Made by a program: the position numbers and the translations under genes. Source: Escherichia phage AV125. Taken from it: a DNA stretch of 64,000 nt. Positions within the stretch are counted from its first letter, which is position 1. Each line of letters starts with the position of its first letter. The DNA lies in sequence record OR352955.1; one strand, given 5' to 3'. The notes below the pieces were generated by a model that had not been told where the DNA came from, ran no database searches, and saw nothing but the letters and a program-made list of their open reading frames with translations. Positions 1-64,000 of the stretch are shown here, in pieces.

Positions 1-1
1 T

Positions 2-313
2 CATGAAGGTAATTTTATTGAAAACTTAGACGATTATGATTTTTCTCCTAGCGCGGACGAACGGATCGCCCAGGATGTAACAGCCTTTATTAATGCTAAT
101 CTTGCCGCTATCTCTGAGGCAATGAGCGACGGCGCAACAGCCAACCAGATCGGGAATGATTTACATTTTACCCGTAACGGTCACGGCGTAGGCTTTTGGG
201 ATCGCCCTGAAATATACACCACTAACACGGCGAACCGCCTAACCAATGCAGCTAAGTTTATGCCGAACGTGTCGGCTTACATTGGTGAAGATAATTTGAT
301 TTATATTGAATAA
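2..313 (+). CDS. hypothetical protein, 3' portion (gene begins upstream of window)
   Basis: Reading frame is open from position 2 with no stop until 313; track ORF 122..313 is the tail of it. Confidence 0.5.
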   Translation, partial: HEGNFIENLDDYDFSPSADERIAQDVTAFINANLAAISEAMSDGATANQIGNDLHFTRNGHGVGFWDRPEIYTTNTANRLTNAAKFMPNVSAYIGEDNLIYIE

Positions 314-319
314 AAAGTA

Positions 320-347
320 TTGACACAGATCGCCAGTGTGCTAATAT
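320..347 (+). promoter_or_regulatory. sigma70-like early promoter (TTGACA-N16-TAATAT)
   Basis: TTGACA at 320-325, TAATAT at 342-347; followed by CCACGTAGGGC element shared with promoter at 1629. Confidence 0.55.
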
Positions 348-394
348 TTACCACGTAGGGCGGCAATGGTGCCGCCGATAATGAGGAAAGTAAA

Positions 395-694
395 ATGGAA
401 ACTATCGCTATTGTTACCGTAGAAAAACTGGTTGTTGGTGATGTATTCGCGTTAATGGTGCCTAACAGCAGCAAGCTGGGCGCTTATGAAGTAATGGATC
501 ATAAAAATGAATCATTTGGCGACGGTTGCACAATGGCGGTAAAATCTTTAAAGGATGGAATCATCCGCCAGGCTAACTGGCACAAAGGGAATCAAGTCGG
601 TTTAATATCAGCTAATTTCTTGCCAGAAGAGCAAACGTTAGACCAACTATCAGGCGGTAAGACGTTAGCCGAACTACTGGAAACAGCGATCTAA
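395..694 (+). CDS. hypothetical protein
   Basis: 99-aa ORF with GAGGAAAG RBS upstream; no recognisable motif. Confidence 0.55.
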   Translation: METIAIVTVEKLVVGDVFALMVPNSSKLGAYEVMDHKNESFGDGCTMAVKSLKDGIIRQANWHKGNQVGLISANFLPEEQTLDQLSGGKTLAELLETAI

Positions 695-738
695 TCAACA
701 AAGGGGCGGCAACGCCCCACATCAGAAAGGAAAAGATT

Positions 739-975
739 ATGAGTATTGCAACAGTATTAAACGCCGTTAAAACCGCTGAATCATCCGGCTTGCATGTTGA
801 GCTTATAGATCAACCAGGTGGCGATCTCCTTGTCCAGGTTTACCCGCCGAAAGTAGGGGATGATTATTATTGGGCTTATTCTGATACGTTCGAACAAGTA
901 GACACGAAAGCGATCACGGCTTTTATTTTAAAAGCTATTGAAGAAAATAACTTTCATCATAACATCAATCAATAA
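739..975 (+). CDS. hypothetical protein
   Basis: 78-aa ORF, RBS AAGGAAAAG; preceded and followed by GC hairpins (GGGGCGGCAACGCCCC, GCGGGGCGGTAACGCCCC). Confidence 0.55.
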   Translation: MSIATVLNAVKTAESSGLHVELIDQPGGDLLVQVYPPKVGDDYYWAYSDTFEQVDTKAITAFILKAIEENNFHHNINQ

Positions 976-1029
976 ACCATAAGCGGGGCGGTAACGCCCC
1001 ATTAAACGCAATAGGAAGAGGATAGACGC

Positions 1030-1320
1030 ATGAAAAAGATGATCGCAGTAGTTGCCCTGGTTGTTGGTATTAACGCGCCTGTACTGGCTAATGAGTTGCC
1101 AGAATCCATCACGCTAACCGATATCAACGCAATAAACCGGATCGGCGTTAATTATCGCCTATGCCTTGCCGCTAAAACTTTCCAGGACGGCACGACAGAA
1201 TACCACGGATTCGAGGGTATCCGCTGCGGTGAGCTTGCACGCGACCTTAAGGAAGATCCAGACCTTGAGGCCATACCGATGACCGTAAACGGTAAAGCTT
1301 ACGTAAACCGCCAACAATGA
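1030..1320 (+). CDS. secreted or periplasmic protein (N-terminal signal peptide)
   Basis: 96 aa; N-terminus MKKMIAVVALVVGINAPVLA is signal-peptide-like; RBS GGAAGAGG. Confidence 0.55.
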   Translation: MKKMIAVVALVVGINAPVLANELPESITLTDINAINRIGVNYRLCLAAKTFQDGTTEYHGFEGIRCGELARDLKEDPDLEAIPMTVNGKAYVNRQQ

Positions 1321-1451
1321 GAAAGGTAATCATCACAATGGGGATCATAGTAGCGACACTGGCGCTTATCCCCTTCATGGTTGAATATGTGCTGATCAGT
1401 GTTGTCCTGGTAGTCAGTGACCTATTGGAAACGGTTGGCAACTGGTTTTAA
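1317..1451 (+). CDS. small hydrophobic membrane protein (44 aa)
   Basis: ATG overlaps upstream stop (ATGA); translation MRKVIITMGIIVATLALIPFMVEYVLISVVLVVSDLLETVGNWF is one predicted TM segment; below track size cut-off. Confidence 0.4.
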   Translation: MRKVIITMGIIVATLALIPFMVEYVLISVVLVVSDLLETVGNWF

Positions 1452-1628
1452 AAATAAGAAAAACAGGACTTGTTTTTGTTCTGTTTTTTGTTATACTTAT
1501 TGAACGGGCGGCACCTGGAAGCAGGGGAAGATAATCACCGGAAGACCCCGCTATATATTGATAACTAACGCCTATCAAACAACAAAACATCAAAGGAATA
1601 AACTATCAAATCTTTACAATTCTACCTA

Positions 1629-1657
1629 TTGACACCGGATCACGCTTACACTATTAT
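1629..1657 (+). promoter_or_regulatory. sigma70-like early promoter (TTGACA-N17-TATTAT)
   Basis: TTGACA 1629-1634, TATTAT 1652-1657, then ATCACGTAGGGC; near-identical to promoter at 320. Confidence 0.6.
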
Positions 1658-1703
1658 TTATCACGTAGGGCAAACAATTTTAAACGGTAAACGAGGAATC
1701 ACC

Positions 1704-2087
1704 ATGAGCAATATCATCAACCTGGCAGCGACTGTAAACGGTAAAGACTTTAACGGCGCTGTAGACCGTGATCCTATGTGGTGCTTGTCAGTGTTTAAAG
1801 GCGATCTGGTTGAAGTTAGAACAACCGAAGGTTATAGCGATGATTATAAATGCGAGATTCATTTACATAATTGGTACACGGGTAAAACTTATGCGCTGAA
1901 TCACGCGTTTATCGGGAAAATTGAATATCGCGAGATGATCGACGATGAAACGGGGCAAGATTTTAGCGAAAACGTTTATATTCGTTCCGAGACATTAGCC
2001 GAACGTTTGATCGAGAAAATGAAAGCAAAAAATAAAATTAATTTATCTCATTGGATTGATATAACAAATGATCCGGCTTATCAGTAA
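1704..2087 (+). CDS. hypothetical protein
   Basis: Track ORF 1629..2087 would overlap the promoter; internal ATG at 1704 has RBS GAGGAA (MSNIINLAATVNGK...), 127 aa. Confidence 0.55.
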   Translation: MSNIINLAATVNGKDFNGAVDRDPMWCLSVFKGDLVEVRTTEGYSDDYKCEIHLHNWYTGKTYALNHAFIGKIEYREMIDDETGQDFSENVYIRSETLAERLIEKMKAKNKINLSHWIDITNDPAYQ

Positions 2088-2103
2088 ATAACATTTCATA
2101 CCA

Positions 2104-2130
2104 GGGCGCATCAAGCGCCCTTTCTTTTTG
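2104..2130 (+). terminator. rho-independent terminator
   Basis: GGGCGC-atcaa-GCGCCC hairpin followed by TTTCTTTTT. Confidence 0.7.
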
Positions 2131-2134
2131 CCCG

Positions 2135-3648
2135 AATAATGTTGATAGCTTTCGCCTATGAAAAACCGACACAGAACAAAACTGAATAAATCACGGTATC
2201 GAGCTAATCGACCATTAAACGAATAACCATACATCCCAGGGCAACAGGCTGTTAGAGAGCTATTTAGAGCGGTTAAAATCGATCAACAACCAACAACAAA
2301 CCATCAAAAACACCCTTTTACCTCTTTTCTAGTGCAATGATAACCATTATCATCTATCATTGATTATCTATTCAATATAAGTGCATAACTATAATGTTGA
2401 TAATAGTTCGCAACAACTAACCAACAAACAACATAAAACAATAAGCAAACTAATCATAATCAAAGGAATAATAGCAAGATGACTGATAACGACAAACAAT
2501 CAAACCATGATGAATATTAAACAAGATAACGATAACACGACAAAACAACCAACTAACGAACAATAACAAACGAAACCATTAAAAGATCAACTATTAGCAA
2601 AATAGTGTATATTGCCATAATAGTGACTGAATGAAATCATTACAAAACGAATCATTCCAAGGATCATCATTAGCACGCTACGCCGGACACGTAGCGAGCT
2701 AATAATAAGCCAACTACACCCCAACAATCATAACCATCGGTGATGGTTATTTCTTGTTACTGCGTAGCTTGCAATAATTGCAAGCGTAATGACGCTTACA
2801 CTTATTGCGCTGGCTTATTATTAGCATTATATGTAATTACTAAGATCATAACATTAGCGCAATAACAATAATCATTGTAATAGTTACAAGATGAGATCAT
2901 TAGCAAGATGAATAATTGCACGTAGCAACATGAGCGAATAGCGACAGGTTGCATAGTGTGCACATAGTGTATAAACATACAAGAAAATAAAGGCTAATCT
3001 TTTGGGGGCGAATACTATCGCTACGCGATATGTTGAGCACCTTCTCTTAAACGTAAATAAAATCAGAATAATCTTGATTTATTTTAGTTTTTATGTTAAT
3101 AAACGTTTAAATAATAATCATTCTCATATAAATAATAGTCTGCTTGTCATGAGCGGGATCAGTTGACAATGTTCCGTCATATGATGAAGTTGCCAAACCA
3201 TTGATAAATAAGTGTTTGTGTGATTTATAATCAAGTGGCCCACCTTGTCGCTACGTTGGTATGAGCCTTGCATAAGTCATTGAATACGAATGATAATTAT
3301 TCTCATTCGTATGATATTTGGGAATTGTCGCTGCGTGGACCTGACGGCCCGAAAATTCGCGTTAAGCACTTCTTACGTATGCGCCATGATTTTTGCCATA
3401 TGATATTGATTCTATTAGATATTCTTGCCATGATTGCCATGAAACAGGGTGTCCCGAAATAATCTCTCCCCGTAGATATTTTGGGTTACTTTTTATACAA
3501 GAGTGGGGTGTCAAAAATAATCGGTATATATAGGATAATTGATAGGAATCCCCTATGATAATTCGATTGTAATTCCCTAAGATTGATCGTATGATGTTGG
3601 TGATTGATGATTGCCATGAAAGATGGCTAACGATGAGAGGAGATTGTC
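2135..3648. other. 1.5-kb ORF-free region with strand compositional skew and short direct and inverted repeats
   Basis: No plausible ORF; 2280-2620 is A/C-rich and G-poor on the plus strand; recurring ATTAGC, TATGAT(A/G)TTG, GATTGCCATGAAA and GGGTGTC-N3-AAATAATC motifs; palindromes at about 2675-2705 and 3285-3325. Confidence 0.6.
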
Positions 3649-3993
3649 ATGCAAGAGAGTAAAAATGTTCCGTTGAGTAGTTTACGTCTAATGAAGTTTT
3701 ACAAAGCTTGGCTTGCTGGTGAGGTAGAAGGTCACACAACGAGTGGTTTGTGCATATGTTTGATTAAGTATGTAGAGGGAACATACCCTGATGAACTGTT
3801 ACCTCGTCTACAACAAGAGATGAAATCACAGTTTATTGGTGCAGGATTGGATTACAATTTCCCGTTTAATGAAGGTGGTTATGAGGAATACACCTTTGAA
3901 CATAAAAAACATATTTGCCATAAAAACAAACATCGTATACAATGGGTGCTAGATAGAATTCAAGATTATGAAGGAGAGAAAGATGACAAATAG
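3649..3993 (+). CDS. family A small protein (paralog 1 of 7)
   Basis: 114 aa; motifs FYKAWLAG, TSGLCICL, DYNFPFN, RIQWVLDRI shared with six other ORFs. Confidence 0.7.
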   Translation: MQESKNVPLSSLRLMKFYKAWLAGEVEGHTTSGLCICLIKYVEGTYPDELLPRLQQEMKSQFIGAGLDYNFPFNEGGYEEYTFEHKKHICHKNKHRIQWVLDRIQDYEGEKDDK

Positions 3994-4351
3994 TATTCCG
4001 TTGAGCAGTGCAACATTGCTTCGCTTCTATAAAGCATGGATTGCCAACTATCCTGCAATGAATCGCACAACGAGTGGCTTATGTGGTTGTCTGGTAGACT
4101 ATGTAGATGATTTTGTTGGTGATACACCTAGAGAAGAAGATAGAAAATGGCGTGATCATTTGTTGGACCGTTTGAAATATGAAATGAGGAAACAATTTAC
4201 ATGTGCAGGACTGGACTACAATCTTCCGTTCAATGCAGATTGCATGGATTACCTTTCAGAGTGTATAAACTTGGCGTGTCATACCAACACGTTACGTCTT
4301 CAGTGGGTGAAAGATCGGATTGAAGATGCAAATAATGCTTGCATTGAATAA
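3983..4351 (+). CDS. family A small protein (paralog 2 of 7)
   Basis: Start moved to ATG 3983 (RBS GGAGAG); FYKAWIAN, TSGLCGCL, DYNLPFN, RLQWVKDRI. Confidence 0.7.
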   Translation: MTNSIPLSSATLLRFYKAWIANYPAMNRTTSGLCGCLVDYVDDFVGDTPREEDRKWRDHLLDRLKYEMRKQFTCAGLDYNLPFNADCMDYLSECINLACHTNTLRLQWVKDRIEDANNACIE

Positions 4352-4400
4352 AGATGTTTGTATAATGGATGACATAACAGATAGCCAATGAGGAGATGAA

Positions 4401-4610
4401 ATGAAGAATTTGAAAACTGTCACAATGTTCTTGACTGATCCTACACGTGTGCAAGCACTGGCTAAAGCCAGCCGTGTAGCTGTAGAATTCCAAAACTTTA
4501 AGCCGTCCGTTGTGACAGGCAGTGAAACGTGTGTTATCGATTTCATTAACGAATACTTCCGAGGGAATCCGGTTGGTCGTTACTTTATTAAGGGTCTGAA
4601 GGATGCATAA
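4401..4610 (+). CDS. hypothetical protein
   Basis: 69-aa ORF, RBS GAGGAG. Confidence 0.5.
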   Translation: MKNLKTVTMFLTDPTRVQALAKASRVAVEFQNFKPSVVTGSETCVIDFINEYFRGNPVGRYFIKGLKDA

Positions 4611-4833
4611 CATGAAACGCATGAAAATTCGTATTGAGAATGATGGTGGTTATAAAGGATTGGCACATGCAAAATTTCCACTTGTGTTGGAAGCTACTGT
4701 GGAATACAGTGGGCTTGCTCATGTGCGATTCTCGAAGATGATGGAAGTGCAGGAATGGTTTTGGGACGAGATAGATGCACGAGAAGGGGAAGATTATGTT
4801 TTCTTTCCTCACGAATATGAAATTGTCTATTAA
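4603..4833 (+). CDS. hypothetical protein (paralog of 8920..9141)
   Basis: 76 aa; C-terminal EWFWDE...EGEDYVFFPHE matches EWFEED...EGCDYVFFSDE in 8920..9141. Confidence 0.5.
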   Translation: MHNMKRMKIRIENDGGYKGLAHAKFPLVLEATVEYSGLAHVRFSKMMEVQEWFWDEIDAREGEDYVFFPHEYEIVY

Positions 4834-4836
4834 GGG

Positions 4837-5085
4837 TTGTGTGCAATGATCACACCACAACAGAATGAAGCAGCAATGGATCTTCTCGATAGTTTGTATT
4901 TCGATAACTGGTACTCTGAATGTGAATGGATGAATATGCAAACTCTGAAAGAGAAGACAGAAGCGTTGATTACAGTAGATCAATTTCTTGCAGAGACGGA
5001 AAGAATGAATTATGATATGGCATCTCGCGCACGACGCGTTTCCATTTTCAATAAAATGTTAGCATTATGGGGAGGTAGAAAATGA
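4837..5085 (+). CDS. hypothetical protein
   Basis: 82-aa ORF in compact array. Confidence 0.45.
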   Translation: MCAMITPQQNEAAMDLLDSLYFDNWYSECEWMNMQTLKEKTEALITVDQFLAETERMNYDMASRARRVSIFNKMLALWGGRK

Positions 5086-5543
5086 GACAACCATCTATAC
5101 TGGAAGCGCATGTGCAATGTGTTGTAGATTATGTCAAAGAACACTCAAGTTTATTAAATGTAACCTGTGCAGTGCAAAATGATGTAGGCATTGTCTGTGT
5201 GCAACATATCTTATCTGAAACTCGTTATGAAGTATTTCGTGCCACGTTGTTTGGATGTGATCGAGTGCATGTAAACTTCCTGGACTCCAATTATCGTTAT
5301 GCTTTAGAAAATATTGATGATTATCTTCCTTGCTCTCCGACAGGATATGTAATGGTAACAGCAAACGAAGTAACACCAAGCAACAGTGAACGGGAAGCTT
5401 TGTTACGGAAGAAAATACGCCAACTGAAAATGCTGATGGAAATGCAAGAAGAGATTGAAAAAGAACTGAAAGAAGATTTTGGTATGCTTCCAAAAGACGC
5501 TTTGAAATGGTATGATGAACTAGGAGGAGAGAGCAATGTTTAA
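5082..5543 (+). CDS. hypothetical protein
   Basis: 153-aa ORF, start overlaps upstream stop; C-terminal charged coiled-coil-like segment. Confidence 0.55.
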   Translation: MRQPSILEAHVQCVVDYVKEHSSLLNVTCAVQNDVGIVCVQHILSETRYEVFRATLFGCDRVHVNFLDSNYRYALENIDDYLPCSPTGYVMVTANEVTPSNSEREALLRKKIRQLKMLMEMQEEIEKELKEDFGMLPKDALKWYDELGGESNV

Positions 5544-5994
5544 AGAAGGTCATGTCTACCGTTTCCAGGATGAGGATTATATGCGACTATATTCTACCTT
5601 TGATAACAGTATTGCGGCTATCATTGGAGAGAATTTTTTCGAGGTGTTGAGCACTGATGCAAATGGTAATATCTTGTCAATGGTTGTAATAGGTATGAGA
5701 GATGGTATTATCACTGCTGGTGATGGGGATCGTTACATAATCAATTCTGCTCATATAGATTATTTTGTTGACGGTGGTGTTCGTGGTGGTCGTGGAAAAC
5801 CCCAAGAAGAACCTGTTGATACAACAAAAGAAGAGTGGTATGTTGTAATGACTGATGACACCTGTATTTCTGGATTTGAAAGTTATGAAGAAGCTTTGAA
5901 AGAAGCAGCAGAGCATAAAATGGCTAATCCTACAGAAGAGGTTGAAGTTTATAAACGTATGGTTGTTGCTACCATCGGTGTATCTTTTGTTTAA
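5536..5994 (+). CDS. family B protein (tandem paralog 1 of 3)
   Basis: N-terminus MFKEGHVYRFQDED shared with next two genes (MFKVGFVYNFKSED, MFKANAVYCFKSKA); internal I(I/T)(E/A)AG motif. Confidence 0.6.
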   Translation: MFKEGHVYRFQDEDYMRLYSTFDNSIAAIIGENFFEVLSTDANGNILSMVVIGMRDGIITAGDGDRYIINSAHIDYFVDGGVRGGRGKPQEEPVDTTKEEWYVVMTDDTCISGFESYEEALKEAAEHKMANPTEEVEVYKRMVVATIGVSFV

Positions 5995-6006
5995 AAGGGG
6001 AATGTT

Positions 6007-6792
6007 ATGTTTAAAGTAGGTTTTGTTTATAATTTCAAATCGGAAGATACCAAAAAGAATTTTGGTAAAGCTAGTATTGGTAACGCTTTCTTTGTAGGTT
6101 GCATTCAAGATAGCAAGTTTAAAGTTTTGGATGTTGATTTTCTTGGTTCTGTATCTAAGGTGAAGGTATTAGACACAAATAAAATCATCGAAGCTGGTTC
6201 TGGGCTTTTCCCTGAAGGTTATAAGCTTGTAAGTTGTATGGATTATACTCGTTTTGAAGAACATACTCCTGAAGATTATGAAGATTCTCCTACAGGAGGC
6301 TGTGTCTTTGTAGAAGGTGGTGTCTATAAGTTTGCAAGTGAACAAGATCGTAAGCTTTTCGCCAATTATATTGACGGCGGACAAACGACAAACAATGTAA
6401 ACCGAAAAATTTCCGATCTTATTGGCGATGATCCTTTCGTGATCACAAAGATGGTTGGACAAGATGTAACAGCAATCCGTAGGCTTGTATGTAATACAAA
6501 TCATGTAGCAGGTGAAGGCTGGTTCAAGGAAGCTTGTGCGCTGCTAATCAAAAGCGATAACCCTTATTTTAAAAATATTAAAGATGTTGTTGAGCCTAAA
6601 CAAGAGGAATCCGCAGCGAATTTTAAACACTATGCTATTGTTAAAGGTATGAATGTCCAACTGGTGTCACATTCTTACGAAGAGATCGCCACAGAAGCAA
6701 AAAAGATGAAAGAAGAATACCCAATTTCTACTGTTGAGATCTATGAGCGTATTGGTGTTGTTAGTATTGAGCCTACTGCGGTAATAAAATAA
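6007..6792 (+). CDS. family B protein (tandem paralog 2 of 3, longer)
   Basis: 261 aa; N-terminal domain paralogous to 5536 and 6802 genes. Confidence 0.6.
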   Translation: MFKVGFVYNFKSEDTKKNFGKASIGNAFFVGCIQDSKFKVLDVDFLGSVSKVKVLDTNKIIEAGSGLFPEGYKLVSCMDYTRFEEHTPEDYEDSPTGGCVFVEGGVYKFASEQDRKLFANYIDGGQTTNNVNRKISDLIGDDPFVITKMVGQDVTAIRRLVCNTNHVAGEGWFKEACALLIKSDNPYFKNIKDVVEPKQEESAANFKHYAIVKGMNVQLVSHSYEEIATEAKKMKEEYPISTVEIYERIGVVSIEPTAVIK

Positions 6793-6801
6793 GGAGCTAT
6801 T

Positions 6802-7239
6802 ATGTTCAAAGCTAATGCTGTTTACTGTTTCAAAAGCAAAGCTGCATGTGAAGCTTTCTCTACAATCTCTGATGAAAATTTCAAAATGGCAGCTTTGATT
6901 GAAGGGTCTTGTTTCCGCGTCGAAGATGTTAGTGAATCAGGATCTGTTTGCTCGTTGACTTTATTGGACAGCGGAGATATTATTGAAGCTGGACAGTATC
7001 CGTTCAGAAGTTGGGAGATATTGTTAGCTCGTGGAGAGCGTAACTTTTTTATGTGCGTGTCTGCGGGGGAAGTTGTGAAAGAAACTAAGGATGTTTCTGT
7101 TTACAATTCTGAATTTATAAGTTATAGTGAGTATCAACATCTGGAAGGCATTGTTGGTCACTTGTTATCTCTGATTGACATTGAATGTGACTTGCCTGAA
7201 TCATTGAAAGAAGAGTTGAAAGCATTAGATCTGCTGTAA
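6802..7239 (+). CDS. family B protein (tandem paralog 3 of 3)
   Basis: 145 aa; MFKANAVYCFKSKA...DIIEAG. Confidence 0.6.
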   Translation: MFKANAVYCFKSKAACEAFSTISDENFKMAALIEGSCFRVEDVSESGSVCSLTLLDSGDIIEAGQYPFRSWEILLARGERNFFMCVSAGEVVKETKDVSVYNSEFISYSEYQHLEGIVGHLLSLIDIECDLPESLKEELKALDLL

Positions 7240-7266
7240 TGTTCCGCACAACGAAAGGAGAATAAA

Positions 7267-7566
7267 ATGAATCTGACCGAACAGTTACGCCGTATTGCAA
7301 AAGAAGCTTCCTTCAACTTCCCTGTTGAAGAAGTGATCGAGACATGTTTTGCTGAAGCACGAGCGGGAAACTCTTCAAGAAATTTCACGCCATCTGATTT
7401 TGGTCTGGATAATTCCCCTACCCACCCAGGGGAGATCTACAATCAGGTGAAGTGGATGGATGAAGCAGTAGCAATTCTTCGTGAGCGTGGGCTTATTGTT
7501 TATAAAGAAATGGATCTGAACGGGGCATACGAGTGGATCACTATTGATTGGTCGGAGGTGAAATAA
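7267..7566 (+). CDS. hypothetical protein
   Basis: 99-aa ORF, RBS AAGGAG. Confidence 0.55.
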   Translation: MNLTEQLRRIAKEASFNFPVEEVIETCFAEARAGNSSRNFTPSDFGLDNSPTHPGEIYNQVKWMDEAVAILRERGLIVYKEMDLNGAYEWITIDWSEVK

Positions 7567-7775
7567 TGGTTACTATCACATTGACAGTTACACAAGAGCA
7601 AGCAGAAGAATTACGTGATGCAGTGGCATACATGGGACGCTCTTATTATATGCCTTATAAATCACAAGATGTTTTTGCTACAGCCATTGAGAAAGCTTTA
7701 AACAAATATCGAGAAACTCATGCCGTTCCTAAAGTATCGGCGGAAGAGTTTGGCACTTGGCACGAAGTTCACTGA
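7566..7775 (+). CDS. hypothetical protein
   Basis: Start taken at ATG 7566 (RBS GGAGGTG); 69 aa. Confidence 0.5.
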   Translation: MVTITLTVTQEQAEELRDAVAYMGRSYYMPYKSQDVFATAIEKALNKYRETHAVPKVSAEEFGTWHEVH

Positions 7776-7785
7776 GGAGGTTTCG

Positions 7786-8019
7786 ATGAAAGGTAACAAG
7801 ATGAAAGTTAATCAAGTGCCGAGCGCATACACTTTGTGGCTTGCGCGAGCGTTACACCAGACGATCAAAAACCCTAAGAAGCCAATGAAGAGCGGGAAGA
7901 AGTTTATGTCTAAGGGCAAAACAACCTTTGGCTTCACTCGTATGTCTGTTAAGATGAAAAGACTGGGGTACAAGCCAAACTACGCTCGTTACCCTTCTGA
8001 ATACAACTGGTTTGACTAA
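7786..8019 (+). CDS. basic small protein
   Basis: Start at ATG 7786 (RBS GGAGG); Lys/Arg-rich 77 aa. Confidence 0.5.
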   Translation: MKGNKMKVNQVPSAYTLWLARALHQTIKNPKKPMKSGKKFMSKGKTTFGFTRMSVKMKRLGYKPNYARYPSEYNWFD

Positions 8020-8032
8020 AAGGAGGAAGATT

Positions 8033-8209
8033 ATGGCTACTTTTCAACAATTGAAAGATGTTTCACGTTTAGTAAGAAAAATCCGAGAAGCAGACGCTGC
8101 TGTGCGGAATGCATTAACGCCAGCAGAGCGTGAAGATCTTGAAGAGGAGGTTAAAACAGCCGAGAATGCTTTTGCTGTGTATCTTTCAACACTGTACACA
8201 GGGGGTTAA
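8033..8209 (+). CDS. hypothetical protein
   Basis: Start at ATG 8033 (RBS AAGGAGGAAG); 58 aa. Confidence 0.5.
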   Translation: MATFQQLKDVSRLVRKIREADAAVRNALTPAEREDLEEEVKTAENAFAVYLSTLYTGG

Positions 8210-8524
8210 ATGTCAGAAGAACTTAAAGAATTTTATCAAGCCTATCATAATTGGCTGTTAGCTGGTGCTCCAGATAATAATCCTTTCTGGCACGATAAAG
8301 GTTTGTGCAGTTGCCTCTATCTTTGGTCTGGTGGTTATGATGACCTAAATTATGAAATGCAAATGCAATTTCGAGAAGCAGGATTGTCTGAAGAATACCC
8401 GTTTGATGACGGAGACTGGTTTAAATATGATTTTGCACAAAGAAACGGGCTATTGCATTTGAATGCTGCCCGTATAAGATGGGTAAAAGATCATGCTACA
8501 CAGGAGGATGTGCAATGCCAATAG
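8210..8524 (+). CDS. family A small protein (paralog 3 of 7)
   Basis: FYQAYHNWLLAGAP, KGLCSCL, EEYPFD, RIRWVKDH. Confidence 0.7.
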   Translation: MSEELKEFYQAYHNWLLAGAPDNNPFWHDKGLCSCLYLWSGGYDDLNYEMQMQFREAGLSEEYPFDDGDWFKYDFAQRNGLLHLNAARIRWVKDHATQEDVQCQ

Positions 8525-8715
8525 TGTTTAGTTTCTTGGTAATTGTTATGGTTGTTCTTTTCGCGGCATGGCTTTGGGATTTTGACCCAGGAGCAGCGCA
8601 GCAAAGAGCTACAGACTGGAAAGAACAATGTATTGTGCTCAAACATGAACGAAATGCAGAGAAATTTCTTGACCTGGAGTGTGATCGCCTTGTAAGATAC
8701 AAGCAAGACAAATAA
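8515..8715 (+). CDS. small membrane protein
   Basis: Start at ATG 8515; MPIVFSFLVIVMVVLFAAWLW is one predicted TM segment. Confidence 0.45.
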   Translation: MPIVFSFLVIVMVVLFAAWLWDFDPGAAQQRATDWKEQCIVLKHERNAEKFLDLECDRLVRYKQDK

Positions 8716-8729
8716 CCTTGAGGTGCAAA

Positions 8730-8918
8730 ATGGTAATTGAGATTAAACTTGAGTATGCTGGCGCTGTTGCTCTGATCGCACAAATGCTTGGAGCAAAGAT
8801 TGAAGAAGTGTATATCAACGCTTGGAGCGTAGAGATTGATGTTCCTATGGACAACATTGCTAATCGCTTGCTGGTGGCAGAGTGTGAACGCACCAACATA
8901 ATCTACAAAGGAGCATAA
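8730..8918 (+). CDS. hypothetical protein
   Basis: Start at ATG 8730 (RBS GAGGTG); 62 aa. Confidence 0.45.
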   Translation: MVIEIKLEYAGAVALIAQMLGAKIEEVYINAWSVEIDVPMDNIANRLLVAECERTNIIYKGA

Positions 8919-8919
8919 T

Positions 8920-9141
8920 ATGAAAATTAGAGTTTGTGATGTATTGGGTTATGTTGGTTTTGAGAATGTTCAGATTCCTTTTGTTGTTGAAGCACATCTT
9001 GTTAGTGAGGATATGACAACATTCTTTGTTACGATAGAAGAAATGTCCAAAGTTGAGGGATGGGAGTGGTTTGAAGAAGATGTTTGGGAAGGTTGTGATT
9101 ACGTATTCTTCTCTGATGAAGTGAATGTTCTTTCGGAGTAG
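8920..9141 (+). CDS. hypothetical protein (paralog of 4603..4833)
   Basis: Shares EWF...DYVFF C-terminal motif with 4603..4833. Confidence 0.5.
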   Translation: MKIRVCDVLGYVGFENVQIPFVVEAHLVSEDMTTFFVTIEEMSKVEGWEWFEEDVWEGCDYVFFSDEVNVLSE

Positions 9142-9143
9142 GT

Positions 9144-9350
9144 ATGTCTTGTTTTACAAAAGCAGTATCCATATGTAAGAAACAGTATGAAAGTGATTAC
9201 GGAATATTTAATATTCCAGCGGATCATACAGAGTATTGTTCATGTGGTGGCAGAATGAAGAAAACAGTGATTTATGCGGATAATGGAGATGAACTTGTTC
9301 CGGTTATTGTTTGCAAAGCTTGTCATTCTGTTAAAACATTAAAAGCGTAA
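9144..9350 (+). CDS. small Cys-rich protein
   Basis: 68 aa; CSCGG ... CKAC spaced cysteine pairs. Confidence 0.45.
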   Translation: MSCFTKAVSICKKQYESDYGIFNIPADHTEYCSCGGRMKKTVIYADNGDELVPVIVCKACHSVKTLKA

Positions 9351-9445
9351 GGAGTCGGGACACCCGACGATTGGAGCTAAAAATTTTGCGTACAACCCTT
9401 TTCGCCCAACAGGGGCGCGTCGGGTAAATAAAGAGGAGAGTTTAT

Positions 9446-9844
9446 ATGAAAAAGATCATCGTAGGTTTCTTGTTACTCATTGCATCACTTGGAACAGCAA
9501 ATGCGTCTCAAGTTTATGAGTGTGTGTCAGATGTGGTTGTTAAAAATCTGAAAGGTGAAGTGATTTCTGGTCCTAAGAAAATGGCTTCTGTTGTCATTAA
9601 TAAAGATAACTCCTTTATCCTTAAAAATTCAGGCGGTGCTTTGATGAGTGGCATTCTGCAATACACAGGAGAAAAAAGTAAAGATGGTAGTGCTATGTAC
9701 GGTTCACAACAATTTATTGGCACTACTGAAGTTGTGATGATGCGCACAGAGTATCGAGACACTTTGGCTTGGTTTGCATTTCTAAAAAATGATAAAACAA
9801 TAACGAATGTTCTTACTCTAGAAGCTGATTGTACGCAACGATAA
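9446..9844 (+). CDS. secreted protein (signal peptide)
   Basis: 132 aa; MKKIIVGFLLLIASLGTANAS signal-peptide-like; RBS AGAGGAGAG. Confidence 0.6.
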   Translation: MKKIIVGFLLLIASLGTANASQVYECVSDVVVKNLKGEVISGPKKMASVVINKDNSFILKNSGGALMSGILQYTGEKSKDGSAMYGSQQFIGTTEVVMMRTEYRDTLAWFAFLKNDKTITNVLTLEADCTQR

Positions 9845-9854
9845 GGGAGTATTT

Positions 9855-10301
9855 ATGACTAAAGTGCGACATTATGCTGTAAACTGCAATGATGTTTGGC
9901 GTTTGTGTCCTGATGATCCGACAGAAGGCACATTTGTAAGATATGAGGATTATAAAGAGTTATCGGATGCTGTGATCGCATTGTTAACTGATATCCGTTC
10001 ACGTTATCCAGGACAAGATTTCACTTGCCCTCACATCAAACTTCTTGCTTGTCTGGTAGAAGGTGAGAAAGAAGTGGAAGATGGCTTCAAGCGTGTAGAG
10101 TATCAAGGTGAAACTTTAGAGGTTCCTGAATTTGTTAATTATATTGCAACAGATTCGAGTGGCGAGCGTTATGGCTACAGCCATAAGCCAGAGATTCCTG
10201 ATTGGATTCCCGCTTGGAGATATTCCGTTAGTACCGGAGACTATATCTTCCTTGGTGTAGGTAGTAGTAAGGATTGGCGTTTCTCTTTGACAGAGGTTTA
10301 A
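9855..10301 (+). CDS. hypothetical protein
   Basis: 148-aa ORF. Confidence 0.55.
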   Translation: MTKVRHYAVNCNDVWRLCPDDPTEGTFVRYEDYKELSDAVIALLTDIRSRYPGQDFTCPHIKLLACLVEGEKEVEDGFKRVEYQGETLEVPEFVNYIATDSSGERYGYSHKPEIPDWIPAWRYSVSTGDYIFLGVGSSKDWRFSLTEV

Positions 10302-10305
10302 TAAT

Positions 10306-10569
10306 ATGGAAGAAACATTGCCAGCAGCATATCGTTTGAATGATGAGCGTATTTGGGAGTGGACCGACGTTTCTTGTTTTTACCCTGAAATAGTTCAATA
10401 TTGGCGAGCGAAAGGGTGTGTTGTAGTTATCAACCCTTGTGGACCAGTAGATGAAGATTGCTTGTATCTCGATGGGAAGTGGCACAGTTATTGTCGCTGG
10501 GCTTTTGAGTGGATGTGTAAAGAAGATCTCCCAGAGGGTTGGGAGTATCCAAAAGCAAATAGGAGATAA
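10306..10569 (+). CDS. hypothetical protein
   Basis: 87-aa ORF, Trp/Cys-rich. Confidence 0.5.
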   Translation: MEETLPAAYRLNDERIWEWTDVSCFYPEIVQYWRAKGCVVVINPCGPVDEDCLYLDGKWHSYCRWAFEWMCKEDLPEGWEYPKANRR

Positions 10570-10570
10570 T

Positions 10571-10933
10571 ATGTCTAAAGATTTTGTTGAAGTATTTGTC
10601 AAAGATGAAGAAACTGGTTTAGGCACGGGTTTCATTTGTGAAGAAACTTTTAAGCGTGAACAAGAAAAAGCTATTCTTATGCACCGCTATGATCATGCAT
10701 TAGAACAATGGAAAAATGCAGAACAAAAATGCAAAAACCTTTATGCAGAAAATAGAAAACTACAAGATCAAATGGAGTTGTTAGCTATCAGTTTACGATC
10801 TCTCATTTTGGCTGTAGAAGACGGTTTTAAAAATCCAGATGGTTTTCCTGTGAGCGATATTGAACATGATTTGTATCTTGCTCGTGGTGCTTACTTTTAT
10901 GTTAAACAGAAGTCTGTAGAAGGAGAGAAGTGA
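10571..10933 (+). CDS. hypothetical protein
   Basis: Start at ATG 10571 (RBS GGAG); the track ORF 10451..10933 would overlap the upstream gene in another frame. Confidence 0.5.
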   Translation: MSKDFVEVFVKDEETGLGTGFICEETFKREQEKAILMHRYDHALEQWKNAEQKCKNLYAENRKLQDQMELLAISLRSLILAVEDGFKNPDGFPVSDIEHDLYLARGAYFYVKQKSVEGEK

Positions 10934-11130
10934 TGGAAGAAAAACTGGAACGTATTATCGAGTTAGCCATGTCTATTGGCTACGACGATTGTTTTCTCCA
11001 AACTATTGGAGAAACACAGAACGATTACGACTCTTGGGTGAAAGAGTTGGAAGAACTCAAAACTTCCTTGATTGCTGACTTTGCTGAAGCAGAGGATAAA
11101 GCGGATCGTTACAACTATCTGTGTCGATAA
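10930..11130 (+). CDS. hypothetical protein
   Basis: 66-aa acidic ORF. Confidence 0.45.
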   Translation: MMEEKLERIIELAMSIGYDDCFLQTIGETQNDYDSWVKELEELKTSLIADFAEAEDKADRYNYLCR

Positions 11131-11134
11131 ACCT

Positions 11135-11163
11135 TGACATTTCTTTTATGTATGGTATACATA
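11135..11163 (+). promoter_or_regulatory. possible sigma70-like promoter
   Basis: TTGACA at 11135-11140 with TATACA-like -10 about 16-17 bp downstream. Confidence 0.35.
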
Positions 11164-11192
11164 CATTATCAACGTGAGCAAGGTGGTGTAAT

Positions 11193-11465
11193 ATGAATAA
11201 AGATCGGTTTCTTTCTTTAGTCGCGGAAGCGCCTTTTGATGTTCTTGGGGTGAGATTATGGAAAGACAGAAACTATGGGTTAGATGTTCAAACATATTCT
11301 CTTTGGTTGGTTGGGGAGCACAGCTTAGATGAAAGCTTGTGCATGGGTAGGGATTCTCGTTCCCTTTGTTTAAAGTTTAGAAGCTTAGAACGCGCAAACA
11401 AAGAGCAAGAAAAACTAACGAGGTGGCTAAATGAAAACAAGCGCAGGGTTGATGGAGTTTTATAA
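11193..11465 (+). CDS. hypothetical protein
   Basis: 90-aa ORF, RBS AAGGTGG. Confidence 0.5.
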   Translation: MNKDRFLSLVAEAPFDVLGVRLWKDRNYGLDVQTYSLWLVGEHSLDESLCMGRDSRSLCLKFRSLERANKEQEKLTRWLNENKRRVDGVL

Positions 11466-11757
11466 AATTTATCTAGCATGGATTGATGTTGGTGCTCCTG
11501 ATGGTAAACCTTTTCGGCGGGATTGTGGTTTGTGTGCCAACTTGTTCGATTATGTGCACAGAGGTAATTACAATCCCCTTATAACAACCTTGTCAGATGA
11601 AATGCACGCACAGTTTTACCACAAAGGGTTGAGTCAAGAATTACCCTTCAATGAGAACTACGATGCATATGTCTTAGAATCAGATGCAGGGGTATGTCAC
11701 CTGAACGTGGACAGGATTAATTGGGTAAGAGATCGTATTGCAGAGGAGGATGAATAA
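11431..11757 (+). CDS. family A small protein (paralog 4 of 7)
   Basis: FYKIYLAWIDVGAP, CGLCANL, ELPFN, RINWVRDRI. Confidence 0.7.
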   Translation: MKTSAGLMEFYKIYLAWIDVGAPDGKPFRRDCGLCANLFDYVHRGNYNPLITTLSDEMHAQFYHKGLSQELPFNENYDAYVLESDAGVCHLNVDRINWVRDRIAEEDE

Positions 11758-11984
11758 TGTCGGATTATAACTGGTATGAACTTGAAGCTGTTTGTCAGTT
11801 TTATGATTCAATAGTTCTGCGTGATCCAATCTGTCAAGAATTAAGTCGCCGTGCAAGTGCATTGGCAATCCGTGTTAAAATAAACGGTTGGAACGCAGAT
11901 TTGGAAAAAGAGTTGGCATTTCTCTTAGAAAACACGCGGGTCTTCCGCAAAGTGTTCCCTGAATGGTTTGAGATGGAGGAATAA
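11757..11984 (+). CDS. hypothetical protein
   Basis: 75-aa ORF, ATGA start-stop overlap. Confidence 0.5.
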   Translation: MSDYNWYELEAVCQFYDSIVLRDPICQELSRRASALAIRVKINGWNADLEKELAFLLENTRVFRKVFPEWFEMEE

Positions 11985-11986
11985 CC

Positions 11987-12202
11987 ATGTGGATTGTCCG
12001 TCTTAAATATGATGGTCCAGGTTCTTGGGTGCATAATGTTTGTGGTTGCGATTCCGAAGAAGCAGCACACAAAGCAGGAAGAGCAGTAAGTGCCTTCTAT
12101 AATGACAAACCTCTTTGTTTAGAGATGGCAGGTGTGGTGAGCATGAGTATGTTTGAATACTACTCCTATGATATTAAAAAACATGAAGGAGAGTGGAAAT
12201 GA
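11987..12202 (+). CDS. hypothetical protein
   Basis: 71-aa ORF. Confidence 0.5.
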   Translation: MWIVRLKYDGPGSWVHNVCGCDSEEAAHKAGRAVSAFYNDKPLCLEMAGVVSMSMFEYYSYDIKKHEGEWK

Positions 12203-12519
12203 GCGAAGAACTATTAACATTTTACCGCACGTATTTGGCATGGTTGGAAGCTGGTGCTCCTGAAGGTGAACCGTTCACCCGTTGCACAGGTTTGTGCTCT
12301 AACCTCTATGATTTTTACGATATGGGGGAAAGCGAACGATACGAACCTGTACTGGATGAAATGCATGAGCAGTTCTACCGCAAAGATTTGGTTATGGTAT
12401 TGCCTTTCAACAGTAATTTTGGAAAGTACACCTTAGAAGCGGAAAAAAGCCGCTGTCATTTGAATGTGGATCGTGTGAACTGGGTAAAAGAACGTGTAGC
12501 AGAAGAAATAATTGGTTGA
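12199..12519 (+). CDS. family A small protein (paralog 5 of 7)
   Basis: Start at ATG 12199; FYRTYLAWLEAGAP, TGLCSNL, VLPFN, RVNWVKERV. Confidence 0.7.
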   Translation: MSEELLTFYRTYLAWLEAGAPEGEPFTRCTGLCSNLYDFYDMGESERYEPVLDEMHEQFYRKDLVMVLPFNSNFGKYTLEAEKSRCHLNVDRVNWVKERVAEEIIG

Positions 12520-12573
12520 CAGAAGGATCTGTCTTTGTCATAATCATCTCATCGAAACAGAGAGGAGAAAATC

Positions 12574-12987
12574 ATGAAAAAATTTATTTGCACCCGTTCC
12601 ACTAACAGTGATATCCTTGTAGGTAAGGTTATCAAAGGAGAACTCTTCCATGCAAATGGTAAGAAATATATCCTGCTGAAAGATTCTTTCAACGGGGAAT
12701 ATCCGCGCTGCACTTTCTTTAATTACAACACTCCATTTGCTTTAGAAGGAGATGCTTGGGAATGGGCTGAACTCAATCCTTGTTGTGAAGAAGAAGAATC
12801 TATGTTCTTAGGTTTAAACGTTTACCGTGTAGATTACACCATGTGCGGAGCGGAACATTCTGTTCGCGTAGAAGCCGAATCCAAACTACAAGCACCTTTC
12901 AAGGCAGGATTGACTTTGGGTCATTGTTTGGCAAACATTGAAGATGTTGTGATCCAAAGAGTTGTTTTAGAGAAAGAGGCTATTTGA
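12574..12987 (+). CDS. hypothetical protein
   Basis: 137-aa ORF, RBS GAGAGGAGA. Confidence 0.55.
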   Translation: MKKFICTRSTNSDILVGKVIKGELFHANGKKYILLKDSFNGEYPRCTFFNYNTPFALEGDAWEWAELNPCCEEEESMFLGLNVYRVDYTMCGAEHSVRVEAESKLQAPFKAGLTLGHCLANIEDVVIQRVVLEKEAI

Positions 12988-13041
12988 CAGAAGACGGTAC
13001 AATATTTAAAATATAAAGATTAACCACAAAAGGAGAGAAAC

Positions 13042-13341
13042 ATGCAAGTTGAAGACCTGATCAAGATTCTGAATAAAGCCAAAGAGAAGGGTGCTATCAA
13101 AGACTGGAAACGTGAAACAAGTGAAGACCTATCTCACTGTTGCCGAGAATTTTACATCGAAGGTATTGCTGACGATCATTATATTATCGAATGGTATATC
13201 AACTTAATGACTCTTAAGCACGGTTCGTTTGAGGTTTGGTTTGATGATATTGATGTAAATGGTTTTCATCCTGGCTATAAAATCGCTATGCAGTTATCTT
13301 ATCGTAGAGAAGTTGTAGCACATTTGGGTTTACATAACTAA
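13042..13341 (+). CDS. hypothetical protein
   Basis: 99-aa ORF, RBS AAAGGAGAG. Confidence 0.55.
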   Translation: MQVEDLIKILNKAKEKGAIKDWKRETSEDLSHCCREFYIEGIADDHYIIEWYINLMTLKHGSFEVWFDDIDVNGFHPGYKIAMQLSYRREVVAHLGLHN

Positions 13342-13351
13342 GGAGAAAAGA

Positions 13352-13675
13352 ATGCAAGCAGTTGTTAACGAAGCTATTATGAACTTATCCTTTTTGTTAG
13401 CTGGTTTAGGAGGTGTTCTCATAGGTTTGGCTCTTATCTGGTGTATTCGTCGATTAATCGGGTACCGACAAAAAGGTGTTTCATGTTTTGTATCTTACAA
13501 TTTTACAACTGCTTACAGCAATGAGGTTGGATCTGGCAATGCTCAAGCATTTTTACCAACATATCCTCCTACGGTGGAAGATATTCGAAACTTGGAAGTA
13601 GAACTTATGGGACTAAGTGATAACTATACATCTCTAGTTATTCAAAATATTTTTCGACTAAAACAGGAGGCGTGA
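13352..13675 (+). CDS. membrane protein
   Basis: 107 aa; LSFLLAGLGGVLIGLALIWCI is one predicted TM segment. Confidence 0.5.
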   Translation: MQAVVNEAIMNLSFLLAGLGGVLIGLALIWCIRRLIGYRQKGVSCFVSYNFTTAYSNEVGSGNAQAFLPTYPPTVEDIRNLEVELMGLSDNYTSLVIQNIFRLKQEA

Positions 13676-13888
13676 ATGAAGGTACATTACCCTCATCCCT
13701 TTGATCCTAAAAACAAAGCCGTAATTCTTCGTCAGTGGCAACGGGTTTGTCGTACTAAATGTCCAATCAATAGCCCACACAATGTAGACAAGGACTATCT
13801 TGGGACATTTGTTGAATACACTTACATAGACAAAAACAAGCGTAAACAACATGTCGAGGAATACTGCTTAAGAGTAGAATGGCTGTAA
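13676..13888 (+). CDS. hypothetical protein
   Basis: 70-aa basic ORF. Confidence 0.45.
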   Translation: MKVHYPHPFDPKNKAVILRQWQRVCRTKCPINSPHNVDKDYLGTFVEYTYIDKNKRKQHVEEYCLRVEWL

Positions 13889-13890
13889 AT

Positions 13891-13919
13891 AATAAATACC
13901 TTGACAAGTGTTTATTCGT
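13891..13919 (+). promoter_or_regulatory. sigma70-like promoter upstream of recombinase gene
   Basis: TTGACA 13891-13896, 17-bp spacer, TAAAGT 13914-13919. Confidence 0.5.
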
Positions 13920-13958
13920 TTTGTAAAGTGAGGATACAGCAATGGTTTAGGAGTGGTT

Positions 13959-14630
13959 ATGAAAAAGTTTGTTGTTTACAGTCGTCTTTCTAAACAGAAA
14001 AAAGGTGAGGCACAATATGGTATGGAGAGCCAAGAGAACGATATCCGTTACTTCTTAGACTCTGTGCCTGATGCGGAAGTTATTGGTCAATTTTCTGAAT
14101 ACTATTCGGGTAAGGGCGATTGGAAGCAACGTAAGGAACTGGTTAAAGCGGTTGAAATGTGTAAAGCTACCGGAGCAACTTTATTGGTAGCTAAAGTTGA
14201 CCGCTTGGGTCGTAACAACGCCTCCGTAGCAACTCTTCTAGAAATGATCGATGTTAAGATAGCCATCATGCCAGACGCAGATAAAATGGTTATACAGCTT
14301 CTGTCTGTTCTGGCTGAACAAGAAGTTAGAGGTATTGCTGATCGTATTAAAAAGGGTCTTGCTGTAGCAAAAAGCAAAGGTGTTTTATTAGGCAGTGCTA
14401 ATCCTAAAACTGCCGCTGCACGTAGAAAAGGAAAAATGGAATACAACTCTGTTAAAGCAGACGCTTTTGCAGAGACATTCCGTGAACGTTTGGAGATCCT
14501 TAGAGATTTAAATACACCTTACAAAACTATTGCTGAAAAATTCAATAGTAAGAAAATAGCAACAGCACGTGGTGGTAAATGGGATGCTAAAACTGTTTCT
14601 CGTTTGTGTGCCAGACTGAACATTAAATAG
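13959..14630 (+). CDS. serine recombinase (resolvase/invertase family)
   Basis: YSRLSKQ near N-terminus (catalytic Ser region), VAKVDRLGRN (DRLxR motif), C-terminal HTH-like TIAEKFN...TVSRL; 223 aa. Confidence 0.6.
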   Translation: MKKFVVYSRLSKQKKGEAQYGMESQENDIRYFLDSVPDAEVIGQFSEYYSGKGDWKQRKELVKAVEMCKATGATLLVAKVDRLGRNNASVATLLEMIDVKIAIMPDADKMVIQLLSVLAEQEVRGIADRIKKGLAVAKSKGVLLGSANPKTAAARRKGKMEYNSVKADAFAETFRERLEILRDLNTPYKTIAEKFNSKKIATARGGKWDAKTVSRLCARLNIK

Positions 14631-14638
14631 GAGAGGAT

Positions 14639-15061
14639 ATGAAACAAGAAAATGAATCTGTAGATCACTTAATCATGCTGTCAGCCCTTTTTGCCGGATG
14701 GGACGTATTTTTTGAAAATTTGTTCAATTCTGCTACAGATGGTTCCGATTTTATGCGCCAGTTTAAACGACGAACTGTTGAGGACTATGCTTTCTATTCA
14801 GGTCGGATTGAAAAAGGTTACGAAGATACAAATACAACACTCACCATTAAAGTTTTAGATGTGATGTTTAGTGTTATAGATGCTATCGACGAAAGTCTTC
14901 CGATCCTAGACAATTGTAATACGAAAGCCTATGTTTACAAAATAGCTCGTGCTTATGTGTCTGCAAACAGTTGTCTTCTTTCCACCCAGATTGCCGTGAA
15001 CAATCTTGCCAACTTGTTTGACGAAGGAGAAACTTTTTATGACAATCGATTTGAAGTGTAA
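14639..15061 (+). CDS. hypothetical protein
   Basis: 140-aa ORF. Confidence 0.5.
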   Translation: MKQENESVDHLIMLSALFAGWDVFFENLFNSATDGSDFMRQFKRRTVEDYAFYSGRIEKGYEDTNTTLTIKVLDVMFSVIDAIDESLPILDNCNTKAYVYKIARAYVSANSCLLSTQIAVNNLANLFDEGETFYDNRFEV

Positions 15062-15404
15062 GAGGATTCTTTTAGATTTCTATAATAATTGGTTAGAACA
15101 CCTCCGTCTCTTTCCAAGAGAAAGTGGTTACGCTGATGTTGGCTTATGCCGAGGTCTGCGTATGTATATAAGTGATGAATTTCGGTCCGAGCATTCTTTA
15201 GCATATTCTGTTTATGGTATGCAATTAGCCAGTTTTGAAAACGCTGGCTTAGATACAACTTTCCCATTTAACACAGCAAAATCTTTTGAGCAAGAGTGTA
15301 AGGAAAAACGTTGCATGTTTAATGAAAAACGTGTACAGTGGGTTAAGGATCGAGTTAAACAATTGGAACAAGAGTTGGATTTCTTTTATGACGAGGCAGA
15401 ATAA
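15039..15404 (+). CDS. family A small protein (paralog 6 of 7)
   Basis: Start at ATG 15039 (RBS GAAGGAGA); FYNNWLEHL, VGLCRGL, TFPFN, RVQWVKDRV. Confidence 0.65.
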   Translation: MTIDLKCKRILLDFYNNWLEHLRLFPRESGYADVGLCRGLRMYISDEFRSEHSLAYSVYGMQLASFENAGLDTTFPFNTAKSFEQECKEKRCMFNEKRVQWVKDRVKQLEQELDFFYDEAE

Positions 15405-15676
15405 TGGATAGACAAACCTTAAAAACAATGGCAGATGCTACTAATTCCCCGTACTTTGAAAAAGTAAGTAAATTGGTAGTTCAAGCCGCAGAGGAAGGAT
15501 ATTATAACATAAACATCCACAACCCAAATCTTATACTAGAAATGCCAAGCGATAAGAAGATACAAGAGAGTATCTGTGAAGGTATTGTTAGTTACTGGCG
15601 CGAGCGTGGGTGTGGTGCAAACATGGCTTTAGACAGTGCAAACATTGTAAGATATATAAATATTTCTTGGGGGTGA
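15404..15676 (+). CDS. hypothetical protein
   Basis: 90-aa ORF. Confidence 0.5.
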   Translation: MDRQTLKTMADATNSPYFEKVSKLVVQAAEEGYYNINIHNPNLILEMPSDKKIQESICEGIVSYWRERGCGANMALDSANIVRYINISWG

Positions 15677-15680
15677 TTTT

Positions 15681-16292
15681 ATGATTCAATGCACTCATAT
15701 CCAAATTACTTGGAGAGATGAACTTTACCATTTGGGACAATTTACTGTAGGGGAAACATACCCTGTCATTAAACATAATCCTAACATCGCAAACTTTGAC
15801 AGGATGGTTCTTGTTGAGGACGATCTAGGTCAAACTTATTCTTTAGATCTAAAATATCCGTTTTCTTACGGCTACGATTGGATCGTTACTTTTGAAGACG
15901 TGGAGGAAAATAAAGCAATGAACGAAAAAAATTCTTGGTATTATCGTTGTGAACTGCCGCCAGTAGGTGAAAAGGTTATCTTTGTTCCTGATTTGGAAAG
16001 ATATTCTTGGGACAGTTCTTATTCTGTTCCTAAAGAAGGCACCGAAGTTGAAGTTATTGCACATCGCACAACTTCACATGGTAACGATGTAGCAGTTGTT
16101 TTCTGGGATGATGAAGGCGCTGCTTGTGCAGGTGGCTTTGTTGCAGGTAATTTTGAACCCCTGCCAGATCCTTTGAAGGAGGCAATTTTAGGCGTAGCTT
16201 CTTTTGGACTCTCTTACACATCTGCACAAGAGATCGTAGAAGGTATTTTAAACGGTACCGTTCCAAACGAAATTTTTAAACAGATTAAATAG
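15681..16292 (+). CDS. hypothetical protein
   Basis: 203-aa ORF; followed by hairpin at 16299. Confidence 0.55.
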   Translation: MIQCTHIQITWRDELYHLGQFTVGETYPVIKHNPNIANFDRMVLVEDDLGQTYSLDLKYPFSYGYDWIVTFEDVEENKAMNEKNSWYYRCELPPVGEKVIFVPDLERYSWDSSYSVPKEGTEVEVIAHRTTSHGNDVAVVFWDDEGAACAGGFVAGNFEPLPDPLKEAILGVASFGLSYTSAQEIVEGILNGTVPNEIFKQIK

Positions 16293-16298
16293 TAGTTG

Positions 16299-16322
16299 CA
16301 CCCCGTTCTGCGGGGTGTTATT
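16299..16322 (+). terminator. stem-loop, possible terminator
   Basis: CACCCCG-ttctg-CGGGGTG hairpin then T-rich run. Confidence 0.5.
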
Positions 16323-16343
16323 GTATACGTAAAGGAGGCGCTA

Positions 16344-16703
16344 ATGTATTACACTGAAGACTACATATTGTATAACTTTTTTAAAGGCTGGTTGGAATGG
16401 GCGGAAAAAGCTCCTGTTGGAGATTGTGTTTTTCCTTGGGACTCTCGTCAAGGTTTGTGTCGTTGTTTGGAAGACTGGCTTATAACCACAAGCTACAATT
16501 CAGAGACTAAGAAATCTACATCAAAGAGACTAAAAATGTTATTTGAAGAAGATGGTTTAGATCCGATTTATCCTTTCGGTGCTGAAAGCTTCCACAATGG
16601 TCTTTTTCTTGGCACTCAACATTATGACAAAGATCGCGTAGATTGGGTAAAAGAAAAGGTAGCACAGTATGAATGGGGGCTAAGACTTATCATCGTTGGT
16701 TAG
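16344..16703 (+). CDS. family A small protein (paralog 7 of 7, most divergent)
   Basis: Start at ATG 16344 (RBS AAAGGAGG); FFKGWLEWAEKAP, QGLCRCL, IYPFG, RVDWVKEKV. Confidence 0.65.
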   Translation: MYYTEDYILYNFFKGWLEWAEKAPVGDCVFPWDSRQGLCRCLEDWLITTSYNSETKKSTSKRLKMLFEEDGLDPIYPFGAESFHNGLFLGTQHYDKDRVDWVKEKVAQYEWGLRLIIVG

Positions 16704-16873
16704 AAAGTTATATTAAGAAATGTGAACTTGGTGTTCCAGGCTATACTTACGACACGGACGAGATCCTTGATGAAATGGAAGTTTGGTTTAAAGATCCTCG
16801 TGAACTATTGGAAAACATTCTAATGGCTTGGGATGGTACGGCACAAAGCATTGAAGGAGGTAGAAATGAGTAA
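16673..16873 (+). CDS. hypothetical protein
   Basis: 66-aa ORF overlapping 3' end of upstream gene by 31 nt. Confidence 0.35.
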   Translation: MGAKTYHRWLESYIKKCELGVPGYTYDTDEILDEMEVWFKDPRELLENILMAWDGTAQSIEGGRNE

Positions 16874-17000
16874 GAAATTGTTTAATATTCGTGAGAACCG
16901 TGATGGATCGTTCTCTGTAGTCAATGAGTTTAACGTTTCGGTTGGGACTTTTATTACTAAACGTCAAGCAGAACAAGTAAGAGATACTTTAAACAAGTAA
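16866..17000 (+). CDS. small hypothetical protein (44 aa)
   Basis: ATG 16866 with RBS GGAGGTAGAA; MSKKLFNIRENRDG...; below track cut-off. Confidence 0.35.
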   Translation: MSKKLFNIRENRDGSFSVVNEFNVSVGTFITKRQAEQVRDTLNK

Positions 17001-17017
17001 ATTTTTAAGGGGGACTT

Positions 17018-17437
17018 ATGTTAGGTAAGATCAAAGCCTTTTTCAAACGTATTATCGAAGGAAGTCCAACAGAAGGTGCATTAGGAAGATCTCTAACAGG
17101 AGAACCGCTTGCCATAATTTCTATCAGTCGGTATGGTGGATATTCAATTAAACAAACACCTTTAGGTATAGAAGGTAGTATGCTTTCTTGGACAATATCT
17201 CAAGTTGGTGATAATAGGCTTGCAGCTATAGCATTGCTTCGTGGGGAGTATGACTATTGTTTATCAGCACCTTGTAAAAAGCACCTCATAGAGCACATTA
17301 GAGACAGAGTAGAAAGAGAAGGCGGATACTTCTTCGAAACTAAGAGAAACAAACAAGGAACTCTTGACTTCACTAAGGTTTACTGGGACAATCATACTCG
17401 TCAAACTGTTGAACAACTTCTGGAGGAAAGATGTTAA
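17018..17437 (+). CDS. hypothetical protein
   Basis: 139-aa ORF, RBS AAGGGGGA. Confidence 0.55.
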   Translation: MLGKIKAFFKRIIEGSPTEGALGRSLTGEPLAIISISRYGGYSIKQTPLGIEGSMLSWTISQVGDNRLAAIALLRGEYDYCLSAPCKKHLIEHIRDRVEREGGYFFETKRNKQGTLDFTKVYWDNHTRQTVEQLLEERC

Positions 17438-17640
17438 AAGCTTTTGCTATATACTCTACTGTAGGATTCTTTTATTGGATTATAGTTATTGTTGGATGTT
17501 GGTTAGGTTCTTGTGTTGTGATGGGAGAATGGTTAACATACAATGTATTTGAATGGGATGTAGTTTGTAGATCATTACTTGTTATATGGACTGTTATTGT
17601 TTGTTGGATAACTGTTAGTCTAACATTGGATCTATACTGA
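17431..17640 (+). CDS. small membrane protein (two predicted TM helices)
   Basis: 69 aa, strongly hydrophobic (FFYWIIVIVGCWLGSCVV ... VIWTVIVCWITVSL). Confidence 0.5.
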   Translation: MLKAFAIYSTVGFFYWIIVIVGCWLGSCVVMGEWLTYNVFEWDVVCRSLLVIWTVIVCWITVSLTLDLY

Positions 17641-17933
17641 TTAATAGATGGTAGATAGATGATCATAGTTTATCTACCTTCACTTACGTTTCATACCTCA
17701 CTATCGTGAGTAACATGAAACATTATTATATAGAAATCTACTACTCGCTATCGCTCGTAAACATATGTTTAGGGTACCATATTTTTTTGAAAAAGTCAAT
17801 GCTGATTCACCTATCAATTATCTGTTTAAGATAAGTCTTACCTATCAATCTAACTCTTAACTAGTATTGCACCTATAGTAAGACTATTCCTATAGTTATT
17901 AACCCTCTTCTTCTGTAGAATGTAATTAGATCC

Positions 17934-17962
17934 TTGACAAACTCACAAAGCTTATGTTACAT
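17934..17962 (+). promoter_or_regulatory. possible sigma70-like promoter
   Basis: TTGACA 17934-17939, weak -10 TTACAT 17 bp downstream, upstream of 18001 gene. Confidence 0.35.
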
Positions 17963-18000
17963 TGTGTCTCACAAGTGAATAATACCAAACAGGAGGAAGA

Positions 18001-18216
18001 ATGAGTTCCAATTTTCTATACAAAGCAAAAGATTCACGAGATGGAGAGAACCATTGGTGGTTGATCACAGCAGATGGTGTTATCATCCTACCGTGGGACG
18101 GAGAGACGAAAGTTCAAATACTAGAGAAAGTAAAAGGTGTTAGTTTTAATGTTAGTCATGATATAACAACTTTCAAAGCTTTTGCTATGAATCCTAGTCT
18201 TGTTGCTGAATGGTAA
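18001..18216 (+). CDS. hypothetical protein
   Basis: 71 aa, RBS CAGGAGGAAG; ends ...VAEW. Confidence 0.55.
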   Translation: MSSNFLYKAKDSRDGENHWWLITADGVIILPWDGETKVQILEKVKGVSFNVSHDITTFKAFAMNPSLVAEW

Positions 18217-18229
18217 TCCAGGAGAAGAT

Positions 18230-18448
18230 ATGACTAAAATGTATGCAGCCGTTGATAAGCTGGATGGGTCTGATTCTGTTTTTATTTTGAATAAAATGGG
18301 TGTCTTAGTTTATGCCCGAACTTCTCAAAACATAGAGCACCAAGTGGAAGCAGCACAAATTTTAGAGCAAATAACCCCTCCATACCTATACTCAAATGTT
18401 GAGCGTTTTAACGATGCACTTGGTTTGACGTTAATAGCGGAATGGTAA
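18230..18448 (+). CDS. hypothetical protein
   Basis: Start at ATG 18230 (RBS AGGAGAAG); ends ...IAEW like upstream gene. Confidence 0.5.
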   Translation: MTKMYAAVDKLDGSDSVFILNKMGVLVYARTSQNIEHQVEAAQILEQITPPYLYSNVERFNDALGLTLIAEW

Positions 18449-18648
18449 TAATGGCGAAAATGTTGAAAATTGATAATGTCGTAACAATCACTACGTCCAT
18501 ACCTTGTCCTCCTATGCCTTGCCCCTATTGTGGTGGTGCAGGATATGTTATGGCGGATGTAGGTCAAATTTACGAGTGTAACCCGTGCAAAACCACAGGT
18601 TATATCCAAATAGAATCAGAGGAGAAACACTATGAGCCAAAACGCTAA
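18442..18648 (+). CDS. small zinc-ribbon-like protein
   Basis: CPPMPCPYCGG ... CNPCKTTG, four Cys in two pairs. Confidence 0.5.
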   Translation: MVIMAKMLKIDNVVTITTSIPCPPMPCPYCGGAGYVMADVGQIYECNPCKTTGYIQIESEEKHYEPKR

Positions 18649-19081
18649 AGAAAAAGAAGTAATCACAGTAATCCGTCAGATGGAAGGTGCCGAAAACAAT
18701 GCTTTTGTTACTAAGATTCTTCTTAATATCTTTGAAGATGTTATTTTAAACAATCCTGGTCATAAAGATTATCAGTATGATGTTATGATGGGTGCTTTGC
18801 TTGAGATTAACAAAAACACTTTTGCTGAATATGAGCAACACATGCTTTTACCAGAGGAAGATCAGGATTATTTGTTATCTGGTGCTTTAAGTGCACAAGA
18901 AAATTTCTACCACGTTCTTAATATGGCTTATGCAGATGAACTTGCTGTTTCCCTTGAAGAGCGTATTCAAATGGTTCGTGATGTGATGAATGAACAAATC
19001 CAAGAAGTTGAAGACTTGGTAGCAGAACCTTTAGCAGAAATTCGTGCAGCTATTGAAAAACAAAAAGGAACTCAATCATGA
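18632..19081 (+). CDS. hypothetical protein
   Basis: 149-aa ORF. Confidence 0.55.
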   Translation: MSQNAKEKEVITVIRQMEGAENNAFVTKILLNIFEDVILNNPGHKDYQYDVMMGALLEINKNTFAEYEQHMLLPEEDQDYLLSGALSAQENFYHVLNMAYADELAVSLEERIQMVRDVMNEQIQEVEDLVAEPLAEIRAAIEKQKGTQS

Positions 19082-19245
19082 TGCAAGTAGGTGATGTGGT
19101 TTGCCTTAAAGGTGCAAACAAACAAATGACAGTAATAGAAAGTTATGGTGAATCTTGTAAAGTAACTTGGTTCGATGAAAACGGGGAATTGCAACACGCC
19201 ATATTCGATCAAAAAGCTTTGAGGAAGGTTGAAGAAAAAGAATGA
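19078..19245 (+). CDS. small hypothetical protein (55 aa)
   Basis: ATG overlaps upstream stop; ATGA overlap with next gene; below track cut-off. Confidence 0.35.
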   Translation: MMQVGDVVCLKGANKQMTVIESYGESCKVTWFDENGELQHAIFDQKALRKVEEKE

Positions 19246-19505
19246 GCCATCCGTCAATATTTTTCTGTTTTGTAGATCTTGAAAACGAGTCTTTAATCGT
19301 TGATAGTGAGGGTTACTTCACTTATTGGGAATCCGAGCACGAAACTATAAGTGTAGTGAAAGAAATTATGCAAACCAATCCAAGCCTACCAGCGCATAAG
19401 TACGGTATTGCAAAAGTGTTTGTTACTAAAACAGAGTACACAAAAGAGCGAAGCACTTTGTACCATAATATTGAAGTGATTCACTATTTCAAAGATGTTA
19501 TTTAG
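19242..19505 (+). CDS. hypothetical protein
   Basis: 87-aa ORF. Confidence 0.5.
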   Translation: MSHPSIFFCFVDLENESLIVDSEGYFTYWESEHETISVVKEIMQTNPSLPAHKYGIAKVFVTKTEYTKERSTLYHNIEVIHYFKDVI

Positions 19506-19513
19506 GAGGTTAT

Positions 19514-20122
19514 ATGGAAGAGAAGATTTGGGATGGTAAAGATCCTTTAGAAGTTGGACACGTAGCGCGTGTCAAAAAATCTACTACAGGTCCTGGTTTT
19601 TCTGGTTTGTATCATATACCAGAAGAAGGTCAGCACGTTACAATTTTGGCTCGTGACAAACAAAACGGAGCAACGCCTGTGTGGATTGTTCGTTGGTATG
19701 ACAAAGATCTTAACATTTGCTTGTCACCTATTATGGCTCATTTGCTGGAAGCCCCTTGCTCTGAAGAAGCTCTAATTTTTGTTTCGGCTTTTCAGAAAGC
19801 CACAGGTTTAACATTAGATGCAAAAGATGTGCAAAAAGCATTTGACATTATTCAGGAAGACAACGATACTACATCTAACGACGAACTGGTTGAAGTTACA
19901 ATCTTATCTTCAGCAGATATCCGAGAGATTGATAATTGTGATTTTCCAATCACATTTAAAATGTCGCAGAAAGACATGCAGTCATCTGGAAGTTGTTTTG
20001 GTATACCTCGTTGGTTTTTTGATTCTATCAAAAATTCTACTACAGAGGGATCAGACTATGATCAAGATGACGTGCTTTGGTTCTTAAAAAACCGAGAGAT
20101 TGTTCTCTCACCACTTAAATAA
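19514..20122 (+). CDS. hypothetical protein
   Basis: 202-aa ORF, RBS TAGGAGG. Confidence 0.55.
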   Translation: MEEKIWDGKDPLEVGHVARVKKSTTGPGFSGLYHIPEEGQHVTILARDKQNGATPVWIVRWYDKDLNICLSPIMAHLLEAPCSEEALIFVSAFQKATGLTLDAKDVQKAFDIIQEDNDTTSNDELVEVTILSSADIREIDNCDFPITFKMSQKDMQSSGSCFGIPRWFFDSIKNSTTEGSDYDQDDVLWFLKNREIVLSPLK

Positions 20123-20131
20123 GGAGAAATA

Positions 20132-20233
20132 ATGGTTTCATTTATCGTAGGTGTAGTTGTAGGCTATCTTATTAACAAATATCAAGACGTTATCACGGCA
20201 AAAGTAAAAGACATTTTAGACTCATCTAAATAA
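20132..20233 (+). CDS. small hydrophobic protein (33 aa)
   Basis: RBS AAGGAGAAAT, MVSFIVGVVVGYLINKYQ...; followed by terminator. Confidence 0.35.
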   Translation: MVSFIVGVVVGYLINKYQDVITAKVKDILDSSK

Positions 20234-20242
20234 TCTATCAAA

Positions 20243-20270
20243 GCTGCATCTTCAATAGGTGCAGCCTTTT
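20243..20270 (+). terminator. rho-independent terminator
   Basis: GCTGCA-loop-TGCAGC hairpin then CTTTT. Confidence 0.55.
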
Positions 20271-20285
20271 AAAAGGAGATATGGC

Positions 20286-20459
20286 ATGACTAAACGCACT
20301 GATTTTAAATGTATGCATTGTGGGAAATCTTTTGGGGATCATCAAGCTCGCACATTCAACTGTCCACGTAAAGGTCGCGGAAATTTTAAAGGTTTTAATC
20401 CCGCACATGTTTATTCTCCAGATTACGATAAGCCAGAAGAAGAAAAATTTGTTATTTAA
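20286..20459 (+). CDS. small Cys/His-containing protein
   Basis: Start at ATG 20286 (RBS AAGGAG); CMHCGK...H...CPRKG. Confidence 0.5.
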   Translation: MTKRTDFKCMHCGKSFGDHQARTFNCPRKGRGNFKGFNPAHVYSPDYDKPEEEKFVI

Positions 20460-20471
20460 TAAGGAGGTCAT

Positions 20472-20753
20472 ATGGAACTCGTTCAAGAATTGTATAATGC
20501 TTTAGGAGCAAAAGGAAAAGATTGGCCCGAACATGCGCTTATTGCTATAAGAGACTCCGATGGTGAGATTAAGTTTTCAAGCGTAAGTAAAGAGCACATC
20601 GTAGAAACAAAACTGGGTATTTACATGCGTGGAACTTATTGCTTATTCAACACCAGAATGGTAGAAGCCCCTGTTATCGAGGATGGAACAAAAGATTGCC
20701 CCACAATCGTAACAAAATCTGAATATGAGAAGTTTTTCTACGCTAAGGCTTGA
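20472..20753 (+). CDS. hypothetical protein
   Basis: 93-aa ORF, RBS AAGGAGG. Confidence 0.55.
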   Translation: MELVQELYNALGAKGKDWPEHALIAIRDSDGEIKFSSVSKEHIVETKLGIYMRGTYCLFNTRMVEAPVIEDGTKDCPTIVTKSEYEKFFYAKA

Positions 20754-20797
20754 CACAGAAACAATACTATAGGATAGTGATCCTATCGTAGCAATAG

Positions 20798-20820
20798 AAC
20801 CCGCTTCGGCGGGTTTTTTC
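20798..20820 (+). terminator. rho-independent terminator
   Basis: AACCCGC-ttcg-GCGGGTT followed by TTTTT. Confidence 0.75.
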
Positions 20821-20844
20821 ATATCTGTAGCAATAGGAGGTCGT

Positions 20845-21075
20845 GTGTTAAATAAAATCGAAGAAGGTTGTATGGCATTTTTGGTAGATAACCCGTTTCC
20901 CTTTATGGTTAAGGTCCATGTAGGAGAGTATTTAGGTTATGACGAATGGGATTGTAGTATCAATAGTGAAATGCACCACTACCAACCAACAATACTTAAG
21001 ACGGATCAAATGGCGCGTATTACAGTAGAGGATGAATTGATCATTGAGTTATACGAGAGAGCACTACCCAAGTAA
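20845..21075 (+). CDS. hypothetical protein
   Basis: 76 aa, GTG start after RBS AGGAGG. Confidence 0.5.
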   Translation: MLNKIEEGCMAFLVDNPFPFMVKVHVGEYLGYDEWDCSINSEMHHYQPTILKTDQMARITVEDELIIELYERALPK

Positions 21076-21120
21076 GCTAGAACCCACCTAAATCGAACAG
21101 AGACGCTCTAAAATAGAAAA

Positions 21121-21149
21121 GGCACCCACTTGGGTGCCTTTGTTTTATT
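21121..21149. terminator. bidirectional terminator between convergent gene blocks
   Basis: GGCACCC-actt-GGGTGCC hairpin flanked by A-run upstream and T-run downstream; sits where the plus-strand block meets the minus-strand block. Confidence 0.7.
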
Positions 21150-21417
21150 CTTCGTTAGATTGCGTCTCAGACGCGTTAAATTCGGTTTCAGTACAACTTG
21201 CTAGGTAACTTATATTTTGCATCACTACAACTACAGGTGTTTGAAGTTTATCTTCTAGCCCCGCAGCCACTTGAGCCAAGGCATTATCAATATTTGATTT
21301 CCTAACGCCTGTTCCATGTCCTGTTGCCAAGTAAAGATTACCTTCCCCTTTTTGTGTAGCATTGGCAAAGTAGTAAACGTAATGTGCAAGGTAGTAATCA
21401 CGGATTTCTTCAGTCAT
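21145..21417 (-). CDS. hypothetical protein
   Basis: 90-aa ORF, last gene of minus-strand block. Confidence 0.5.
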   Translation of the reverse strand: MTEEIRDYYLAHYVYYFANATQKGEGNLYLATGHGTGVRKSNIDNALAQVAAGLEDKLQTPVVVVMQNISYLASCTETEFNASETQSNEE

Positions 21418-21437
21418 TTTATTCTCCTAATAAGAAA

Positions 21438-21451
21438 GGGGCCGAAGCCCC
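21438..21451 (-). repeat. intergenic UUCG-tetraloop hairpin (GGGGC-UUCG-GCCCC on transcript)
   Basis: GGGGCCGAAGCCCC; same element recurs at 33531 and 39698. Confidence 0.6.
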
Positions 21452-21460
21452 TTGAGTGGT

Positions 21461-22276
21461 TTATTTGTTTAAGTGGTCTTCGACCATTTTAATGAAACCT
21501 TCATTGCTGAAGGCTGTTGCAGCTTTTTCTCGGTAAACAAAAACTCCACGATCTTCATAGAGAAGTGTTTCTTCGTAATTAACTCCAGGGTTAACTACAA
21601 CCATTTTTGTACCCATACTAAGTGCAGGAAATAATTCCCAATTAAAATTGATAACTTGGTTTGAACATCCTACTACTACAACCAAATCTTGCATGGTCAA
21701 AGTATCGAACAAGTGAGCCATATCTGCATACAAAGGTGCAGCCTCACCAAAAAATACAACATTAGGCTTCACCCAGTTATAATCATCTATGTTTATACTA
21801 TTGTAACCAATATCTACCAGTGTTTTGTAATCTCCAGGATGCATACGGTAAACTACTTCAGGAAGATATCCGTGTACGTGAATAACAGAATCTCTGTCTA
21901 CACCTGCTCGCTCTAGCAGATCATCAACGTTTGTTGTCAAGTTTACTATTTGGTTAGGATATTCCTTAAACCACTTTGCTATTTGAATATGTGCAGCATT
22001 AGGTTGTACATCTTTAAGCTCAACACGTCTTTTGTTATAAAATTCGTGTGTTTTGGCATACAAATCCATACCGTTCTCGTCTACACCACCGACCACTGGA
22101 AGATCTGGAGATGTTCTAACACGATAACCTGCTTGGAAAGCTCCAATATCGCAGACCTCTTCTAAATCATATTCTTCCCATAAAGCACGACCACTATCTG
22201 TGTCTGTTCTAAATGTTCGAATCCCACTGTCTGCACTTAAACCTGCACCGCTTACAAAAATCACTCGTCTTGGCAT
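21461..22276 (-). CDS. Sir2-family (sirtuin-like) protein
   Basis: VIFVSGAGLSADSGIRTFR (sirtuin GAGIS-x-GIP-x-FR motif), HVHGYL, VVFFGE, VVVGCSNQV; lacks the Cys4 zinc module. Confidence 0.65.
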   Translation of the reverse strand: MPRRVIFVSGAGLSADSGIRTFRTDTDSGRALWEEYDLEEVCDIGAFQAGYRVRTSPDLPVVGGVDENGMDLYAKTHEFYNKRRVELKDVQPNAAHIQIAKWFKEYPNQIVNLTTNVDDLLERAGVDRDSVIHVHGYLPEVVYRMHPGDYKTLVDIGYNSINIDDYNWVKPNVVFFGEAAPLYADMAHLFDTLTMQDLVVVVGCSNQVINFNWELFPALSMGTKMVVVNPGVNYEETLLYEDRGVFVYREKAATAFSNEGFIKMVEDHLNK

Positions 22277-22746
22277 TCTTCCTCCTCAAATGGATCATAA
22301 GAATTGTACTCGTAAGTATCATCTTCTGAAAATTCTACTTCGAAATAAATATCAAACTCTGCAAACAGACGTAGGATGTTAGACATGCTGTAATAATTAT
22401 CGTAGGCAGATTCAGCTTCATAGTAAACATAAAGCCAATGGTTAGCCTTATCATCTTCCAAATATTTCCCGTCTGCATACGCATAGTCTGCATATGCTTT
22501 ACCTGCATCTTCCACAAGAGAACGATCAAGCAGAGTAGGAAATGGTTTCTCTTTTTCTTTTAGTTTGCTCACTAACCAATGTGCAATATCATTCCATTCT
22601 GCATCCATACCACTAAAGCAACTTGCTTCTTCTCCAAAAGAAGCTTCTCCTAAATCGCCACTAATACGAATAACATTAGATGAATTATAGCCACACGTTT
22701 CACAATCAGAGTAACTATTATGCACATTGACATTTACTTGAAACAT
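22261..22746 (-). CDS. acidic hypothetical protein
   Basis: 161-aa ORF, Asp/Glu/Tyr-rich. Confidence 0.5.
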   Translation of the reverse strand: MFQVNVNVHNSYSDCETCGYNSSNVIRISGDLGEASFGEEASCFSGMDAEWNDIAHWLVSKLKEKEKPFPTLLDRSLVEDAGKAYADYAYADGKYLEDDKANHWLYVYYEAESAYDNYYSMSNILRLFAEFDIYFEVEFSEDDTYEYNSYDPFEEEECQDE

Positions 22747-22766
22747 ATTCCCTCCTATAAAAGAAA

Positions 22767-22787
22767 AGCCCCCTGAAACAGGAGGCT
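22767..22787 (-). repeat. intergenic stem-loop
   Basis: AGCCCCCTG-aaa-CAGGAGGCT, one mismatch. Confidence 0.4.
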
Positions 22788-22804
22788 TTGTTCAGATGTT
22801 GGCA

Positions 22805-23458
22805 CTATACCAGACTTTGTAGGTATTTGTCAAGGGCTTCTTGATCGCCTTGACAAACATAGCAACGGAAGTCTTGAGCCGAAGGTTGTTTATTTTCATC
22901 CCAGTCCCAATAAACATTACCCTTATAACGTGAACCAGGAAACTCAAAAGAGGCTGTATGTGTAATGTATCCTGGGCCACCAGTGAAATCACAGAATGAG
23001 AATTGGGGGTATGCCGCCTTTACTGCCTCAATAAACCAAGCTTTACGATCTAAAGCTTCATTGATGCTATACGCATGTCTCTCCATTTCTTCCCACGTTT
23101 TCCAGACACTTCTCTCATCAGGAGAAAAGACAAGCCATTCTGGAAGGTATAGAGTGTCATAGTAATCATCATATTCGATCTCGGAGGCGCACGAAGCTGA
23201 CTCCTCCAGTTTTGAGTAATCAAAAGCAGAATATACCCACCAACCATCTTCCAGTAACGCTTTGATAGGGACGAAGCCTTTATCAGCATATTGATCGAAT
23301 TGTTTGACACGGTGGCTTGTGCAGTCTTCAAACTCACATTCTAAACGATATGCACCTTTTCGACGAGCCTCAAGACCGTGTGTACTGAAAATAACAACAC
23401 TTCCTTCACCATCATTACGATCTACTTGATAAGCAACCACTGGTTTTGAATTTGACAT
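22805..23458 (-). CDS. hypothetical protein
   Basis: 217-aa ORF. Confidence 0.55.
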   Translation of the reverse strand: MSNSKPVVAYQVDRNDGEGSVVIFSTHGLEARRKGAYRLECEFEDCTSHRVKQFDQYADKGFVPIKALLEDGWWVYSAFDYSKLEESASCASEIEYDDYYDTLYLPEWLVFSPDERSVWKTWEEMERHAYSINEALDRKAWFIEAVKAAYPQFSFCDFTGGPGYITHTASFEFPGSRYKGNVYWDWDENKQPSAQDFRCYVCQGDQEALDKYLQSLV

Positions 23459-24141
23459 TATTTCTCCTTATCTAGAAGATTGTTAGACAAAAACACTGCA
23501 CGAGCAAAACCACGTGCGGTTAGTGATCTAAGTTGTTTTGTTTTTGCACTAGCTCCACCTAAGCTTTTCCAACCCCAGAAGCAGCCTATATGATCTACTG
23601 GTTTCTTCACTGGTTGAACAAAACCATTGCCGTGCCAAATACAAGTTTTCTTTGTATACCCATCACGGGTAGGCATTTTAGGATGAAAGCTTCCTTCCTC
23701 TTCAAACAAATACCCACCATACTCATAAGGATCAAAGTAAAAATCGGGTTTACGCCATAAGGTTGAAAGTTTACCTACTGGGTTCTCAATCATCCAAGGA
23801 ACATTATATTTGTTACCCAAAGCTTCCACTACACGAATATTAGCTAAAGCTTCATCCAATTCCTCTGTGCTGCGTTCGTGTTTGCTACCACTACCTGCTA
23901 ACATAGTGCAAGGTGGAAATCCAAAAATAATATCGGGTTTAGGTATCCCATGATCTTCAGGGTTGAATGTAGAATCTATCCAGGTATTCACATAGGTTAT
24001 GTTTGGGTGCTCCATCCTAACCTCGTATTTACCGTGATCCCCTTCATCAGCGTTTACACAAAAACACTTGTGACCTGCTTCGGCATAACGTAACACCATG
24101 ATCCCAGATCCGTCAAACATAGACAAAACTGTTTTACTCAT
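23458..24141 (-). CDS. compact cytosine-C5 methyltransferase-like protein
   Basis: Start at ATG 24141 (RBS GGAGGGG); LSMFDGSGIM (motif I FxGxG), GFPPCTMLAGSG (motif IV Pro-Cys), MIENPVG (motif VI ENV-like); only about 227 aa so little room for a target-recognition domain. Confidence 0.5.
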   Translation of the reverse strand: MSKTVLSMFDGSGIMVLRYAEAGHKCFCVNADEGDHGKYEVRMEHPNITYVNTWIDSTFNPEDHGIPKPDIIFGFPPCTMLAGSGSKHERSTEELDEALANIRVVEALGNKYNVPWMIENPVGKLSTLWRKPDFYFDPYEYGGYLFEEEGSFHPKMPTRDGYTKKTCIWHGNGFVQPVKKPVDHIGCFWGWKSLGGASAKTKQLRSLTARGFARAVFLSNNLLDKEK

Positions 24142-24547
24142 TACCCCTCCATTCAAGACAAGCCATAACTTTACGCCAATCACTTTCTGTAAGAAAAATC
24201 TCGTTTGCTTTCTTCCACAAATCTAAATCGTGAAGGGTTGGAATACGATATGTTAGTTCACAGAATCTATGCTCTTCTTCTGTAATATAACCAAAATGCA
24301 GAGCCACATCGTGAAACCAACACCAACCATGCATCTCTCGAACAACATGGTCATGCTGAGACATTGTTTTATGCCGTAAACCTAACCAACAAGGAACAGA
24401 TATTTTAGTAGTCTTTAATCTGTGATCAACAGTATTAGAGTATTCAATAATAGCTGTCAGTTTCAATCGTGCTTTTTCTAAATCCTCATGGGTCACTTTG
24501 AAATAACTTTCTGAAAGATATCCACACATATTAATAACCTCCTTCAA
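24134..24547 (-). CDS. hypothetical protein
   Basis: 137-aa ORF, Cys/His/Trp-rich. Confidence 0.5.
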   Translation of the reverse strand: MKEVINMCGYLSESYFKVTHEDLEKARLKLTAIIEYSNTVDHRLKTTKISVPCWLGLRHKTMSQHDHVVREMHGWCWFHDVALHFGYITEEEHRFCELTYRIPTLHDLDLWKKANEIFLTESDWRKVMACLEWRGNE

Positions 24548-25472
24548 AAGGCTTAACTACATGTTGATTAGCTTTAAAACGTTCAACATAGTCATTTTCG
24601 CCCATGTTTTCATATAGCTTAGTAACAACATAAAAGTTTTCCCAAGCATATTCCCTAAACCAACCACTAGTGATGGATGTGCAGACTTTAGATAAAGCCA
24701 TTATAAAACTTTGCTTAGGGGTTGGACCTCCAATCTCTTCACCGAAAGGAATTTGTGAACGTTCCAAAGCCAAAACACACGCTTCTTCATAAACACCTAA
24801 CAGGCGCACATGTTTTGGTTGAGCAAAAAACTTTTCTTTGCTGGTCATAACTTCACTTCCATCTTTCATATAAGATTTATATGCTGGAGCATCCATTAAC
24901 GCGATTGCTTCATGGATAGAATCATGATCATAAACATACGGAACCTCGTCACCTTTAAAGAAGTCTTTACTTTTTACGTTTAAGTTCGGATGAGAGTAAG
25001 TGTATGTTTCTTTCTCACGCAACTCATAAATACTCTTAAGATTTTCTGGGATCTTTGCGCCCAGTGACCGCATGAAATGAATATCTTTCATAGTTTTAAA
25101 GAAATGAGGACTATCCTTTTTAAAACGATGACTCATTTTAAGAAGGTAGAGCACATCTAAAGGAGCAACAACATGTCCAGCGTAAGTTCGACGAACATCA
25201 TCAGAATCTTCACAATAACTAATCAAAGCTTCTGTGCTATCTCCTTGAGAAGCAATATCGTATTCCAAATGTGCACCAGTTATCATTTTGACATGGCCTT
25301 TGTTTCCTTTACGTTCTACAAGTTCAACAAACTCCTCTTGAGAGAACATTTTTGATAATTCTTCCCACTCTTGTTCTGTACACAGGTAATCTAAATCTAC
25401 ACAAGGGCGATACAAGTCTTTTCCCATGTCCATAGCATGAATTTGCAATGCACGGCTACCAATTAACACCAT
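24531..25472 (-). CDS. hypothetical protein, possible Pol-beta-superfamily nucleotidyltransferase
   Basis: 313 aa; N-terminal LIGSRALQIH...CVDLDYL resembles the GS...DxD nucleotidyltransferase signature but spacing is atypical. Confidence 0.5.
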   Translation of the reverse strand: MVLIGSRALQIHAMDMGKDLYRPCVDLDYLCTEQEWEELSKMFSQEEFVELVERKGNKGHVKMITGAHLEYDIASQGDSTEALISYCEDSDDVRRTYAGHVVAPLDVLYLLKMSHRFKKDSPHFFKTMKDIHFMRSLGAKIPENLKSIYELREKETYTYSHPNLNVKSKDFFKGDEVPYVYDHDSIHEAIALMDAPAYKSYMKDGSEVMTSKEKFFAQPKHVRLLGVYEEACVLALERSQIPFGEEIGGPTPKQSFIMALSKVCTSITSGWFREYAWENFYVVTKLYENMGENDYVERFKANQHVVKPFEGGY

Positions 25473-25537
25473 AATATTTCTCCTCTATTGGTTGATAGGT
25501 TAAGTTTATCAAGCTTCCAGATTCCTGTCAATAAAAA

Positions 25538-25553
25538 ACCCGCCGAAGCGGGT
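25538..25553 (-). repeat. intergenic UUCG-tetraloop hairpin
   Basis: ACCCGC-CGAA-GCGGGT. Confidence 0.55.
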
Positions 25554-25562
25554 TATTATTTA

Positions 25563-25835
25563 CTAACACATTGAGGAAGAAGAGATCCAAACACCTCTTG
25601 TGGTTAAACCATTTTCATCCAACTCTACACCATAATCTTCACAAATGAAATCAATATAGTGATCTGCGGCTGGCGTTCCTGTAGGGTAATAAGTTTCTCC
25701 GTTACCGTAGTCACCTATCCAAGCTTGTTCCTGAAACTGTTCACAAAGTTCTTCAATTTCCTTACGAAACTTTCTTTGTGCTTGTTCCATCTCTTTAACT
25801 TTCTTTTTTATCAGCAGTTCGCCTTCAGACTCCAC
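25563..25835 (-). CDS. family C small acidic protein (paralog 1 of 3)
   Basis: 90 aa ending ...RGVWISSSSMC. Confidence 0.55.
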   Translation of the reverse strand: MESEGELLIKKKVKEMEQAQRKFRKEIEELCEQFQEQAWIGDYGNGETYYPTGTPAADHYIDFICEDYGVELDENGLTTRGVWISSSSMC

Positions 25836-25844
25836 AATCTCTCC

Positions 25845-26063
25845 TTAACAGCTACTACTGTGCCAAACGCCTTGAGAATTAACGACGAAACCATCATCAC
25901 CTTCACCATAACAAGAAGAGGATTGCCAATCTTCAAAACAGATTGCGTCATCTTCTAAACTAAGACCAAAACCAGCATCTTCAGCTTCTTTTGTAAGTTC
26001 GTCCACTAAAGCCATAATAGCTTGGGCTTTTTCAGTTAATTCTTCAACATTACGATAACTCAT
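25845..26063 (-). CDS. family C small acidic protein (paralog 2 of 3)
   Basis: Start at ATG 26063 (TAATG overlap with upstream stop); ends ...QGVWHSSSC. Confidence 0.55.
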   Translation of the reverse strand: MSYRNVEELTEKAQAIMALVDELTKEAEDAGFGLSLEDDAICFEDWQSSSCYGEGDDGFVVNSQGVWHSSSC

Positions 26064-26371
26064 TAGTATTTCTCCTCTGGTTGGAAAACGGAACGACAGG
26101 CCCACATAGAAGCTTCTTTCAACTTAGTCTTTGCTATTGAAATTTGGTCAAGGCGGGTGGATATATTGGTAGACTCTTCCAAATCTTCACAATCGTCCAG
26201 TTCAGCCCACAATTCAGACATTAGAGCATCAAAGATTAATCCTAATCGAACTTCAGCATCTTTAATAGCATTCACTTTACCAATTTTGTCATCGGTATGC
26301 GGTTTATAACCTTTGATATCTTCGATTCCCACTTTACCTCCTATTAACAACTTAAAGAAGATGGATGCCAA
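26063..26371 (-). CDS. hypothetical protein
   Basis: 102-aa ORF. Confidence 0.5.
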   Translation of the reverse strand: MASIFFKLLIGGKVGIEDIKGYKPHTDDKIGKVNAIKDAEVRLGLIFDALMSELWAELDDCEDLEESTNISTRLDQISIAKTKLKEASMWACRSVFQPEEKY

Positions 26372-26541
26372 TTTGTTCCAGTGTTCTCATTTTCGTCTTC
26401 TGGATCATAATAACCACCCATCCCATATTCAGGGGAGAAACGGAAACCTTTACCAGTCTCATCTGCTAACTGCTCTGCTTCCGCTAAAGCCTCATAAGCT
26501 GCTTTTACGGCTTCTTCTACTGTTTTAAACTTGGTCGTCAT
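26344..26541 (-). CDS. family C small acidic protein (paralog 3 of 3)
   Basis: 65 aa ending ...TNWHPSSLSC. Confidence 0.5.
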   Translation of the reverse strand: MTTKFKTVEEAVKAAYEALAEAEQLADETGKGFRFSPEYGMGGYYDPEDENENTGTNWHPSSLSC

Positions 26542-26815
26542 AAAATTTCTCCTCTCCTAAAGACATGTTGACATGAAATGCGCGGTATGTAAATTCGTTG
26601 TCCGTTGTGTTAGAATAAAACTCAAATTGAACAACACCGTCTTGAGAAGACAAATACATGCCAATTTGAACTGTTCCTTCTGGTACCAGGTAAGCATACT
26701 CTGGACGTAGTGTTACATTGTAAAAATAAAGTTCCCCAACACCCATTTCATCCCAAGCTTCCCAAGCGGTAACGAAGTTACTTTCAAAACTTGTTACTGA
26801 TCCGAACTCTGCCAT
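26525..26815 (-). CDS. hypothetical protein
   Basis: 96-aa ORF. Confidence 0.5.
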   Translation of the reverse strand: MAEFGSVTSFESNFVTAWEAWDEMGVGELYFYNVTLRPEYAYLVPEGTVQIGMYLSSQDGVVQFEFYSNTTDNEFTYRAFHVNMSLGEEKFYDDQV

Positions 26816-27306
26816 AAAACCTCCTCAATCTTGTAGTTTGACTCCATCTCCAACACATTTCCACGAACGTCTCTCCGAAGAAAGGCATAAGCTTTATTAG
26901 GTATTGTAGACTCATATTTAACCATATCTGGCACAGCAAAAGATACTACTACTCCTGCTGGGCTTCTGTCAAGAGCCTTATTAATATTTCTAAGGATATC
27001 GTTAGCCAAGATTTCTGCCAATTCTCCAAGAACAGTTTCTGTTATATCTTTATATCCCATTAAGTATTTGTTGATATCTTTCATCTCCGTATTGTTCAGA
27101 GTATAGTCCAAAGGATAGAAATTCAAAGCGGAGTCACTTTTATGTGTCCACATGAAATGCACCCGATCCGAGCAGAATCGTAACCCTCTTTGAAGAATAT
27201 CTTCTACAACAGGCAGAATTTCTTTTGTCACATCATTAACCATGTTGTAATCTAAGATTTCTGCCAAGTTTGTTCTTTGTTCACCACGTTTACGTTTAGG
27301 AATCAC
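26794..27306 (-). CDS. hypothetical protein
   Basis: 170-aa ORF. Confidence 0.55.
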   Translation of the reverse strand: MIPKRKRGEQRTNLAEILDYNMVNDVTKEILPVVEDILQRGLRFCSDRVHFMWTHKSDSALNFYPLDYTLNNTEMKDINKYLMGYKDITETVLGELAEILANDILRNINKALDRSPAGVVVSFAVPDMVKYESTIPNKAYAFLRRDVRGNVLEMESNYKIEEVLWQSSDQ

Positions 27307-27901
27307 TTGTTATTGCCCTCATTACCAAAGGTCGTAGAAAATCGTAAATCTCTTGTTTTGTTTTCCCACGAATGTTTAAACAAGGAACATTATTGGCTTT
27401 AGCTATCTTCCAAGCCGTAGCTGTTCCACCTTTTGCATCTCCATGTTTATCAGTATTAGCACAAGCCAACAAGAAACATGATGGAGCAGGATTCTCCAAA
27501 TCTCTACCTAACACTTGATGCACATTACGTTGGTGCAATTTTCTAGCACCCTGCTTAAGCTTTTCATAGGCTGGGTGAACATCTTTGATCCATTGCACAG
27601 AGATAGCATAGTTCATTGTATCTGGTTTTGCAAGAACAATAACATCCCCTGGAATCTGATTACCTTTGAAATTTTCCCAAGGAACATAAATCTCCTTGTT
27701 AGTAGGATTTTCAGACTCTTGGACACCTGTTTCAAAAGCAGAATCACTACCCTCTGCCTTCCCAGACCTTAATTTAAACCCAAGGTTTGAAAGCCATTTC
27801 CCTATGCCTACCATCAAAGCCCACTCTTCTTCGGATATGTCTCTACTTCCAACTCCCGTATAGAACAGTTCTGCCATAATCACCTCAACAAGTAATTTCA
27901 A
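27296..27901 (-). CDS. hypothetical protein, possible Rossmann-like (SLOG/DprA-like) fold
   Basis: 201 aa; YTGVGSR...SGKAEGSDSA pattern is only weakly diagnostic. Confidence 0.5.
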   Translation of the reverse strand: MKLLVEVIMAELFYTGVGSRDISEEEWALMVGIGKWLSNLGFKLRSGKAEGSDSAFETGVQESENPTNKEIYVPWENFKGNQIPGDVIVLAKPDTMNYAISVQWIKDVHPAYEKLKQGARKLHQRNVHQVLGRDLENPAPSCFLLACANTDKHGDAKGGTATAWKIAKANNVPCLNIRGKTKQEIYDFLRPLVMRAITSDS

Positions 27902-28193
27902 AAGGTGTATAGGGTTCCGTATTTCTCATGATCCAAGGACTGCTAGGATTGCTCGGATCATAAGGGCCAAAAGGTTTTATGGTAGGTTGTGTTTCTTTCT
28001 TCTGAATCTCTTCAAAAATACGACGAAGTTCAGAATATTCTTGATCCACCATAAGATTCGGTGCATCTGATTCTACAGCTTGCAGGTTATCTTCCTTAAG
28101 AACAATCTCACGAACAAGATTAACATCTTCTGTTTCTAAGATAACTTCTTTACGGATATTACCTACACTTTGAATAATTGTAATCTTATACAT
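27885..28193 (-). CDS. hypothetical protein
   Basis: 102-aa ORF. Confidence 0.5.
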   Translation of the reverse strand: MYKITIIQSVGNIRKEVILETEDVNLVREIVLKEDNLQAVESDAPNLMVDQEYSELRRIFEEIQKKETQPTIKPFGPYDPSNPSSPWIMRNTEPYTPFEITC

Positions 28194-28936
28194 TAATCCT
28201 CCTCAAGAGTTGAATAAAATTGAAGACCACCGTCCATATCGAAATAAGCAAATGTTAAGTTATTATTGAACACAGATCCAGTATCCATATAAACACGATT
28301 CGCATTGATAATAGGTGTTTTTACATAAGAGTGTCCATGAAACACATAATCCACACCCATCACAACAGGAAGTTTCATTCCCTCTTTAGCACAGTCTACC
28401 ATATCTCTGTCCCACATAAGTGCTTCAGCAAAACGGTTTTCCTGTGTTTTTGTCATCTTCGAAATGTATTCTGGAATATCTGTTACAGGGAGATATTCCA
28501 AAGAAGATGGATACCCACCATGAATAAACGCAAGTTTCATGCCTCTGTAGTTAACAATGAGAACAACAGGTAAATCTTCTGTCATCATTGCTAAGGCTGT
28601 AGCTCCTTCTTCACCACATTCTTCAAAGACCGTATATCCTCCATTTTGATACCAACACTCATAGTAGCTACGATCTCCTTCCAGCATACCTTTAATCATC
28701 ATGTCTTCATGATTGCCACGAATAGCGTAGCGATTGTGTTTACGAGTAAATTCTAAAACACAACGAAAGTTTTGCTTTCCACGGTCAGTAAGATCTCCTA
28801 GAGATACAACCACATCTGTATCTCGGATACCTAACTTTGCCTTTCCTTTTTCATACAAATTATAACAACCGTGTAGATCTCCAATTATAAAAAGATCTTG
28901 ATCGCTTTTAACAGTAATTTCTCTGTGTATGATCAC
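28193..28936 (-). CDS. Ser/Thr protein phosphatase-like metallophosphatase (PPP family)
   Basis: GDLHGC, GDLTDRG, RGNHED motifs in canonical order. Confidence 0.75.
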   Translation of the reverse strand: MIIHREITVKSDQDLFIIGDLHGCYNLYEKGKAKLGIRDTDVVVSLGDLTDRGKQNFRCVLEFTRKHNRYAIRGNHEDMMIKGMLEGDRSYYECWYQNGGYTVFEECGEEGATALAMMTEDLPVVLIVNYRGMKLAFIHGGYPSSLEYLPVTDIPEYISKMTKTQENRFAEALMWDRDMVDCAKEGMKLPVVMGVDYVFHGHSYVKTPIINANRVYMDTGSVFNNNLTFAYFDMDGGLQFYSTLEED

Positions 28937-29262
28937 TTATCCTCCTCAAAATCTAAGAAAATAAAAATATTCACCTTTCCTTCAATCTCTTGTTCTAAAA
29001 CAAGATCGGCAAATTCTGCATAAGCTTTCTCTTCAACTTTTTCAATATGTTCTGCGGCATCTTTAAAAGGCGTATCCCCATCCACCTTTACTAATAAGAA
29101 AAGAGATCGCATTTCGACGTTTTTACTGTTACGAGGAAGGAAATCTACAGCTTCAACAATTCTCCAACCCAAATAGCCAGGGGTTTTATGAATCTCCCCT
29201 AAATACTTTTCTAAGATTTTACGACCCTCGTCGATAAGGGCTTGTTCTGTAGTAATTTCCAT
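28933..29262 (-). CDS. hypothetical protein
   Basis: 109-aa ORF. Confidence 0.5.
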   Translation of the reverse strand: MEITTEQALIDEGRKILEKYLGEIHKTPGYLGWRIVEAVDFLPRNSKNVEMRSLFLLVKVDGDTPFKDAAEHIEKVEEKAYAEFADLVLEQEIEGKVNIFIFLDFEEDK

Positions 29263-29272
29263 TCCTTCCTCC

Positions 29273-29863
29273 TCAAATTATTAACGAAACCGCATGACTA
29301 AATCTTGGTTCAGATATAACCTCTGCTACAGTCACATATGTATCGTGCAGCCAAAAAGATTCTACTCTACAAACACAAATACCGTTGATAATGAAATCTA
29401 CACAGGCTTTATTATTTTCGCACACTTGTTGACTATAAACAACCCCTAAAGAGTCATAAAGTGATCTCACTGTTGCTACCATTTCATCTGTTTCGTCTTC
29501 CTGTGAAACAAAGAAAACGAATACAGACAAGTTATTAGCGAAAGTATTGCTATTCTCTACTTCAACCGACTTACAAGGTAAAAAGGAGTAATATTTACCG
29601 TTAGGTATCAATTTCGCCTCAACCTGGTTAAGTATGCTTTGAGATGGTTTTGTTACATAAAAAAGATTTTCTGTTGGGTTTTCAACATTACTCCTTACTA
29701 TGCAACGAGTGGGGTTCGAAGGATCAAAAACATGATCGAAATCGACACACACAGGTAAGTTAACAACTTTAAACTTTTTGCTAAGAATGCTTACTGCTGT
29801 AAAAATCAAACCAGCATTTATTTTGCCAGTGAAAGTTGAACGCATAACTACTCCTCGGATCAT
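29273..29863 (-). CDS. hypothetical protein
   Basis: 196-aa ORF. Confidence 0.55.
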   Translation of the reverse strand: MIRGVVMRSTFTGKINAGLIFTAVSILSKKFKVVNLPVCVDFDHVFDPSNPTRCIVRSNVENPTENLFYVTKPSQSILNQVEAKLIPNGKYYSFLPCKSVEVENSNTFANNLSVFVFFVSQEDETDEMVATVRSLYDSLGVVYSQQVCENNKACVDFIINGICVCRVESFWLHDTYVTVAEVISEPRFSHAVSLII

Positions 29864-30054
29864 TCTACCAAAGAGAATTCCGCCTCTTCCAGGTAGATTA
29901 CAGACCTTGTTGCATGATATTTAACGCTCCAGAAATTACCTTCGCGCCGTAAAAGTATCTCATTCACATCAAGATTGCTTAGAAAAACCATATAACTTAA
30001 AGCTTGTTGACGCGTTGAGAATTGTTTCTCTAAAAGTTCTTCTCCGCTCTGCAT
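29860..30054 (-). CDS. hypothetical protein
   Basis: 64-aa ORF. Confidence 0.45.
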   Translation of the reverse strand: MQSGEELLEKQFSTRQQALSYMVFLSNLDVNEILLRREGNFWSVKYHATRSVIYLEEAEFSLVE

Positions 30055-30070
30055 AATCCCTCCTTAAAAT

Positions 30071-30090
30071 ACTCCCTCCGAAAAGGGAGT
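30071..30090 (-). repeat. intergenic stem-loop
   Basis: ACTCCCT-ccgaaa-AGGGAGT. Confidence 0.5.
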
Positions 30091-30099
30091 ATAAGTATA

Positions 30100-30303
30100 T
30101 CACGTAGTTGTTATGTTGTCTTCTTGGATACTAGAATCCACTTCTGCAAACATATCTTCTGCACTGTAATTATTTCCAGTCCAGCGTGATAAAAGGATAG
30201 CACCAATCTCTTTTGCATGAGATTCGGACTCCGCATAAACGTTAGTCCCAGTGTCACCTTTTTTCTTTTCATGTGCATAAATGCAGTAATAATTGTAAGC
30301 CAT
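30100..30303 (-). CDS. hypothetical protein
   Basis: 67-aa ORF. Confidence 0.45.
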   Translation of the reverse strand: MAYNYYCIYAHEKKKGDTGTNVYAESESHAKEIGAILLSRWTGNNYSAEDMFAEVDSSIQEDNITTT

Positions 30304-30539
30304 TAATCTTCCCAGTCATTGCCCTCGGTAGAGTGAACTAAAGCTCGCACGATACCACCGTAATCTACTGCCTGATTTGCAGCATGTTCGGCATAAACTT
30401 CAATGGCTTTTTTGAAGAAAAGAGCAGTAGCTGCTTCAATATTATCCATTTCGCCATCTACGTCAGTAGAAAGTGAAAGGTTGAGGCTTTCATCTACTTC
30501 ATCAAAATCAATAGCCACTGTCATAATTAGTTTACCCAT
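30303..30539 (-). CDS. hypothetical protein
   Basis: 78-aa acidic ORF. Confidence 0.5.
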   Translation of the reverse strand: MGKLIMTVAIDFDEVDESLNLSLSTDVDGEMDNIEAATALFFKKAIEVYAEHAANQAVDYGGIVRALVHSTEGNDWED

Positions 30540-30551
30540 AGTTCACACTCC

Positions 30552-31061
30552 TTAAACAAAATAAAATGGTTGAGAGAGGCCCAAACGATTCTTTGGGTCG
30601 TATACATACCAAGCGTATGCTGTCTTATCTGTTCCACCTGCAACAAACGAAGGCCGTTCTGAAAGGACTATAAGGTTTGTTGGTGGATTCTTTTGATGGA
30701 ACTCTCGTCGTTTCTTTGACTCCAAGAAGCCCAACCGAAGAAGATAAATACAAACATCTGCCTCTTTTAAGCTCTTTTCCAAGAACTCCATTGCTAACTT
30801 AAATGGAGGATTTGTGATTATAATGTCGGGACGATTTTCCCATTCATGACTAAAATAATCTTTACCTTCTTCAAGTTCGCAATATTCTGAACCTTCAGGA
30901 AAATGGCGATAAATCGCTTCAGCTTCACCTCTGCAAGGTTCTGCAAAAACCCAACCTTCTTCCTTTAGATTTTTGAAATCTATAACACTAAACAAACTAT
31001 TGATTGCTTTTTGCGGTGTCGGATAATAATCGCTCGTTGGGCGATCATAATCTAATGCCAT
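30552..31061 (-). CDS. small DNA N6-adenine methyltransferase-like protein (phage Dam-like)
   Basis: DYYPTP near N-terminus, IIITNPPF (NPPF catalytic motif), 169 aa. Confidence 0.55.
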   Translation of the reverse strand: MALDYDRPTSDYYPTPQKAINSLFSVIDFKNLKEEGWVFAEPCRGEAEAIYRHFPEGSEYCELEEGKDYFSHEWENRPDIIITNPPFKLAMEFLEKSLKEADVCIYLLRLGFLESKKRREFHQKNPPTNLIVLSERPSFVAGGTDKTAYAWYVYDPKNRLGLSQPFYFV

Positions 31062-31479
31062 CTAAAATCTCCTCTTTTGTAATATTATCCAACTCTTTAA
31101 AGGATGAAATCTCGTTTAATAATCCTATTTGATCAGCTTCTAGCGGATAAGTGTTTTTATCTGTTTTTCTAGACAGAATATCTTCAACAAACTTATCAAT
31201 AGCCAAAGAAGAATCATAAAATTTTAAAAGTTGGTAATCCATAGGAGATATTTTGTCATCTCTTAGAAATATTTCTAACATGTTTTCAGGAGTATCGTGG
31301 TTTAGTTTATGTTCACCAAAAATATTAACTTCGTAAACATCTTTGCCAAACCAACGTTTCTTCTTTTCAACAGTATAGGTTTTTGCCACCAGACCATCTA
31401 AACAGTTTCTTGCCCTCTTACATGTTTGACGGTAAGAGTGGATAGCGCCTTCAACAAACTTAGCAGGAACTTGTAACAT
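31045..31479 (-). CDS. hypothetical protein
   Basis: 144-aa ORF. Confidence 0.5.
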   Translation of the reverse strand: MLQVPAKFVEGAIHSYRQTCKRARNCLDGLVAKTYTVEKKKRWFGKDVYEVNIFGEHKLNHDTPENMLEIFLRDDKISPMDYQLLKFYDSSLAIDKFVEDILSRKTDKNTYPLEADQIGLLNEISSFKELDNITKEEILDGIRL

Positions 31480-31503
31480 TATTAATCTCCTATGTTTAAG
31501 AAA

Positions 31504-31519
31504 TGCCCCCGAAGGGGCA
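31504..31519 (-). repeat. intergenic UUCG-tetraloop hairpin
   Basis: GCCCC-CGAA-GGGGC. Confidence 0.5.
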
Positions 31520-31524
31520 GTTTG

Positions 31525-32217
31525 TTAAATAGCGGTTCCTTCGAAATCCGCCACATTTACGAGATTAATATTTTCAGATTTAGAAGTCAAGTTGTTTTCT
31601 GCAACAGATTTTTCTTCAGTATCCGCCTCGTTACCTGCCACGTTACGAGGTTCTTCTTCACCGTAGGGATTACCGAATTTCAAAAGATTGATCAATTCTT
31701 CTTTGGAGAAGTTTTCTAAATCATCGTCTGTTAATTCAATAATCTCGTCTTGTTCTTCAATAAATGTTTCACCACCAGAAAAAGCATCTCGCTTTTTAGC
31801 TACTTCCATAGCTTGTTCTGGTGTTGCCCCTGCGTCAAGAGCAGCTAAAGCAAAGTCTGACCCACTTCCTACTGCATAATATTCTTCATCAATCGGATAT
31901 GCACGTGTTGGGTTGTTACCTTCGTGCAAGAAAATACGTCCGTCTGGATGAACAACAAGTGCAATAAACTCTTCATCTTCTTTATCTGGATCAGAGTGAA
32001 TCATCAAACCAGGGACAGCATCACGTGCTGCTTCGCACTGTAGATTTTGTTCAAACCATTGAAAGAAAGAAAGCACGGAGGTCAGACGACCAGCACCACC
32101 TACAAGGTAATCTCCAATTTTTCGGACCTTTTTGAAATTAATAGAATCTACACGTCCACCAAAAGTTACCTTACCATCACTCAAAATCTTATTTTTGGTT
32201 GCAATAATTGTCGTCAC
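31525..32217 (-). CDS. HslV-like (ClpQ) N-terminal-Thr peptidase with acidic C-terminal extension
   Basis: MTTII... start (Thr2 nucleophile position), NFKKVRKI and [21 protein letters not shown] align with E. coli HslV NVKKVRRL and [33 protein letters not shown] matches the HslV GSGG segment. Confidence 0.7.
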   Translation of the reverse strand: [230 protein letters not shown]

Positions 32218-32720
32218 TATTCTTCCTCCTCTGTTAATGTTTTAAGAACCGCTTTCCCGCCATTCACATATTTGCAGATGTATTCTATCGCACGTAGTGT
32301 CTCTTTGTCAACAAAAATTTGATCAGACGTTGCGAGCGGGTTATTAAGAAGATCACTACAATCACGAACAAGCAGTGCTTTCTTATTAAACAAATTACTT
32401 AAGAACAGTAACTTCGCCTCTTCTTCTGTTATGTGCAGAAGACTGGGATCGGAGCCAGCTATTCCTATTATACAATCAAACAAGCTTTCTTTACTATCAG
32501 AAAGTTCTTGAAAATGGTTTAAAAGCCAATCTTCTCCTAGACACCAACATTTAAACATTTCCAGTTTATCTCGGAGGGTCATATTCTCTAAAGTAAGAGC
32601 AATCTCTTTTTCAATATGGTTTACACAAATTTGACGAAATTCGTTAGGTTTTACGAGTCCCGTTTGATAGCACTCATCTATACCGCTTCTTCCGATAGCT
32701 ATTGTTGCTACACCCATCAA
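32217..32720 (-). CDS. hypothetical protein
   Basis: 167-aa ORF. Confidence 0.5.
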   Translation of the reverse strand: MMGVATIAIGRSGIDECYQTGLVKPNEFRQICVNHIEKEIALTLENMTLRDKLEMFKCWCLGEDWLLNHFQELSDSKESLFDCIIGIAGSDPSLLHITEEEAKLLFLSNLFNKKALLVRDCSDLLNNPLATSDQIFVDKETLRAIEYICKYVNGGKAVLKTLTEEEE

Positions 32721-32752
32721 TCCTCCTTATAAATGGCTTCCCTGCCACATTA

Positions 32753-33511
32753 TTAAATAAACACTTCAGTAATCAGTTTAGACAAACGTCCACGTTTATT
32801 ATCGTCCGTTGTCAGTTCAACGTATCCAATAAAATCTACAATTGGTTCACGAACACCTTCTTCATTTTCTGGATATAAAAGTTCCAAAATTTGATGCAGA
32901 CCATTGCTACGTTTTTTAATTGCATATGTCTGGCGAACATCGCCTAATACAATAACATGCGTATTAATACCTGCACGTTCAATAAGAAGTTTAAGTGTTT
33001 CTGTTGACATAAGTTGTGCTTCGTCAATAATGACGATTGTATTATCCAGGGTAGCCCCCAACAAATAGTTAGGAATATTCAATTCGATCTTACCTGATCC
33101 AATATCGTTTTCCAATTTGTTGGCTGTCATGAATTGCTGGAAAATACGTTTTGTAGATTCATAGTGTGCTGCTAGTTTATCTGTTTTATCCCCAGACAAG
33201 AAACCAATCTGGTCATCTCCGACTTCAGTAGGGTTCTTGATAAAAAGTAGTTTACGGAAGTCTCCTGAACGAAGCATCTGCAAAGCTTTCCATAAAGCAA
33301 CAGAGGTTTTACCAGTCCCTGCCGGAGCATTTACAACAGTCAGATCATTCCAGATCATGCTTTGAACAATCTTATTTTGGTCCCCTTCAGGCATAAATTC
33401 ATCTAAACGGTAATCGTCATTACCTACCGCTTTTGCTGCATAACGGCTTTCAATCTTTGCTGAATTAGCCAGTTTCTGCCGTTGTGTTTTAGCTGCGGTT
33501 TTATTTCCCAT
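32753..33511 (-). CDS. phoH: PhoH-like ATPase
   Basis: Walker A NAPAGTGKTSVAL; start moved to second ATG (33511) preceded by RBS AAAGGAG and an intergenic hairpin. Confidence 0.8.
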   Translation of the reverse strand: MGNKTAAKTQRQKLANSAKIESRYAAKAVGNDDYRLDEFMPEGDQNKIVQSMIWNDLTVVNAPAGTGKTSVALWKALQMLRSGDFRKLLFIKNPTEVGDDQIGFLSGDKTDKLAAHYESTKRIFQQFMTANKLENDIGSGKIELNIPNYLLGATLDNTIVIIDEAQLMSTETLKLLIERAGINTHVIVLGDVRQTYAIKKRSNGLHQILELLYPENEEGVREPIVDFIGYVELTTDDNKRGRLSKLITEVFI

Positions 33512-33530
33512 AGTAGCACTCCTTTTAGAA

Positions 33531-33544
33531 GGGGCCGAAGCCCC
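33531..33544 (-). repeat. intergenic UUCG-tetraloop hairpin
   Basis: GGGGCCGAAGCCCC between lysozyme stop and PhoH start. Confidence 0.6.
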
Positions 33545-33548
33545 TTTA

Positions 33549-34049
33549 TTAGTTGTAAGCATCTAAAGTTCCAGAAGTCAGAACTTTAATTACTCGTTCA
33601 GCACGGTTTGGCGTCTGGCTATACCATCGGCTTTTACGCATGTTTTTACCTGCTTGAGTATAATATGCATTGCTGATTAAAGTCAAGCTATTTTGAAACC
33701 CTTCAGCACCTTTTAACCCCAACTGGAAAACCATGTTGATTATTCCCAATTTACGAGTATCACTCACCTTATCATAGATTGGTGATAAGATAGCACTGTT
33801 TTTTATGTCTCTCTTCACTTTTGCAACATCGTCAGCAAAGATTTGACGGGCTTCTTTTTCTGTGATAACTCCATTAGTCTTACGACCAAGAAGATTATCT
33901 AAGATTTGAATAGCCTTTGCTTTATCTTTTATTTTAGTCAGAAGGTGTCCTATGCCGACTGTCCAATAACCAAGATGGTCTTGATAAACAGTAAGCTTCA
34001 GTCCTTCATCGACTCGTAGCATATCAAACTCATCTACTACTTTAGCCAT
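33549..34049 (-). CDS. e: T4-type lysozyme (endolysin, gene e family)
   Basis: FDMLRVDEGLKLTVYQDHLGYWTVGIGHLL and KSRWYSQTPNRAERVI align closely with T4 lysozyme (catalytic Glu/Asp/Thr positions present). Confidence 0.9.
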   Translation of the reverse strand: MAKVVDEFDMLRVDEGLKLTVYQDHLGYWTVGIGHLLTKIKDKAKAIQILDNLLGRKTNGVITEKEARQIFADDVAKVKRDIKNSAILSPIYDKVSDTRKLGIINMVFQLGLKGAEGFQNSLTLISNAYYTQAGKNMRKSRWYSQTPNRAERVIKVLTSGTLDAYN

Positions 34050-34057
34050 TTACTTCC

Positions 34058-34207
34058 TATTCGTCGTCTCCTACTCCGTGATCCAACTCGTTAAACAACA
34101 GATGTTCTGGAGAAGTTTCACGTTTTGGTTTCGTTTTCTTTATGTTGGACTTCAGCTCATTTGCCAAAGCACGAGAAAAGATCTTACGTTTCTGTTTACT
34201 TTTCATA
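34058..34207 (-). CDS. small basic protein (49 aa)
   Basis: RBS GGAG; MKSKQKRKIFSRALANELK...; below track cut-off. Confidence 0.35.
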
Positions 34208-34211
34208 ATTG

Positions 34212-34472
34212 TTACTCCGCAATTTGAGCCATGAGATCACGCAGTTCGGTAAAACCGCCTACGTATGTTACCTCCCCGTTCACTTCAGACAAAATTTGTG
34301 GAAATGTGCGTGGAGGAACTCCGGTAAGATCAACAACTGTTTTAGTCATTGATTCTAAATCGTAGTCTTGGTCAAGACTTAAATATTCAAACTGTTTATT
34401 GCGCATGGTTAATAGTTGTTTTGACATTTCGCAAAATTGACAGTTAGGTTTACCAAAAATTACAAATTCCAT
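34212..34472 (-). CDS. glutaredoxin-like protein (NrdC/NrdH-like)
   Basis: 86 aa, CQFC redox motif near N-terminus, TFPQI...GG fold signature. Confidence 0.75.
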   Translation of the reverse strand: MEFVIFGKPNCQFCEMSKQLLTMRNKQFEYLSLDQDYDLESMTKTVVDLTGVPPRTFPQILSEVNGEVTYVGGFTELRDLMAQIAE

Positions 34473-35314
34473 TACCTCTCCTTATTAAGTAATACTGCTA
34501 AAGACCGTTCAATACCTTTATTTAAATCTGATTTTGTAAGATAGTGACTGGTTACTAGTTGTGACTTCACCGGACGTGCTGCTGGAGCATTATAGGTTGA
34601 AGCTGATACCGCCGATATCTTAACAGGTTCTGGCATCTGTGTCAAGATCTTTTCCGCAAACTCCGCCCAAGAAATAAGATGGCTTCCTGCAAAATGGTAA
34701 GTCTTTACAGATCTTGACCAACCTGTTTTTAATACTTCAAAAATAGCTTCTGCTAAATCTGGGGCATATGTTGGACAAGAGAACTGATCTGCAACGATAG
34801 TAAAATCACGTTGTCCATCATTATAGCGAGACAACATAGTTTTTAGAAAGTTATTTCCAAATTCACTATATACAGACGCTGTTCGAATAATATATGCGTT
34901 CGGGTTAACTCCTCGCACCATTTTTTCACCGAGTTCTTTCGTATACCCATAATTGTTTATCGGGTTAGGTGTAGTATCTTCAAAAATAGGATGAGAATAA
35001 TTAAAAATATAGTCTGTAGAAATATGCACAAAATCAATTTTAAGTTTGCTGCACACTGCCGCAATATTTGCAGGGCCATAGGCATTAACAGCCAAAGCAG
35101 TAGCAAAATCATGTTCTGCTTTATCTACAGCCGTATAAGCAGCGCAATTAATAACACCATCTACATAATCTTCAATAATAGCGTTTCGCACAGCTTCAAA
35201 ATTTGTAATATCTACACGTTCTTTAGGATAAATTAAAGACACATTTGAAGGAGCCACTTTACGTAAAGCTTGTCCCAGTTGTCCATTACCACCCAATACC
35301 AGATATGTTAGCAT
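34472..35314 (-). CDS. rmlD: dTDP-4-dehydrorhamnose reductase
   Basis: MLTYLVLGGNGQLGQAL Rossmann start, length 280 aa, position after rmlC. Confidence 0.8.
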   Translation of the reverse strand: MLTYLVLGGNGQLGQALRKVAPSNVSLIYPKERVDITNFEAVRNAIIEDYVDGVINCAAYTAVDKAEHDFATALAVNAYGPANIAAVCSKLKIDFVHISTDYIFNYSHPIFEDTTPNPINNYGYTKELGEKMVRGVNPNAYIIRTASVYSEFGNNFLKTMLSRYNDGQRDFTIVADQFSCPTYAPDLAEAIFEVLKTGWSRSVKTYHFAGSHLISWAEFAEKILTQMPEPVKISAVSASTYNAPAARPVKSQLVTSHYLTKSDLNKGIERSLAVLLNKER

Positions 35315-35874
35315 ACACCCTCGCTACGTAACTGTTGAAAAGACTTAGCCATTGCATCTTTTGTTGATAAGATAGGTTTAAAATCTTCGTCAAAAATCAT
35401 ATCGAAGCCCCAATCAATCCCTATATCAGGATCATCCCAACGTAAACTTTGTTCGCTGGAAGGGTCGTATGGAGTTGTGCATTTGTATTCGAAGATAGCA
35501 TCCATACTCAACACTATAAAACCATGTGCCAAACCAGGTGGAAGCCAGAACTGTGTATGGTGTCGTGCACGAAGAACAACACCGTCCCAAGCACCGTAAG
35601 TAGGACTATCTTTACGTAGGTCTACAGCGAAATCCAATACTTCCCCACTTACACAACGAACAAGCTTACCTTGCGGATTATTTGTTTGAAAGTGCATTCC
35701 TCGCAAAACACCGAAGTTTGATTTAGACATGTTATCTTGAACGAAAGTTTGTCTACCAATGATATCTTCATATTTTTGTTCATTATATGTTTCTAAAAAG
35801 AAACCACGGTCATCTTTATAAACGTCTGGTTTGATAATTACCGCACCTTCAATTTTTGTTTTTTCTACTTTCAT
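35308..35874 (-). CDS. rmlC: dTDP-4-dehydrorhamnose 3,5-epimerase
   Basis: Start at ATG 35874 (RBS GGAGGG); RGFFLETY, RGMHFQ cupin motifs; about 188 aa. Confidence 0.8.
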   Translation of the reverse strand: MKVEKTKIEGAVIIKPDVYKDDRGFFLETYNEQKYEDIIGRQTFVQDNMSKSNFGVLRGMHFQTNNPQGKLVRCVSGEVLDFAVDLRKDSPTYGAWDGVVLRARHHTQFWLPPGLAHGFIVLSMDAIFEYKCTTPYDPSSEQSLRWDDPDIGIDWGFDMIFDEDFKPILSTKDAMAKSFQQLRSEGVC

Positions 35875-35950
35875 TTTCCCTCCGCTAATTTGAGTAGGTA
35901 TTGCCCGTACTCTGTTTTCTTCAGTGAGTTTCCATGGTAGACCAAAGTCT

Positions 35951-36748
35951 CTAAAGAAATCCACCCTTTTTGAAAGCAATTTCTTCCAGGCACGCAATCT
36001 TCAATCCTTGACAGTTCTCAATAGTCTGCACGAATTGACCAGCTTCCATCAGACTGGCGTGTGTTCCTGTGTCAAGCCAAGTAAATCCTCGTCCGAGAAC
36101 TTCTACTTGTAACTTCCTGTCTTCGAGGTAGCTGCGATTGATATCGGTGATCTCCAGTTCTCCACGCGCGGAAGGGGTTACTTCTAATGCACGTTGAATA
36201 ACAGAGTTATCATAGAAATATAAACCTGTGACAGCATAATCTGATTTAGGATTTTCAGGTTTCTCTTCAATAGAAATAACTTGACGATTACTCCCAAATT
36301 CAACCACACCGAATCGTTCAGGATCTTTCACCAAACACCCGAAGATACAAGCTCCGCCCCAAACATCTACCATCTCACTAGCGTTAATCAGTAGTTTACC
36401 AAAGCTTTGTCCGAAGAATAGGTTGTCACCTAAAATAAGAGCAACAGAGTCTTCTCCGATAAAATCTTTACCGATGATGAAAGCGTCCGCAAGACCTCGT
36501 GGCTCGGATTGGATTGCGTAAGTGAGTTTTATCCCAAACATAGACCCATCTCCAAGAAGATGCTCAAAGTCTTCCTGATCGCCTGGTGTGGTGATGATTA
36601 AGATATCCTTAATGTCAGCCAACATCAATACCGATAAGGGGTAGTAGATCATGGGTTTGTCATACACAGGGAGCAATTGCTTGCTCACACTGCGTGTTAC
36701 CGGATGAAGGCGGGTTCCACTTCCTCCCGCCAAAATAATACCTTTCAT
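35951..36748 (-). CDS. rmlA: glucose-1-phosphate thymidylyltransferase
   Basis: [18 protein letters not shown]...[18 protein letters not shown] signature. Confidence 0.9.
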
Positions 36749-36756
36749 AACCCTCC

Positions 36757-37749
36757 TTAAATCTTCTTACTCCACCATTGAGGGTTGTTTAAGTACCATT
36801 CAATCGTTGAGTAGAGATCTTGTTCAAATGTAGAGTTTGCACTCCAACCCAGTTCAGACTCTATTTTAGAAGGATTGATTTCATAACGCAAGTCATGTCC
36901 TTTACGATCTTCAACAAAAGTTATCAAGTTGGAAGAAGGGTAGGTTCCTGCTTCTGGATGTACAGCATCCATGTAGTCACAAACCATATAGATGATCTCC
37001 ATATTGGTTTTGGGATTACGTGTTCCAACATTATACGTTTGACCTGGTTCTCCACCTGTTGCCACTTGAAGAATAGCTCGCGCATGATCCTCAACAAAAA
37101 GCCAGTCTCGCACCTGATCGCCTTTACCATACACCGGAATCTCTTTATTCGTCAAGATACTTGTGATGATTTTTGGGATCAGCTTTTCTGGATGTTGATA
37201 AGGTCCAAAGTTATTGGAGCAGTTGGTTATCACAACAGGTAAACCGTAGGTACGGTACCAAGCTTTCACAAGATGGTCAGATGCTGCCTTAGACGCACTG
37301 TACGGGCTTGAAGGGGCATAAGCTGTCTCTTCGGTAAAGGGAACGCCAGAGTCTGCCATATCGCCGTACACTTCGTCTGTGGAGACATGTACGAACATCT
37401 TAAGTTTATTTTTTGGGAGGAGCCTTGCAGCTTCCAATAAATTGTATGTACCAATAATATTGGAGTCGATGAAAACTCGTGGATTCTTGATAGAATTATC
37501 CACATGACTCTCTGCCGCTAAGTGAATGATGAAATCGGGATTGCACTCTACTACTAAACTTTTGACCTGGGTTTCGTTTGCCAAATCTGTTATGCTTAGT
37601 TTAACGTGAGTGATATCGCCTACATTCTCAATATCTGCTGCATAGCCCATCTTATCAACGACAAAAACTTCGTTATTGGGATCTTGACAAAGAGAGCGCA
37701 CCACGGCACTCCCAATAAAACCAAGACCACCTGTTACCAGATAGCGCAT
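36757..37749 (-). CDS. rmlB: dTDP-glucose 4,6-dehydratase
   Basis: [17 protein letters not shown] Rossmann, SDR catalytic YxxxK region, 330 aa. Confidence 0.9.
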
Positions 37750-37758
37750 CAGTTCTCC

Positions 37759-38085
37759 TTACCAGACATGTTGAGAAATAATAGTTTCCGTTTTAATGTT
37801 ATATTTTTCAAGTAGCTTTGCATAGGCTTCTTTTGCATTCTCATTCAATTGCTCAAGATCTACAGCTATGCTTCCTTCTCCGCCTTCTAAATCAAGGCCA
37901 TATATGCAATAAGACTCATCCGCATCGTAGAAAGGAGAGATGCGGCTTAAGTCAAGACCTTCTTGTAAGAACCAGTTAAAATCTCCGTCAAATTCTTCTT
38001 CAATTCTAGGATCTTCTCCTACAGCCTCTTCCCACTTATTTAAAGGTGCACCCTGTAACATACGCCATTCGATATCAATACCCAT
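37759..38085 (-). CDS. hypothetical protein
   Basis: 108-aa acidic ORF. Confidence 0.5.
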   Translation of the reverse strand: MGIDIEWRMLQGAPLNKWEEAVGEDPRIEEEFDGDFNWFLQEGLDLSRISPFYDADESYCIYGLDLEGGEGSIAVDLEQLNENAKEAYAKLLEKYNIKTETIISQHVW

Positions 38086-38239
38086 TTTTCATCTCCTCCT
38101 CTTCTTGAGCAGCTTTAATAATTGCTTCATAAATATCGTAAGCAATGCCTCCACAACATCTAGCTTCGAAAGCTATTGCTTCTGCAATGTGATCTGTTAA
38201 TTCTCGTGGAATGCGAACATACTCTTTTTCACTCTCCAT
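38081..38239 (-). CDS. small hypothetical protein (52 aa)
   Basis: MESEKEYVRIPRE...; overlaps neighbours by a few nt; below track cut-off. Confidence 0.3.
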
Positions 38240-38381
38240 CTTCTACCTCCAACCCTTCTTTTTCAAAGACTACTACTCGTCCCTCACCATGACAATTCAG
38301 GCAAGGAAATGTTACCATAATTTCCACTTCCATCTGTCCCGTCCCACCGCACACAGGACAAAAAATAAGTTTTTCAGCCAC
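38229..38381 (-). CDS. small zinc-ribbon protein (50 aa, GTG start)
   Basis: RBS AGGAGGAATA then GTG; CPVCGG ... CLNCHG. Confidence 0.35.
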   Translation of the reverse strand: MAEKLIFCPVCGGTGQMEVEIMVTFPCLNCHGEGRVVVFEKEGLEVEDGE

Positions 38382-38590
38382 TATTCCTCCTTAATTATTT
38401 CAAATTTGGCAACACCATTTACAATAATATGACCACAAGACATAACTCCTAGCCAAGGATCGCCGTTTTTCTTCAGGCGTTTACCGAATACATCACAAAA
38501 ACCATTCTTCATTTCAGAGGCTTCATAAGAAACCCCTTTATCAAAAACGTCTTTGAATGTGTCGATTATACCAACACATTTCAAAATCAT
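38381..38590 (-). CDS. hypothetical protein
   Basis: 69-aa ORF. Confidence 0.45.
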   Translation of the reverse strand: MILKCVGIIDTFKDVFDKGVSYEASEMKNGFCDVFGKRLKKNGDPWLGVMSCGHIIVNGVAKFEIIKEE

Positions 38591-39675
38591 TCGAAGTCAA
38601 GCTCCTCATCATCAGAGAGATCTTTGTTAGCTGAATTCAATTTGTAGTTAGTTAACTGAATCTCTTGGGCTGCTGACTGAATCAAATCAGGATTCAACCA
38701 TTTTTCCATCCAAGCTAAAGGGCTATGTTTAGGTGCTTTAAACTTGGCTTTCATTTTCAATCGACGATAAATAGGAGCAGCATTGAAATAAACCCACTGT
38801 TTAGACAATTCGGCGTTAAGACCTACAATAAAACGACCTTCACTAAACAGGTAGTCACACCACTGTTCCTCTTGTTCAACAACAGTGTCAAGAATCAAAG
38901 TCAACTCTTCAATGTTGTCTTCGTAAATTTTACGCCAAATTGGGTCATGCATCAATGCATCAATTACAGCATAATCCATCTTAACATGCAAGATTTCATC
39001 TAGCATAATTTTCTGGATCAGTTTACAAGCTCCAACAAACAGTTGTTGTTCTGCCATAGCAAAAGTAGCAGAGAAGGAGGATATAAACTGAATACCTTCT
39101 AACCCAATCAGGGCTACCATCCCTTTAAGAATCAGCAGTCGAAGTTCATCGTTAGCTTCAATCAATCCTAGAGCATACTTATGACCAGCTTCTTCCAACT
39201 GACCCATGATATCAGCAATGATACCCATACGATTGAAAATTTTATCATTAATCATAATCTGATTGATGACTTCGATGGGATCTGGAGTACATTGACGGAT
39301 TATTTCAGAATACGTTAACGCATGGAGAACTTCCATTTCACTCTGCTTCATCATCATAGCACAGGCTTCATTGTTACTCAAGAATGGAGAGAACAAAGTG
39401 ATGATTGATTTTGCAAGAGAATCATTTTCCCATTGGAACGATAAGTTTTTAATCATAACATCATAGTTGTTTTTAGAACAAGCTACGAAATCTTTACGTG
39501 TCTGATCCAAGTTAACTTCGTTTTCATCCCAATCTTGTGCTTTTTGAAGTTTGTAGAGTTTGTGCATTTCTGGATAAGTCACGTTAACAGAATCAAAGAT
39601 CCCTAATTGCTCCCCCAAAAATACTGGATATTTCCCTGTCTTGTAAACTTCGTTGTGTAAATTAATTGCTGCCAT
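38587..39675 (-). CDS. nrdB: ribonucleotide reductase class Ia small subunit
   Basis: 362 aa, ferritin-like helices with conserved Glu/His iron ligands, adjacent to nrdA. Confidence 0.85.
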   Translation of the reverse strand: MAAINLHNEVYKTGKYPVFLGEQLGIFDSVNVTYPEMHKLYKLQKAQDWDENEVNLDQTRKDFVACSKNNYDVMIKNLSFQWENDSLAKSIITLFSPFLSNNEACAMMMKQSEMEVLHALTYSEIIRQCTPDPIEVINQIMINDKIFNRMGIIADIMGQLEEAGHKYALGLIEANDELRLLILKGMVALIGLEGIQFISSFSATFAMAEQQLFVGACKLIQKIMLDEILHVKMDYAVIDALMHDPIWRKIYEDNIEELTLILDTVVEQEEQWCDYLFSEGRFIVGLNAELSKQWVYFNAAPIYRRLKMKAKFKAPKHSPLAWMEKWLNPDLIQSAAQEIQLTNYKLNSANKDLSDDEELDFE

Positions 39676-39697
39676 TTAAAATTCTCCTCAATAAAAG

Positions 39698-39711
39698 GGG
39701 GCCGAAGCCCC
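39698..39711 (-). repeat. intergenic UUCG-tetraloop hairpin
   Basis: GGGGCCGAAGCCCC upstream of nrdB start. Confidence 0.6.
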
Positions 39712-39718
39712 TTTATAT

Positions 39719-40375
39719 TTAGCCTCGAAATACTGTTTTTGTTTCCGCCAGGTGCCAATAGAAATCCGCCTTGTTTACAAGAGTGTTGTACACCTCTGGA
39801 TAAAAATGTTCTTCCTCTTTGTAACGATCCGCTGTTTCCCTGATTGACTTAGCTTTATCCTTTAGCCAAGCGAAGTGTGCCTCTTCCTCTGTAGCGAAGT
39901 AGCCTAAATGTTTACCTTTACTCCCAGAAGCTTTGGCATAAATCTTACCATCTTTCCTAACATGTGCTCCTAGTAAGTATTTTCTTTCATACCTCTTAGC
40001 ATAACTTAAGAGTGTATTTATGTAAGGAGGAACAAACCTACAATATTCAGGACAATAAACAGTATTTCCTTCAAGAACAAGATCTTTATCTAAAACAAAG
40101 CCTTCAACATTGTGTTCTTGATACCAGTTATCAAAGTTTGAAAAGGTGAACCAAGCATCACACACAGTAACATCTTTATAACCTGGTCTAATGTTTTCCA
40201 TACGATATGCACGATTAAACATGCCTTTCCAAGCTGCATAGGAAGGGTCTATGAATGTATTAACCCTTTTCCCATTGATAACACCACCTTCCCACAATCT
40301 ACGTTCAACATCCACAATCAAGGGGATTTCTCCCCTCTCTGTGAGAACGGTAACTTTACGTTTACCCTTCTTCAT
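39719..40375 (-). CDS. free-standing homing endonuclease-like protein with AP2 domain, inserted between nrdA and nrdB
   Basis: KGKHLGYFATEEEAHFAWL is an AP2-type DNA-binding signature typical of phage homing endonucleases; placement mirrors T4 mobE. Confidence 0.6.
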   Translation of the reverse strand: MKKGKRKVTVLTERGEIPLIVDVERRLWEGGVINGKRVNTFIDPSYAAWKGMFNRAYRMENIRPGYKDVTVCDAWFTFSNFDNWYQEHNVEGFVLDKDLVLEGNTVYCPEYCRFVPPYINTLLSYAKRYERKYLLGAHVRKDGKIYAKASGSKGKHLGYFATEEEAHFAWLKDKAKSIRETADRYKEEEHFYPEVYNTLVNKADFYWHLAETKTVFRG

Positions 40376-40386
40376 CTGTTCTCCTA

Positions 40387-42630
40387 CTACATTTTACAGG
40401 CACTACACCCTTCGTCTTCAGAATCTTCTTGTGCTAAAGAATCTGCTGATTTTGTTCTACTATTAAGGTAATACAATGATTTGCCACCCAGTCTAGCAAA
40501 ATTCAGAATAAACTGCATCTCAGCTTTCACGGATAAACGTCCACCTACCAATTTAGAATAATCTAGCCAAGAATCACAAGAAATTCCTTGGTCAGTAAAC
40601 TTGGTAAAGATACCATACATTTCTGCAAGGTCTTTAGCCGGAGTATCCCAGGCAGATTGGTAGAACATTTTCAGTTTTTCGTAGTCTGGAACAATAAATA
40701 ATACACTACCTTTCTGACTTTGTTTATACATAATGGTATCACGAACAGGATACAGAGAGTTAGTAGTATTGCTTACCAAACTGCTGGACTCATTAGGTGC
40801 AATAGCAGCCAATACACTGTTACGGATACCACCTTGTTCAATGATTTCAGCACGTAAGCCTTCCCAGTCCATTTTAAGATCAAAATTACCGATACTATCT
40901 ACTGTTTTAGCATAGGTGTCAATTGGTAGCCAACCTTGAGGCCATTTGGTCTTATCGATCCATTCTGCATTACCTTTTTCCTTAGCCAGACGCAGAGAGG
41001 CTTTTGCCAACCAAAAGTAATGACGTTCTGCAAGTTCATGCATTAATTTTTTAGCATAAGCATCTGAATAATTTACAAAATTACTTGCCAAATAATGCGC
41101 TAAGTTTGTAATACCTACACCAATAGATCTACGTGCTTTAGCAGTTATTTCGTTATGTTTAAATGGATAATCCATTGTTTCAATAACGTTGTCAATTGTC
41201 AATACAGTGTAGTATGCAACATCCTCATATTCTTCAGGTAAGACACGACCAGCGACAATAGAAGATAAGAAGCATAAAGCCAATTCTTGATCTTCTGTAT
41301 TCTCACCAGTAAAGAGATCCGGCATATTGTGGAAAGCTTTAGTTGGTAAGAAGATCTCTTGACACAGGTTTGATTGATACACCGTATCCAGGAAAGGTGT
41401 ATGGTTGTTAACGTTGTCAGCAAAGAACATGTAAATACGTCCTGTTTCTGCACGTTGAACAATAATCTCTGTCAGAAGATCACGAGCCTTAACAAATTTT
41501 TTCTTAATGCGACGACGACTTACTTTGTCATAAACTGCATCAAACTCTTCTTCACTTTTATATAAAGCTTCATAAAGTTCAGGAGCATCATCACAACTAA
41601 CTAACATCCAGTCTTCGTTTTTTGCTGCTCGACGCAAGAACGAACGGTTAACAACAATAGAATAATCTAGTTTATCCACTCGTTTATCTATAGGTGTTGT
41701 TGGATTCTTCAGTCGAATCAGATCGTCGAAGTCTGGTTCAAGTATGGTAAAGGTAACTGTAGCACTACCTCCACGGCTTGCTTGCTTTGAAGCTCCAACA
41801 CTATCTTCCATCCATTTCAGATACGGAAGAAGACCACCGTGAATAATACGATTATTCTTAACACCTTGACCTGTGGCACGAGTTTGAAGATTAACACCAA
41901 TACCTGCGTTATTCAACGTATACTCATGAGCTAAGTAATTAGCAATGGCTAAAGACTCTGCCGTATCGTCTGCACGGAATAAACAACAAGACGCACTTCC
42001 TTTGATTGGAGTTCGTAGAGTTGTCAGATACGGCGATGGCAGATTAATCTTAAGATCGCTAACATAAGTATAAAGTTTTTTAATATCTTCTATACGGCGT
42101 TCTTTTGGTTGGATCTCCATAACCTTCATTGCGATACCAATGAAAAGAAACTGTGGAGACTCATGCACCACATCGTTTACTGCATCTCGAATAAGATATT
42201 TATCTACCATCTGACGTAAAACAGAATAACCATAAGTTAGATTTTTATTATGCTTTACAATCTTACCGATTTCTTTGATCTCTTCATCGGTATAATCCAT
42301 TTTAGCCCAATGTCCACGTTCTACCATATCATGATAAAAGGTATTCAGTGAAGGGATACTGTGGTATCCCCCATGAGCCTGTTTGTAAATCATACCCAGA
42401 AGAAGTCTTCCTGCCATATCACTGTAAGCTTGTGTTTTCTTGTCAATACACGCTGCAATCATTGCTTTATGCAGATCACGTGTAGACACACCGTCATAAC
42501 ACCGCTTCACAGCTTCTAATTCAATTTCAGACCAGTTTAGTTTACCTGCTGCAAATTCAGACCACTTACGAAGTTTTTCTGGATTAAACTCCTCTGTCTT
42601 ACCATTAGATTTAGTTACAAAACGAATCAA
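40387..42630 (-). CDS. nrdA: ribonucleotide reductase class Ia large subunit
   Basis: 747 aa, N-terminal ATP-cone (VTKSNGKTEEFNPEKL), conserved catalytic Cys-containing core. Confidence 0.9.
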   Translation of the reverse strand: MIRFVTKSNGKTEEFNPEKLRKWSEFAAGKLNWSEIELEAVKRCYDGVSTRDLHKAMIAACIDKKTQAYSDMAGRLLLGMIYKQAHGGYHSIPSLNTFYHDMVERGHWAKMDYTDEEIKEIGKIVKHNKNLTYGYSVLRQMVDKYLIRDAVNDVVHESPQFLFIGIAMKVMEIQPKERRIEDIKKLYTYVSDLKINLPSPYLTTLRTPIKGSASCCLFRADDTAESLAIANYLAHEYTLNNAGIGVNLQTRATGQGVKNNRIIHGGLLPYLKWMEDSVGASKQASRGGSATVTFTILEPDFDDLIRLKNPTTPIDKRVDKLDYSIVVNRSFLRRAAKNEDWMLVSCDDAPELYEALYKSEEEFDAVYDKVSRRRIKKKFVKARDLLTEIIVQRAETGRIYMFFADNVNNHTPFLDTVYQSNLCQEIFLPTKAFHNMPDLFTGENTEDQELALCFLSSIVAGRVLPEEYEDVAYYTVLTIDNVIETMDYPFKHNEITAKARRSIGVGITNLAHYLASNFVNYSDAYAKKLMHELAERHYFWLAKASLRLAKEKGNAEWIDKTKWPQGWLPIDTYAKTVDSIGNFDLKMDWEGLRAEIIEQGGIRNSVLAAIAPNESSSLVSNTTNSLYPVRDTIMYKQSQKGSVLFIVPDYEKLKMFYQSAWDTPAKDLAEMYGIFTKFTDQGISCDSWLDYSKLVGGRLSVKAEMQFILNFARLGGKSLYYLNSRTKSADSLAQEDSEDEGCSACKM

Positions 42631-42646
42631 CTTCTCCTCCCTATTA

Positions 42647-42901
42647 TTAATGCATATTCAAAACATCTACATCATAACCGAACTTCATTTCATTAAAAAG
42701 TCCATTAGCATATAGAAAACCTTCAAAATGAGTTATGTCATCAAACCCTTTTGCTTTTGCTCGACGGTCTGCTTCTTGTCTTTTAGGAGATAAACGTTTT
42801 GAAGTGTCTAGAATTACAGTTACATTACAACCAACAGTTTCATCAAAATAGACTTCGATTTCACAGCCTTCATATTTATTATCAGTCATTGTCCCTCTCA
42901 T
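42647..42901 (-). CDS. hypothetical protein
   Basis: 84-aa ORF. Confidence 0.45.
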   Translation of the reverse strand: MRGTMTDNKYEGCEIEVYFDETVGCNVTVILDTSKRLSPKRQEADRRAKAKGFDDITHFEGFLYANGLFNEMKFGYDVDVLNMH

Positions 42902-43341
42902 TGATTAGTATCATCTGCTTTCGCAGGATCATAAGAGTTACCGAAATCATCCATCTTAATATGTGACGCACCCCAACCTGTAAATTCTTCATCACCAAAA
43001 TGAAAAATATCATTTTCTTGATAGATTCGTTTAAAACCACAATTAGGTGAAACAGGGAAAGTGAAAAGCGTTGTATTTGCAAACACTACTCGCTTATCGT
43101 TATTGCTTCGGATATTCACATTACGCTCAACAGAATAGTGTGAATCTTCAGCCATACCCAGCATTACAAGCGACGCTCTAATAACAGCATTTTGTTTCTC
43201 GTGTGGGATATTGCCATTGTGTTTATTTGATTCTAGTTTCCAGATAGGGGTAGACATTACAGTAGACATGCTTACGGTAGCCCAAGTTGTAGTATTTACT
43301 AATGACATATTTTCTCCTTCATTTTGAATGGGAGGACTCAC
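42898..43341 (-). CDS. hypothetical protein
   Basis: 147-aa ORF. Confidence 0.5.
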   Translation of the reverse strand: MSPPIQNEGENMSLVNTTTWATVSMSTVMSTPIWKLESNKHNGNIPHEKQNAVIRASLVMLGMAEDSHYSVERNVNIRSNNDKRVVFANTTLFTFPVSPNCGFKRIYQENDIFHFGDEEFTGWGASHIKMDDFGNSYDPAKADDTNQ

Positions 43342-43406
43342 CTCCTCCCAGTATTGTGCTATATTATACTAAAACTAATACTAAAGTCAATAACTATTTA
43401 AACAGA

Positions 43407-44405
43407 TCACCATTTAGTATGATTTGTTAAAAGTTGACGATGTTGAATCCAGCCTTTGAAATTGCCAGACCAAAACTTACCATTACGATCTACATGGGTA
43501 ATACCTGGTTCCCAAGAGTTAAAATCCCAAGGAGCATTGATAAACAAATCTTCAAAACAGTTCTCTCCATATTGTTCGCATGTTTCTTGCATTGGAGTGG
43601 CTTGATGTTCAAACGGAGAAGCATGAACCTTGCGCCCAGTCAGCAAACGACCATAGATATCTAAAGCTTTATCTTTAGTTGCATTCAAACGACGATAGCT
43701 AACCTGTGCACAACACGAAGCTGAAATAGCTTTGGCTTCTTCCAAAGTAAGCACAACAACTTCTCCAGATTCATCTTGAACATAGTATCCACCAAAAACA
43801 AAATGATCGTCACCTTCTGTGCCAATATTATCATAGAAATGGTCTACATAAGGTGTGTGCCATTGCCCTGATTTCAGCACTTCTGGTGTAGATTCTTCAT
43901 ACTCTTTGTGCATCTCTTTAGCCAAAGCTTCGATAGTAGGATCGGCTTCTTTGTCATCACGTAGCCACCAGAAATTTTCATATTCTGTTGCTGTCAGAAC
44001 TGTTTTAATTCGTTGGAAAGGTTCCAGAAGACGGTTTGCAACTTGTTTGTGGTACCCTGCCAAAGAGAATTCTTCTGCAAAACGTGCTGCACTAAGCGCG
44101 GCAAGATCCCACCACTCTTGAGCAGTATAACCTGCATCAATAAGAGCGTCATGATCAACACCTTTATCCTGCATACCAGGTTGGTTAGCCCCAAAACGAT
44201 AAGGACGAGCAGGTTGATTTCGCACCATTTCAATCAGTGTTTTAACAGGTATAGCACGGCTAGAAGCAGCATTACGACTGAACAGGCGGTGAGTCATCAA
44301 TTCTGAATGAATAATACGTGGATATTCTAGTTCAAAAGTTACAATCTCTTTTCCGTCTTCAGTGATGGAATGCGCAATAATACTAGCCGAAATCTGTTTT
44401 GTCAT
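43407..44405 (-). CDS. ThyX-like flavin-dependent thymidylate synthase
   Basis: ELMTHRLFSRNAASSRA resembles ThyX RHR-x7-S signature (first Arg replaced by Thr); 332 aa. Confidence 0.55.
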   Translation of the reverse strand: MTKQISASIIAHSITEDGKEIVTFELEYPRIIHSELMTHRLFSRNAASSRAIPVKTLIEMVRNQPARPYRFGANQPGMQDKGVDHDALIDAGYTAQEWWDLAALSAARFAEEFSLAGYHKQVANRLLEPFQRIKTVLTATEYENFWWLRDDKEADPTIEALAKEMHKEYEESTPEVLKSGQWHTPYVDHFYDNIGTEGDDHFVFGGYYVQDESGEVVVLTLEEAKAISASCCAQVSYRRLNATKDKALDIYGRLLTGRKVHASPFEHQATPMQETCEQYGENCFEDLFINAPWDFNSWEPGITHVDRNGKFWSGNFKGWIQHRQLLTNHTKW

Positions 44406-44414
44406 TTTTTCTCC

Positions 44415-45023
44415 TTAGTTTTTAAAATTGTTCAAAGTGTTAAAAACATCCAAACATGTTAGCCACTGATCTTCTAAACCTGTGATCACAACATTTGGTT
44501 TTTTCTTTAGTTCTTCTAGATGGTTATCTTTATAAGGCGTATTAAAATATATTTTAACCACTTCATCTGGAAAATATAGTAGGTTATCAGCCCTGTCATC
44601 TATTGCTATATCACAAGGCAATAAGTATTTTTCTTTCGTAGCAAAAAAGCCGTTACCAGATCCTTTGCTAAAATCAATCGTATCTAACGTTCTTAAAACA
44701 TGCTTATGTTTAGAACTTAAGTGACCACCTTTTGTCACACTTGCGATCAAAAGATTGCTACCTTTCCTTGAAACATACTTTAAGAAATCTGGCATACCTG
44801 GAACAAAACCCATTGTATCATAGAGATGAGGATTATCCAGAAATCCGTAAGGATCTATATTGAACTCCTCCCTGAAACCAGGAAAGTAGTTGGTAAGATC
44901 ATAGTCTGCATTTTTTGTGAATGTGTCTATCTTAACACCAAGTCCACTAATCTTATTCAACCATTCTAACCAAGCAACATCTAATGGAGCCACAACTAAA
45001 TCCCAATCACATACTATCTGCAT
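44415..45023 (-). CDS. HAD-superfamily 5'(3')-deoxyribonucleotidase-like phosphatase
   Basis: IVCDWDLVV (DxDxV motif I), SKHK, IAIDDRADN (DD motif IV). Confidence 0.55.
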   Translation of the reverse strand: MQIVCDWDLVVAPLDVAWLEWLNKISGLGVKIDTFTKNADYDLTNYFPGFREEFNIDPYGFLDNPHLYDTMGFVPGMPDFLKYVSRKGSNLLIASVTKGGHLSSKHKHVLRTLDTIDFSKGSGNGFFATKEKYLLPCDIAIDDRADNLLYFPDEVVKIYFNTPYKDNHLEELKKKPNVVITGLEDQWLTCLDVFNTLNNFKN

Positions 45024-45059
45024 AAAACCTCCTCTCTCTTTTAGTATAGTTATCTTATA

Positions 45060-45635
45060 CTAACTTTCAATTTCCTGCAATAGGATTTTGACTATTTGTT
45101 TGCGGCGTTTCGCTACTGTGCTTTCAGGTTCTATTTTACGCTTCTTCAACCAAGCTTTATCTTTCTTAGCTCTACACAAAGCTATTGCTTCTTTTTCAGC
45201 TTTCGCTTCTTCAAAAGATATGCCTTGCTTGTCTGCATAAGCAAGAATAGAGTTGCACAATTTACAAACCATTCGCAAATCTTCTTCTTTCACATAGATT
45301 AAACGGAAAACAAAAAGAGGAATATCATCAAAACATTGAAGTTGTTTTGCTGCGTGAATATGATCCACTTGGAAGTCTTTCATTCCTCCTCTATGTCCAC
45401 ATATTTCGCACTCACAATTCCAAACTTGTTTTGGTTTTCCAGTTTTCTTGTCTATCATCACATTGCCGTCTTTATCTACGCGATCAACTTTAAAACGCCT
45501 TGCATTGATAACCTTAATTTTATTAGGGTGTCTCATCCATGCTTTTCTAAAACATCCTCTAAGATAAGTATAAAATTCCGCTTGTGTTTTCCAGGGTGTT
45601 CCTTCACCCCACATTATTTTTGGTTCACCTGCCAA
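45060..45635 (-). CDS. HNH endonuclease
   Basis: CECEICGH...DHIHAAK...CKLCN, HNH with zinc-binding Cys pairs. Confidence 0.65.
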   Translation of the reverse strand: MAGEPKIMWGEGTPWKTQAEFYTYLRGCFRKAWMRHPNKIKVINARRFKVDRVDKDGNVMIDKKTGKPKQVWNCECEICGHRGGMKDFQVDHIHAAKQLQCFDDIPLFVFRLIYVKEEDLRMVCKLCNSILAYADKQGISFEEAKAEKEAIALCRAKKDKAWLKKRKIEPESTVAKRRKQIVKILLQEIES

Positions 45636-45802
45636 TATTGCTCACCTTTTTAGCTGTATATTCCCCTGGTGGGATATTGTGTTTAAAAAACAAAAGGCGG
45701 TCTAACCCCGCCTTGCACATTGTTTCTGGAATAGTCAAAGTTAGTAAAAGTTTATCACCTTTTCGGTTGAATATTTTATAAACTTCTCCTGCTCCATATT
45801 GT

Positions 45803-46204
45803 TTAGTATTGCTCGCCACTAATACGTTCCTTAAGTTGTTTAATAGCTTCAACTGCATCTACATAAGAAGAGTTATACATGTGTTTCAGTGCCACTCGGA
45901 TTAAAGGATCTTTTGTGAAGAAATCAATAAGAAGCATAGCTTGATCATGTTTAGCTGCATTTGTCATAGATGGATAATTTTCACGAACCATATACGTGTT
46001 ATTTTGCATAAGGGTTCTTTCTAGTTCGATACAATGAATAGCTTTATCTAGGTTAATCTGACGTTCACCTTTAATACGTGTTGCGTATTTTGCCAATTTG
46101 CAAAAACAAGGTGTGCCACCAACCAAATAAGTTAGTTCGATAGGTTGCATTGCCATTTTTGTGTAGTGATCACCGTCAACCTGATTATCAAAAGCATTAG
46201 ACAT
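45803..46204 (-). CDS. conserved phage protein, DUF3310-like
   Basis: VDGDHYTKMAMQPIELTY resembles the HY...QPIE hallmark I recall for that family. Confidence 0.5.
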   Translation of the reverse strand: MSNAFDNQVDGDHYTKMAMQPIELTYLVGGTPCFCKLAKYATRIKGERQINLDKAIHCIELERTLMQNNTYMVRENYPSMTNAAKHDQAMLLIDFFTKDPLIRVALKHMYNSSYVDAVEAIKQLKERISGEQY

Positions 46205-46466
46205 AATTTTCCTCCTGAATTCCTACTGCGCCTTCTTCTGGGTAATCTGTATAATAAGCTACCCTACCTTGATAGATAACATCACCATCATTGTAGATTG
46301 CTGTATCTTCTTGAATTGTTATTTTAACGTCAAGTAAATCTGGGTCTTTCTCGATGGTGTAGTTTAAACCTAACATTTCAAACAGTTCGAAAATTTCATT
46401 ACCTGTTAATGTAATGCTCATATTTCCTCCTTTTATTGTGGTTAGCAGAGTATACACTAATATCAA
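46197..46466 (-). CDS. hypothetical protein
   Basis: 89-aa ORF. Confidence 0.5.
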   Translation of the reverse strand: MILVYTLLTTIKGGNMSITLTGNEIFELFEMLGLNYTIEKDPDLLDVKITIQEDTAIYNDGDVIYQGRVAYYTDYPEEGAVGIQEENYV

Positions 46467-46507
46467 ATTTTTGTCAATAAAAAAGGGAGCAATAAGCTCC
46501 CTGATTA

Positions 46508-47467
46508 TTAGATTCCAATAATAGTTGCTGCTCGTTTATCTTTGGATCTGGTGTTTGCTCTACTACGTGACAAACCTCCACAAGATTCACAACGAATGAT
46601 ATCGAAAGAACTTACCGCAGTGTGGTATTGTTTACCAGTAACAACGTGAACGTGATCACTGCCACAACGAGAACAACGGACCTTCTCATCTGGGTAATAA
46701 GCGGATAAGTTAGGATGCTGTGGAATCCACGGAAGGATTTTCATATACAAATCACGGAGCGAAACAACATCACCATCATTGTAAATCTGCATACGTTCAA
46801 AAGCATCACGATCACCTTCACAACATGCTTTCCATAAAGGGAACCCCTCGTTATCCAGTTTTTCACTTTCTGTTTCGAAATATGCTCCCATTTCTTTAAG
46901 GGAGTTGGAAGGAAGTGCAAATTGTTTCTTAGCTGCCTTCAATGTATCAACAACTACATAATTAGAAGGAGGAGCCATATCGTGATATGCAAATCGTTGG
47001 TTAATGTATGCACGGTCAAACTTATATCCGTTGTGTGCCACAACTACATCTGCCTCATTCAGAAGGTTCCAAAGATCTTGGCAAAGCTCCCAATCATCTG
47101 TATGATCAATATCAAAAAGAGGATAAGAAGACAAGTTCTTACCTTCCACTTCACCAGTATACAGGTCGGCAGAAGAGTAAGATAACAAATAACCCCTACG
47201 AATTACTTGATCTGGAGAAATGAAGGCTTTGAATCGACGGAAAGTATATGCAATCTCTGGTGCAGTTTCAACATCAATAATTTTAATAACTGGTTGTTTC
47301 TTTTTAACGGGTTCTTGTTTACTTCCACTGAAACGTGCAAGGAAATCATTTACTGTGCTTTTTCTTGTTGGGCTACCTAAAACAATTGCTGCAATATTTC
47401 GAGAAGACATACCCTCTGCACTCATACTAAGGATATCTGCTTTCTGCTCTTCTGTTAATCTGCTCAC
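46508..47467 (-). CDS. DnaQ-like 3'-5' exonuclease (DexA-like) with N-terminal HTH and C-terminal zinc ribbon
   Basis: Exo I IIDVETAPE, Exo II VVVAHNGYKFDRAYI, Exo III YNDGDV; CSRCGS...CESCGG. Confidence 0.7.
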   Translation of the reverse strand: MSRLTEEQKADILSMSAEGMSSRNIAAIVLGSPTRKSTVNDFLARFSGSKQEPVKKKQPVIKIIDVETAPEIAYTFRRFKAFISPDQVIRRGYLLSYSSADLYTGEVEGKNLSSYPLFDIDHTDDWELCQDLWNLLNEADVVVAHNGYKFDRAYINQRFAYHDMAPPSNYVVVDTLKAAKKQFALPSNSLKEMGAYFETESEKLDNEGFPLWKACCEGDRDAFERMQIYNDGDVVSLRDLYMKILPWIPQHPNLSAYYPDEKVRCSRCGSDHVHVVTGKQYHTAVSSFDIIRCESCGGLSRSRANTRSKDKRAATIIGI

Positions 47468-48153
47468 TCTGCCTCCTGTTGCGAGATGTATGACTGAAGC
47501 ATACTCTCAAATGTTGTATCGTCATTATCCCAGCGTTTCATGTATACCAACTGGAAAATTGTTTCTATCCATTCATCTGTTGTCATATGGACTTCTTCTC
47601 CATCCCAAGAAGTAAAATTAACACCATCTGGGAACCATGAGTAGTAAGTATCTTTAACTGTTTGGAAAAGTTCTGCTTGAGTTTTACAAGCTGAAAGAAG
47701 ATTAAAACAAGTAATATCTCCGAACTTAATATCAAAATCTTGATAAGGTCGGATACTATCTGTTTTATCTCCCATTAGCATCTGATATGCTAACCAGTAA
47801 CTGCCCCAACCTTTAACTTCTTTCTTTTTACCTTTATCTACGATCCATATATCGCCAATAGACTCGTCAATAAGAATTATATCTGGATTTTTAAATACTC
47901 CATCCTCTTTGTAGAAATTAAAAAGGATACTAGGAGTATGTAAACTATCTTTATCTATAGACACTACGATATAAGAAAATTTACCCGTCCTTTTATAATC
48001 TTTATAACCTTGGAAACCATACTTCTCTAACTCATCATCAGCCTCTATTACAGTAACAACATCACCATTGTGGAACTCCACAAGATAATCTTTGGTTTCT
48101 GAAAGCTGAAGTGGTTTGATATCTAATCGTTCAGACTTATATTCTACAGGCAT
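47464..48153 (-). CDS. FEN/RNase H-like 5'-3' exonuclease (ATG-initiated portion; frame is open a further 441 nt upstream)
   Basis: WLAYQMLMGDKTDSIRP resembles the FEN/T4 RNase H helix-3-turn-helix GDKxDN motif; acidic clusters ILIDESIGDIWIVD. Confidence 0.6.
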   Translation of the reverse strand: MPVEYKSERLDIKPLQLSETKDYLVEFHNGDVVTVIEADDELEKYGFQGYKDYKRTGKFSYIVVSIDKDSLHTPSILFNFYKEDGVFKNPDIILIDESIGDIWIVDKGKKKEVKGWGSYWLAYQMLMGDKTDSIRPYQDFDIKFGDITCFNLLSACKTQAELFQTVKDTYYSWFPDGVNFTSWDGEEVHMTTDEWIETIFQLVYMKRWDNDDTTFESMLQSYISQQEAE

Positions 48154-48594
48154 TTTGAAGGCGTGTCTGAAAGTTTTTCCTACGCCAATAACTCCGCAAT
48201 ATTTTTCTAAACGTAGATGTTTTAGAATACCTAAGACTTTTGTTTTAGCTGCTTGGAAGGTGTGTCCGATATCTTCTGGCGGGTATTGCTTATCAATGAT
48301 TTCGAACTCTTCCTTTGTGAAGGGACGTTTGTTTTTGGAGGCTCTTTCTGCATTTGTATCTCCTAGCCAACCTCCAATTTTAGTCTTGCTTTTACCCCAA
48401 AACTCTGTCTTATTTTTAAATTCCTTTTGAGCACCTGAAGGGATGTGCTTCGCAATGATTGTTCTTTTCTCTAATGCAGACGCTGCTTGGAAAGCGATCT
48501 GATCATAATCAATTGCAGCTATTGTTTCTTCGTTGACATATAAATGAAGATCTTCAGGTTTAATTAAAATATAACCGCTAATATTTCCCCCTAA

Positions 48595-48804
48595 TTATTC
48601 ATCGTCATCCTCTGTTGAGAATGTTTTAGTATACGGACATTGACGACTTTTCGGGATTGCTATAACTTCATCTTGGTTAGCGTTAGAATAGTAGCAATAT
48701 TTTGTATTGCCATTAACTTCAGAATCAGACAAGATTAAAGTAATTTGACCTGCTGCTACTGTGAAACTAAAAGCTAAAAGAACGACTGTCAGAATCTTTT
48801 TCAT
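48595..48804 (-). CDS. small secreted protein
   Basis: MKKILTVVLLAFSFTVAAGQ signal-like N-terminus, acidic C-terminus; RBS AGGAGG. Confidence 0.55.
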   Translation of the reverse strand: MKKILTVVLLAFSFTVAAGQITLILSDSEVNGNTKYCYYSNANQDEVIAIPKSRQCPYTKTFSTEDDDE

Positions 48805-48813
48805 AACGCCTCC

Positions 48814-48843
48814 TAAAAAGCCTACCTCATTAAGTAGGTAGGC
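48814..48843 (-). terminator. rho-independent terminator (minus strand)
   Basis: GCCTACCT-loop-AGGTAGGC then U-run on the minus-strand transcript, immediately before RBS of 48804 gene. Confidence 0.55.
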
Positions 48844-48876
48844 ATAATATCATAACTAATCCCGCAAGTCAAGAAC

Positions 48877-49755
48877 TTATTTAAGGATTGTTGCTTTGGT
48901 TAAATCTTCCATCAGACCTCGAATCTCATTGAAGCACAGAAGGACTGAAGCTTCAATACTGCCTTCTTCGTCTGCAAAATATTTCGGAAAACGTAGTTTA
49001 GAAAGTTTAAACTCTTTATCCACTACAAAATCTACAACACCATCATATTCAAGACCGATTGCAACCACATCTTTACCATCTTCTTTTAGTTCGACAGCTT
49101 TAGACTCGTATAGAGATTCTTTACTCCAAACAACAACACCCTCGCTATCCTCCATTTTGATATAATTTCCGAGAGTAATACGATCTGCTTCGTGATTCTC
49201 CAGCAATTCACCAAAACCTTTTACAATAGCTTCTTCGTGCACACTAAAACCTACCGAAGGGAAAGTCCCCAGAACGGAACGGAGGAAAGAAGTAATCTCT
49301 TCTGCAACCTTTTTACTTCCATTAAGAACATAAAGAAGATTCGTAGTTTTATCCAAGACAACATAATTAAAGAAATCTTCAGGTTCTGTTTCAGGCAATA
49401 GTGCAAATTCAATATCTTCCTTCATTGCTTTGACTACTTCTTTATCGACATAAAACTCTTTACCTTCGCTCTCCATGTCCTGACGCATTTCTTCTAGACG
49501 TTCATTCAAAATACGTTTAACTTTCTTTTTATCTACCTTTTTCACAGATTGACCTACATTAAGCAGTTCAAGATCTGAAAACTCTTTTACAAATTTAGAG
49601 TCATCTTCGAAACGAACAAGACCGATAGTGTGTGACTGGGAGCCTTCTGCTGTTACAAATTCCAGAGGAATATCTGTAATGCTGTTAATGGATGCTACAG
49701 AAGCATTGTCACCAACAACCATAGGCAGAGCGGATTTAAAAGATTTTACAAACAT
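48877..49755 (-). CDS. hypothetical protein
   Basis: 292-aa acidic ORF. Confidence 0.55.
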   Translation of the reverse strand: MFVKSFKSALPMVVGDNASVASINSITDIPLEFVTAEGSQSHTIGLVRFEDDSKFVKEFSDLELLNVGQSVKKVDKKKVKRILNERLEEMRQDMESEGKEFYVDKEVVKAMKEDIEFALLPETEPEDFFNYVVLDKTTNLLYVLNGSKKVAEEITSFLRSVLGTFPSVGFSVHEEAIVKGFGELLENHEADRITLGNYIKMEDSEGVVVWSKESLYESKAVELKEDGKDVVAIGLEYDGVVDFVVDKEFKLSKLRFPKYFADEEGSIEASVLLCFNEIRGLMEDLTKATILK

Positions 49756-49767
49756 GTTTCCTCCTAT

Positions 49768-50406
49768 TTAAAAACGGGTATTTAAAAAATAGTTAGACAT
49801 ACCTAACTCTAATGCTTCGAGATTGTAAGCTTCAGCCGCTTCCAACTCTGTAGTATATCTTCCTAAATATTTTGTTTTCTTATCGAAACAAATAAAAGCC
49901 AGCCATTTATTTTTAGCTTTGTCATAGGAGACTCCCCTAAAATTTGAATACTTGCTTTTTGTTTTACCTCTGTTTCGAATCTGTTCACTTTGTGTTGTCC
50001 ATCTGCAATTCTCTTTACTGTAACCAAGATCAACATTTACACGATCTAAACTATGGTTTTTAGGTCGCTTACCCATGTCTTTCAAGAAAGTGTTAAATGA
50101 TTTCTTCCAATCATCACAAACAGTAATTCCTCGTCCACCGTATCTATCATAGTGCTCACAATTTTCATTATAACACCTTTGTAGCATATTACGATAACTT
50201 TCGTAAGTATATCGTTCCTTATTAGATAGGCCATCGCCCTTACTACAATACATGCATTTCGGACTCTTTGATCTTTTCAGACTGGACAATGTTCTTAAAC
50301 TTTCTTTTTGGCATACCAAGCATAAACATACAAAAGTAGTTTGATTGTCAATCTTGGTTTCAGAAAGACGGGAGATTCTAAAATCTCCCTTTGTTGAACC
50401 TATCAT
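49768..50406 (-). CDS. HNH homing endonuclease with AP2 domain
   Basis: SLDRVNVDLGYSKENCRWTTQSEQIRNR (HNH), FRGVSYDKAKNKWLAFI...KYLGRYTTELEAAEAYN (AP2). Confidence 0.75.
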   Translation of the reverse strand: MIGSTKGDFRISRLSETKIDNQTTFVCLCLVCQKESLRTLSSLKRSKSPKCMYCSKGDGLSNKERYTYESYRNMLQRCYNENCEHYDRYGGRGITVCDDWKKSFNTFLKDMGKRPKNHSLDRVNVDLGYSKENCRWTTQSEQIRNRGKTKSKYSNFRGVSYDKAKNKWLAFICFDKKTKYLGRYTTELEAAEAYNLEALELGMSNYFLNTRF

Positions 50407-51128
50407 TTTTTGATAATAGCTGCAATGTTGGGTTTAATGAAACCTGACCACTTCATGATCTTGCCTTTATCATCAAAGAACACATACACTTTCTGTTTTT
50501 CATTATAAACAGCATGAACACCAGTGTATGCTCCTTCTGGACGATTGGCATTTCGTTCTTCAATTGCAGTGCATTCTTGTGCAATGGCTGAATCGATATC
50601 TGAAGTTTTCCAAGTTTTCAGCAACTGTTGTTTAGTTGGATACTTGGAATCATTACTTTTCAATACCTCTTTAATAACTTTCTTTTCTGGATATTTTGAA
50701 CGGATTAGAGTGTCACGAGACATACGCATAATACCAGCAGCCATTAGTGCCATTTGAACTGGCTCTGTAAATGTTTGTTCCAAAGCATCAAAATCAGTAT
50801 ACACAGTTGGAGTAAAAACATCGCCTACAGCATAGTCCAAGAAATTCATCGTATGTTCTTCACCAAAGAACATGTAGGTCAGATAACTGGATACTACAAA
50901 AATATCCGCTGCTGCATCCAAGAGTTCTACATGATCGTTTACTTTCGCGGCTGTTTCATACTCTTTAAGCTCTTCACGAACGAATCCGATTTGGGACATA
51001 AATAGCTCTTGAGTGAATTCAGGTTGTTCACCACCTCGTGCTTTAGCATTCCAATCAATCACGTGCTTCGCTGCATTTTTGAAAAATTCAGTATCGAACT
51101 TAATATCTTTAAAAAAATTCTCGATCAT
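50403..51128 (-). CDS. MazG-like all-alpha nucleoside triphosphate pyrophosphohydrolase (dCTPase/dUTPase-like)
   Basis: REELKEYETAAKVNDHVELLDAAADIFVV acidic EExxE...D helix pair. Confidence 0.5.
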   Translation of the reverse strand: MIENFFKDIKFDTEFFKNAAKHVIDWNAKARGGEQPEFTQELFMSQIGFVREELKEYETAAKVNDHVELLDAAADIFVVSSYLTYMFFGEEHTMNFLDYAVGDVFTPTVYTDFDALEQTFTEPVQMALMAAGIMRMSRDTLIRSKYPEKKVIKEVLKSNDSKYPTKQQLLKTWKTSDIDSAIAQECTAIEERNANRPEGAYTGVHAVYNEKQKVYVFFDDKGKIMKWSGFIKPNIAAIIKK

Positions 51129-51137
51129 TATAACTCC

Positions 51138-51320
51138 TTATTTAAAATAGCTTTCTAGAAAGTTGCTAATATTTACTACAGTCTCACCCATGTAAATTCC
51201 TGCGAAACCGAAAACAAGCATACGTGGAATATTGAAATACCATTTATCCGCTGGAAAAGATGCCAGAATTACAATAGCAATTGCTATCAGCATCATAAGA
51301 ATTGTTGCTAAAATTATCAT
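51138..51320 (-). CDS. small membrane protein
   Basis: Start at ATG 51320; MIILATILMMLIAIAIVILASF is one predicted TM segment. Confidence 0.4.
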   Translation of the reverse strand: MIILATILMMLIAIAIVILASFPADKWYFNIPRMLVFGFAGIYMGETVVNISNFLESYFK

Positions 51321-51511
51321 AAAAATGCCTCCAGGTATTTTGAACAATGATAAGCTAAGAAACAAGAAACTACCGCATACCCAACTCCAGACATACATGA
51401 ATCAATCACAACACATACGGTTCTTTTCTTTGAATTCTTAGGAAAGTTTTCCGAAGCAGTCATACAATAAAAAGAAAGCACACTGAAAACGATTAAAATG
51501 GCTAAGAACAT
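51317..51511 (-). CDS. small membrane protein
   Basis: MFLAILIVFSVLSFYCM hydrophobic N-terminus; 64 aa. Confidence 0.4.
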   Translation of the reverse strand: MFLAILIVFSVLSFYCMTASENFPKNSKKRTVCVVIDSCMSGVGYAVVSCFLAYHCSKYLEAFL

Positions 51512-51520
51512 TTTTCCTCC

Positions 51521-52648
51521 TTACTCTGCTGGTTCCCAAGTGCCTGGGATCATTTCTCGAATACGAACACCAACAGGTTTTGTTGGAATACCTTCATCTG
51601 AAAATTCTTCATACTCTATTTCAACGAACTGATTAATCAAGGTAGAAGCATTCTCTGCTTTACGATAATTGATAGTCTCATGAGCATCTTTACGCATTAA
51701 GAATTCGACTACTTTACCATTTTCCATCTCACCTGTCAACACTCCATCGCCATTTTTATCGCTTTTTGAATTTGTTACTTTAACTTCAAGGGTATGGCGA
51801 GGCTTACGTTTAATAACATCGTAAGAACGTTTATCAAATTCGTAAACTCCGTGAGCATTACGATATACTACACCTTCAGCTTTCTCAAGTAAAGCTTTTT
51901 CATAGAAAGCATCAAACTGTTCTTGGTTTTCAATATACTCTGTATGAACTACACAAATAAGCTCGTCAAGACCATAATCTTCAACTACTGCCTTAAGAGC
52001 AGCAAGAGCATCAACACGTTTTTCAAACGGTAGACCTGGAACTGGAATATCGTATACGTAATAATTCAGCAAAGGTGTATTTGCATTATGCTTCTTCCAG
52101 GCACTGTTAATTTGTTGCAGACTAAGGACACCTAACCCAGCAAACACTTCACCATCAAGAGGATGACCAACAACTTCACTAATAAAGTTTGGAATACCTT
52201 TCCAATGAGGTGGCAGGTTATACACTTCCCCAGCTTTTGATAAACACTCCCCTTTCATGTTAATCATAGAACGTAACCCGTTCAGTTTGTATTGTGCATA
52301 ACCAGGGAACACAACCCTTTCAGGATAATCTTTATAATCCTGGCATTTCATTGGTGTGGAAGGAACATGGTTTTCAGCTTCTTCTTTTGTTTTATAATAG
52401 CCATTCTTTAACTGTTTTGTCCATTTGGCAAAAGCTTCAAGTTCAGCTTGTTCTTCCGGTGTTGTTTCATTGGAACGACCAATGTTTTTTGCTTCTGCTG
52501 TATAAGATTTTTCTGTGATCTTTCCACCTACTCTTCCATGAGCTACAGTAACAACTGCACCATCTGTATACACTGTCCACTGTTTAAGTTTTCCTTTTGA
52601 ATCTTTACCATACAGCGTTTGATTTGTTTGTTGCATTAGTCCTCCCAT
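51521..52648 (-). CDS. ATP-dependent DNA ligase-like nucleotidyltransferase
   Basis: Motif I YKLNGLR (KxDGxR with Asn for Asp), motif III LDGEVF, motif IV EGVVYR, motif V VIKRKP. Confidence 0.65.
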   Translation of the reverse strand: MGGLMQQTNQTLYGKDSKGKLKQWTVYTDGAVVTVAHGRVGGKITEKSYTAEAKNIGRSNETTPEEQAELEAFAKWTKQLKNGYYKTKEEAENHVPSTPMKCQDYKDYPERVVFPGYAQYKLNGLRSMINMKGECLSKAGEVYNLPPHWKGIPNFISEVVGHPLDGEVFAGLGVLSLQQINSAWKKHNANTPLLNYYVYDIPVPGLPFEKRVDALAALKAVVEDYGLDELICVVHTEYIENQEQFDAFYEKALLEKAEGVVYRNAHGVYEFDKRSYDVIKRKPRHTLEVKVTNSKSDKNGDGVLTGEMENGKVVEFLMRKDAHETINYRKAENASTLINQFVEIEYEEFSDEGIPTKPVGVRIREMIPGTWEPAE

Positions 52649-52857
52649 TTAAAAACTGAAATTTTCAATCTGTTACACACTTCATCCAAATCTGCGTCGA
52701 GTAACGTTGTAGATGTTGCCAACATGTAATCAATGCTTGTGAAACCTTGCCCTTTGGCATAGTCAAGCATATCTTCATACATATCTTCAAGATCACCGTC
52801 ATCAAAAGTAGCTAGAAAATCCTCGTCTCCGCTACGAACATAAAATGCAGTACTCAT
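52636..52857 (-). CDS. hypothetical protein
   Basis: 73-aa acidic ORF. Confidence 0.45.
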   Translation of the reverse strand: MSTAFYVRSGDEDFLATFDDGDLEDMYEDMLDYAKGQGFTSIDYMLATSTTLLDADLDEVCNRLKISVFKWED

Positions 52858-53045
52858 TCTTCTTCATCCCAAGATTCAAAAGCACAACAATCATCGGTTT
52901 CTATAATACCGACACGTCCGCAGGTATTGCAAGTGATTTTATCCCCGTAGAATAAATAATTTTTATCACCCTCTGTGTTTACAGTTATGTCATTACTACC
53001 ACAAGGGCAAGTCAGCCAACCAACAACAACGATATCTTTTTTCAT
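52854..53045 (-). CDS. small zinc-ribbon protein
   Basis: CPCG ... CNTCG. Confidence 0.45.
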   Translation of the reverse strand: MKKDIVVVGWLTCPCGSNDITVNTEGDKNYLFYGDKITCNTCGRVGIIETDDCCAFESWDEEE

Positions 53046-53054
53046 AATCCCTCC

Positions 53055-53381
53055 TTAAGCGTTAAGTTCGTTGTTGAGTTCGTAAATCTCTTCTTGAAGA
53101 GCATCAATCTCTTCCTCCAAACGGGAGATCTCTTCTTTTAGATATACCATTTCAGATTCTTTCTCTTCTAATTCATTTTCAAATTTTACTTTATTTGCCT
53201 CATTTTCATAATGCAGTTCAGCGTAATCATCACGCATTTGTTCAATAAGATGAATCAGAGACAAGATATAATTGTCTCCCGTTTCATCACGCCACTCTTC
53301 ACCGTGACGGAGAACGGTAATTCGTCCAGTATCTTCATCTAAAATTGTCTCATATTTACGATCATCTGTATAAATCTGCAT
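53055..53381 (-). CDS. coiled-coil protein
   Basis: C-terminal heptad-rich EEISRLEEEIDALQEEIYEL. Confidence 0.5.
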   Translation of the reverse strand: MQIYTDDRKYETILDEDTGRITVLRHGEEWRDETGDNYILSLIHLIEQMRDDYAELHYENEANKVKFENELEEKESEMVYLKEEISRLEEEIDALQEEIYELNNELNA

Positions 53382-53390
53382 TATTTCTCC

Positions 53391-53795
53391 TTATTGAAGT
53401 TTAAGTGAACCACGAAGACGTTTCTCTTGCTGATCACGGATATATTGTGGAACCTCGTGAATTGAATCATTACCGTGCCTATTTTCAACAATTAAAGAGA
53501 TAACTTGATAACCAAACTCTTCAGCAAGAGCTAGATAAGGTTTAAGTTCTTTCTCTGTGGTTGAAGTATTAGAAACAATAATCTTGTTAAGATTAGATGC
53601 CATAGCATCACGAACAATATCCTGACACCATGCGTGTGCTTTACCTACATTTTCTGGCTTCCAATCGTAAACACCACTCTCTGTGTAATGATATTGATCT
53701 GCCTCACAGATAGGCCAATAACCTTCAGAAATAATTTCTGCTACTGTAGATTTACCAGCACCTGAAACGCCACGTAAAATGATAAGTTGTTTCAT
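53391..53795 (-). CDS. polynucleotide kinase-like P-loop kinase (kinase domain only)
   Basis: MKQLIILRGVSGAGKSTVAEII and IIVSNTSTTEKELKPYLALAEEFGY parallel T4 Pnk [22 protein letters not shown] and VIISDTNLNPERR. Confidence 0.65.
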   Translation of the reverse strand: MKQLIILRGVSGAGKSTVAEIISEGYWPICEADQYHYTESGVYDWKPENVGKAHAWCQDIVRDAMASNLNKIIVSNTSTTEKELKPYLALAEEFGYQVISLIVENRHGNDSIHEVPQYIRDQQEKRLRGSLKLQ

Positions 53796-54728
53796 TTATC
53801 CTCCAAAAAAGTTTTCGATTTTTTCACGTCGCTCTTGCTGATTTAAAGCAGCCCATTGAGTCTTCGTAAAATTATTTCGAATCCATTCTAACAAAGCGTA
53901 ATATTCTTCGTCAACCATTTGTTTGGCATTTTTTGGATTATCCCAAATCAGATCCCACTTTTTATCTCCACCGCGCATAAGAAACTTCTTAGTAAGGTAG
54001 TGTGGTGATTTAATTTTTAAAAGTAAGTTGAACGGATAGTTTGTTTCACGAACTACAAACCCTTCGTGTTTACAATGTTTAGACATTTCAACAACATCTG
54101 AAAACTTAACCATTGGATGAACTTCAGGACGCTTAAATTTGGTGACAGAAGCAATTCCATCAAGAGCACCTTCAGGTAACATAAAACTTGTCCCATCAGG
54201 ATTTTGAATTCTGGCACCAATTAAGTATGCACCTGGTTCTTCTTCGACAATATGCGGATCAGAAGGATCACAGATTTCAAAAAGGAAAGTTGCTTTTGCA
54301 CTCTCTGTCCATTTGATGAAATGTTCTATGTCATCACACTCTGAAACAATATGATTCTTTGCAATACTTGCAAAATCTGATTCAAGGCTTCCTGTTGTCG
54401 ATACAATAAGTTGACCTTTATATACACCTACAGAGGCCATAAAACCATTTACTTTACGAACCACATCTACAAGTTCATCCAATGGTAGATCTGTGCCATT
54501 CTCAAAACGATTAAAAATCTTAGTGAAAGGCCAAATAACAACATTGTCATCAGCATCAACAACGATTCCGCGACATTCTAGAAGACGAGAATCAATGCTC
54601 CATAAGTTATCCCAGAAAACTTTGTTCTTATACTTAAGAACAGATAGACCAGAATACTCTCCTTCTTTATATGTTTTCTTATGAACTAAACCTTTTTCAA
54701 CCAAATCGTCGCAATTAAATTTAGTCAC
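53796..54728 (-). CDS. RNA ligase-like nucleotidyltransferase
   Basis: VRKVNGFMASV (KxNG motif I as in tRNA-ligase type adenylyltransferases), HEGFVVRE (motif IV), LLLKIKSP (motif V). Confidence 0.5.
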   Translation of the reverse strand: MTKFNCDDLVEKGLVHKKTYKEGEYSGLSVLKYKNKVFWDNLWSIDSRLLECRGIVVDADDNVVIWPFTKIFNRFENGTDLPLDELVDVVRKVNGFMASVGVYKGQLIVSTTGSLESDFASIAKNHIVSECDDIEHFIKWTESAKATFLFEICDPSDPHIVEEEPGAYLIGARIQNPDGTSFMLPEGALDGIASVTKFKRPEVHPMVKFSDVVEMSKHCKHEGFVVRETNYPFNLLLKIKSPHYLTKKFLMRGGDKKWDLIWDNPKNAKQMVDEEYYALLEWIRNNFTKTQWAALNQQERREKIENFFGG

Positions 54729-54729
54729 A

Positions 54730-55281
54730 TTACTCTCCTTTGATTATTTTGTGATGGTCTACAGTCACGATATCTCGTTTACTCATCATAGAAATTATCT
54801 CATCAAAATGCAAGATTTTTCCGTGTGCATCCCAACCCACATCTAACATTTTACCATAAGCTTCATCAGGGAAAGATCCGTGGGAATGCCCGTGTAGCAT
54901 GATTGATCCACGACCTTGTTTATTCCAGGAGGCCATAGGGTAATGACTTAAGACGAAGAACAGCTTCTGATATTTCACTTCGTCATAATACACCACTTCA
55001 CCATACTCTGCAAGCACTTCTCGGTGTTTGCTGTAGTCATGGTTCCCAACACAGTAGGTGATATCTCCTTGGAGACGAGAAGCAATTTTACGGGTATCTT
55101 CTTCAGTTCCGAAACAGAAGTCGCCCAAATGCCACATCTTAACACCAGGAGTAGTAGCACATTTGTTCCATGCTTCGATCAAGGCTTCTGTCATGTGGTC
55201 CATATCTTCCCACGGACGATATTCAGGAGCAAACTCTCGAATACGTTTATGCATAAAATGCAAATCGCTTGTAATAAACAT
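54730..55281 (-). CDS. calcineurin-like metallophosphoesterase
   Basis: SDLHF, GDFCFG, GNHD, HGHSH metal-binding motifs. Confidence 0.75.
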   Translation of the reverse strand: MFITSDLHFMHKRIREFAPEYRPWEDMDHMTEALIEAWNKCATTPGVKMWHLGDFCFGTEEDTRKIASRLQGDITYCVGNHDYSKHREVLAEYGEVVYYDEVKYQKLFFVLSHYPMASWNKQGRGSIMLHGHSHGSFPDEAYGKMLDVGWDAHGKILHFDEIISMMSKRDIVTVDHHKIIKGE

Positions 55282-55637
55282 TAGTATAATCCCTCGCTAA
55301 ATAATTCATGGTCGTGACCATTACGCTCATGGTCGATCTGGTCAGCATTTTCCGCGATGATGTAAGCATCCGCACGACTCCACCAATTGTAATACTGATC
55401 GATAAAGCCTTGATTATCTGGTGTGCACAAAGTTTTGTTGATTACACCTGCTTCTTTCAACACGTTTAACTGTGCATATAGTACGGGATTTGCATGTCGA
55501 ACACAAGGAATAATTAACTCTTCACCATTATTCAAAATATACTTATTTGCAGCACAGACGATAACACGTTGCGCATAATGACCCTCACCCATCCAGGTAA
55601 GAGGTTGGTAACAAATATTGTTTTCAATACCACTCAT
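55281..55637 (-). CDS. hypothetical protein
   Basis: 118-aa ORF, ATGA overlap. Confidence 0.5.
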   Translation of the reverse strand: MSGIENNICYQPLTWMGEGHYAQRVIVCAANKYILNNGEELIIPCVRHANPVLYAQLNVLKEAGVINKTLCTPDNQGFIDQYYNWWSRADAYIIAENADQIDHERNGHDHELFSEGLY

Positions 55638-55796
55638 TGTTTCCTAATCCTCCTCTCTTAAGTTATCCTCGAAAAAACTAGTGTCTGGAAGTAAAAGATC
55701 ATTACTTGTGTCGGGCCAATCCTCTTCTTCTCGGTAGATAAAGTAACCTTCGTCCTCTTCTTGTTCCGACCAAACCGAATGATGCATGTTCTCTCC

Positions 55797-56141
55797 TTAG
55801 TAGTGCACACGAATCATTTTAATACCATAACGCAGCATAGATTCTTTTGCAAGCATGAATTTATCCCCAGCGGCGGGATTAGAAGTATGCACGAAAATGG
55901 TGGGTGAACCAAAGCAAGGTTTACCAAACGCCAGAAGTTCTTCCAGGTACAGGAAAACATCATACCCATCTTGGTCTGACTCCATACCTAAATCATTGTC
56001 AAAAGACCACTCGGTTACTCTTCGATACAGTTTAGCAGGATCGTTGAGAAAGGCCATAGCTTCTTGTGACGTTTTAAACCAAATTGCATCCTCCTGTCCA
56101 TAGTCGGCTGGGTTCCGCATATCATCTATCCAAACTTTCAT
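55797..56141 (-). CDS. hypothetical protein
   Basis: 114-aa ORF. Confidence 0.5.
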   Translation of the reverse strand: MKVWIDDMRNPADYGQEDAIWFKTSQEAMAFLNDPAKLYRRVTEWSFDNDLGMESDQDGYDVFLYLEELLAFGKPCFGSPTIFVHTSNPAAGDKFMLAKESMLRYGIKMIRVHY

Positions 56142-56151
56142 ATAACCTCCT

Positions 56152-56622
56152 TTAAGCTGGCATGATTAAAAAAGAACTTTCCACTTCAAAATGCCAATCA
56201 TCAACAAGCCCTGATTCCCAATCCTTCTCTTCATGGAAAGAGCAAATCCAACGGTACATACCTGGCGGTGTATTCTCAACATCTTCTGGCAACCCATAAT
56301 CCAAAGCTGTCTTACCGTTCTCTGTAAAACTAGGATGGAGATTAGGAGCCTTCAGTACAGAAACCATACCTCCAACATCCACAGCTACGATCCACTCTGT
56401 CATGTATGGGCTGTCATATTGAGGCTCATCAGAACCTACCTCAACAGCCTCTGTGCGTAAGATGATAATAGCCTGCTCTGTGATTGGGGCTTTGACAATA
56501 TAACCGTGGTCCTCAAAAAGATCGATAACCTCGAACTCATCGCCGTTTTCGACACCATAACTCTTATTCAAAGAGATAAACTTCGGGTTATCATCGTAAG
56601 CTTTAGTTACTTTAATTCTCAT
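56152..56622 (-). CDS. hypothetical protein
   Basis: 156-aa ORF. Confidence 0.5.
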   Translation of the reverse strand: MRIKVTKAYDDNPKFISLNKSYGVENGDEFEVIDLFEDHGYIVKAPITEQAIIILRTEAVEVGSDEPQYDSPYMTEWIVAVDVGGMVSVLKAPNLHPSFTENGKTALDYGLPEDVENTPPGMYRWICSFHEEKDWESGLVDDWHFEVESSFLIMPA

Positions 56623-56843
56623 TTTTCCTCCTTCACTTTAACCTCAAATTCTACAGGATTACCCTCAATGTAAAAACACTGATACTCTGTCTTATCATCA
56701 TCATCACGAGGCCAAGTTACCAAGGAGTTATAGCAATCTTCTGGTGCTTTGAAGATGGTTTTAGTCTCCACAGTAACATTCCCATTAAGTGTTGCCAATA
56801 CCACCCACCCAGCTACAGGGATCATAGTGCCTCCACTTTCCAC
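56619..56843 (-). CDS. hypothetical protein
   Basis: 74-aa ORF. Confidence 0.45.
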   Translation of the reverse strand: MESGGTMIPVAGWVVLATLNGNVTVETKTIFKAPEDCYNSLVTWPRDDDDKTEYQCFYIEGNPVEFEVKVKEEK

Positions 56844-57004
56844 GTTTTACCATTATCAACCAAGGTTTTTGCTACAGCATACTCCTTCCCATTAATAATG
56901 AAATAATAAACTATAAAAGATTTTCCGATTGTTACTGTCTTAGTAACCTCTACACGTTTAACACCTTGCATGTATTTCGCCTTACCGGAATAAAGTAAAA
57001 TCAT
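56822..57004 (-). CDS. hypothetical protein
   Basis: 60-aa ORF. Confidence 0.4.
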   Translation of the reverse strand: MILLYSGKAKYMQGVKRVEVTKTVTIGKSFIVYYFIINGKEYAVAKTLVDNGKTWKVEAL

Positions 57005-57282
57005 TTTGCATTCCTCTTATTGTTGATAACATCCATAGTAGTATATGGTTTATTAGTGCCATGATATTCCAGAATCATTGGAGAGCCTTCTTGCACTACT
57101 TCAAAAATACCATAAACAGAACTTTCAGCAAATACCATTTGCTTCGTGCCTTCATCGTTTACAACGAGAGAAAACTTCTTGCCTGTCCCGTTGAGGATCT
57201 CGTATTTCTTGCCAGCAGTGAATAATCCAGAGTACCACTCGTTATCTGTTGCTTTTACACACTTCAGGAAAGTCTTGATCAT
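57001..57282 (-). CDS. hypothetical protein
   Basis: 93-aa ORF. Confidence 0.5.
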   Translation of the reverse strand: MIKTFLKCVKATDNEWYSGLFTAGKKYEILNGTGKKFSLVVNDEGTKQMVFAESSVYGIFEVVQEGSPMILEYHGTNKPYTTMDVINNKRNAK

Positions 57283-57632
57283 TTCTTTTTGCTCCTCTTT
57301 TTAGATTTCTCATACAAACCTAACACAGCCGCTTCTTTTGCACAAGTAGGAACCGAAGTCATTCCCCTTCTTTTTGCTTCTGGTAGTTGCAAAGTCCATA
57401 TTCCCCACCAATAAATTTGGTCTGCCGTGAGTGGTTCAGCCATTGGATCTGCCTCCTGCTCCTCAAGACGTTGCAACGCTTCTTCAATCTTCTCGATTGG
57501 TGTGTCAAAGACGAATGCCTCCGTATCAAATTTATCTTTCTTAGGAACTGATTTGGCTACTTTGAGAACCTCGTTTTTCGGTTTCTTAGTAACGTTCTTT
57601 GGCTTTGATAACTTCTTCGGTGTTTTCGCCAC
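57279..57632 (-). CDS. Lys-rich basic protein (possible nucleic-acid binding)
   Basis: N-terminal MAKTPKKLSKPKNVTKKPK and C-terminal KSKKRSKKK basic tails. Confidence 0.5.
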   Translation of the reverse strand: MAKTPKKLSKPKNVTKKPKNEVLKVAKSVPKKDKFDTEAFVFDTPIEKIEEALQRLEEQEADPMAEPLTADQIYWWGIWTLQLPEAKRRGMTSVPTCAKEAAVLGLYEKSKKRSKKK

Positions 57633-57825
57633 TTACTACCTCCATACGATCTAAAAAGTCATTCACAAATCTCCAGTAACGTTGACCTGTTCTAAGATCT
57701 TCATAGATAACCACAGGATCAAACACTTTAGATATTCCGGCAGGTTTTGGAAATTCCACTACCGTATATAAACCACCTTTTGCTACACAAGAATAGGTTA
57801 CGCCTGTAATTGGATAGTTGCTCAT
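57586..57825 (-). CDS. hypothetical protein
   Basis: 79-aa ORF. Confidence 0.45.
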   Translation of the reverse strand: MSNYPITGVTYSCVAKGGLYTVVEFPKPAGISKVFDPVVIYEDLRTGQRYWRFVNDFLDRMEVVSGENTEEVIKAKERY

Positions 57826-58016
57826 TTCTTTACGTACTCCATGATTGGGGTATGGTCGCCAGTAAGCGTAACACGGCTGTAGGACACATCTTGTGTCTTC
57901 AGTGTATCAATCCACGCTAAGAAGTGTTCTTTCGCTTCTGTGTAGTTCTGTGTGCCTTTAACAACGTGTATACCATCTAGAGTTACACGGAATACCATTT
58001 GAATAACGTCTTTCAT
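57822..58016 (-). CDS. hypothetical protein
   Basis: 64-aa ORF. Confidence 0.45.
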   Translation of the reverse strand: MKDVIQMVFRVTLDGIHVVKGTQNYTEAKEHFLAWIDTLKTQDVSYSRVTLTGDHTPIMEYVKK

Positions 58017-58112
58017 TTCTTACCTCCTTTGTTGTCAAAATAACTTACCAGAACATCGTGAACCACACACATGGCAAAAATCAGAACAATTGTTGTCAGG
58101 ACTGGATTCTCA

Positions 58113-58436
58113 CTAATTAGTGCTATCATCTTTAACCACCTCCAATTGCCTTTCGAGTTTGACTTTGTTTGAGAACTGATAATGACACAACTTACATTGC
58201 ATGTCAACAATCTGATCGTGATTTAACCCTACAATTTTAACTTCCTTTGCACCATCCCACTCCAAATACTCAAAGCCATCCAAATGATTACTCTTGTCCA
58301 ACAGGAATGCTATCTGCTGCCATTCAATCTGAATGTCATTTAAATGATATGCTGCACAGAAGATATCCTCATAGTAAAAGACGATCATTGTCATTGCTTC
58401 GTCCAGCACAACTACCTCTTGTCTTGTAAATCTCAT
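58113..58436 (-). CDS. hypothetical protein
   Basis: 107-aa ORF, first gene of minus-strand block. Confidence 0.5.
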   Translation of the reverse strand: MRFTRQEVVVLDEAMTMIVFYYEDIFCAAYHLNDIQIEWQQIAFLLDKSNHLDGFEYLEWDGAKEVKIVGLNHDQIVDMQCKLCHYQFSNKVKLERQLEVVKDDSTN

Positions 58437-58479
58437 TCTAGCCTCCTAAACGCGTCTCTGACGCACTTTTATATATAAG

Positions 58480-58910
58480 ATGATAAATCACCTTACCTAG
58501 TAAGTGAACTTGCTCTACGAGCCTCTTATGAAGCTTATGTTATAGGCTATACTATTGCTACCTGTTTAAGCAAGGTTTTTGCACACAGAAAATAATTTTT
58601 AATAAAACTCTTGACTTTTCTGTTCGAAGTATGCTACCCTAGAAATCTATTAACGAGCGCAGCGAGTTAAGGTTTTAGGTTGTTGATGTAGTACTCTGTA
58701 CTCAAGTACTGTACTCCGTACTAGATTAATAATTATTAAATATTAATAATAAATAATTATTAGATCTAACAAACAGGTACAGTGTATCAGAACTGGTACG
58801 TACAGATCAACTTCTATCAATTAAAAATAAAATAATAAATTATTATAAATAATACTTGATCTATAGATCAGTATGAAGTACAGTACGGAACATCTTAACA
58901 AGAATGGAGG
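58480..58910. other. AT-rich intergenic control region with GTACT repeats and palindromes
   Basis: Five GTACT copies in about 40 bp near 58690-58730, AT-only palindromic tract, perfect palindrome TGATCTATAGATCA near 58858-58871, TATAAATA (T4 late-promoter-like) near 58843. Confidence 0.5.
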
Positions 58911-58916
58911 TGTGCA

Positions 58917-59102
58917 ATGATTAGCGAGAATCCGTGCAAATGGCATCATGTACCTATTAAAGATTGTATGTCTTGTAATCCACGTTCTATTTATAACATT
59001 GCATCTTATGACGATGACAATGTGTTAGACGATGATGAAGGCTGGGAGGATTTAGATTGGACTGGTTATGAAACCAAAAAGGATAAAATTATTCCTAGTT
59101 GA
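58917..59102 (+). CDS. hypothetical protein
   Basis: 61 aa, RBS GGAGGTG. Confidence 0.5.
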   Translation: MISENPCKWHHVPIKDCMSCNPRSIYNIASYDDDNVLDDDEGWEDLDWTGYETKKDKIIPS

Positions 59103-59139
59103 CTTAAGATATCCTTCGTGCTAAACTAGAAGTGAGGAG

Positions 59140-59391
59140 ATGCCGATCACTCCCCATTTGGGGTTCGAAGGATATATGCAAAATAGTTTTTATTTTAGGT
59201 GCCGTGCTTGTAATAGGCATTTGACAAACCACTCCAGACGTGATAAAAATGGAGTCATCAAGGAATCAGACCTCTGTTCTATTTGCACAGGTTTGGCTTT
59301 TGATGATAGTCCCGAAAGGGTTTATCAGCATCAATGTATAACAGACGTTCTCGTGTCAAACTTGGTAGAGGACGAACAACTAACAGATTAG
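59140..59391 (+). CDS. Cys-rich hypothetical protein
   Basis: 83 aa, RBS GAGGAG; CRACNRH ... CSICTG. Confidence 0.45.
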   Translation: MPITPHLGFEGYMQNSFYFRCRACNRHLTNHSRRDKNGVIKESDLCSICTGLAFDDSPERVYQHQCITDVLVSNLVEDEQLTD

Positions 59392-59399
59392 GAGGAACA

Positions 59400-59648
59400 A
59401 TGTCTCTATTAGAAAAACACGTGTTTGAAGATGGTAACGGCAATGCAGTTTTTCTTTTCCATCCAGAAAAATACACATCTGAAAACAATGGTACAACTTC
59501 TATTGTAATCACTAAAGATGTTAAAGTTATTGATTTCTTGGCTCTGATGCGAGAGATGGATCTTGAAATTAACACTTTTAACGCAGAAGCTTTGGTTGTT
59601 GCTCTTCTGGAAAAGAAAGATAGTGAAGAAGTAGCAGAATATGCTTAA
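59400..59648 (+). CDS. hypothetical protein
   Basis: Start at ATG 59400 (RBS TAGGAGGAA); 82 aa. Confidence 0.5.
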   Translation: MSLLEKHVFEDGNGNAVFLFHPEKYTSENNGTTSIVITKDVKVIDFLALMREMDLEINTFNAEALVVALLEKKDSEEVAEYA

Positions 59649-59655
59649 ATAACTA

Positions 59656-59684
59656 TTGACAAACGTATCCTTCATATGTTAGGA
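59656..59684 (+). promoter_or_regulatory. sigma70-like promoter overlapping a 9-bp inverted repeat
   Basis: TTGACA 59656-59661; AACGTATCC ... GGATACGTT inverted repeat; TAGGAT -10-like. Confidence 0.45.
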
Positions 59685-59689
59685 TACGT

Positions 59690-59890
59690 TCATCAAGTGT
59701 GGTAACAGGGTCGTTGACTTTTGTTAAGAGGGGCTTGCACTGCGGTAGTGTTAGAGACTACTTCTTCAGAGGTTAGCTACCAAAGAGGAAAAGGAATAGT
59801 CTCGGCTCAAGAACTTTTACGCTGAAAGTTGGGCTTGGTCTTAGAGAATGTAGCGGTTCTCTACAATCGTCAGCGTCTCTGTTACCACAT
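59690..59890 (+). ncRNA. candidate structured small RNA at head of tRNA cluster
   Basis: GTGGTAACAG near 5' end pairs with CTGTTACCAC near 59881-59890, enclosing about 180 nt with internal helices; no ORF. Confidence 0.35.
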
Positions 59891-59894
59891 TTAT

Positions 59895-59966
59895 GGCCCT
59901 GTAGCTCAATGGGAGAGCTGTCGGCTCATAACCGATAGGTAGCTGGATCGAAACCAGCCAGGGCCA
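59895..59966 (+). tRNA. tRNA-Met (anticodon CAT; could also be Ile2 or initiator)
   Basis: Cloverleaf folded by hand: acceptor GGCCCTG/CAGGGCC, anticodon loop CTCATAA, T-loop ATCGAAA; CCA encoded. Confidence 0.8.
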
Positions 59967-59971
59967 CCAAA

Positions 59972-60043
59972 GTCTTTATGGTGTAATGGATAGCACAGGA
60001 GTCTTCTAAACTCTTAGTCAAGGTTCGATTCCTTGTAAAGACA
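59972..60043 (+). tRNA. tRNA-Arg (anticodon TCT)
   Basis: Acceptor GTCTTTA/TAAAGAC, anticodon loop CTTCTAA, T-arm CAAGG-TTCGATT-CCTTG; CCA encoded. Confidence 0.8.
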
Positions 60044-60242
60044 CCAGAACATTTTAACATGAATTAGCTCAAGTGATTTGAACCCACTACTGATCATGGT
60101 GGCAGAGAATGAGGCAAGTATGTCAGACATTATAAACAAAGGCCACGGTTATATTAGAAGACATAAATGCTCGAAGAGCACCGTTCGTGGAGAACGGGGG
60201 TTGGTGGAGTCACCATTCATGGTAAAATGTTTTAAAAAACTA

Positions 60243-60271
60243 TTGACAACAAACATTATTTTATGTTAGAT
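60243..60271 (+). promoter_or_regulatory. sigma70-like promoter within tRNA cluster
   Basis: TTGACA 60243-60248, 17-bp spacer, TTAGAT; 10 nt before tRNA-Ser. Confidence 0.55.
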
Positions 60272-60280
60272 TATAAGTAT

Positions 60281-60368
60281 GGAAGGGCAAATCGATGTGG
60301 CGACGAAAACGGTCTTGAAAACCGCCGAGCTTGAAAGAGCCTTGGGAGTTCGACTCTCCCTCCTTCCG
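60281..60368 (+). tRNA. tRNA-Ser (anticodon TGA), class II
   Basis: Acceptor GGAAGGG/TCCTTCC, anticodon loop CTTGAAA, long variable arm, T-arm GGGAG-TTCGACT-CTCCC; CCA encoded. Confidence 0.8.
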
Positions 60369-60376
60369 CCAGATTA

Positions 60377-60459
60377 GGTAGATTGGTGAAATGGTAGCCA
60401 CGACAGTTTGCTAAACTGTAGTCGGAAACGGCGTGTAGGTTCGAGTCCTACATCTACCG
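60377..60459 (+). tRNA. tRNA-Ser (anticodon GCT), class II
   Basis: Acceptor GGTAGAT/ATCTACC, anticodon stem ACAGT/ACTGT, loop TTGCTAA, variable arm with GAAA loop; CCA encoded. Confidence 0.8.
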
Positions 60460-60461
60460 CC

Positions 60462-60592
60462 AAGTTCTTTTTAATGTAGCTTACTTTAGCAGAGTAAATC
60501 TTCGGCAAGTGGCGGTAACCACTTTACCGATACCTCATAGTTAGTGGTGTGAACACTGGCTATTTTAAAAAGAATTTAAATATTAGTATTTA
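60462..60592 (+). ncRNA. candidate small RNA between tRNAs
   Basis: 131-nt spacer with no tRNA fold and no ORF; internal GTGG...CCAC complementarity; T4 carries small stable RNAs at the equivalent place. Confidence 0.3.
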
Positions 60593-60677
60593 GGTGAGTT
60601 AATTCCGTAGGGGTAGCGGGGCAGACTGTAAATCTGTTATCATTGCGATTCGGGTGGTTCGACTCCATCACTCACCA
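60593..60677 (+). tRNA. tRNA-Tyr (anticodon GTA), class II
   Basis: Closely parallels E. coli tRNA-Tyr: GCAGACTGTAAATCTG anticodon arm, long variable arm, acceptor GGTGAGT/ACTCACC; CCA encoded. Confidence 0.8.
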
Positions 60678-60686
60678 CCAAATTAA

Positions 60687-60769
60687 GATGAGTTGGCTGA
60701 ATGGTTTAAGCGGCGGACTGTTAATCCGTGTTCGAAAGAACAATATAGGTTCGAATCCTATACTCATCG
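60687..60769 (+). tRNA. class II-type tRNA with GTT (Asn) anticodon by loop geometry
   Basis: Perfect 7-bp acceptor GATGAGT/ACTCATC, T-arm ATAGG-TTCGAAT-CCTAT, 3-bp D-stem, 15-nt variable arm (GTTC-GAAA-GAAC), anticodon loop CTGTTAA closed by GCGGA/TCCGT. Confidence 0.5.
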
Positions 60770-60779
60770 CCAGAATTAT

Positions 60780-60856
60780 GGACTTGTAGAGTTAAGGTAA
60801 ACCCCCAGTCGCCAATAGGCTTCTGGAATTGCAGGTATCGAATCCTGCCGAGTCCC
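60780..60856 (+). pseudogene. tRNA-like element with aberrant anticodon arm
   Basis: 7-bp acceptor GGACTTG/CGAGTCC and T-arm GCAGG...TCGAAT...CCTGC present, but no canonical 5-bp/7-nt anticodon stem-loop and no CCA. Confidence 0.3.
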
Positions 60857-60862
60857 AGCATT

Positions 60863-60934
60863 GCTCCTATAGTATAATGGCTATTACAACGGTTTTGTAA
60901 TCCGTGGATCTCTGTTCGATTCAGTGTGGGAGCA
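60863..60934 (+). tRNA. tRNA-Thr (anticodon TGT)
   Basis: Acceptor GCTCCTA/TGGGAGC, anticodon loop TTTGTAA with a 4-bp stem, T-loop TTCGATT; CCA encoded. Confidence 0.65.
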
Positions 60935-60937
60935 CCA

Positions 60938-61200
60938 ACACAACATTAAGAGCACTGTGATTGATCGTCGTATCCTGTGCACAAGGTCTGCTCGAAAGAC
61001 AGTGTTCTTAGTATTGTGTTGATCACAAAAAGAGTCACCCGAAACTTGACCGGAGTAGGGTTGGATGGGGCAAAATGAGAAGCGGCTCTCCCATCGACAG
61101 CAACGAAGAATAATATTTGACTTTGGTTTTGTATTATTTTAAGTTAGCTTACCGAACGTAGGGCTAGTCACCCAACGGGATACTCGTCACTGTCCCAATC
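60938..61200 (+). ncRNA. candidate structured RNA or spacer within tRNA cluster
   Basis: About 260 nt without ORF or tRNA fold; CACTGTG ... ACAGTG and other inverted repeats. Confidence 0.25.
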
Positions 61201-61210
61201 AATAAAAGTC

Positions 61211-61240
61211 TTGACAACAAATAGTAAAATGTAGTATAGT
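61211..61240 (+). promoter_or_regulatory. sigma70-like promoter within tRNA cluster
   Basis: TTGACA 61211-61216, 18-bp spacer, TATAGT; 11 nt before tRNA-Gly. Confidence 0.55.
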
Positions 61241-61251
61241 AAATATATATG

Positions 61252-61322
61252 GCGTTCTTGGTGTAGCGGTAGCATTCCGTCCTTCCAAGTCGGCGGCACG
61301 AGTTCGATCCTCGTAGAACGCT
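61252..61322 (+). tRNA. tRNA-Gly (anticodon TCC)
   Basis: Acceptor GCGTTCT/AGAACGC, anticodon loop CTTCCAA, T-arm ACGAG-TTCGATC-CTCGT; CCA encoded; D-arm not cleanly resolved by hand. Confidence 0.65.
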
Positions 61323-61423
61323 CCAAATTATTTAATAAAGGGTTGCCAGAAAACTTTCTCTTTTACTCATGGTTTTCTCCTTCTCTCACACTTCTTCTGG
61401 TTGCCCTTCATTAAATGATTTAT

Positions 61424-61496
61424 TGGTTTGTAGTGTAGTCCGGTAGCACACGACACTTTGACTGTCGTAGGTTTGGTTCAAATCCAGACAGACCAG
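61424..61496 (+). tRNA. tRNA-Gln (anticodon TTG)
   Basis: U1-A72 acceptor TGGTTTG/CAGACCA, anticodon stem CGACA/TGTCG, loop CTTTGAC, T-loop TTCAAAT; CCA encoded. Confidence 0.8.
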
Positions 61497-61592
61497 CCAT
61501 ATAACAAAGGTGAGTCACTACCTTAAGTGTGAAGTTAAAAACGAGGAGCCGCCGAACACTTTCTTTTGCGGTGTACCTTTAGAATGTTATCA

Positions 61593-61666
61593 CGGGACGT
61601 AGCACAGCTTGGTAGTGCGCTCGCTTTGGGAGCGAGAGGTCGAGTGTTCGAATCACTCCGTCCCGA
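61593..61666 (+). tRNA. tRNA-Pro (anticodon TGG)
   Basis: C1-G72 acceptor CGGGACG/CGTCCCG as in E. coli tRNA-Pro, D-stem GCAC/GTGC, anticodon stem CTCGC/GCGAG, loop TTTGGGA; CCA encoded. Confidence 0.85.
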
Positions 61667-61675
61667 CCAATTAAA

Positions 61676-61746
61676 TGTTTCGTAGTTCAATGGTAGAACC
61701 CACGACTGATAATCGTGAGACACAAGTTCGATTCTTGTCGAAACAA
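61676..61746 (+). tRNA. tRNA-Ile (anticodon GAT)
   Basis: Acceptor TGTTTCG/CGAAACA, D-stem GTTC/GAAC, anticodon stem CACGA/TCGTG, loop CTGATAA; CCA encoded. Confidence 0.8.
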
Positions 61747-61751
61747 CCAGT

Positions 61752-61821
61752 TTCCCGTTAGACTTACAGGATAAGAGTTCCACAGCTTATTGTGATGCTG
61801 GTTCGAATCCAGCACGGGATA
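61752..61821 (+). pseudogene. tRNA-like element with non-canonical anticodon region
   Basis: Acceptor TTCCCGT/ACGGGAT (6 of 7 pairs) and perfect T-arm GCTGG-TTCGAAT-CCAGC, but the central region only forms ATAAG/CTTAT with a 10-nt loop; no CCA. Confidence 0.3.
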
Positions 61822-61827
61822 CATAAT

Positions 61828-61903
61828 AGCGGGATAGAGGAGTCTGGTCGTCCTCGCCAGTTTCATATGCTGGAGATCATCGGTTCAAATCCGATTCCCG
61901 CCT
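61828..61903 (+). tRNA. tRNA with CAT anticodon (Met or Ile2), A1-C72 acceptor mismatch
   Basis: Anticodon stem CCAGT/GCTGG, loop TTCATAT, T-arm ATCGG-TTCAAAT-CCGAT, acceptor AGCGGGA/TCCCGCC; CCA encoded. Confidence 0.65.
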
Positions 61904-62021
61904 CCAAATATCGCTTGCCAGCGGTATCTTTGAAGACCTTGCCTGGTTCCTTCTAAGATGGAGGGGTGCGACTCCTTAACGCACAATTATAATAAAGCAT
62001 TTCAACTTAACAGTATTTACT

Positions 62022-62044
62022 AGCCTCCTTATTGGAGGCTTTTT
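62022..62044 (+). terminator. rho-independent terminator ending tRNA cluster
   Basis: AGCCTCC-ttatt-GGAGGCT followed by TTTT. Confidence 0.75.
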
Positions 62045-62063
62045 GCTATCTATTGAATAAAAC

Positions 62064-62092
62064 TTGACTTATTATTTTTTATATGTTAAGAT
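62064..62092 (+). promoter_or_regulatory. sigma70-like promoter
   Basis: TTGACT 62064-62069, about 17-bp spacer, TAAGAT; upstream of 62114 gene. Confidence 0.5.
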
Positions 62093-62113
62093 AAAGTTTA
62101 GGAGGATTTTATT

Positions 62114-62410
62114 ATGCCTAAACTAAAACGTGGTCGTGGAAGACCAACAGCCGAAATGCAACAGATCTACGCAATGGATGCGGCGCAAGCAAGTGTAAAA
62201 GAATTATTTGCAGAGCATTATTTAGAAGCTATGCGATATATTGTTGAACTTGTTAATGATAAGGATGCAGCAAAACCTCTCCGCTTCCAAGCAGCTAAAG
62301 CTATTAAAGAGCAAGTAGAAGAATGGTTAGAAGAACATTATGAAGCTATGGAAGAAGAAACTCCTGCCGTGCAGAATACAGATGACGTTCCTAAAAAGAT
62401 CGTAATCTAA
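62114..62410 (+). CDS. small DNA-binding-like protein with AT-hook-like N-terminus
   Basis: MPKLKRGRGRPT (RGRP AT-hook-like), acidic helical remainder; RBS TAGGAGG. Confidence 0.55.
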   Translation: MPKLKRGRGRPTAEMQQIYAMDAAQASVKELFAEHYLEAMRYIVELVNDKDAAKPLRFQAAKAIKEQVEEWLEEHYEAMEEETPAVQNTDDVPKKIVI

Positions 62411-62460
62411 TCCCTCTCCTCTCTTGGGGCTTTGCCCCCTCCTCCTTGTTATTTTTAACA

Positions 62461-62492
62461 CCCCTCTCCGAAAGGTTAGGGGCTTTTTTATT
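62461..62492 (+). terminator. rho-independent terminator
   Basis: CCCCT...AGGGG stem followed by CTTTTTTATTTTT. Confidence 0.6.
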
Positions 62493-62500
62493 TTTAATGC

Positions 62501-62530
62501 TTGCAATTGTATATACTTTTGTGATAAGAT
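62501..62530 (+). promoter_or_regulatory. sigma70-like promoter
   Basis: TTGCAA 62501-62506, 18-bp spacer, TAAGAT 62525-62530. Confidence 0.5.
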
Positions 62531-62551
62531 CAGATATGAGGAGGATAAAAT

Positions 62552-62728
62552 ATGCGCAATTTTGTAGTTAAAAATGATTTTAACCGTTCTTCTTATCATA
62601 AAGATAAAAAGAATGATTACACACGGGCTTGGAACTTGGAGGAAGAACTTTATGATGACAGAGAAGACGTGGGAAGAGATCCTAGCGGAGGCTCAACCGA
62701 TGGAAGTGAAGAAGATAGTTAACAACGC
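62552..62728 (+). CDS. small hypothetical protein (58 aa)
   Basis: Strong RBS GAGGAGG 7 nt before ATG 62552; alternative overlapping ORF 62652..62789 considered less likely. Confidence 0.4.
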
Positions 62729-62772
62729 CCCTTCTCTTCCTAAAATAAAATTTTATGAGGAAGTAGAAGATA

Positions 62773-63165
62773 ATGAATCTAAAGACTAAAACTGTATTAG
62801 GTTTTGTTTTAATTGTTGTTCTTATTCTTGCCGGAATGTTTGCTTATAACAAGATACATGAGTCTGGCTACAAAGATGGTGTTGCCTATCAAGCGCAATT
62901 ATATCAAGCAGCCCAAGCAAAAGCAAAACAGGATTTTGATGTTCTTCAAAAAAGAGCAGATGAAGAAAGAGCATTATTAAATACCCAAATAAACAACTTG
63001 TCTAAAAACAATGCACAATTAAAAGCAGATTTAGAGAAGAAGAAACAAACGATCAATGAGGATACAACGAATTATGCAAAAACTAATTCTGGCAGTATGT
63101 CTTGCTTTGCCCCTAATGATGACGGGTTGTTCATCATCAACAAAAGTTTCCCCAGTTCTTATTGA
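62773..63165 (+). CDS. i-spanin (Rz-like inner-membrane spanin)
   Basis: N-terminal TM helix VLGFVLIVVLILAGMFAY then coiled-coil periplasmic domain; contains embedded o-spanin gene in another frame. Confidence 0.65.
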   Translation: MNLKTKTVLGFVLIVVLILAGMFAYNKIHESGYKDGVAYQAQLYQAAQAKAKQDFDVLQKRADEERALLNTQINNLSKNNAQLKADLEKKKQTINEDTTNYAKTNSGSMSCFAPNDDGLFIINKSFPSSY

Positions 63166-63400
63166 TGAGTGTAAGGCTGTAGCCATAGAAAAGGTTAAAG
63201 GTCCAGATTCGGATTTGATGGATAAAGTATCGACACCTGTGCCATACACTAAAAATCAAATTGCAAAAGGGGTTAGTAGATCTGAAGTTGTTAACAACCA
63301 AACTCAAAACAACGCTCTTTGGGAGCAAGATAGACGAAAGGTTTTAGGTTTACAAACATATATTAAAACACTGCAAGAAAAAGGTATTATTGCTGAATAA
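63074..63400 (+). CDS. o-spanin (Rz1-like outer-membrane lipoprotein)
   Basis: MQKLILAVCLALPLMMTGCSSS lipoprotein signal with lipobox Cys; starts inside i-spanin gene in a different frame. Confidence 0.6.
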   Translation: MQKLILAVCLALPLMMTGCSSSTKVSPVLIDECKAVAIEKVKGPDSDLMDKVSTPVPYTKNQIAKGVSRSEVVNNQTQNNALWEQDRRKVLGLQTYIKTLQEKGIIAE

Positions 63401-63409
63401 GGAGGGAAT

Positions 63410-64000
63410 GTGGCAAAGAAAAAGGCAGCAGGTAGTTTAGCTGGAGTAGATATTGAAGTAAAGGCTCAACCAGGTAAACAGACTCTTGCAATGGATTTAA
63501 TGCCAGAAGTTATGATTTATGGTGGTGCCGCTGGATGTGTTTCTGCTGAAACGGAATATCTTACAAAAGATGGTTGGAAACAGATTAGTGAATATTCGGG
63601 AGAGGATATTTACCAATACAACCCTAAGAATAAGCGTTTAGAATTGGTAACACCTTACTTTGTAGAATACGATTTAAATGGAGATAATCTATACAGAATA
63701 ACAAATGGTGTAGGATTGTTCCAAGAACTTAGTATGGAACACCGTTTTGTATTCTATAAGAAAAAGAAATCAAAGAAACATTTCGAGATTCTTGTAGGAG
63801 ATCTTATTGCATTACAGCAAATAGGAAAACCCCTGCAAGGTTATGTAGAAAATCCATTCGGTAAACGTGTTCCTTTTAACATACCTGGTAAAAAGAGCAC
63901 TTACTTAAAAATACACGAGGTTATTTCAACAGATGATAAGAAATATTGTTTTGAGACTCCAAGCAGCTATATTGTCTTTAGACGTGGCGATCACTGCTTC
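63410..64000 (+). CDS. P-loop NTPase (possibly terminase large subunit) interrupted by an intein; 5' portion, continues past window
   Basis: N-extein ...EVMIYGGAAG then CVSAETEYLTKDGWKQI (compare intein block A of DnaE intein CLSYETEILT) and EHRFVF (block B-like TxxH); GTG start after RBS AAGGAGGG; no stop before window end. Confidence 0.55.
   Translation, partial: MAKKKAAGSLAGVDIEVKAQPGKQTLAMDLMPEVMIYGGAAGCVSAETEYLTKDGWKQISEYSGEDIYQYNPKNKRLELVTPYFVEYDLNGDNLYRITNGVGLFQELSMEHRFVFYKKKKSKKHFEILVGDLIALQQIGKPLQGYVENPFGKRVPFNIPGKKSTYLKIHEVISTDDKKYCFETPSSYIVFRRGDHCF

Follow-up and report, generated by a model that had tools for sequence, protein, structure and literature searches.

A conserved dTDP-L-rhamnose operon of Phapecoctavirus phages, a distant glycosyltransferase cluster and the possible targets of the sugar

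Why a lytic phage should carry its own genes for an activated deoxy-sugar, and on what it might place that sugar, is the question raised by one locus of Escherichia phage AV125 (OR352955.1). We analysed a stretch of 64,000 nucleotides of this genome (henceforth referred to as the window), in which profile searches of the listed open reading frames (ORFs) identified four abutting minus-strand genes at positions 34472-37749 as rmlB, rmlA, rmlC and rmlD, in this order (Table 1). Identity was judged for each enzyme by the NCBIfam curated equivalog cut-off, which was exceeded by RmlB (TIGR01181, 429.9 bits against 365.1), RmlA (TIGR01207, 428.2 against 360.65, covering positions 1-258 of the 286 in the profile) and RmlC (TIGR01221, 225.4 against 155.75) and narrowly by RmlD (TIGR01214, 238.8 against 224.05). 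The Pfam search was consistent with these assignments (RmlD, PF04321, 249 bits), and the top solved-structure matches of all four proteins were genuine Rml enzymes, the best being Salmonella RmlB (1g1a, 374 bits), 4ho0 for RmlA (387 bits), Salmonella 1dzr for RmlC and 3sc6 and 1vl0 for RmlD. Phage RmlC scored 192-193 bits against the genuine RmlC structures 1dzr and 1ep0 and well under that (90-107 bits) against NovW, PCZA361.16 and a putative 3-epimerase of the D-allose pathway.

The catalytic motifs are intact in all four proteins: RmlB, of the short-chain dehydrogenase type, has the NAD-binding glycine motif, the T-D-E triad and YxxxK (as YSASK); RmlA has the G-G-x-G-T-R signature (GGSGTR); RmlC has the RGxHxQ histidine (RGMHFQ) and the KLVR lysine; and RmlD has GGNGQLG, STDY and YGYTK. 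Judged from sequence, RmlC is a cupin-fold 3,5-epimerase and not a mono-epimerase, and RmlD is of the 4-ketoreductase type, the stereochemistry of its product being unreadable from sequence; since RmlD lies only 15 bits above its cut-off, a related 4-reductase making 6-deoxy-L-talose is possible. With NCBIfam, Pfam and solved structures in agreement, the original prediction that four consecutive genes form the dTDP-L-rhamnose pathway is borne out, and the four enzymes very probably make this sugar. RmlA would convert glucose-1-phosphate and dTTP to dTDP-glucose, RmlB would dehydrate this to dTDP-4-keto-6-deoxy-D-glucose, RmlC would epimerise C3 and C5 and RmlD would then reduce C4, giving the phage a working dTDP-L-rhamnose supply of its own. 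The description of the pathway as complete holds insofar as all four genes are present; it does not hold for rmlA, which is truncated in this window.

Table 1. Position and basis of assignment of the features discussed.
Feature	Position	Strand	Basis
rmlB, dTDP-glucose 4,6-dehydratase, 330 aa	36757..37749	-	TIGR01181, structure match, motifs
rmlA, glucose-1-phosphate thymidylyltransferase, truncated ORF, 265 aa	35951..36748	-	TIGR01207, structure match, motif
A5 homopolymer (T5 on + strand), A6 in relatives; one-base deletion shifting the rmlA frame	35967..35971	-	Schickermooser alignment
Rest of rmlA, readable only in the -1 frame	35871..35966	-	100% identical to intact Schickermooser gene
rmlC, dTDP-4-dehydrorhamnose 3,5-epimerase, 188 aa	35308..35874	-	TIGR01221, structure match, motifs
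rmlD, dTDP-4-dehydrorhamnose reductase, 280 aa	34472..35314	-	TIGR01214, PF04321, structure matches, motifs
Glutaredoxin gene; start shares one base with rmlD stop, same transcription unit	34212..34472	-	ORF coordinates
Terminator-like hairpin upstream of nrdB	39698..39711	-	GGGGCTTCGGCCCC then T-run
Terminator-like hairpin after HslV-like gene	31504..31519	-	TGCCCCTTCGGGGGCA then TTTCTT

The alignment with phage Schickermooser shows a single gap in this gene, at the A5 run, and it is because of this change from A6 that rmlA stops early (...AFKKGGFL and stop). All 47 close full-length matches (at least 90% identical) have A6 and span 202 nt against 201 nt of the query, and the gap is the only one within a 13.5-kb block that is 99.3% identical to Schickermooser. 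With one A put back, RmlA becomes 292 aa long, and its stop codon and the start of rmlC overlap (ATGA); the rmlC start is the ATG at 35874, and the mechanically called ORF extends to a TTG at 35997. Compared with phAPEC8, phi92, ESCO13 and Schickermooser, the truncation occurs only in this window, and the deletion may be a sequencing artefact or a very recent mutation private to it. The 265-aa RmlA may still be functional, since one of the solved RmlA structures (3hl3) is naturally short, its alignment ending near query residue 242.

The genome is that of a lytic phage, as had been stated; the accompanying label ‘T4-like’ was rejected, as the best matches are Phapecoctavirus genomes (phAPEC8/phi92 group) of the subfamily Stephanstirmvirinae. 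Identity over 4.2 kb is 99.9% to Schickermooser and 97.7% to phAPEC8, collinear blocks with Schickermooser cover nearly the whole window at 88.8-99.3% identity by block, and the same ten tRNA genes are found. By nucleotide identity and synteny with phAPEC8-type genomes the window thus belongs to Phapecoctavirus. The rml genes of phAPEC8, phi92, ESCO13 and Schickermooser form the same operon, with 97.7-99.9% nucleotide identity within Phapecoctavirus, and in phi92, which belongs to a different genus, the order B-A-C-D and the neighbours are retained at 55-71% protein identity. What had been taken for unusual cargo is a conserved hallmark of the subfamily, annotated in about 130 related phage records, in the group from its first genomes onwards, and discussed in print since 2020 (PMC7552041, PMC8594841, PMC10844046). 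The operon finding itself is not new, since Olsen et al. 2020 noted a ‘complete dTDP-rhamnose pathway’ and proposed that the phage DNA is rhamnosylated.

The ORF coordinates confirm that the rml genes lie immediately upstream of genes for glutaredoxin (annotated likewise in Schickermooser, phAPEC8 and phi92), lysozyme (33549-34049) and PhoH (32753-33562), the latter two directly following glutaredoxin. The two terminator-like hairpins in Table 1, the upstream one of which has a terminator annotated at the same place in Schickermooser, probably delimit the unit to which the rml genes belong. Between them no strong intergenic minus-strand terminator was found, and the unit of ~8 kb contains nrdB, glutaredoxin, lysozyme and PhoH in addition to the rml genes.

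The GC content is slightly raised over rmlA and rmlB (0.42-0.43, with about 0.38 on either side), which would favour reading the segment as host DNA, as a recent host acquisition or as an assembly artefact, with no phage role. However, across 5,426 E. coli genomes the closest match has 63.8% identity over 45% of the query and none exceeds 64%, the position and gene order of the operon are conserved between two phage genera and through about 130 records, and its genes are under strong purifying selection. Comparison with the host rml genes, as the original prediction had suggested, therefore lends no support to recent host acquisition, and the reading as host DNA or artefact is refuted and almost certainly wrong. 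DNA resembling rmlA/rmlB is present in 5,423 of the 5,426 genomes, and we infer that it includes rffH/rffG of the common-antigen pathway. The bacterial rfb/rml operon and the rffG/rffH pair comprise the same enzyme families with the same chemistry, and for phage RmlA, RmlB and RmlC the highest-scoring structures include those from Salmonella and E. coli; phage RmlD, however, scores 155 bits against a Bacillus and 152 bits against a Clostridium enzyme, compared with 106 bits against Salmonella RmlD. Moreover, the order in E. coli and Salmonella is rfbB-D-A-C, and unlike the bacterial operon that of the phage has no adjacent O-antigen transferase, flippase or polymerase genes.

Selection and gene loss among relatives differ between the two halves of the pathway. 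Within the genus, pN/pS is 0.066-0.10 for the four genes together, indicating strong purifying selection, and 0.012-0.015 for rmlC, 0.054-0.066 for rmlD, 0.10-0.14 for rmlA and 0.11-0.24 for rmlB. At 95% protein identity or more, RmlC, RmlD and the glycosyltransferases gp232 and gp233 (see below) are each found in 64 records and RmlA in 46, a comparison based on record counts and not on a per-genome matrix. About 28% of close relatives lack rmlA (ESCO37 and, by count, about 17 other records); in ESCO37, rmlB and rmlA have been cleanly deleted, and rmlC, rmlD and gp232 are still present. The conserved core of the operon is formed by rmlC and rmlD, which are retained throughout and show the tightest constraint. 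The 4-keto intermediate is common to the rhamnose and common-antigen pathways, and RmlC and RmlD would be the indispensable part, with host rffH/rffG supplying this intermediate and phage RmlA and RmlB only boosting flux; a booster role would explain why some relatives have lost rmlA and rmlB, and the rmlA frameshift, if real, should then be tolerated.

The same pattern would also be compatible with a purely metabolic role that needs no glycosyltransferase, in which RmlC and RmlD drain host dTDP-4-keto-6-deoxyglucose and starve the synthesis of dTDP-Fuc4NAc and hence of common antigen, which has been reported to serve these phages as a receptor (PMC8594841). However, rmlA and rmlB are maintained by purifying selection in about 72% of close relatives and in phi92, which counts against such a diversion since both enzymes would enlarge the pool of the intermediate and not deplete it, and the equal record counts of rmlC/rmlD and the glycosyltransferases would be left unexplained. 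We consider metabolic diversion improbable.

As had been noted by eye, no glycosyltransferase was found among the window ORFs scanned with Pfam and PHROGs, and the three ORFs proposed as candidates proved to match DUF7275/DUF7277 (24531..25472), a histidyl-tRNA-synthetase-like PHROG (29273..29863) and RdgC (48877..49755). Relatives, however, have four tandem glycosyltransferase genes (Schickermooser gp232-gp235) about 70 kb from the rml genes, outside the window. Since gp232 and gp233 each occur in 64 close-relative records, the cluster is presumably present in the AV125 genome. Gp233 belongs to the GT-A class and has a DDD motif that is invariant (model pLDDT 87), and gp234 and gp235 are GT4-like GT-B paralogs; none of the four has a membrane-spanning segment (top 19-residue hydropathy 1.65). 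In fold searches gp233 comes closest to A197, a glycosyltransferase of the archaeal virus STIV, and the matches are generic, comprising GT-A and GT4 enzymes that act on protein, lipid, teichoic-acid and small-molecule acceptors. Phage-encoded consumers of the sugar are likely to be these four specific genes, and on balance we think it probable, if by no means assured, that the cluster uses dTDP-L-rhamnose.

In Stephanstirmvirinae the cluster adjoins primase/helicase and DNA polymerase and not structural genes. A Serratia prophage has a gp232-gp233-GT-B module in the same order, between lysis genes and HNH/terminase/capsid genes, and in Cellulophaga phage phi12:1 a gp232 homolog lies within the head module, adjoining a Methyltransf_24 protein. 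The cassette appears to be mobile, being common to Serratia prophages and in part to Cellulophaga phages. No RmlC match was found in the Cellulophaga phages with a gp232 homolog, and a gp232-type enzyme need therefore not be rhamnose-specific.

The location of both gene groups, the rml genes among nucleotide-metabolism genes and the glycosyltransferases beside replication genes, is what would be expected if rhamnose were attached to a modified base such as a hydroxymethylated pyrimidine, as glucose is in T4. This hypothesis and the comparison with T4 come from Olsen et al. 2020, the phage at hand being likewise lytic and, by annotation, equipped with glycosyltransferases. Gp233 weakly matches the TET-associated glycosyltransferase family PF20691 (TAGT; E 1.3e-3, 19.2 bits, below the cut-off of 27.5) and phrog_842, the T4-type beta-glucosyl-HMC alpha-glucosyltransferase (E 5e-6, over about 40 residues around the DxD motif), and the window encodes a divergent ThyX-like protein (Thy1, E 1.6e-8), a MazG-like pyrophosphohydrolase and an NT5C-like nucleotidase. 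A precedent is the arabinosylated hydroxymethylcytosine described for phage RB69 (PMC6024577). Unlike that system, no ThyA-type hydroxymethylase (dCMP/dUMP), TET/JBP dioxygenase or member of a similar family was found among the window ORFs scanned with Pfam and PHROGs, which included only some of the small ones, none is annotated in the closest relative, and neither glycosyltransferase model has T4 alpha- or beta-glucosyltransferase among its listed fold matches. Several phage DNA methyltransferases are annotated in the records, which suggests ordinary bases. Importantly, relatives of the phi92 type, in which both the operon and the cluster are present, are reported to be ‘exceptionally susceptible’ to restriction-modification ‘despite a putative dTDP glycosylation machinery’ (PMC8594841; echoed in PMC10844046); the restriction data found in the literature concern these relatives and not Phapecoctavirus itself. 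This argues against the sugar being placed on phage DNA bases globally, and of the uses originally proposed DNA glycosylation is in this global form disfavoured; as a whole we regard it as quite unlikely.

Alternatively, rhamnose units might be added to LPS, enterobacterial common antigen or capsule precursors of the host, masking receptors, excluding superinfection or keeping progeny from sticking to debris. The phages recognise common antigen and the LPS outer core (PMC8594841, PMC12753057), the fold matches of gp233 include TarP, a prophage-encoded transferase that acts on wall teichoic acid, and RmlT, a rhamnosyltransferase of Listeria in complex with TDP-rhamnose, and those of gp235 include PglA, PimA and WaaG, with lipid-linked acceptors. 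However, the four enzymes lack a membrane-spanning segment and are not accompanied by a flippase or polymerase gene, the cassette or part of it occurs in phages of Serratia and Cellulophaga, whose envelopes differ, and the Serratia prophage copy lies in the late region by head genes and not at a typical site of lysogenic conversion. Remodelling of the host envelope is unlikely, though not far-fetched.

We propose instead that the soluble enzymes gp232-gp235 would use dTDP-L-rhamnose to build a rhamnose-containing surface glycan on a virion protein. The context of the Serratia module and of the phi12:1 gp232 homolog, near head genes, favours such an acceptor, as does the closeness in fold of gp233 to STIV A197. 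In pairwise comparison (E 4e-14) gp233 proved homologous to the GT2 domain of gp104 from mycobacteriophage Wee, a protein that occupies the same right-arm slot as Che8 gp108 as an alternative first gene of the cassette. The virions of Che8 (Cluster F), a tailed phage whose cassette of several glycosyltransferases lies away from structural genes as in Stephanstirmvirinae, are reported to be glycosylated (PMC11256854, citing Freeman 2023). Gp232, gp233 and gp235 have no significant similarity to Che8 gp108, gp109 and gp110, and the mycobacteriophage link is therefore one of enzyme class and synteny only; moreover, unlike in the rml-bearing phages, no gene for NDP-sugar synthesis is annotated in the right-arm regions examined of Che8 and Wee. 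Mimivirus synthesises UDP-L-rhamnose and chloroviruses have capsid glycans, and giant viruses resemble the rml phages in combining nucleotide-sugar synthesis, including a rhamnose route, with glycosyltransferases of their own for particle decoration; their hosts are eukaryotic, their pathway UDP-linked and their enzymes unrelated, and the analogy is one of logic only. The searchable literature yielded no enzyme-activity, sugar-analysis or glycoprotein data for this phage group. The whole chain, ending on a virion protein or another non-DNA target, seems to us plausible at somewhat below an even chance, and a virion protein is, as a tentative assignment, the most probable acceptor. The full proposal, that Phapecoctaviruses and phi92-like phages cover the proteins of their virions with a glycan that contains rhamnose and is built by the cluster, fed by RmlC/RmlD and boosted by RmlA/RmlB, is possible, although as a whole less likely than not.

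Although the genes are already named in public records and the puzzle of the sugar's target is stated in at least three papers, the one-base deletion in rmlA, the rmlC/rmlD core and the distant glycosyltransferase cluster are new details, and the conserved core together with four candidate consumer genes narrows the question of how the sugar is used. The phages concerned have among the broadest host ranges of coliphages and are used in therapy cocktails or considered as therapy candidates. A change to the host envelope, if true, would affect superinfection and cocktail design, and a glycan on the particle, if true, would alter antibody recognition and adsorption; a virion glycan would then be the first in a phage of Gram-negative bacteria with its own nucleotide-sugar pathway.

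All four genes of the operon (rmlB, rmlA, rmlC and rmlD) exceeded the curated NCBIfam equivalog threshold, and Pfam was concordant. The top solved-structure matches were all characterised Rml enzymes (1g1a and 1bxk for RmlB; 4ho0, 1h5r and 1mc3 for RmlA; 1dzr for RmlC; 3sc6, 1vl0 and 1kbz for RmlD), and the catalytic and cofactor motifs of these enzymes were all intact. The original prediction of a four-gene dTDP-L-rhamnose pathway was sound. An 8-nt spacer separates rmlB from rmlA, rmlC and rmlD overlap by 7 nt, and the start of the glutaredoxin gene has one base in common with the rmlD stop. Because the packing is tight and no strong intergenic terminator was found on the minus strand between two hairpins that are the probable boundaries, the rml genes appear to be part of one unit of about 8 kb, which runs in the order nrdB, four small ORFs, rmlB-A-C-D, glutaredoxin, a small ORF, lysozyme, PhoH, one ORF and an HslV-like gene.

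Features of the window and of the relative vB_EcoM_Schickermooser (NCBIfam entries: model, score, cut-off)
Feature	Position	Strand	Content	pN/pS vs phAPEC8	pN/pS vs UP17
Resolvase-type ORF	13953-14630	plus	225 aa; serine-recombinase (resolvase) N-terminal domain, E 5e-18		
DUF7275/7277 gene	24531-25472	minus	313 aa; DUF7277 and DUF7275 (254 bits)		
phrog_4806 gene	29273-29863				
Hairpin, probable boundary of rml unit	31519-31504	minus			
rmlD	34472-35314	minus	TIGR01214, 238.8, 224.05	0.066	0.054
rmlC	35308-35874	minus	TIGR01221, 225.4, 155.75	0.012	0.015
rmlA	35951-36748	minus	TIGR01207, 428.2, 360.65	0.10	0.14
rmlB	36757-37749	minus	TIGR01181, 429.9, 365.1	0.11	0.24
Hairpin, probable boundary of rml unit	39711-39698	minus			
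nrdB/nrdA insertion	39713-40417 (ORF 39719-40375)	minus	218 aa		
ThyX-like gene	43407-44405	minus	332 aa; ThyX (Thy1) profile, C-terminal part only, E 1.6e-8		
NT5C-like deoxynucleotidase gene	44415-45023	minus	E 9e-6		
RdgC gene	48877-49755				
Second insertion	49772-50406 (ORF 49768-50406)	minus	212 aa; AP2 DNA-binding domain, E 5e-7		
MazG-like pyrophosphohydrolase gene	50403-51128	minus			
tRNA genes	59895-61906	plus	ten: Met, Arg, Ser, Asn, Thr, Gly, Gln, Pro, Ile, Met		
gp235 to gp232	Schickermooser record 103701-106845		~70 kb away; between primase/helicase gene and endolysin gene		
Tellurite-resistance-type set	Schickermooser record 108169-117405		TerD, vWA-TerF-like, TelA, TerC, PRTase, HAD hydrolase		

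Over the rml segment, identity is 99.9% with Escherichia phage vB_EcoM_Schickermooser and 97.7% with phAPEC8, both of the genus Phapecoctavirus (subfamily Stephanstirmvirinae), and nearly the whole window is covered by blocks collinear with Schickermooser at 88.8-99.3% identity; the earlier label ‘T4-like’ was therefore wrong. The top match to the operon in 5,426 complete E. coli genomes had 63.8% identity and covered 45% of the query, and the host genes are arranged differently (rfbB-D-A-C), which rules out that the segment is host DNA or was recently transferred. Two insertions are specific to the window relative to Schickermooser. Where the first lies, between nrdB and nrdA, two blocks join directly in Schickermooser; its ORF gave no Pfam match, an HNH endonuclease is annotated at this position in phi92, and the ORF is probably a homing endonuclease. 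The second is flanked by the RdgC-like and MazG-like genes, and its AP2 domain, typical of phage homing endonucleases, scored just under the Pfam cut-off. The resolvase-type ORF is intact in this strictly lytic phage, whereas its counterpart in Schickermooser has numerous small deletions, and no more than a 128-aa fragment is annotated there. The divergent ThyX-like gene adjoins the NT5C-like gene, and the tRNA cluster, of which Schickermooser has the same set, falls where GC content rises locally.

The rml genes of these phages are already in the literature and in database records, being named in those of phAPEC8, phi92, ESCO13, Schickermooser and many others. In phi92, a phage of another genus, rml order and neighbours are identical and protein identity is 55-71%. 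Because synonymous sites are saturated between genera, dN/dS was unusable at that distance and pN/pS was taken from within-genus pairs, giving values for all four genes of 0.066 (window vs phAPEC8) and 0.10 (window vs UP17). These comparisons show an old operon that is under selection. The pattern of gene loss ranks the rml genes as pN/pS does: at a protein identity of at least 95%, RmlC and RmlD were each found in 64 records and RmlA in 46, and in ESCO37, already reported to be without the first two rml genes (PMC10269720), rmlB and rmlA are cleanly excised and rmlC abuts the next ORF. DNA resembling rmlA/rmlB was present in 5,423 of the 5,426 E. coli genomes, with a median of one locus per genome, and we infer that this common locus is rffG/rffH of the common-antigen pathway. 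With dTDP-4-keto-6-deoxyglucose supplied by the host, RmlC and RmlD would be the essential phage contribution and RmlA and RmlB would be boosters, so that a defect of rmlA in this genome should be tolerable. The conserved rmlC/rmlD core would also be accounted for if the two enzymes served purely to divert host metabolism, but we consider this improbable, as it leaves unexplained both the retention of rmlA and rmlB in most phages and the transferases conserved alongside them. The operon of phiWec179, phiWec186, phiWec188 and phiWec190 (LC739533-LC739539) is mosaic: the 3' end of rmlA has ~92% DNA identity to the window and RmlC and RmlD only ~65% protein identity, which suggests that a different allele has replaced the rmlC-rmlD half.

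The rmlA gene of this genome ends at codon 265 (...AFKKGGFL*) and covers positions 1-258 of the 286 in its profile (TIGR01207), and the usual RmlA C-terminus can be read in the -1 frame past the stop. The early stop is caused by a homopolymer that is one base short, A5 at window 35967-35971 against A6 in Schickermooser; adding one A yields an RmlA of 292 aa whose stop overlaps the rmlC ATG as ATGA. Close full-length matches in the phage collection (n=47) spanned 202 nt per 201-nt query, none at 100% identity. The junction, C AAA AAG G, resembles the slippery heptamer of dnaX, and the full protein would result from a -1 shift. However, since the relatives are simply in frame, all 47 having A6 and an intact 292-aa gene, programmed -1 ribosomal frameshifting was ruled out as a designed feature; that occasional slippage at A5 could rescue some full-length RmlA is speculation. 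The deletion is either a sequencing error or a very recent mutation: it is the sole isolated frame-breaking indel in conserved ORFs of at least 80 aa and the sole gap in its 13.5-kb aligned block, but intergenic DNA also has several homopolymers that differ by one base. The putative truncation need not destroy activity, because a naturally short RmlA of solved structure exists (3hl3), whose alignment stops near query residue 242.

Pfam and PHROGs detected no glycosyltransferase among the window ORFs scanned, including 20 further ORFs of ~140 aa or more, in agreement with the original prediction, in which none had been recognisable by eye. The same profiles identified the three ORFs proposed as glycosyltransferase candidates as phrog_4806, RdgC and a DUF7275/7277 protein; the last is conserved in PHROG 2141. 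The likely consumers of dTDP-rhamnose lie outside the window and are encoded by gp232-gp235, four tandem genes of Schickermooser. The gp232 and gp233 products are small GT-A-type enzymes, gp233 having an invariant DDD motif and a model (pLDDT 87) whose top fold match is STIV A197, and gp234 and gp235 are GT4-like GT-B paralogs with 41% identity. None of the four has a membrane-spanning segment. Searches of NCBIfam with all four, and of PDB sequences with gp233, gave nothing useful. The position of the cluster is kept in relatives of only 53-57% identity. Co-occurrence with the rml genes was assessed by record counts only: at a protein identity of at least 95%, gp232 and gp233 were each found in 64 records, as were RmlC and RmlD, and the counts of Escherichia phage records were 105 for RmlC, 106 for RmlD, 106 for gp233, 105 for gp232 and 88 for RmlA. 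A conserved tellurite-resistance-type gene set lies directly beside the cluster, also at two further loci examined.

We found no experiment in the searchable literature that identifies the acceptor of the rhamnose; PMC13390438, PMC6563267, PMC12548472 and bioRxiv 2025.12.19.695335 had nothing on the subject. Olsen et al. described the location of the rml genes in a DNA-metabolism region as ‘peculiar’ and put forward that hydroxymethylated nucleotides are rhamnosylated (PMC7552041); Maffei et al. 2021 found phi92-like phages ‘exceptionally susceptible’ to restriction-modification ‘despite … a putative dTDP glycosylation machinery’ (PMC8594841), and both points were repeated later (PMC10844046). 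Global glycosylation of DNA bases would suit the location of the cluster in a replication module and two weak profile matches of gp233, but it is improbable given that relatives are restriction-sensitive, that the window ORFs scanned and the annotation of the closest relative contain no hydroxymethylase or TET/JBP enzyme and that the fold matches listed include none of the DNA glucosyltransferases of T4. Remodelling of the host envelope, made plausible by the glycan receptors of these phages and by fold matches of the TarP, RmlT and WaaG type, is somewhat less improbable but still unlikely: the glycosyltransferases are soluble, nothing flippase-like accompanies them, and the cassette occurs across hosts whose envelopes differ greatly.

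In a prophage of Serratia sp. M24T3, a gp232-gp233-GT-B module is present in the same order (41%, 37% and 39% identity) between lysis genes and HNH, terminase and capsid genes. Cellulophaga phage phi12:1 has a 407-aa glycosyltransferase whose C-terminal half is a gp232 homolog and whose gene lies inside the head module and adjoins that of a Methyltransf_24 protein. Mycobacteriophage Wee gp104 has a GT2 domain to which gp233 is homologous over its whole length (pairwise E 4e-14), and tblastn with gp233 gave hits in 324 mycobacteriophages. The right-arm slot of Wee gp104 is that of Che8 gp108, a GT2/Methyltransf_24 fusion, and the virions of Che8 are reportedly glycosylated (PMC11256854, citing Freeman et al. 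2023). That gp233 is a direct ortholog of the virion-glycosylation enzymes of Che8 was ruled out by negative pairwise tests against gp108-gp110, Wee gp104 being the real partner, and the link to Che8 is thus one of enzyme class and synteny only. Predicted glycosylation of a virion protein is the best fit to the viral GT-A matches and to the presence of homologs near head genes in two phages unrelated to this one, and we tentatively suggest that the rhamnose may be destined for such a protein. Overall, what is worth carrying forward is the rmlA frameshift, the distinction between an rmlC/rmlD core and rmlA/rmlB accessories, and gp232-gp235 as the glycosyltransferase genes from which to seek the acceptor.

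Follow-up and report, generated by a model that had tools for sequence, protein, structure and literature searches.

In Escherichia phage AV125, ORF-A and ORF-C are probably free-standing homing endonuclease genes of the IPA-HNH family, whereas ORF-B is probably a vertically inherited HNH-fold nuclease. The three genes lie within the window that we analyzed, a stretch of 64,000 nucleotides (sequence record OR352955.1) from the genome of this Phapecoctavirus, a phAPEC8-like E. coli phage. The initial annotation had described all three as free-standing mobile genes of the homing-endonuclease type, and overall it was partly supported: its coordinates proved exact, with all three ORFs on the minus strand (Table 1), and the mobility that it claimed held for ORF-A and ORF-C, as homing-endonuclease-type genes, and failed for ORF-B, which is conserved and syntenic. 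The three are real genes and not chance ORFs because they have strong PHROG matches (1e-56, 8e-66, and 9e-52 for ORF-A, ORF-B, and ORF-C, respectively) and dN/dS values of 0.05-0.11. ORF-A matched PHROG 953 at 1e-56 and PHROG 374 at 1e-40, and ORF-B matched PHROG 1985 at 8.5e-66.

Table 1. Positions of the genes, sites, and protein domains considered here (nucleotide positions are those of the window; residues are those of the protein).
Feature	Position	Strand	Description
ORF-A	39719-40375	minus	218 aa; between nrdA and nrdB
ORF-B	45060-45635	minus	191 aa; TTG start (an internal ATG would yield 184 aa)
ORF-C	49768-50406	minus	212 aa; between MazG-like gene and rdgC
nrdA	40387-42630	minus	class Ia ribonucleotide reductase large subunit (Pfam Ribonuc_red_lgC, 3e-97); upstream host gene of ORF-A
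nrdB	38587-39675	minus	ribonucleotide reductase small subunit (Pfam Ribonuc_red_sm, 6e-33); downstream of ORF-A
nrdA-ORF-A spacer	40376..40386	minus	AGGAG ribosome-binding site; TAG-TAGGAGAACAG-ATG, stop of nrdA to start of ORF-A
Element-linked nrdA 3′ end, last 60 bp	40387..40446	minus	ends in EDSEDEGCSACKM-stop; substitutions dense at 40387-40417
Intrinsic terminator hairpin	39698..39711	minus	GGGGCTTCGGCCCC and T run; annotated terminator in Schickermooser
ORF-C-linked, divergent MazG-like gene 3′ end	50404..50463	minus	ends in MKWSGFIKPNIAAIIKK-stop
8-bp hairpin	50370..50389	minus	GGGAGATTTTAGAATCTCCC; begins 14 nt downstream of ORF-C start codon
ORF-A N-terminal beta module	residues 1-41		cysteine-free
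ORF-A divergent HNH-like domain	residues ~44-123		L95-D96-K97-D98, Y107, C112, N120
ORF-A AP2-like domain	residues ~136-185
ORF-B motif layout			C76xxC...D91-H92...C124xxC-N
ORF-C Cys-rich finger	residues 27-54		C27xC29xxC32...C51xxC54
ORF-C divergent HNH-like domain	residues 63-146		L120-D121-R122, Y129, N133-C134-R135-W136, Q142, N145
ORF-C AP2 domain	residues 155-205

Insertion sites and flanking alleles of ORF-A and ORF-C

Synteny with relatives lacking the insertions had been proposed as a check, and ORF-A and ORF-C were found to be absent at exact sites in Schickermooser. They are the sole two large indels relative to this phage over 36-53 kb, as expected if these loci are where the genome differs from its relatives; ORF-B, also named as such a locus, is present in all Stephanstirmvirinae genomes examined. 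Among phages that are 98-99% identical, some have and others lack ORF-A or ORF-C, with the insertion site exact in both cases. A local tract whose ancestry differs borders each of the two genes, and in every element- or remnant-bearing genome inspected the upstream gene has a distinct 3′ end.

An AP2-type gene had been placed between nrdB and nrdA, and Pfam matches of both neighbors confirmed that ORF-A lies there. The ribosome-binding site in the spacer indicates that ORF-A is read from the nrdA transcript. Differences from Schickermooser number 20+ in the 31 bp of 40387-40417 and thin out beyond to about 1 per 130 bp. We read the final 60 bp of nrdA as a co-converted tract and an altered putative target. 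The first 170 bp at the 5′ end of nrdB also have a raised density of differences from Schickermooser. The terminator hairpin lies directly after nrdA in element-free genomes and after ORF-A here. The nrdA 3′ allele is identical in nieznany, ESCO5, and ZCKP1 and near-identical in VEcB (genus Justusliebigvirus) and phi92, whereas a different allele is common to the element-less Schickermooser and alia. No genome inspected has the GCSACKM allele of nrdA without either the element or a remnant of it, and the GCEACKM allele and the terminator are common to element-free genomes of both genera. The nrdA-nrdB junction was empty in 52 phage records. A query consisting of the occupied junction covered 19 records at 80% or more, 18 of them across the whole junction; DE16 lacks 18 bases of it on the ORF-A side, and all element-free records listed match it only from 40418 onward.

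ORF-A has been transferred between genera. Identity to VEcB is 97.1% for ORF-A and 96.7% for the final 60 bp of nrdA, compared to lower values in the flanks (nrdB 77%, the rest of nrdA 74-80%, and the upstream DNA 72%). The dS to phi92 was 0.43 for ORF-A, compared to 1.5 for nrdA and 2.5 for nrdB. Strain-level variation is also found at this site: ESCO5 contains an 82% ORF-A allele inside flanks that are 99-100% identical, and ZCKP1 has kept only an ORF-A remnant of about 155 bp. ORF-A is under purifying selection (dN/dS 0.06-0.09).

The start codon of ORF-C (ATG) and the stop codon that ends the MazG-like gene overlap in an ATGA. The 3′ end of the MazG-like gene has 20 differences in 60 bp, which are sparse beyond, and in element-free genomes of both genera it reads ...MKPSTFVKPNIA... 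instead. It was found that ORF-C occurs in only 5 phage records, at one site in all, and that it is absent from Schickermooser and nieznany. The ORF-C-linked WSGF variant of the MazG 3′ end was also found in a divergent metagenomic relative, together with an ORF-C allele of 77%; there the amino acid identity of ORF-C is 76.9%, compared to 64.7% for MazG and 64.3% for RdgC. The dN/dS of ORF-C is 0.11. The 8-bp hairpin near its start may, speculatively, modulate translation.

A passive origin would make ORF-A and ORF-C accessory genes ("morons") acquired by illegitimate recombination at terminator-containing spacers, with no mobility mechanism of their own. Some relatives have unrelated small ORFs in the same spacers (phrog_17458 in nrdA-nrdB and phrog_22194 in MazG-RdgC), and therefore these spacers tolerate insertions. 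However, genes of the same family, with alleles diverged to 64-77% at the amino acid level, occupy a constant site across genera and in the metagenomic relative, the flank tract travels with the gene, and the family is enriched near ribonucleotide reductase and polymerase genes (PMC10448857), so that we regard a passive origin as most improbable.

Domains and family of ORF-A and ORF-C

Judging from their sequences, ORF-A and ORF-C are distant paralogs, each with a divergent HNH-like domain followed by a C-terminal AP2 domain: their family profiles aligned in hhalign at 99.7% (E 4e-25) over both domains, including the AP2 region. The AP2 assignments of the initial annotation fared differently in profile searches. 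ORF-C matched Pfam AP2 directly (E 5e-7; 30.3 bits, slightly below the 33.3-bit gathering score) and the solved WRI1 AP2 domain at 6e-7, and its family profile matched WRI1 at 1e-11. A direct Pfam search of ORF-A gave no AP2 match, and the domain is supported at the family and profile level: 2 of 15 ORF-A homologues matched Pfam AP2 (best E 7e-5), AP2/ERF domains were five of the six best PDB matches of the family profile (E 0.06-0.2), and residues 137-185 of the AF2 model (pLDDT 90.7) are predicted to form three strands and then a helix.

By profile comparison, both proteins belong to the already described IPA-HNH homing endonuclease family, of which ICP1 gp59 is a founding member (Barth et al. 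2023, NAR Genom Bioinform, PMC10448857). The joint ORF-A/ORF-C profile matched gp59 in hhalign at 99.5% (E 2e-22), the outcome of the profile search that had been proposed for the ORF-A nuclease domain, whereas Pfam HNH and HNH_3 matched neither ORF-A nor ORF-C, even with sub-sequences at E 10. The LDKD...YCPEYCR motif of ORF-A is also present in gp59, within a longer common pattern, LDKD...GNxVYCPEYCR...IN. As in ICP1 (gp59, gp115/116, and gp209), a divergent HNH-like domain invisible to Pfam HNH_3 precedes a C-terminal AP2 domain, and the genes are free-standing and adjoin essential replication or nucleotide-metabolism genes; 18% of the family lies near ribonucleotide reductase genes (PMC10448857). 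The host is Vibrio for ICP1, in contrast to the E. coli Stephanstirmvirinae here, and the insertion sites, flank alleles, and cross-genus transfer described above are specific to this phage group. ORF-C, of the "LDR" sub-type, has a Cys-rich finger at its N terminus, in place of which ORF-A has the cysteine-free beta module. The family comprises 38,088 representative clusters and was found in 1,082 phage records. The joint profile also matched, at 99.4%, gp39 of Sodalis phage SO-1, annotated as an endonuclease belonging to a group I intron within the DNA polymerase gene.

The HNH domain claimed for ORF-C, together with AP2, turned out to be divergent and to lack the catalytic histidine. At the aligned position, 163 of 174 ORF-A-type sequences have Lys and all 121 ORF-C-type sequences have Arg; we take the HNH_3 consensus to place these residues at the histidine. 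The alignment is based on that consensus and on HHsearch results that Barth et al. reported. Because of this replacement, nuclease activity of ORF-A and ORF-C is putative. Foldseek with the confident ORF-A model matched no solved HNH structure, hhalign to one canonical HNH_3 protein (ICP1 gp80) was negative, and a literature search turned up no published report of a cleavage assay on an IPA-HNH protein.

The histidine is missing from essentially the whole family, and solved HNH nucleases are matched neither in sequence nor in fold. This would fit sequence-specific DNA-binding proteins without nuclease activity, such as repressors or anti-defense or exclusion factors like CapR/CasPR, whose patchy distribution would come from ordinary recombination and selection or from cleavage in trans by another phage nuclease. 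Phage proteins with an AP2 domain can repress solely by binding DNA, and phage CapR+AP2 proteins silence cas genes through binding alone (CasPR preprint, 10.64898/2026.02.23.707548). The phi92 copy of ORF-A is annotated "potential transcription factor". The dN/dS of ORF-A and ORF-C (0.06-0.11) is at the level of nrdA and nrdB, which suggests a phage-useful function; a purely selfish element in decay would be expected to show weaker purifying selection. Nevertheless, we consider this explanation unlikely, because the insertion sites are precise, recurrent, and directly after stop codons, an island of 97% identity is sharply bounded within flanks of 72-80%, the substituted flank allele accompanies the element in every genome inspected, a decayed remnant is known, one family member is annotated as intron-encoded, and the Lys/Arg, Asp, and Asn/Gln positions are near-invariant, as in an active rather than a dead site. 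These features are hallmarks of homing.

ORF-B, a conserved HNH-fold nuclease

An HNH protein had been reported at the ORF-B position, and ORF-B, which lies within the DNA-metabolism cluster, was found to have the HNH fold. Its best solved-structure match in Foldseek was the Gme HNH nickase 4h9d (probability 0.99, rmsd 2.2 Å over 59 columns), using an AF2 model with pLDDT 94.4. C76, D91, and H92 are invariant, and the second Cys pair is mostly conserved. Like 4h9d and endonuclease VII-like HNH proteins, it has a beta-beta-alpha metal finger core with a Cys pair and D-H motif; unlike them, it has long helical N- and C-terminal extensions and an insert of about 30 residues between D-H and the second Cys pair. 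Pfam HNH (14.9 bits vs. 21.4) and Endonuclease_7 matches were both sub-threshold.

Given this genuine fold, the PHROG and RefSeq name "HNH endonuclease", and the annotation of some homologues in other phages as "HNH homing endonuclease", ORF-B could be a third free-standing homing endonuclease gene, one fixed in the phage subfamily. We consider this very improbable, since no presence/absence polymorphism was found among about 69 close relatives, and ORF-B occurs in all Stephanstirmvirinae genomes examined with its position unchanged in two genera (Schickermooser, nieznany, phi92, and alia have it at the same place). It is essentially single-copy (551 places in 550 phage records), its dN/dS is 0.05, and its divergence from phi92 matches that of its neighbors (73.7% nucleotide identity vs. 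66-83%; 75.7% amino acid identity vs. 53-87%). It has no separate DNA-binding module (AP2, NUMOD), and in unrelated phage families it adjoins 5′-3′ exonuclease, ligase, or ThyX genes and is sometimes called endonuclease VII; in two distant phages inspected, it lies in a replication/recombination gene cluster. ORF-B was therefore rejected as a mobile gene: being syntenic, single-copy, and diverging like its neighbors across two genera, it is a housekeeping nuclease, probably with a structure-specific or nicking role, as with endonuclease VII.

Related systems and a model for homing

The parallel drawn to T4 mobE is positional. Like ORF-A, mobE is free-standing, in the same orientation, right downstream of nrdA and upstream of nrdB, and the T4 spacer also has a small ORF, nrdB.1 (NUMOD3 motif), as some relatives here have a 112-aa ORF there. 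Unlike ORF-A, mobE encodes a 141-aa canonical HNH protein (Pfam 2.6e-4) that has the histidine and lacks AP2, and hhalign detected no homology between them (probability 0.25%). This looks like independent invasion of one spacer by different endonuclease families. Magnani, Sjolander, and Hake (Plant Cell, 2004; cited in PMC10448857) reportedly described HNH-AP2 endonucleases with a recognizable HNH motif in cyanobacteria, ciliates, and phages RB49 and Felix O1. They likewise have a nuclease-type domain followed by AP2, and their genes were proposed to be mobile; ORF-A and ORF-C differ from these proteins in having Lys/Arg for histidine and in matching no Pfam HNH model. The CasPR/CapR-type repressors (10.64898/2026.02.23.707548), compared by description, also use AP2 for sequence-specific DNA recognition in coding regions and have a Cys-rich finger, as in the ORF-C type. 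However, CasPRs join CapR and AP2 by helical linkers and act by binding alone, and they differ from ORF-A and ORF-C, which have homing-type population genetics.

In the homing model that we favor, ORF-A and ORF-C each follow a conserved gene, immediately after its stop codon, and are translated from the transcript of that gene, ORF-A after nrdA from its own AGGAG site and ORF-C after the MazG-like pyrophosphohydrolase gene via the ATGA overlap. When a carrier and an element-free relative infect the same cell, the protein would use its AP2 domain and N-terminal module to bind the element-free allele, the putative target being the nrdA 3′ end and its terminator for ORF-A and the 3′ end of the MazG-like gene for ORF-C, and would nick or cut there. 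In the recombinational repair that follows, the recipient would receive a copy of the gene and about 30-60 bp of donor flank. Carrier genomes are proposed to be immune because their own site is split by the insertion and has many substitutions. ORF-A and ORF-C thus add members to the known IPA-HNH family.

Gene order, expression signals and selection

This region has 98-99% identity to phAPEC8-like E. coli myoviruses, which belong to the genus Phapecoctavirus in the subfamily Stephanstirmvirinae, and its closest records were those of AV126, nieznany and Schickermooser. Every gene between 36 and 53 kb was found on the minus strand. All three ORFs that the initial annotation had described as homing-endonuclease-type genes were located exactly where it had placed them: ORF-A (218 aa) has nrdA and nrdB as neighbors, ORF-C (212 aa) has the MazG-like gene and rdgC, with the ligase gene nearby, and ORF-B (191 aa) is a nuclease gene situated between these two sites.

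Features of the window, and loci in other sequences that are compared with them
Feature	Coordinates	Strand	Remark
MazG-like pyrophosphohydrolase gene	51128-50403	-	after the ligase gene in transcription order
ORF-C	50406-49768	-	after the MazG-like gene, before RdgC
Perfect 8-bp hairpin GGGAGATTTTAGAATCTCCC	50370-50389	-	begins 14 nt downstream of the ORF-C ATG
MazG-RdgC spacer equivalent	49756-50402		in relatives: L009 7303-7581; L010 12457-12735; L011 4651-4935
Stretch lacking minus-strand ORFs	48154-48594
Two exonuclease-type genes and some small ORFs		-	between RdgC and ORF-B
ORF-B	45635-45060	-	5'-nucleotidase gene, then ThyX gene, downstream
nrdA	42630-40387	-	precedes ORF-A
nrdA-nrdB spacer equivalent	39676-40386		in relatives: L005 3121-3459; L006 3122-3460; L010 2422-2757; L014 4696-5025
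ORF-A	40375-39719	-	between nrdA and nrdB
Terminator hairpin	39711-39698	-	between ORF-A and nrdB
nrdB	39675-38587	-	after the terminator hairpin
Divergent tract in the 5' part of nrdB	39510-39652
dTDP-sugar genes	35951-37749		just downstream of the nrd cluster
Sodalis phage SO-1 gp39	L017 2075-2833		divergent HNH-like family
Staphylococcus phage K gp198	L016 1570-2205		divergent HNH-like family

ORF-A is preceded by an AGGAG site of its own, which lies 6 nt before the ATG, after the stop codon of nrdA and ahead of the terminator, and therefore ORF-A should be expressed from the nrdA transcript. In ORF-C, the ATG overlaps with the stop codon of the MazG-like gene (ATGA). Hairpins limit the translation of some T4 endonuclease genes, and by analogy the hairpin near the start of ORF-C might limit the translation of this gene. 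The dN/dS values were 0.06-0.09 for ORF-A and 0.11 for ORF-C, and 0.05-0.06 for nrdA and nrdB; these low values indicate that ORF-A and ORF-C encode constrained, working proteins.

Two further features of the region were observed. Amid the tightly packed gene cluster there is a stretch of about 440 bp with no minus-strand ORF of at least 50 aa, which has a strongly negative AT skew, is also unannotated in Schickermooser, and had no Rfam match. The dTDP-sugar genes (homologues of glucose-1-phosphate thymidylyltransferase and dTDP-glucose 4,6-dehydratase) carry the same annotation in relatives.

Presence, absence and flanking alleles of the three genes

Comparison of the window with Schickermooser over 36-53 kb revealed only two large replacements, which are exactly ORF-A and ORF-C. 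At the nrd site, 35 bp in Schickermooser are replaced by 705 bp in the window, and at the empty site the terminator comes immediately after nrdA and precedes nrdB. This empty junction was found in 52 phage records. A query consisting of the occupied junction matched 19 phage records at a coverage of at least 80%, and in 18 of these the match extended across the whole junction; the element-free records listed aligned to this query from position 40418 onward only. Phages that bear ORF-A include nieznany and AV126.

The strongest result for the mobility of ORF-A came from the comparison with VEcB, a phage of the sister genus Justusliebigvirus in which the ORF-A gene is present at the same site. 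The nucleotide identity was 97.1% for ORF-A and 96.7% for the last 60 bp of nrdA (40387-40446), as opposed to 77% for nrdB, 74-80% for the rest of nrdA, and 72% for the upstream DNA. Relative to phi92, the synonymous divergence (dS) of ORF-A was 0.43, compared to 1.5 for nrdA and 2.5 for nrdB. The reverse pattern was found in ESCO5, where the allele of the gene is 82% identical and the flanks are 99-100% identical. ZCKP1 contains only a remnant of the ORF-A gene of about 155 bp, and a distant metagenomic relative has a 64% ORF-A allele at the same site.

The 3' end of nrdA exists in two versions. The element-linked allele, ...GAAGACGA(A/G)GGGTGTAG(T/C)GCCTGTAAAATGTAG, encodes ...EDEGCSACKM and was present in all inspected genomes of both genera that contain the ORF-A gene or its remnant. 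The element-free allele, GGTTGTGA(A/G)GCTTG(C/T)AAGATGT(G/A)ATGAA(A/G)CTAGGGG, encodes ...GCEACKM, is followed by the terminator stem, and is common to the element-free genomes of both genera; in Schickermooser, this 3' end and the terminator contain GGTTGTGAAGCTTGCAAGATGTGATGAAACTAGGGGC. The obvious candidate for the putative target of ORF-A is this conserved sequence of the element-free genomes. Exact-pattern scans of IMG/VR for the element-linked and element-free alleles, using patterns that were valid on the fetched loci, gave 0 matches each.

A tract of about 140 bp in the 5' part of nrdB has 13 differences relative to Schickermooser, compared to about 1 per 100 bp elsewhere; it lies downstream of ORF-A and may be a second tract of foreign origin. 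At least five states of the nrdA-nrdB spacer were found in the subfamily: empty, the endonuclease gene alone, a 112-aa ORF (phrog_17458) alone, the 82% allele plus the 112-aa ORF, and the gene remnant plus the 112-aa ORF. The phrog_17458 ORF, which is missing from the window, overlaps the nrdB start where the 82% allele is present. An intron- or intein-borne element was considered and rejected: both nrdA and nrdB are intact, and the genes in question lie between other genes. Rfam searches over 36-53 kb gave no match, and so there is no group I intron in this region.

Only 5 phage records contain the ORF-C gene, in each case with the MazG-like gene on one side and rdgC on the other; of the 63 records with good coverage, about 58 lack it. 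When ORF-C is absent, the site consists of a 56-bp spacer that includes a terminator. Beside ORF-C, 20 differences were found within the final 60 bp of the MazG-like gene, several of which alter amino acids (MKWSGFIKPNIAA versus MKPSTFVKPNIAG), and beyond this tract differences are sparse. The WSGF version of this 3' end accompanies ORF-C, and the PSTF version is found in element-free genomes of both genera, including Schickermooser, where it contains ATGAAACCATCGACCTTTGTCAAACCTAATATTGCAGG. The WSGF version also occurs in a divergent metagenomic relative, in which the ORF-C allele is a 77% one; the amino acid identity of this relative to the window was 76.9% for ORF-C, compared to 64.7% and 64.3% for the flanking genes. 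No record in the phage collection had both ORF-A and ORF-C (all 5 ORF-C records lack ORF-A), and therefore the combination present in the window is unrepresented there; this is consistent with independent assortment of the two genes. A 92-94-aa ORF (phrog_22194) occupies the MazG-RdgC spacer in phi92, alia and a metagenomic relative, with or without an ORF-C allele beside it, and so this spacer is a multi-occupancy hotspot.

A different picture was obtained for ORF-B, which is present in all close relatives, with no presence/absence polymorphism, and is unchanged in position in Schickermooser, nieznany, phi92 and alia. Its identity to the phi92 homologue was 75.7% (amino acids) and 73.7% (nucleotides), within the range of its neighbors (53-87% and 66-83%, respectively). 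Residues C76, D91 and H92 are invariant, and a second Cys pair (C124xxC-N) is mostly conserved. The Pfam HNH match was sub-threshold (14.9 bits) and the comparison of the ORF-B profile with PDB sequences gave only zinc-finger noise; the AlphaFold2 model (pLDDT 94.4) best matched the Gme HNH nickase 4h9d among solved structures (Foldseek probability 0.99, rmsd 2.2 Å over 59 columns). ORF-B is a real HNH-fold protein. A tblastn search found it in 550 phage records, once in each, and its neighbor in the unrelated phages PAK_P3 and Mangalitsa is a gene for a 5'-3' exonuclease, a ligase or ThyX. Homologues are sometimes annotated as endonuclease VII. ORF-B is best read as a housekeeping nuclease that belongs to the replication/recombination module, and its exact role is one that we infer.

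Judged from these sequence comparisons, ORF-A and ORF-C appear to be homing elements, with presence or absence at an exact site, similarity above that of the flanks, and a linked flank allele, whereas ORF-B, with no polymorphism and a similarity equal to that of its flanks, does not. Therefore, of the three mobile genes initially proposed, ORF-A and ORF-C stand, as site-specific genes that have spread beyond their flanks, and ORF-B, which is fixed and diverges like its flanks, is withdrawn; its case shows that an "HNH endonuclease" label does not imply mobility. The expected recombination hotspots were confirmed by the synteny comparison, as the nrdA/nrdB and MazG/rdgC spacers are the two sites of large replacements relative to Schickermooser.

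Domains and family of ORF-A and ORF-C

The pairwise similarity between ORF-A and ORF-C was not useful, whereas profile-profile comparison of their families gave a probability of 99.7% (E = 4e-25) over 129 columns across two domains. The C-terminal domain is AP2 in both, for ORF-A at the profile/family level only. ORF-C matched the Pfam AP2 model with E = 5e-7 and 30.3 bits, slightly below the curated cut-off of 33.3 bits, and the solved AP2 domain of WRI1 at 6e-7 (1e-11 with the ORF-C family profile); 23 of 36 relatives also had an AP2 match. Direct Pfam and NCBIfam searches with ORF-A gave neither an AP2 nor an HNH match, a phmmer search of the PDB gave only noise, and 2 of 15 relatives had a Pfam AP2 match. 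The ORF-A family profile had AP2/ERF domains as five of its six best PDB matches, with weak E-values, and the AlphaFold2 model (pLDDT 90.7) has the AP2 layout of three strands and a helix at residues 137-185. Thus, the AP2 assignment, which failure in profile searches was to have overturned, survives for ORF-C with a sub-cut-off match and for ORF-A through its family profile, the direct Pfam search having failed.

The second shared domain has a strongly conserved signature, in which W..M..R.Y...C..W..F..F is followed by L-D-K-D in the ORF-A type and by L-D-R in the ORF-C type, and after that by Y..E.C-R/x-F/W with an Asn or Gln. N-terminal to this HNH-like domain, ORF-C has a Cys-rich finger (C27xC29xxC32...C51xxC54) and ORF-A a four-strand module without cysteine. 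A GIY-YIG-like reading of the N-domain was rejected, as residues 44-57 are helical in the model and not a β-hairpin.

The IPA-HNH homing endonuclease genes were defined from the Vibrio phage ICP1; they encode an HNH-like domain, so divergent that Pfam HNH_3 misses it, plus a C-terminal AP2 domain, and are often located close to genes for polymerases and ribonucleotide reductases (Barth et al. 2023, PMC10448857). ORF-A and ORF-C are likewise free-standing and adjoin essential replication or nucleotide-metabolism genes. The joint ORF-A/ORF-C alignment matched ICP1 gp59, the one of the founders (gp59, gp115/116 and gp209) used for the homology comparison, with a probability of 99.5% (hhalign, E = 1.7e-22, 134 columns), and gp59 and ORF-A have in common the motif LDKD...GNKVYCPEYCR...IN. 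The joint profile also matched Sodalis phage SO-1 gp39 (99.4%), which according to its annotation is the endonuclease belonging to a group I intron of the DNA polymerase gene. On these profile matches and the common motif, ORF-A and ORF-C are assigned to the already described IPA-HNH family. SO-1 gp39 and Staphylococcus phage K gp198 are in the same divergent HNH-like family. The ORF-A/ORF-C family is very large and comprised 38,088 representative clusters at E ≤ 0.001 in an exhaustive search and 1,082 phage records by tblastn.

The initial annotation had likened the position of ORF-A to that of mobE in phage T4. The gene order agrees, mobE lying immediately after nrdA, and the T4 spacer also contains a small NUMOD3-containing ORF, nrdB.1, before nrdB in a place equivalent to that of phrog_17458. 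In contrast to ORF-A, MobE is a canonical 141-aa HNH protein without AP2 that matches Pfam HNH, and no homology between the two was detectable (hhalign probability 0.25%). Therefore, the parallel extends to position and not to sequence, and it appears to be a convergent use of the spacer by different endonuclease families rather than the result of common ancestry.

The HNH-like domain and the case for homing

The position matched to the HNH general-base histidine, an equivalence that we presume from the HNH_3 consensus and from the HHsearch results reported in PMC10448857, is Lys in 163 of 174 ORF-A relatives (K97 in ORF-A) and Arg in all 121 of the 121 ORF-C relatives (R122 in ORF-C). SO-1 gp39 (MDRID) and phage K gp198 (IDRIN) have D-R in place of D-H, and so the histidine-less motif reaches members annotated as intron endonucleases. 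Pfam searches gave no HNH or HNH_3 match for the whole ORF-A and ORF-C proteins at E 0.1, for ICP1 gp59, or for SO-1 gp39 and phage K gp198 as bridges to HNH_3, and no match at E 10 for the isolated LDR/LDK fragments and the family consensus. The remote HNH link of Barth et al. was not reproduced, because hhalign comparisons of the family with a canonical HNH_3 protein, ICP1 gp80, and with T4 MobE were both negative. A Foldseek search of the PDB with the ORF-A model, undivided where splitting into domains may be needed, gave no match at E ≤ 0.001 and neither an HNH nor an AP2 entry among the 50 matches listed. In this model, strands 94-96 and 113-115 are followed by a helix at 117-123, and the unit, which bears the conserved D96 and K97 and the near-invariant N120, is compatible with a predicted ββα-metal finger. 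The nuclease-type domain proposed for ORF-A is recognized by the profile match to the gp59 family, and the Pfam HNH models do not detect it. Since no canonical HNH link was reproduced and the histidine is replaced, the nuclease activity of ORF-A and ORF-C is presumptive; a literature search found no published assay of IPA-HNH family proteins and nothing specific on homing endonucleases of Phapecoctavirus.

The missing histidine, together with the strong purifying selection, means that ORF-A and ORF-C might bind DNA without cutting it, as do the phage CapR+AP2 proteins ("CasPRs"), which are pure DNA-binding repressors (2026 preprint, 10.64898/2026.02.23.707548). We consider this quite improbable, because the high-identity island, the linked flank alleles, the gene remnant and the family member annotated as intron-borne are all expected under homing, and because the conservation of the K/R, D and N/Q positions resembles that of an active site. 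It is also unlikely that the HNH-like domain is either a novel catalytic ββα-metal variant in which Lys or Arg replaces the histidine in its role or a non-cutting DNA-binding module. If the domain does not cut, the very common "HNH endonuclease" annotations of the family are wrong, and the elements would spread by recruiting another nuclease or persist by regulating or protecting the adjacent essential gene.

With ORF-A and ORF-C as homing endonuclease genes, the nrdA/nrdB and MazG/rdgC spacers are two precisely located points of recombination and mosaicism, which explains the differences found there among otherwise 98-99% identical Phapecoctavirus genomes that are therapeutic candidates. The most useful by-product is a natural allele series of empty, occupied, diverged and decayed sites with defined candidate targets, a test set for cleavage by histidine-less IPA-HNH proteins. 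Endonuclease genes beside ribonucleotide reductase genes are a classic pattern. These results do not overturn current understanding but add a well-documented further case of a family already described, in a location classic for such genes, and they show genetic exchange between the genera Phapecoctavirus and Justusliebigvirus.

Follow-up and report, generated by a model that had tools for sequence, protein, structure and literature searches.

The gene for a putative 5'-3' exonuclease in Escherichia phage AV125 (sequence record OR352955.1) raises the question of where its translation begins. The stretch of DNA analysed, hereafter the window, was 64,000 nt long and belonged to a Phapecoctavirus, subfamily Stephanstirmvirinae. 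Its nuclease region was 100% identical to that of Escherichia phage vB_EcoM-Ro121c4YLVW and 95-100% identical to 64 phage records. In an earlier note, made from the letters of the window only, the frame was described as open without ATG, GTG or TTG before position 48153, and an in-frame ATT was pointed out 4 nt after an AGGGGG; initiation at AUU, a sequencing error that removed the start and a truncated enzyme were offered as explanations. The coordinates of both observations agreed with ours. On the minus strand, 376 codons without a stop extended from the TAA at 48597-48595 up to the TGA at 47466-47464, and the earliest in-frame ATG, GTG or TTG was the ATG at 48153-48151, 147 codons past the upstream stop and 143 codons past the ATT. 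The letters after the TAA on this strand were TTAGGGGGAAAT ATT AGC GGT TAT, in which AGGGGG (48592-48587) was followed by AAAT and then by ATT (48582-48580). The features of the locus are collected in Table 1.

Table 1. Coordinates of the features of the nuclease locus in the window, with the basis of each assignment.
Feature	Positions	Strand	Basis
Proposed full-length CDS, putative FEN-like 5'-3' exonuclease, 372 aa	47464..48582	-	open frame, orthologs aligning from ATT, AF2 model, KX552041.2
Proposed initiation codon ATT (AUU)	48580..48582	-	in frame, 4 nt past GGGGG core; orthologous codons
Putative Shine-Dalgarno (SD) element AGGGGG (GGAGG in most relatives)	48587..48592	-	read from sequence
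TAA of upstream gene and 12-nt non-coding spacer holding the SD	48583..48597	-	spacer variants, ATT unchanged
Codons 2-143, N-terminal part omitted by current annotation	48154..48579	-	pN/pS, invariant D25, modelled strands
Internal ATG, Met144, start used by RefSeq and most GenBank records	48151..48153	-	
Acidic motif E180-A-D182-D183	48034..48045	-	invariant; aligns to EADD of T5 FEN
Acidic motif D210-K-D212	47947..47955	-	invariant
H3TH-type motif G271-D272-K-T-D275	47758..47772	-	D272, D275 invariant; aligns to GDLGDNI of T5 FEN
Upstream gene, 69 aa, predicted signal peptide, phrog_4641	48595..48804	-	phi92 ortholog has SignalP annotation
Downstream gene, 'DNA polymerase exonuclease subunit' / 3'-5' exonuclease	46508..47467	-	its GTG overlaps nuclease stop (GTGA)

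The absence of a canonical start codon over such a distance was unusual for this DNA. The window contains 50 stop-to-stop ORFs that are 150 codons or longer, and of these the nuclease had the longest leader free of start codons (147 codons); the median was 5.5 codons, and the runner-up, with 55 codons, was an ORF on the minus strand at 8496-8948 that lies antisense to real genes and was read as a chance ORF. The remaining 229 codons of the nuclease gene contained nine canonical start codons, and at this frequency (9/229) the probability of finding none over 143 codons was, by our own arithmetic, approximately 0.003. When the site was tested as a motif, an in-frame near-cognate codon was found at a proper distance from an SD, and the first canonical codon was found 143 codons later, beyond invariant residues. 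With 4 nt, the SD-to-ATT spacer is among the shorter ones usually seen.

To place this site among its relatives, 103 related loci were gathered from phage records, IMG/VR and metagenomes, and in each of them the frame between the in-frame stop upstream and the DxD motif was read. The relatives sharing 50% identity or more comprised 21 distinct ones, and in all of these the aligned codon was ATT, ATC, ATA or CTG and never ATG, GTG or TTG. ATT was found in Phapecoctavirus, Justusliebigvirus and the loci L038, L039 and L055; ATC in phiWec179/L009, L012, L013, L026-L030 and L033; ATA in L014/L034/L035, L031, L032 and L037; and CTG in L015. An SD core (GGAGG, or GGGGG in Phapecoctavirus) was located 4-5 nt ahead of this codon throughout the clade; only in L055 was the core weaker (AGGA) and the distance 3 nt. 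The ATC of four relatives (L013, L027, L028 and L030) immediately follows an in-frame TAA, and in Justusliebigvirus a TGA is located 4-5 codons upstream of the start codon; therefore, a start further 5' is impossible in these phages. At the aligned position, the outgroups carried ATG (Certrevirus, L018 and PAK_P5), GTG (L042-L047 and others) or TTG (Vequintavirus). It had been foreseen in the earlier note that homologs beginning at the position of Met 48153 would speak against a longer gene; instead, the Certrevirus ATG, the Vequintavirus TTG and the PAK_P5 ATG all fell at the position of the ATT.

Because ATT, ATC and ATA all encode isoleucine, their interchange, taken alone, would resemble silent drift of a codon within the gene. 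What favours initiation over such drift is confined to the stops upstream, the spacing of the SD, the CTG case and the outgroups with canonical starts. Taken on the sequence comparison, these points indicate that the start codon is almost certainly the ATT at 48582-48580, and a complete 372-aa protein is very probably made from this AUU. Among the three explanations offered earlier, initiation at a non-canonical AUU is thus the one favoured by the SD placement and the codons of the relatives. The view that the open frame encodes one long protein was likewise borne out, and its size was corrected from about 376 aa to 372 aa counted from the ATT.

On an NJ tree, the 21 distinct proteins with non-canonical starts grouped in one clade. 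At least ten changes of the start codon were counted across the whole tree; roughly six or seven of the changes, as read from the tree by eye, occurred inside the non-canonical clade, and none of these led to ATG, GTG or TTG. On this reading, rare start codons (AUU, AUC, AUA and CUG) have persisted over the whole history of these relatives. ATG was missing in about 16 lineages, which is statistically weakly significant; the fact that a single-base change to ATG was not fixed in any sampled lineage suggests, with this weak statistical support, that ATG is disfavoured. Conservation across the clade and switching among AUU, AUC, AUA and CUG could not have been seen in the single sequence on which the earlier note was based.

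A simple route for initiation at this site can be proposed. The strong SD (AGGGGG, or GGAGG in relatives) 4 nt upstream would position the ribosome on the AUU, and the initiator tRNA would read this codon, so that the protein would begin with fMet. Since the stop codon of the upstream gene is located 12 nt before the ATT, translational coupling is also possible, and ribosomes ending on that gene may raise initiation. In a stronger form, AUU initiation would be carried out mainly by ribosomes that have just terminated upstream and not by free 30S subunits, and the dose of the nuclease would be tied to upstream translation. In most clade members, 0-12 nt separate the upstream stop and the start codon, and stop and SD often overlap (TAGGAGG); for an infC-type AUU site placed behind a translated cistron, the reporter yield was twice as high (PMC3592434). 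However, equally tight spacing was observed in the ATG and TTG outgroups and is hence not specific to the non-canonical clade, and the strong SD allows de novo initiation. Dependence on terminating ribosomes may therefore be entertained only tentatively, and we lean against it. Coupling of this kind is a variant of AUU initiation and not an alternative to it.

A start at another near-cognate codon slightly downstream, such as the ATT at codon 5 or 7, was also considered, since the first ten codons contain several further ATT and ATA codons. These codons are located at least 16 nt from the SD, and the ATG, GTG and TTG of the outgroups align with the codon 4-5 nt past the SD and not with them. 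Moreover, the codon 4-5 nt past the SD, the CTG of L015 included, is the sole position that is always near-cognate. A downstream near-cognate start is quite improbable.

According to the current annotation, only a 229-aa protein is made from the ATG at 48153, and the 143 codons upstream would be an untranslated remnant. This is the form given in RefSeq and most GenBank records, and the ATG is the first canonical start of the frame. However, tblastn with the conceptual protein recovered homologs with the N-terminus included in Justusliebigvirus (77% identity), Certrevirus (42%), Vequintavirus (37%), Pseudomonas PAK_P5-like phages (30%) and many others, and in all relatives, with identities as low as 30%, the frame was uninterrupted. 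For codons 2-143, comparison with five relatives of the clade gave pN of 0.16-0.34 and pS of 0.71-0.90, with synonymous sites saturated, a pattern resembling that of the C-terminal 229 codons. D25 (48510-48508) was invariant in 51 homologs, and D27 (48504-48502) was conserved in at least 90% of them. The AF2 model, based on an alignment of 51 sequences, had a pLDDT of 96.4 over the whole length and a pTM of 0.90; it was ordered from about residue 5, and two of its long strands (16-25 and 127-137) precede Met144. The ATG itself is preceded by ccttcaaa (ccttcaaaATG), without a GGAGG-like motif, and the position of Met144 is the start in none of the homologs with canonical starts. Judged by the substitution pattern and the model, the 143 codons ahead of the ATG are translated and under purifying selection, and according to the model, a product starting at Met144 would be missing a portion of the core as well as the first carboxylate site. 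It is very improbable that the annotated 229-aa form is the only product. The same evidence, namely the conserved N-terminus, purifying selection and a single modelled fold, speaks against the truncated enzyme offered as an explanation in the earlier note. The proposal that the upstream translation is the N-terminal domain of a 5' nuclease, in turn, was upheld by D25/D27 and by the single confident fold.

In the window, the nuclease ORF and the upstream 69-aa ORF share one frame with only the TAA between them, an arrangement that would allow a fusion of the two by stop-codon readthrough or a programmed frameshift. However, the two genes stand in a different frame relation in Justusliebigvirus, in the L013 group and, through a 1-nt indel, in vB_EcoM_01; no slippery sequence is present; and a signal peptide, as predicted on the upstream protein, would be senseless for a DNA nuclease. 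The canonical-start homologs of the nuclease also begin at the position of the ATT. Considering the differing frame relation and the upstream signal peptide, readthrough or frameshifting can be excluded as a conserved mechanism, and a fusion is extremely improbable.

The possibility that a sequencing or assembly error deleted the true start, or that this isolate carries a pseudogene, has nothing in its favour beyond the absent canonical start and is practically negligible, as the region is common to 64 independently sequenced Phapecoctavirus genomes, 53 of which show no difference within the 70 nt around the start, and other genera and metagenomic relatives carry ATT, ATC, ATA or CTG at the same place. 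In the three variant records inspected, the ATT was retained; ASO2A and AV126 had a T>C change in the stretch made up of the TAA and the spacer, and vB_EcoM_01 had one additional G in the interval from the TAA to the ATT, which means that this spacer is non-coding.

The identity of the 372-aa protein was studied by profile and structure comparison. It matched phrog_107 'exonuclease' (E = 1.4e-55), and PF02739 was found in 15 of 51 homologs (best E = 1.7e-6). The top Foldseek matches of the AF2 model were E. coli ExoIX, T5 D15 FEN and the Pol I 5' nuclease, each with a probability of 1.0 and with E values of 6e-5 to 2e-3; phage exonucleases in BFVD were matched as well. By these matches, the modelled fold was assigned to the type in which a helical H3TH region comes after a PIN-like alpha/beta part. 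Comparison with FEN-family profiles, also proposed earlier, was productive in part: in a profile search, the motifs YKxxR, EADD and GDxxDxI fell on the corresponding motifs of T5 FEN in weak alignments, and LMGDKTDSI aligned to IMGDLGDNI; the window protein itself and its two halves matched nothing in Pfam at E <= 1, and phmmer against PDB sequences gave no match. The residues D25, E180, D182, D183, D210, D212, D272 and D275 were invariant in the 51 homologs and are predicted to make up metal-binding carboxylate clusters, in which a counterpart of T5 D68 seems absent: the position of this Asp68 (VLGDKGK) appears to be Gly/Val in the window protein (GVIGVGK), although the alignment is weak there. 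Considering the fold, phrog_107, PF02739 and the motif matches together, the protein is predicted to be a divergent FEN-type 5'-3' exonuclease of the T5 D15 / ExoIX / phrog_107 lineage, which is in line with the FEN/5'-nuclease assignment first made from LMGDKTDSI. Its likeness to T5 D15, ExoIX and the Pol I 5' nuclease consists of the fold and the motifs YKxxR, EADD and GDxxD, whereas sequence identity was only 11-14%, with TM scores of 0.4 (query) and 0.58 (target). The window protein is approximately 100 aa longer than these enzymes because of insertions at about 39-100 and 218-259.

It was also studied whether the nuclease gene is a special case in its genome. A scan of the 64-kb window for an SD and a near-cognate codon ahead of the first canonical start found a long leader in the nuclease gene alone, and the remaining hits were located one codon ahead of a normal ATG. 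No second gene of the window required a non-canonical start, and a genome-wide habit of such starts was therefore rejected for the window. The tRNA genes of the window include Ile(GAT) and two Met(CAT), and no tRNA encoded there combined an anticodon complementary to AUU with initiator features; a phage tRNA reading AUU as an initiator was rejected on this ground. An Rfam search of the region 47000-49500 found no RNA family. Folding of the RNA of the initiation region gave a stability equal to that of shuffled sequence (z = -0.06), which does not indicate a riboswitch or hairpin mechanism.

AUU, AUC, AUA and CUG are poorly decoded by initiator tRNA, and IF3 rejects such complexes. As IF3-discriminated starts, these codons would be expected to support, according to their context, about 1-25% of the yield obtained with AUG. 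With a start codon of this kind, the dose of the nuclease is probably kept low or IF3-dependent, as with infC and pcnB; this reading is pure analogy and is much less certain than the AUU start. To our knowledge, infC and pcnB are the only E. coli genes for which initiation at AUU is confirmed. In infC, AUU/AUC serves autoregulation, and in pcnB, AUU limits expression (PMC5499595, PMC2268962); AUU initiation is repressed by IF3 (PMC3592434, PMC5499595, PMC2268962). AUU was 6-8 times weaker than AUG in single-cistron reporters; when a translated cistron preceded the infC start site, AUU was only 4 times weaker than AUG at this site (PMC3592434). In E. coli, AUA, AUC, AUU and CUG are reported to initiate at 1-2% of AUG, and all remaining non-canonical codons at 0.1-1% (bioRxiv 10.1101/063800). 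The four codons of the phage clade are exactly the four near-cognates with 1-2% of AUG initiation.

The phage gene differs from infC and pcnB in that its clade also uses AUA and CUG and its starts are predicted ones. Since the product is a phage nuclease and not a translation factor, there is no obvious autoregulatory loop, unlike in infC. The closest counterparts with ordinary starts are the exonuclease orthologs of Vequintavirus (TTG) and Certrevirus (ATG), which belong to the same family (37-42% identity) and have the same N-terminus position and the same SD spacing, but differ from the window gene in their canonical start codons.

The annotation of this gene in databases was inspected. RefSeq and most GenBank records contain a 229-aa 'putative exonuclease' or 'RNaseH' from the ATG at 48153, and this truncated form has also entered a structure database (BFVD A0A6B9WXG3). 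In the records of Justusliebigvirus (phi92, ECGD1 and SD2), the CDS of the ortholog begins at an internal GTG that falls within the conserved DYDQVAFQ motif, with the remark 'No RBS identified; weak Prodigal statistics' in the phi92 record, and the phiWec179 ortholog is annotated from an internal TTG. Among the 10 records inspected, 9 shorten the gene; ESCO13 alone (KX552041.2, CDS AQM50955.1), whose start region is identical to that of the window, has a 372-aa CDS from the ATT. This is a database feature only, and the start of the gene is absent from the genome announcement (PMC5374246). If rare start codons are the rule among the relatives, as the alignments suggest, the annotated gene is too short in nearly every database record. 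In every Stephanstirmvirinae record inspected except ESCO13, the gene is shortened or begun inside an active-site motif, and gene callers restricted to ATG, GTG and TTG will go on copying the shortened annotation.

No published description of the start codon of this nuclease was found in the searchable literature, and nothing was found there on internal AUU initiation in T4 gene 26. AUU initiation as a phenomenon is already known, as is the correct CDS in one database record. Conservation across the clade, switching among four codons and nearly universal misannotation appear to be undescribed in the searchable literature.

A phage gene family that has stayed on AUU, AUC, AUA and CUG while its proteins diverged to as little as 50% identity would offer a natural experiment on the retention of weak starts. 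As a further speculation, which we consider unlikely, selection might have held the nuclease on the four IF3-discriminated codons throughout the history of Stephanstirmvirinae-like phages, with ATG being actively avoided, and the IF3 or translation state of the host might act as a sensor timing or dosing a 5' nuclease potentially damaging to both host and phage. If this were true, infC autoregulation would have a counterpart in phages, and conserved examples would for the first time extend beyond translation-factor genes.

The records were found to disagree on a start site in another gene as well, namely that of the "DNA polymerase exonuclease subunit" located downstream of the FEN-like nuclease. 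Its GTG start, which is preceded by AGGAGG, shares bases with the nuclease stop codon (GTGA). In RefSeq NC_052654, the start of this gene was placed 42 nt further downstream, giving a length of 918 nt versus 960 nt in other records.

Features considered in the AV125 window
Feature	Position	Strand	Basis
tRNA-Met(CAT), one of two phage copies	61828-61906	+	hand-fold
tRNA cluster, 10 genes	59895-61906	+	
ATT, 5 nt 3' of GAGGT	12103	-	
69-aa signal-peptide protein gene (phrog_4641)	48595-48804	-	
"DNA polymerase exonuclease subunit" gene	46508-47467	-	

The phrog_4641 gene is conserved in its position directly 5' of the nuclease gene, in a DNA metabolism block (RdgC-like, FEN-like nuclease and DnaQ-like exonuclease). 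This is an odd location for a secreted protein.

Among the relatives of the nuclease, the Justusliebigvirus-like metagenomic copy L036 (CYGL01000168.1) had an ORF of just 263 codons, a shortening indicative of either a frameshift or a misassembly. An HNH endonuclease gene adjoined or underlay the region matching the exonuclease in some phages, both Certrevirus-like ones and those of Pseudomonas. The half-length relatives found in the BFVD structure database (A0A0N7CD22 and A0A0N7CDW5, about 180 aa) suggest split genes. The records listed for these observations were L036, L005/KT353109 and ON712643.

The ATT at 12103 was located 11 codons 5' of the first canonical start in an 89-codon ORF; it was probably a chance occurrence.

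The tRNA cluster comprised Met, Arg, Ser, Asn, Thr, Gly, Gln, Pro, Ile and Met genes. When the tabulated tRNA-Met(CAT) was folded by hand, an A1.C72 mismatch, G2:C71, C3:G70, A11:U24 and a TTCAAAT T-loop were found, all of which are features of the initiator-tRNA type (formylation). Its anticodon stem, CCAGU/GCUGG, is without the three consecutive G:C pairs on which P-site/IF3 selection relies. This tRNA may be a phage initiator-like tRNA, and any connection with the proposed AUU start of the nuclease would be a matter of speculation.
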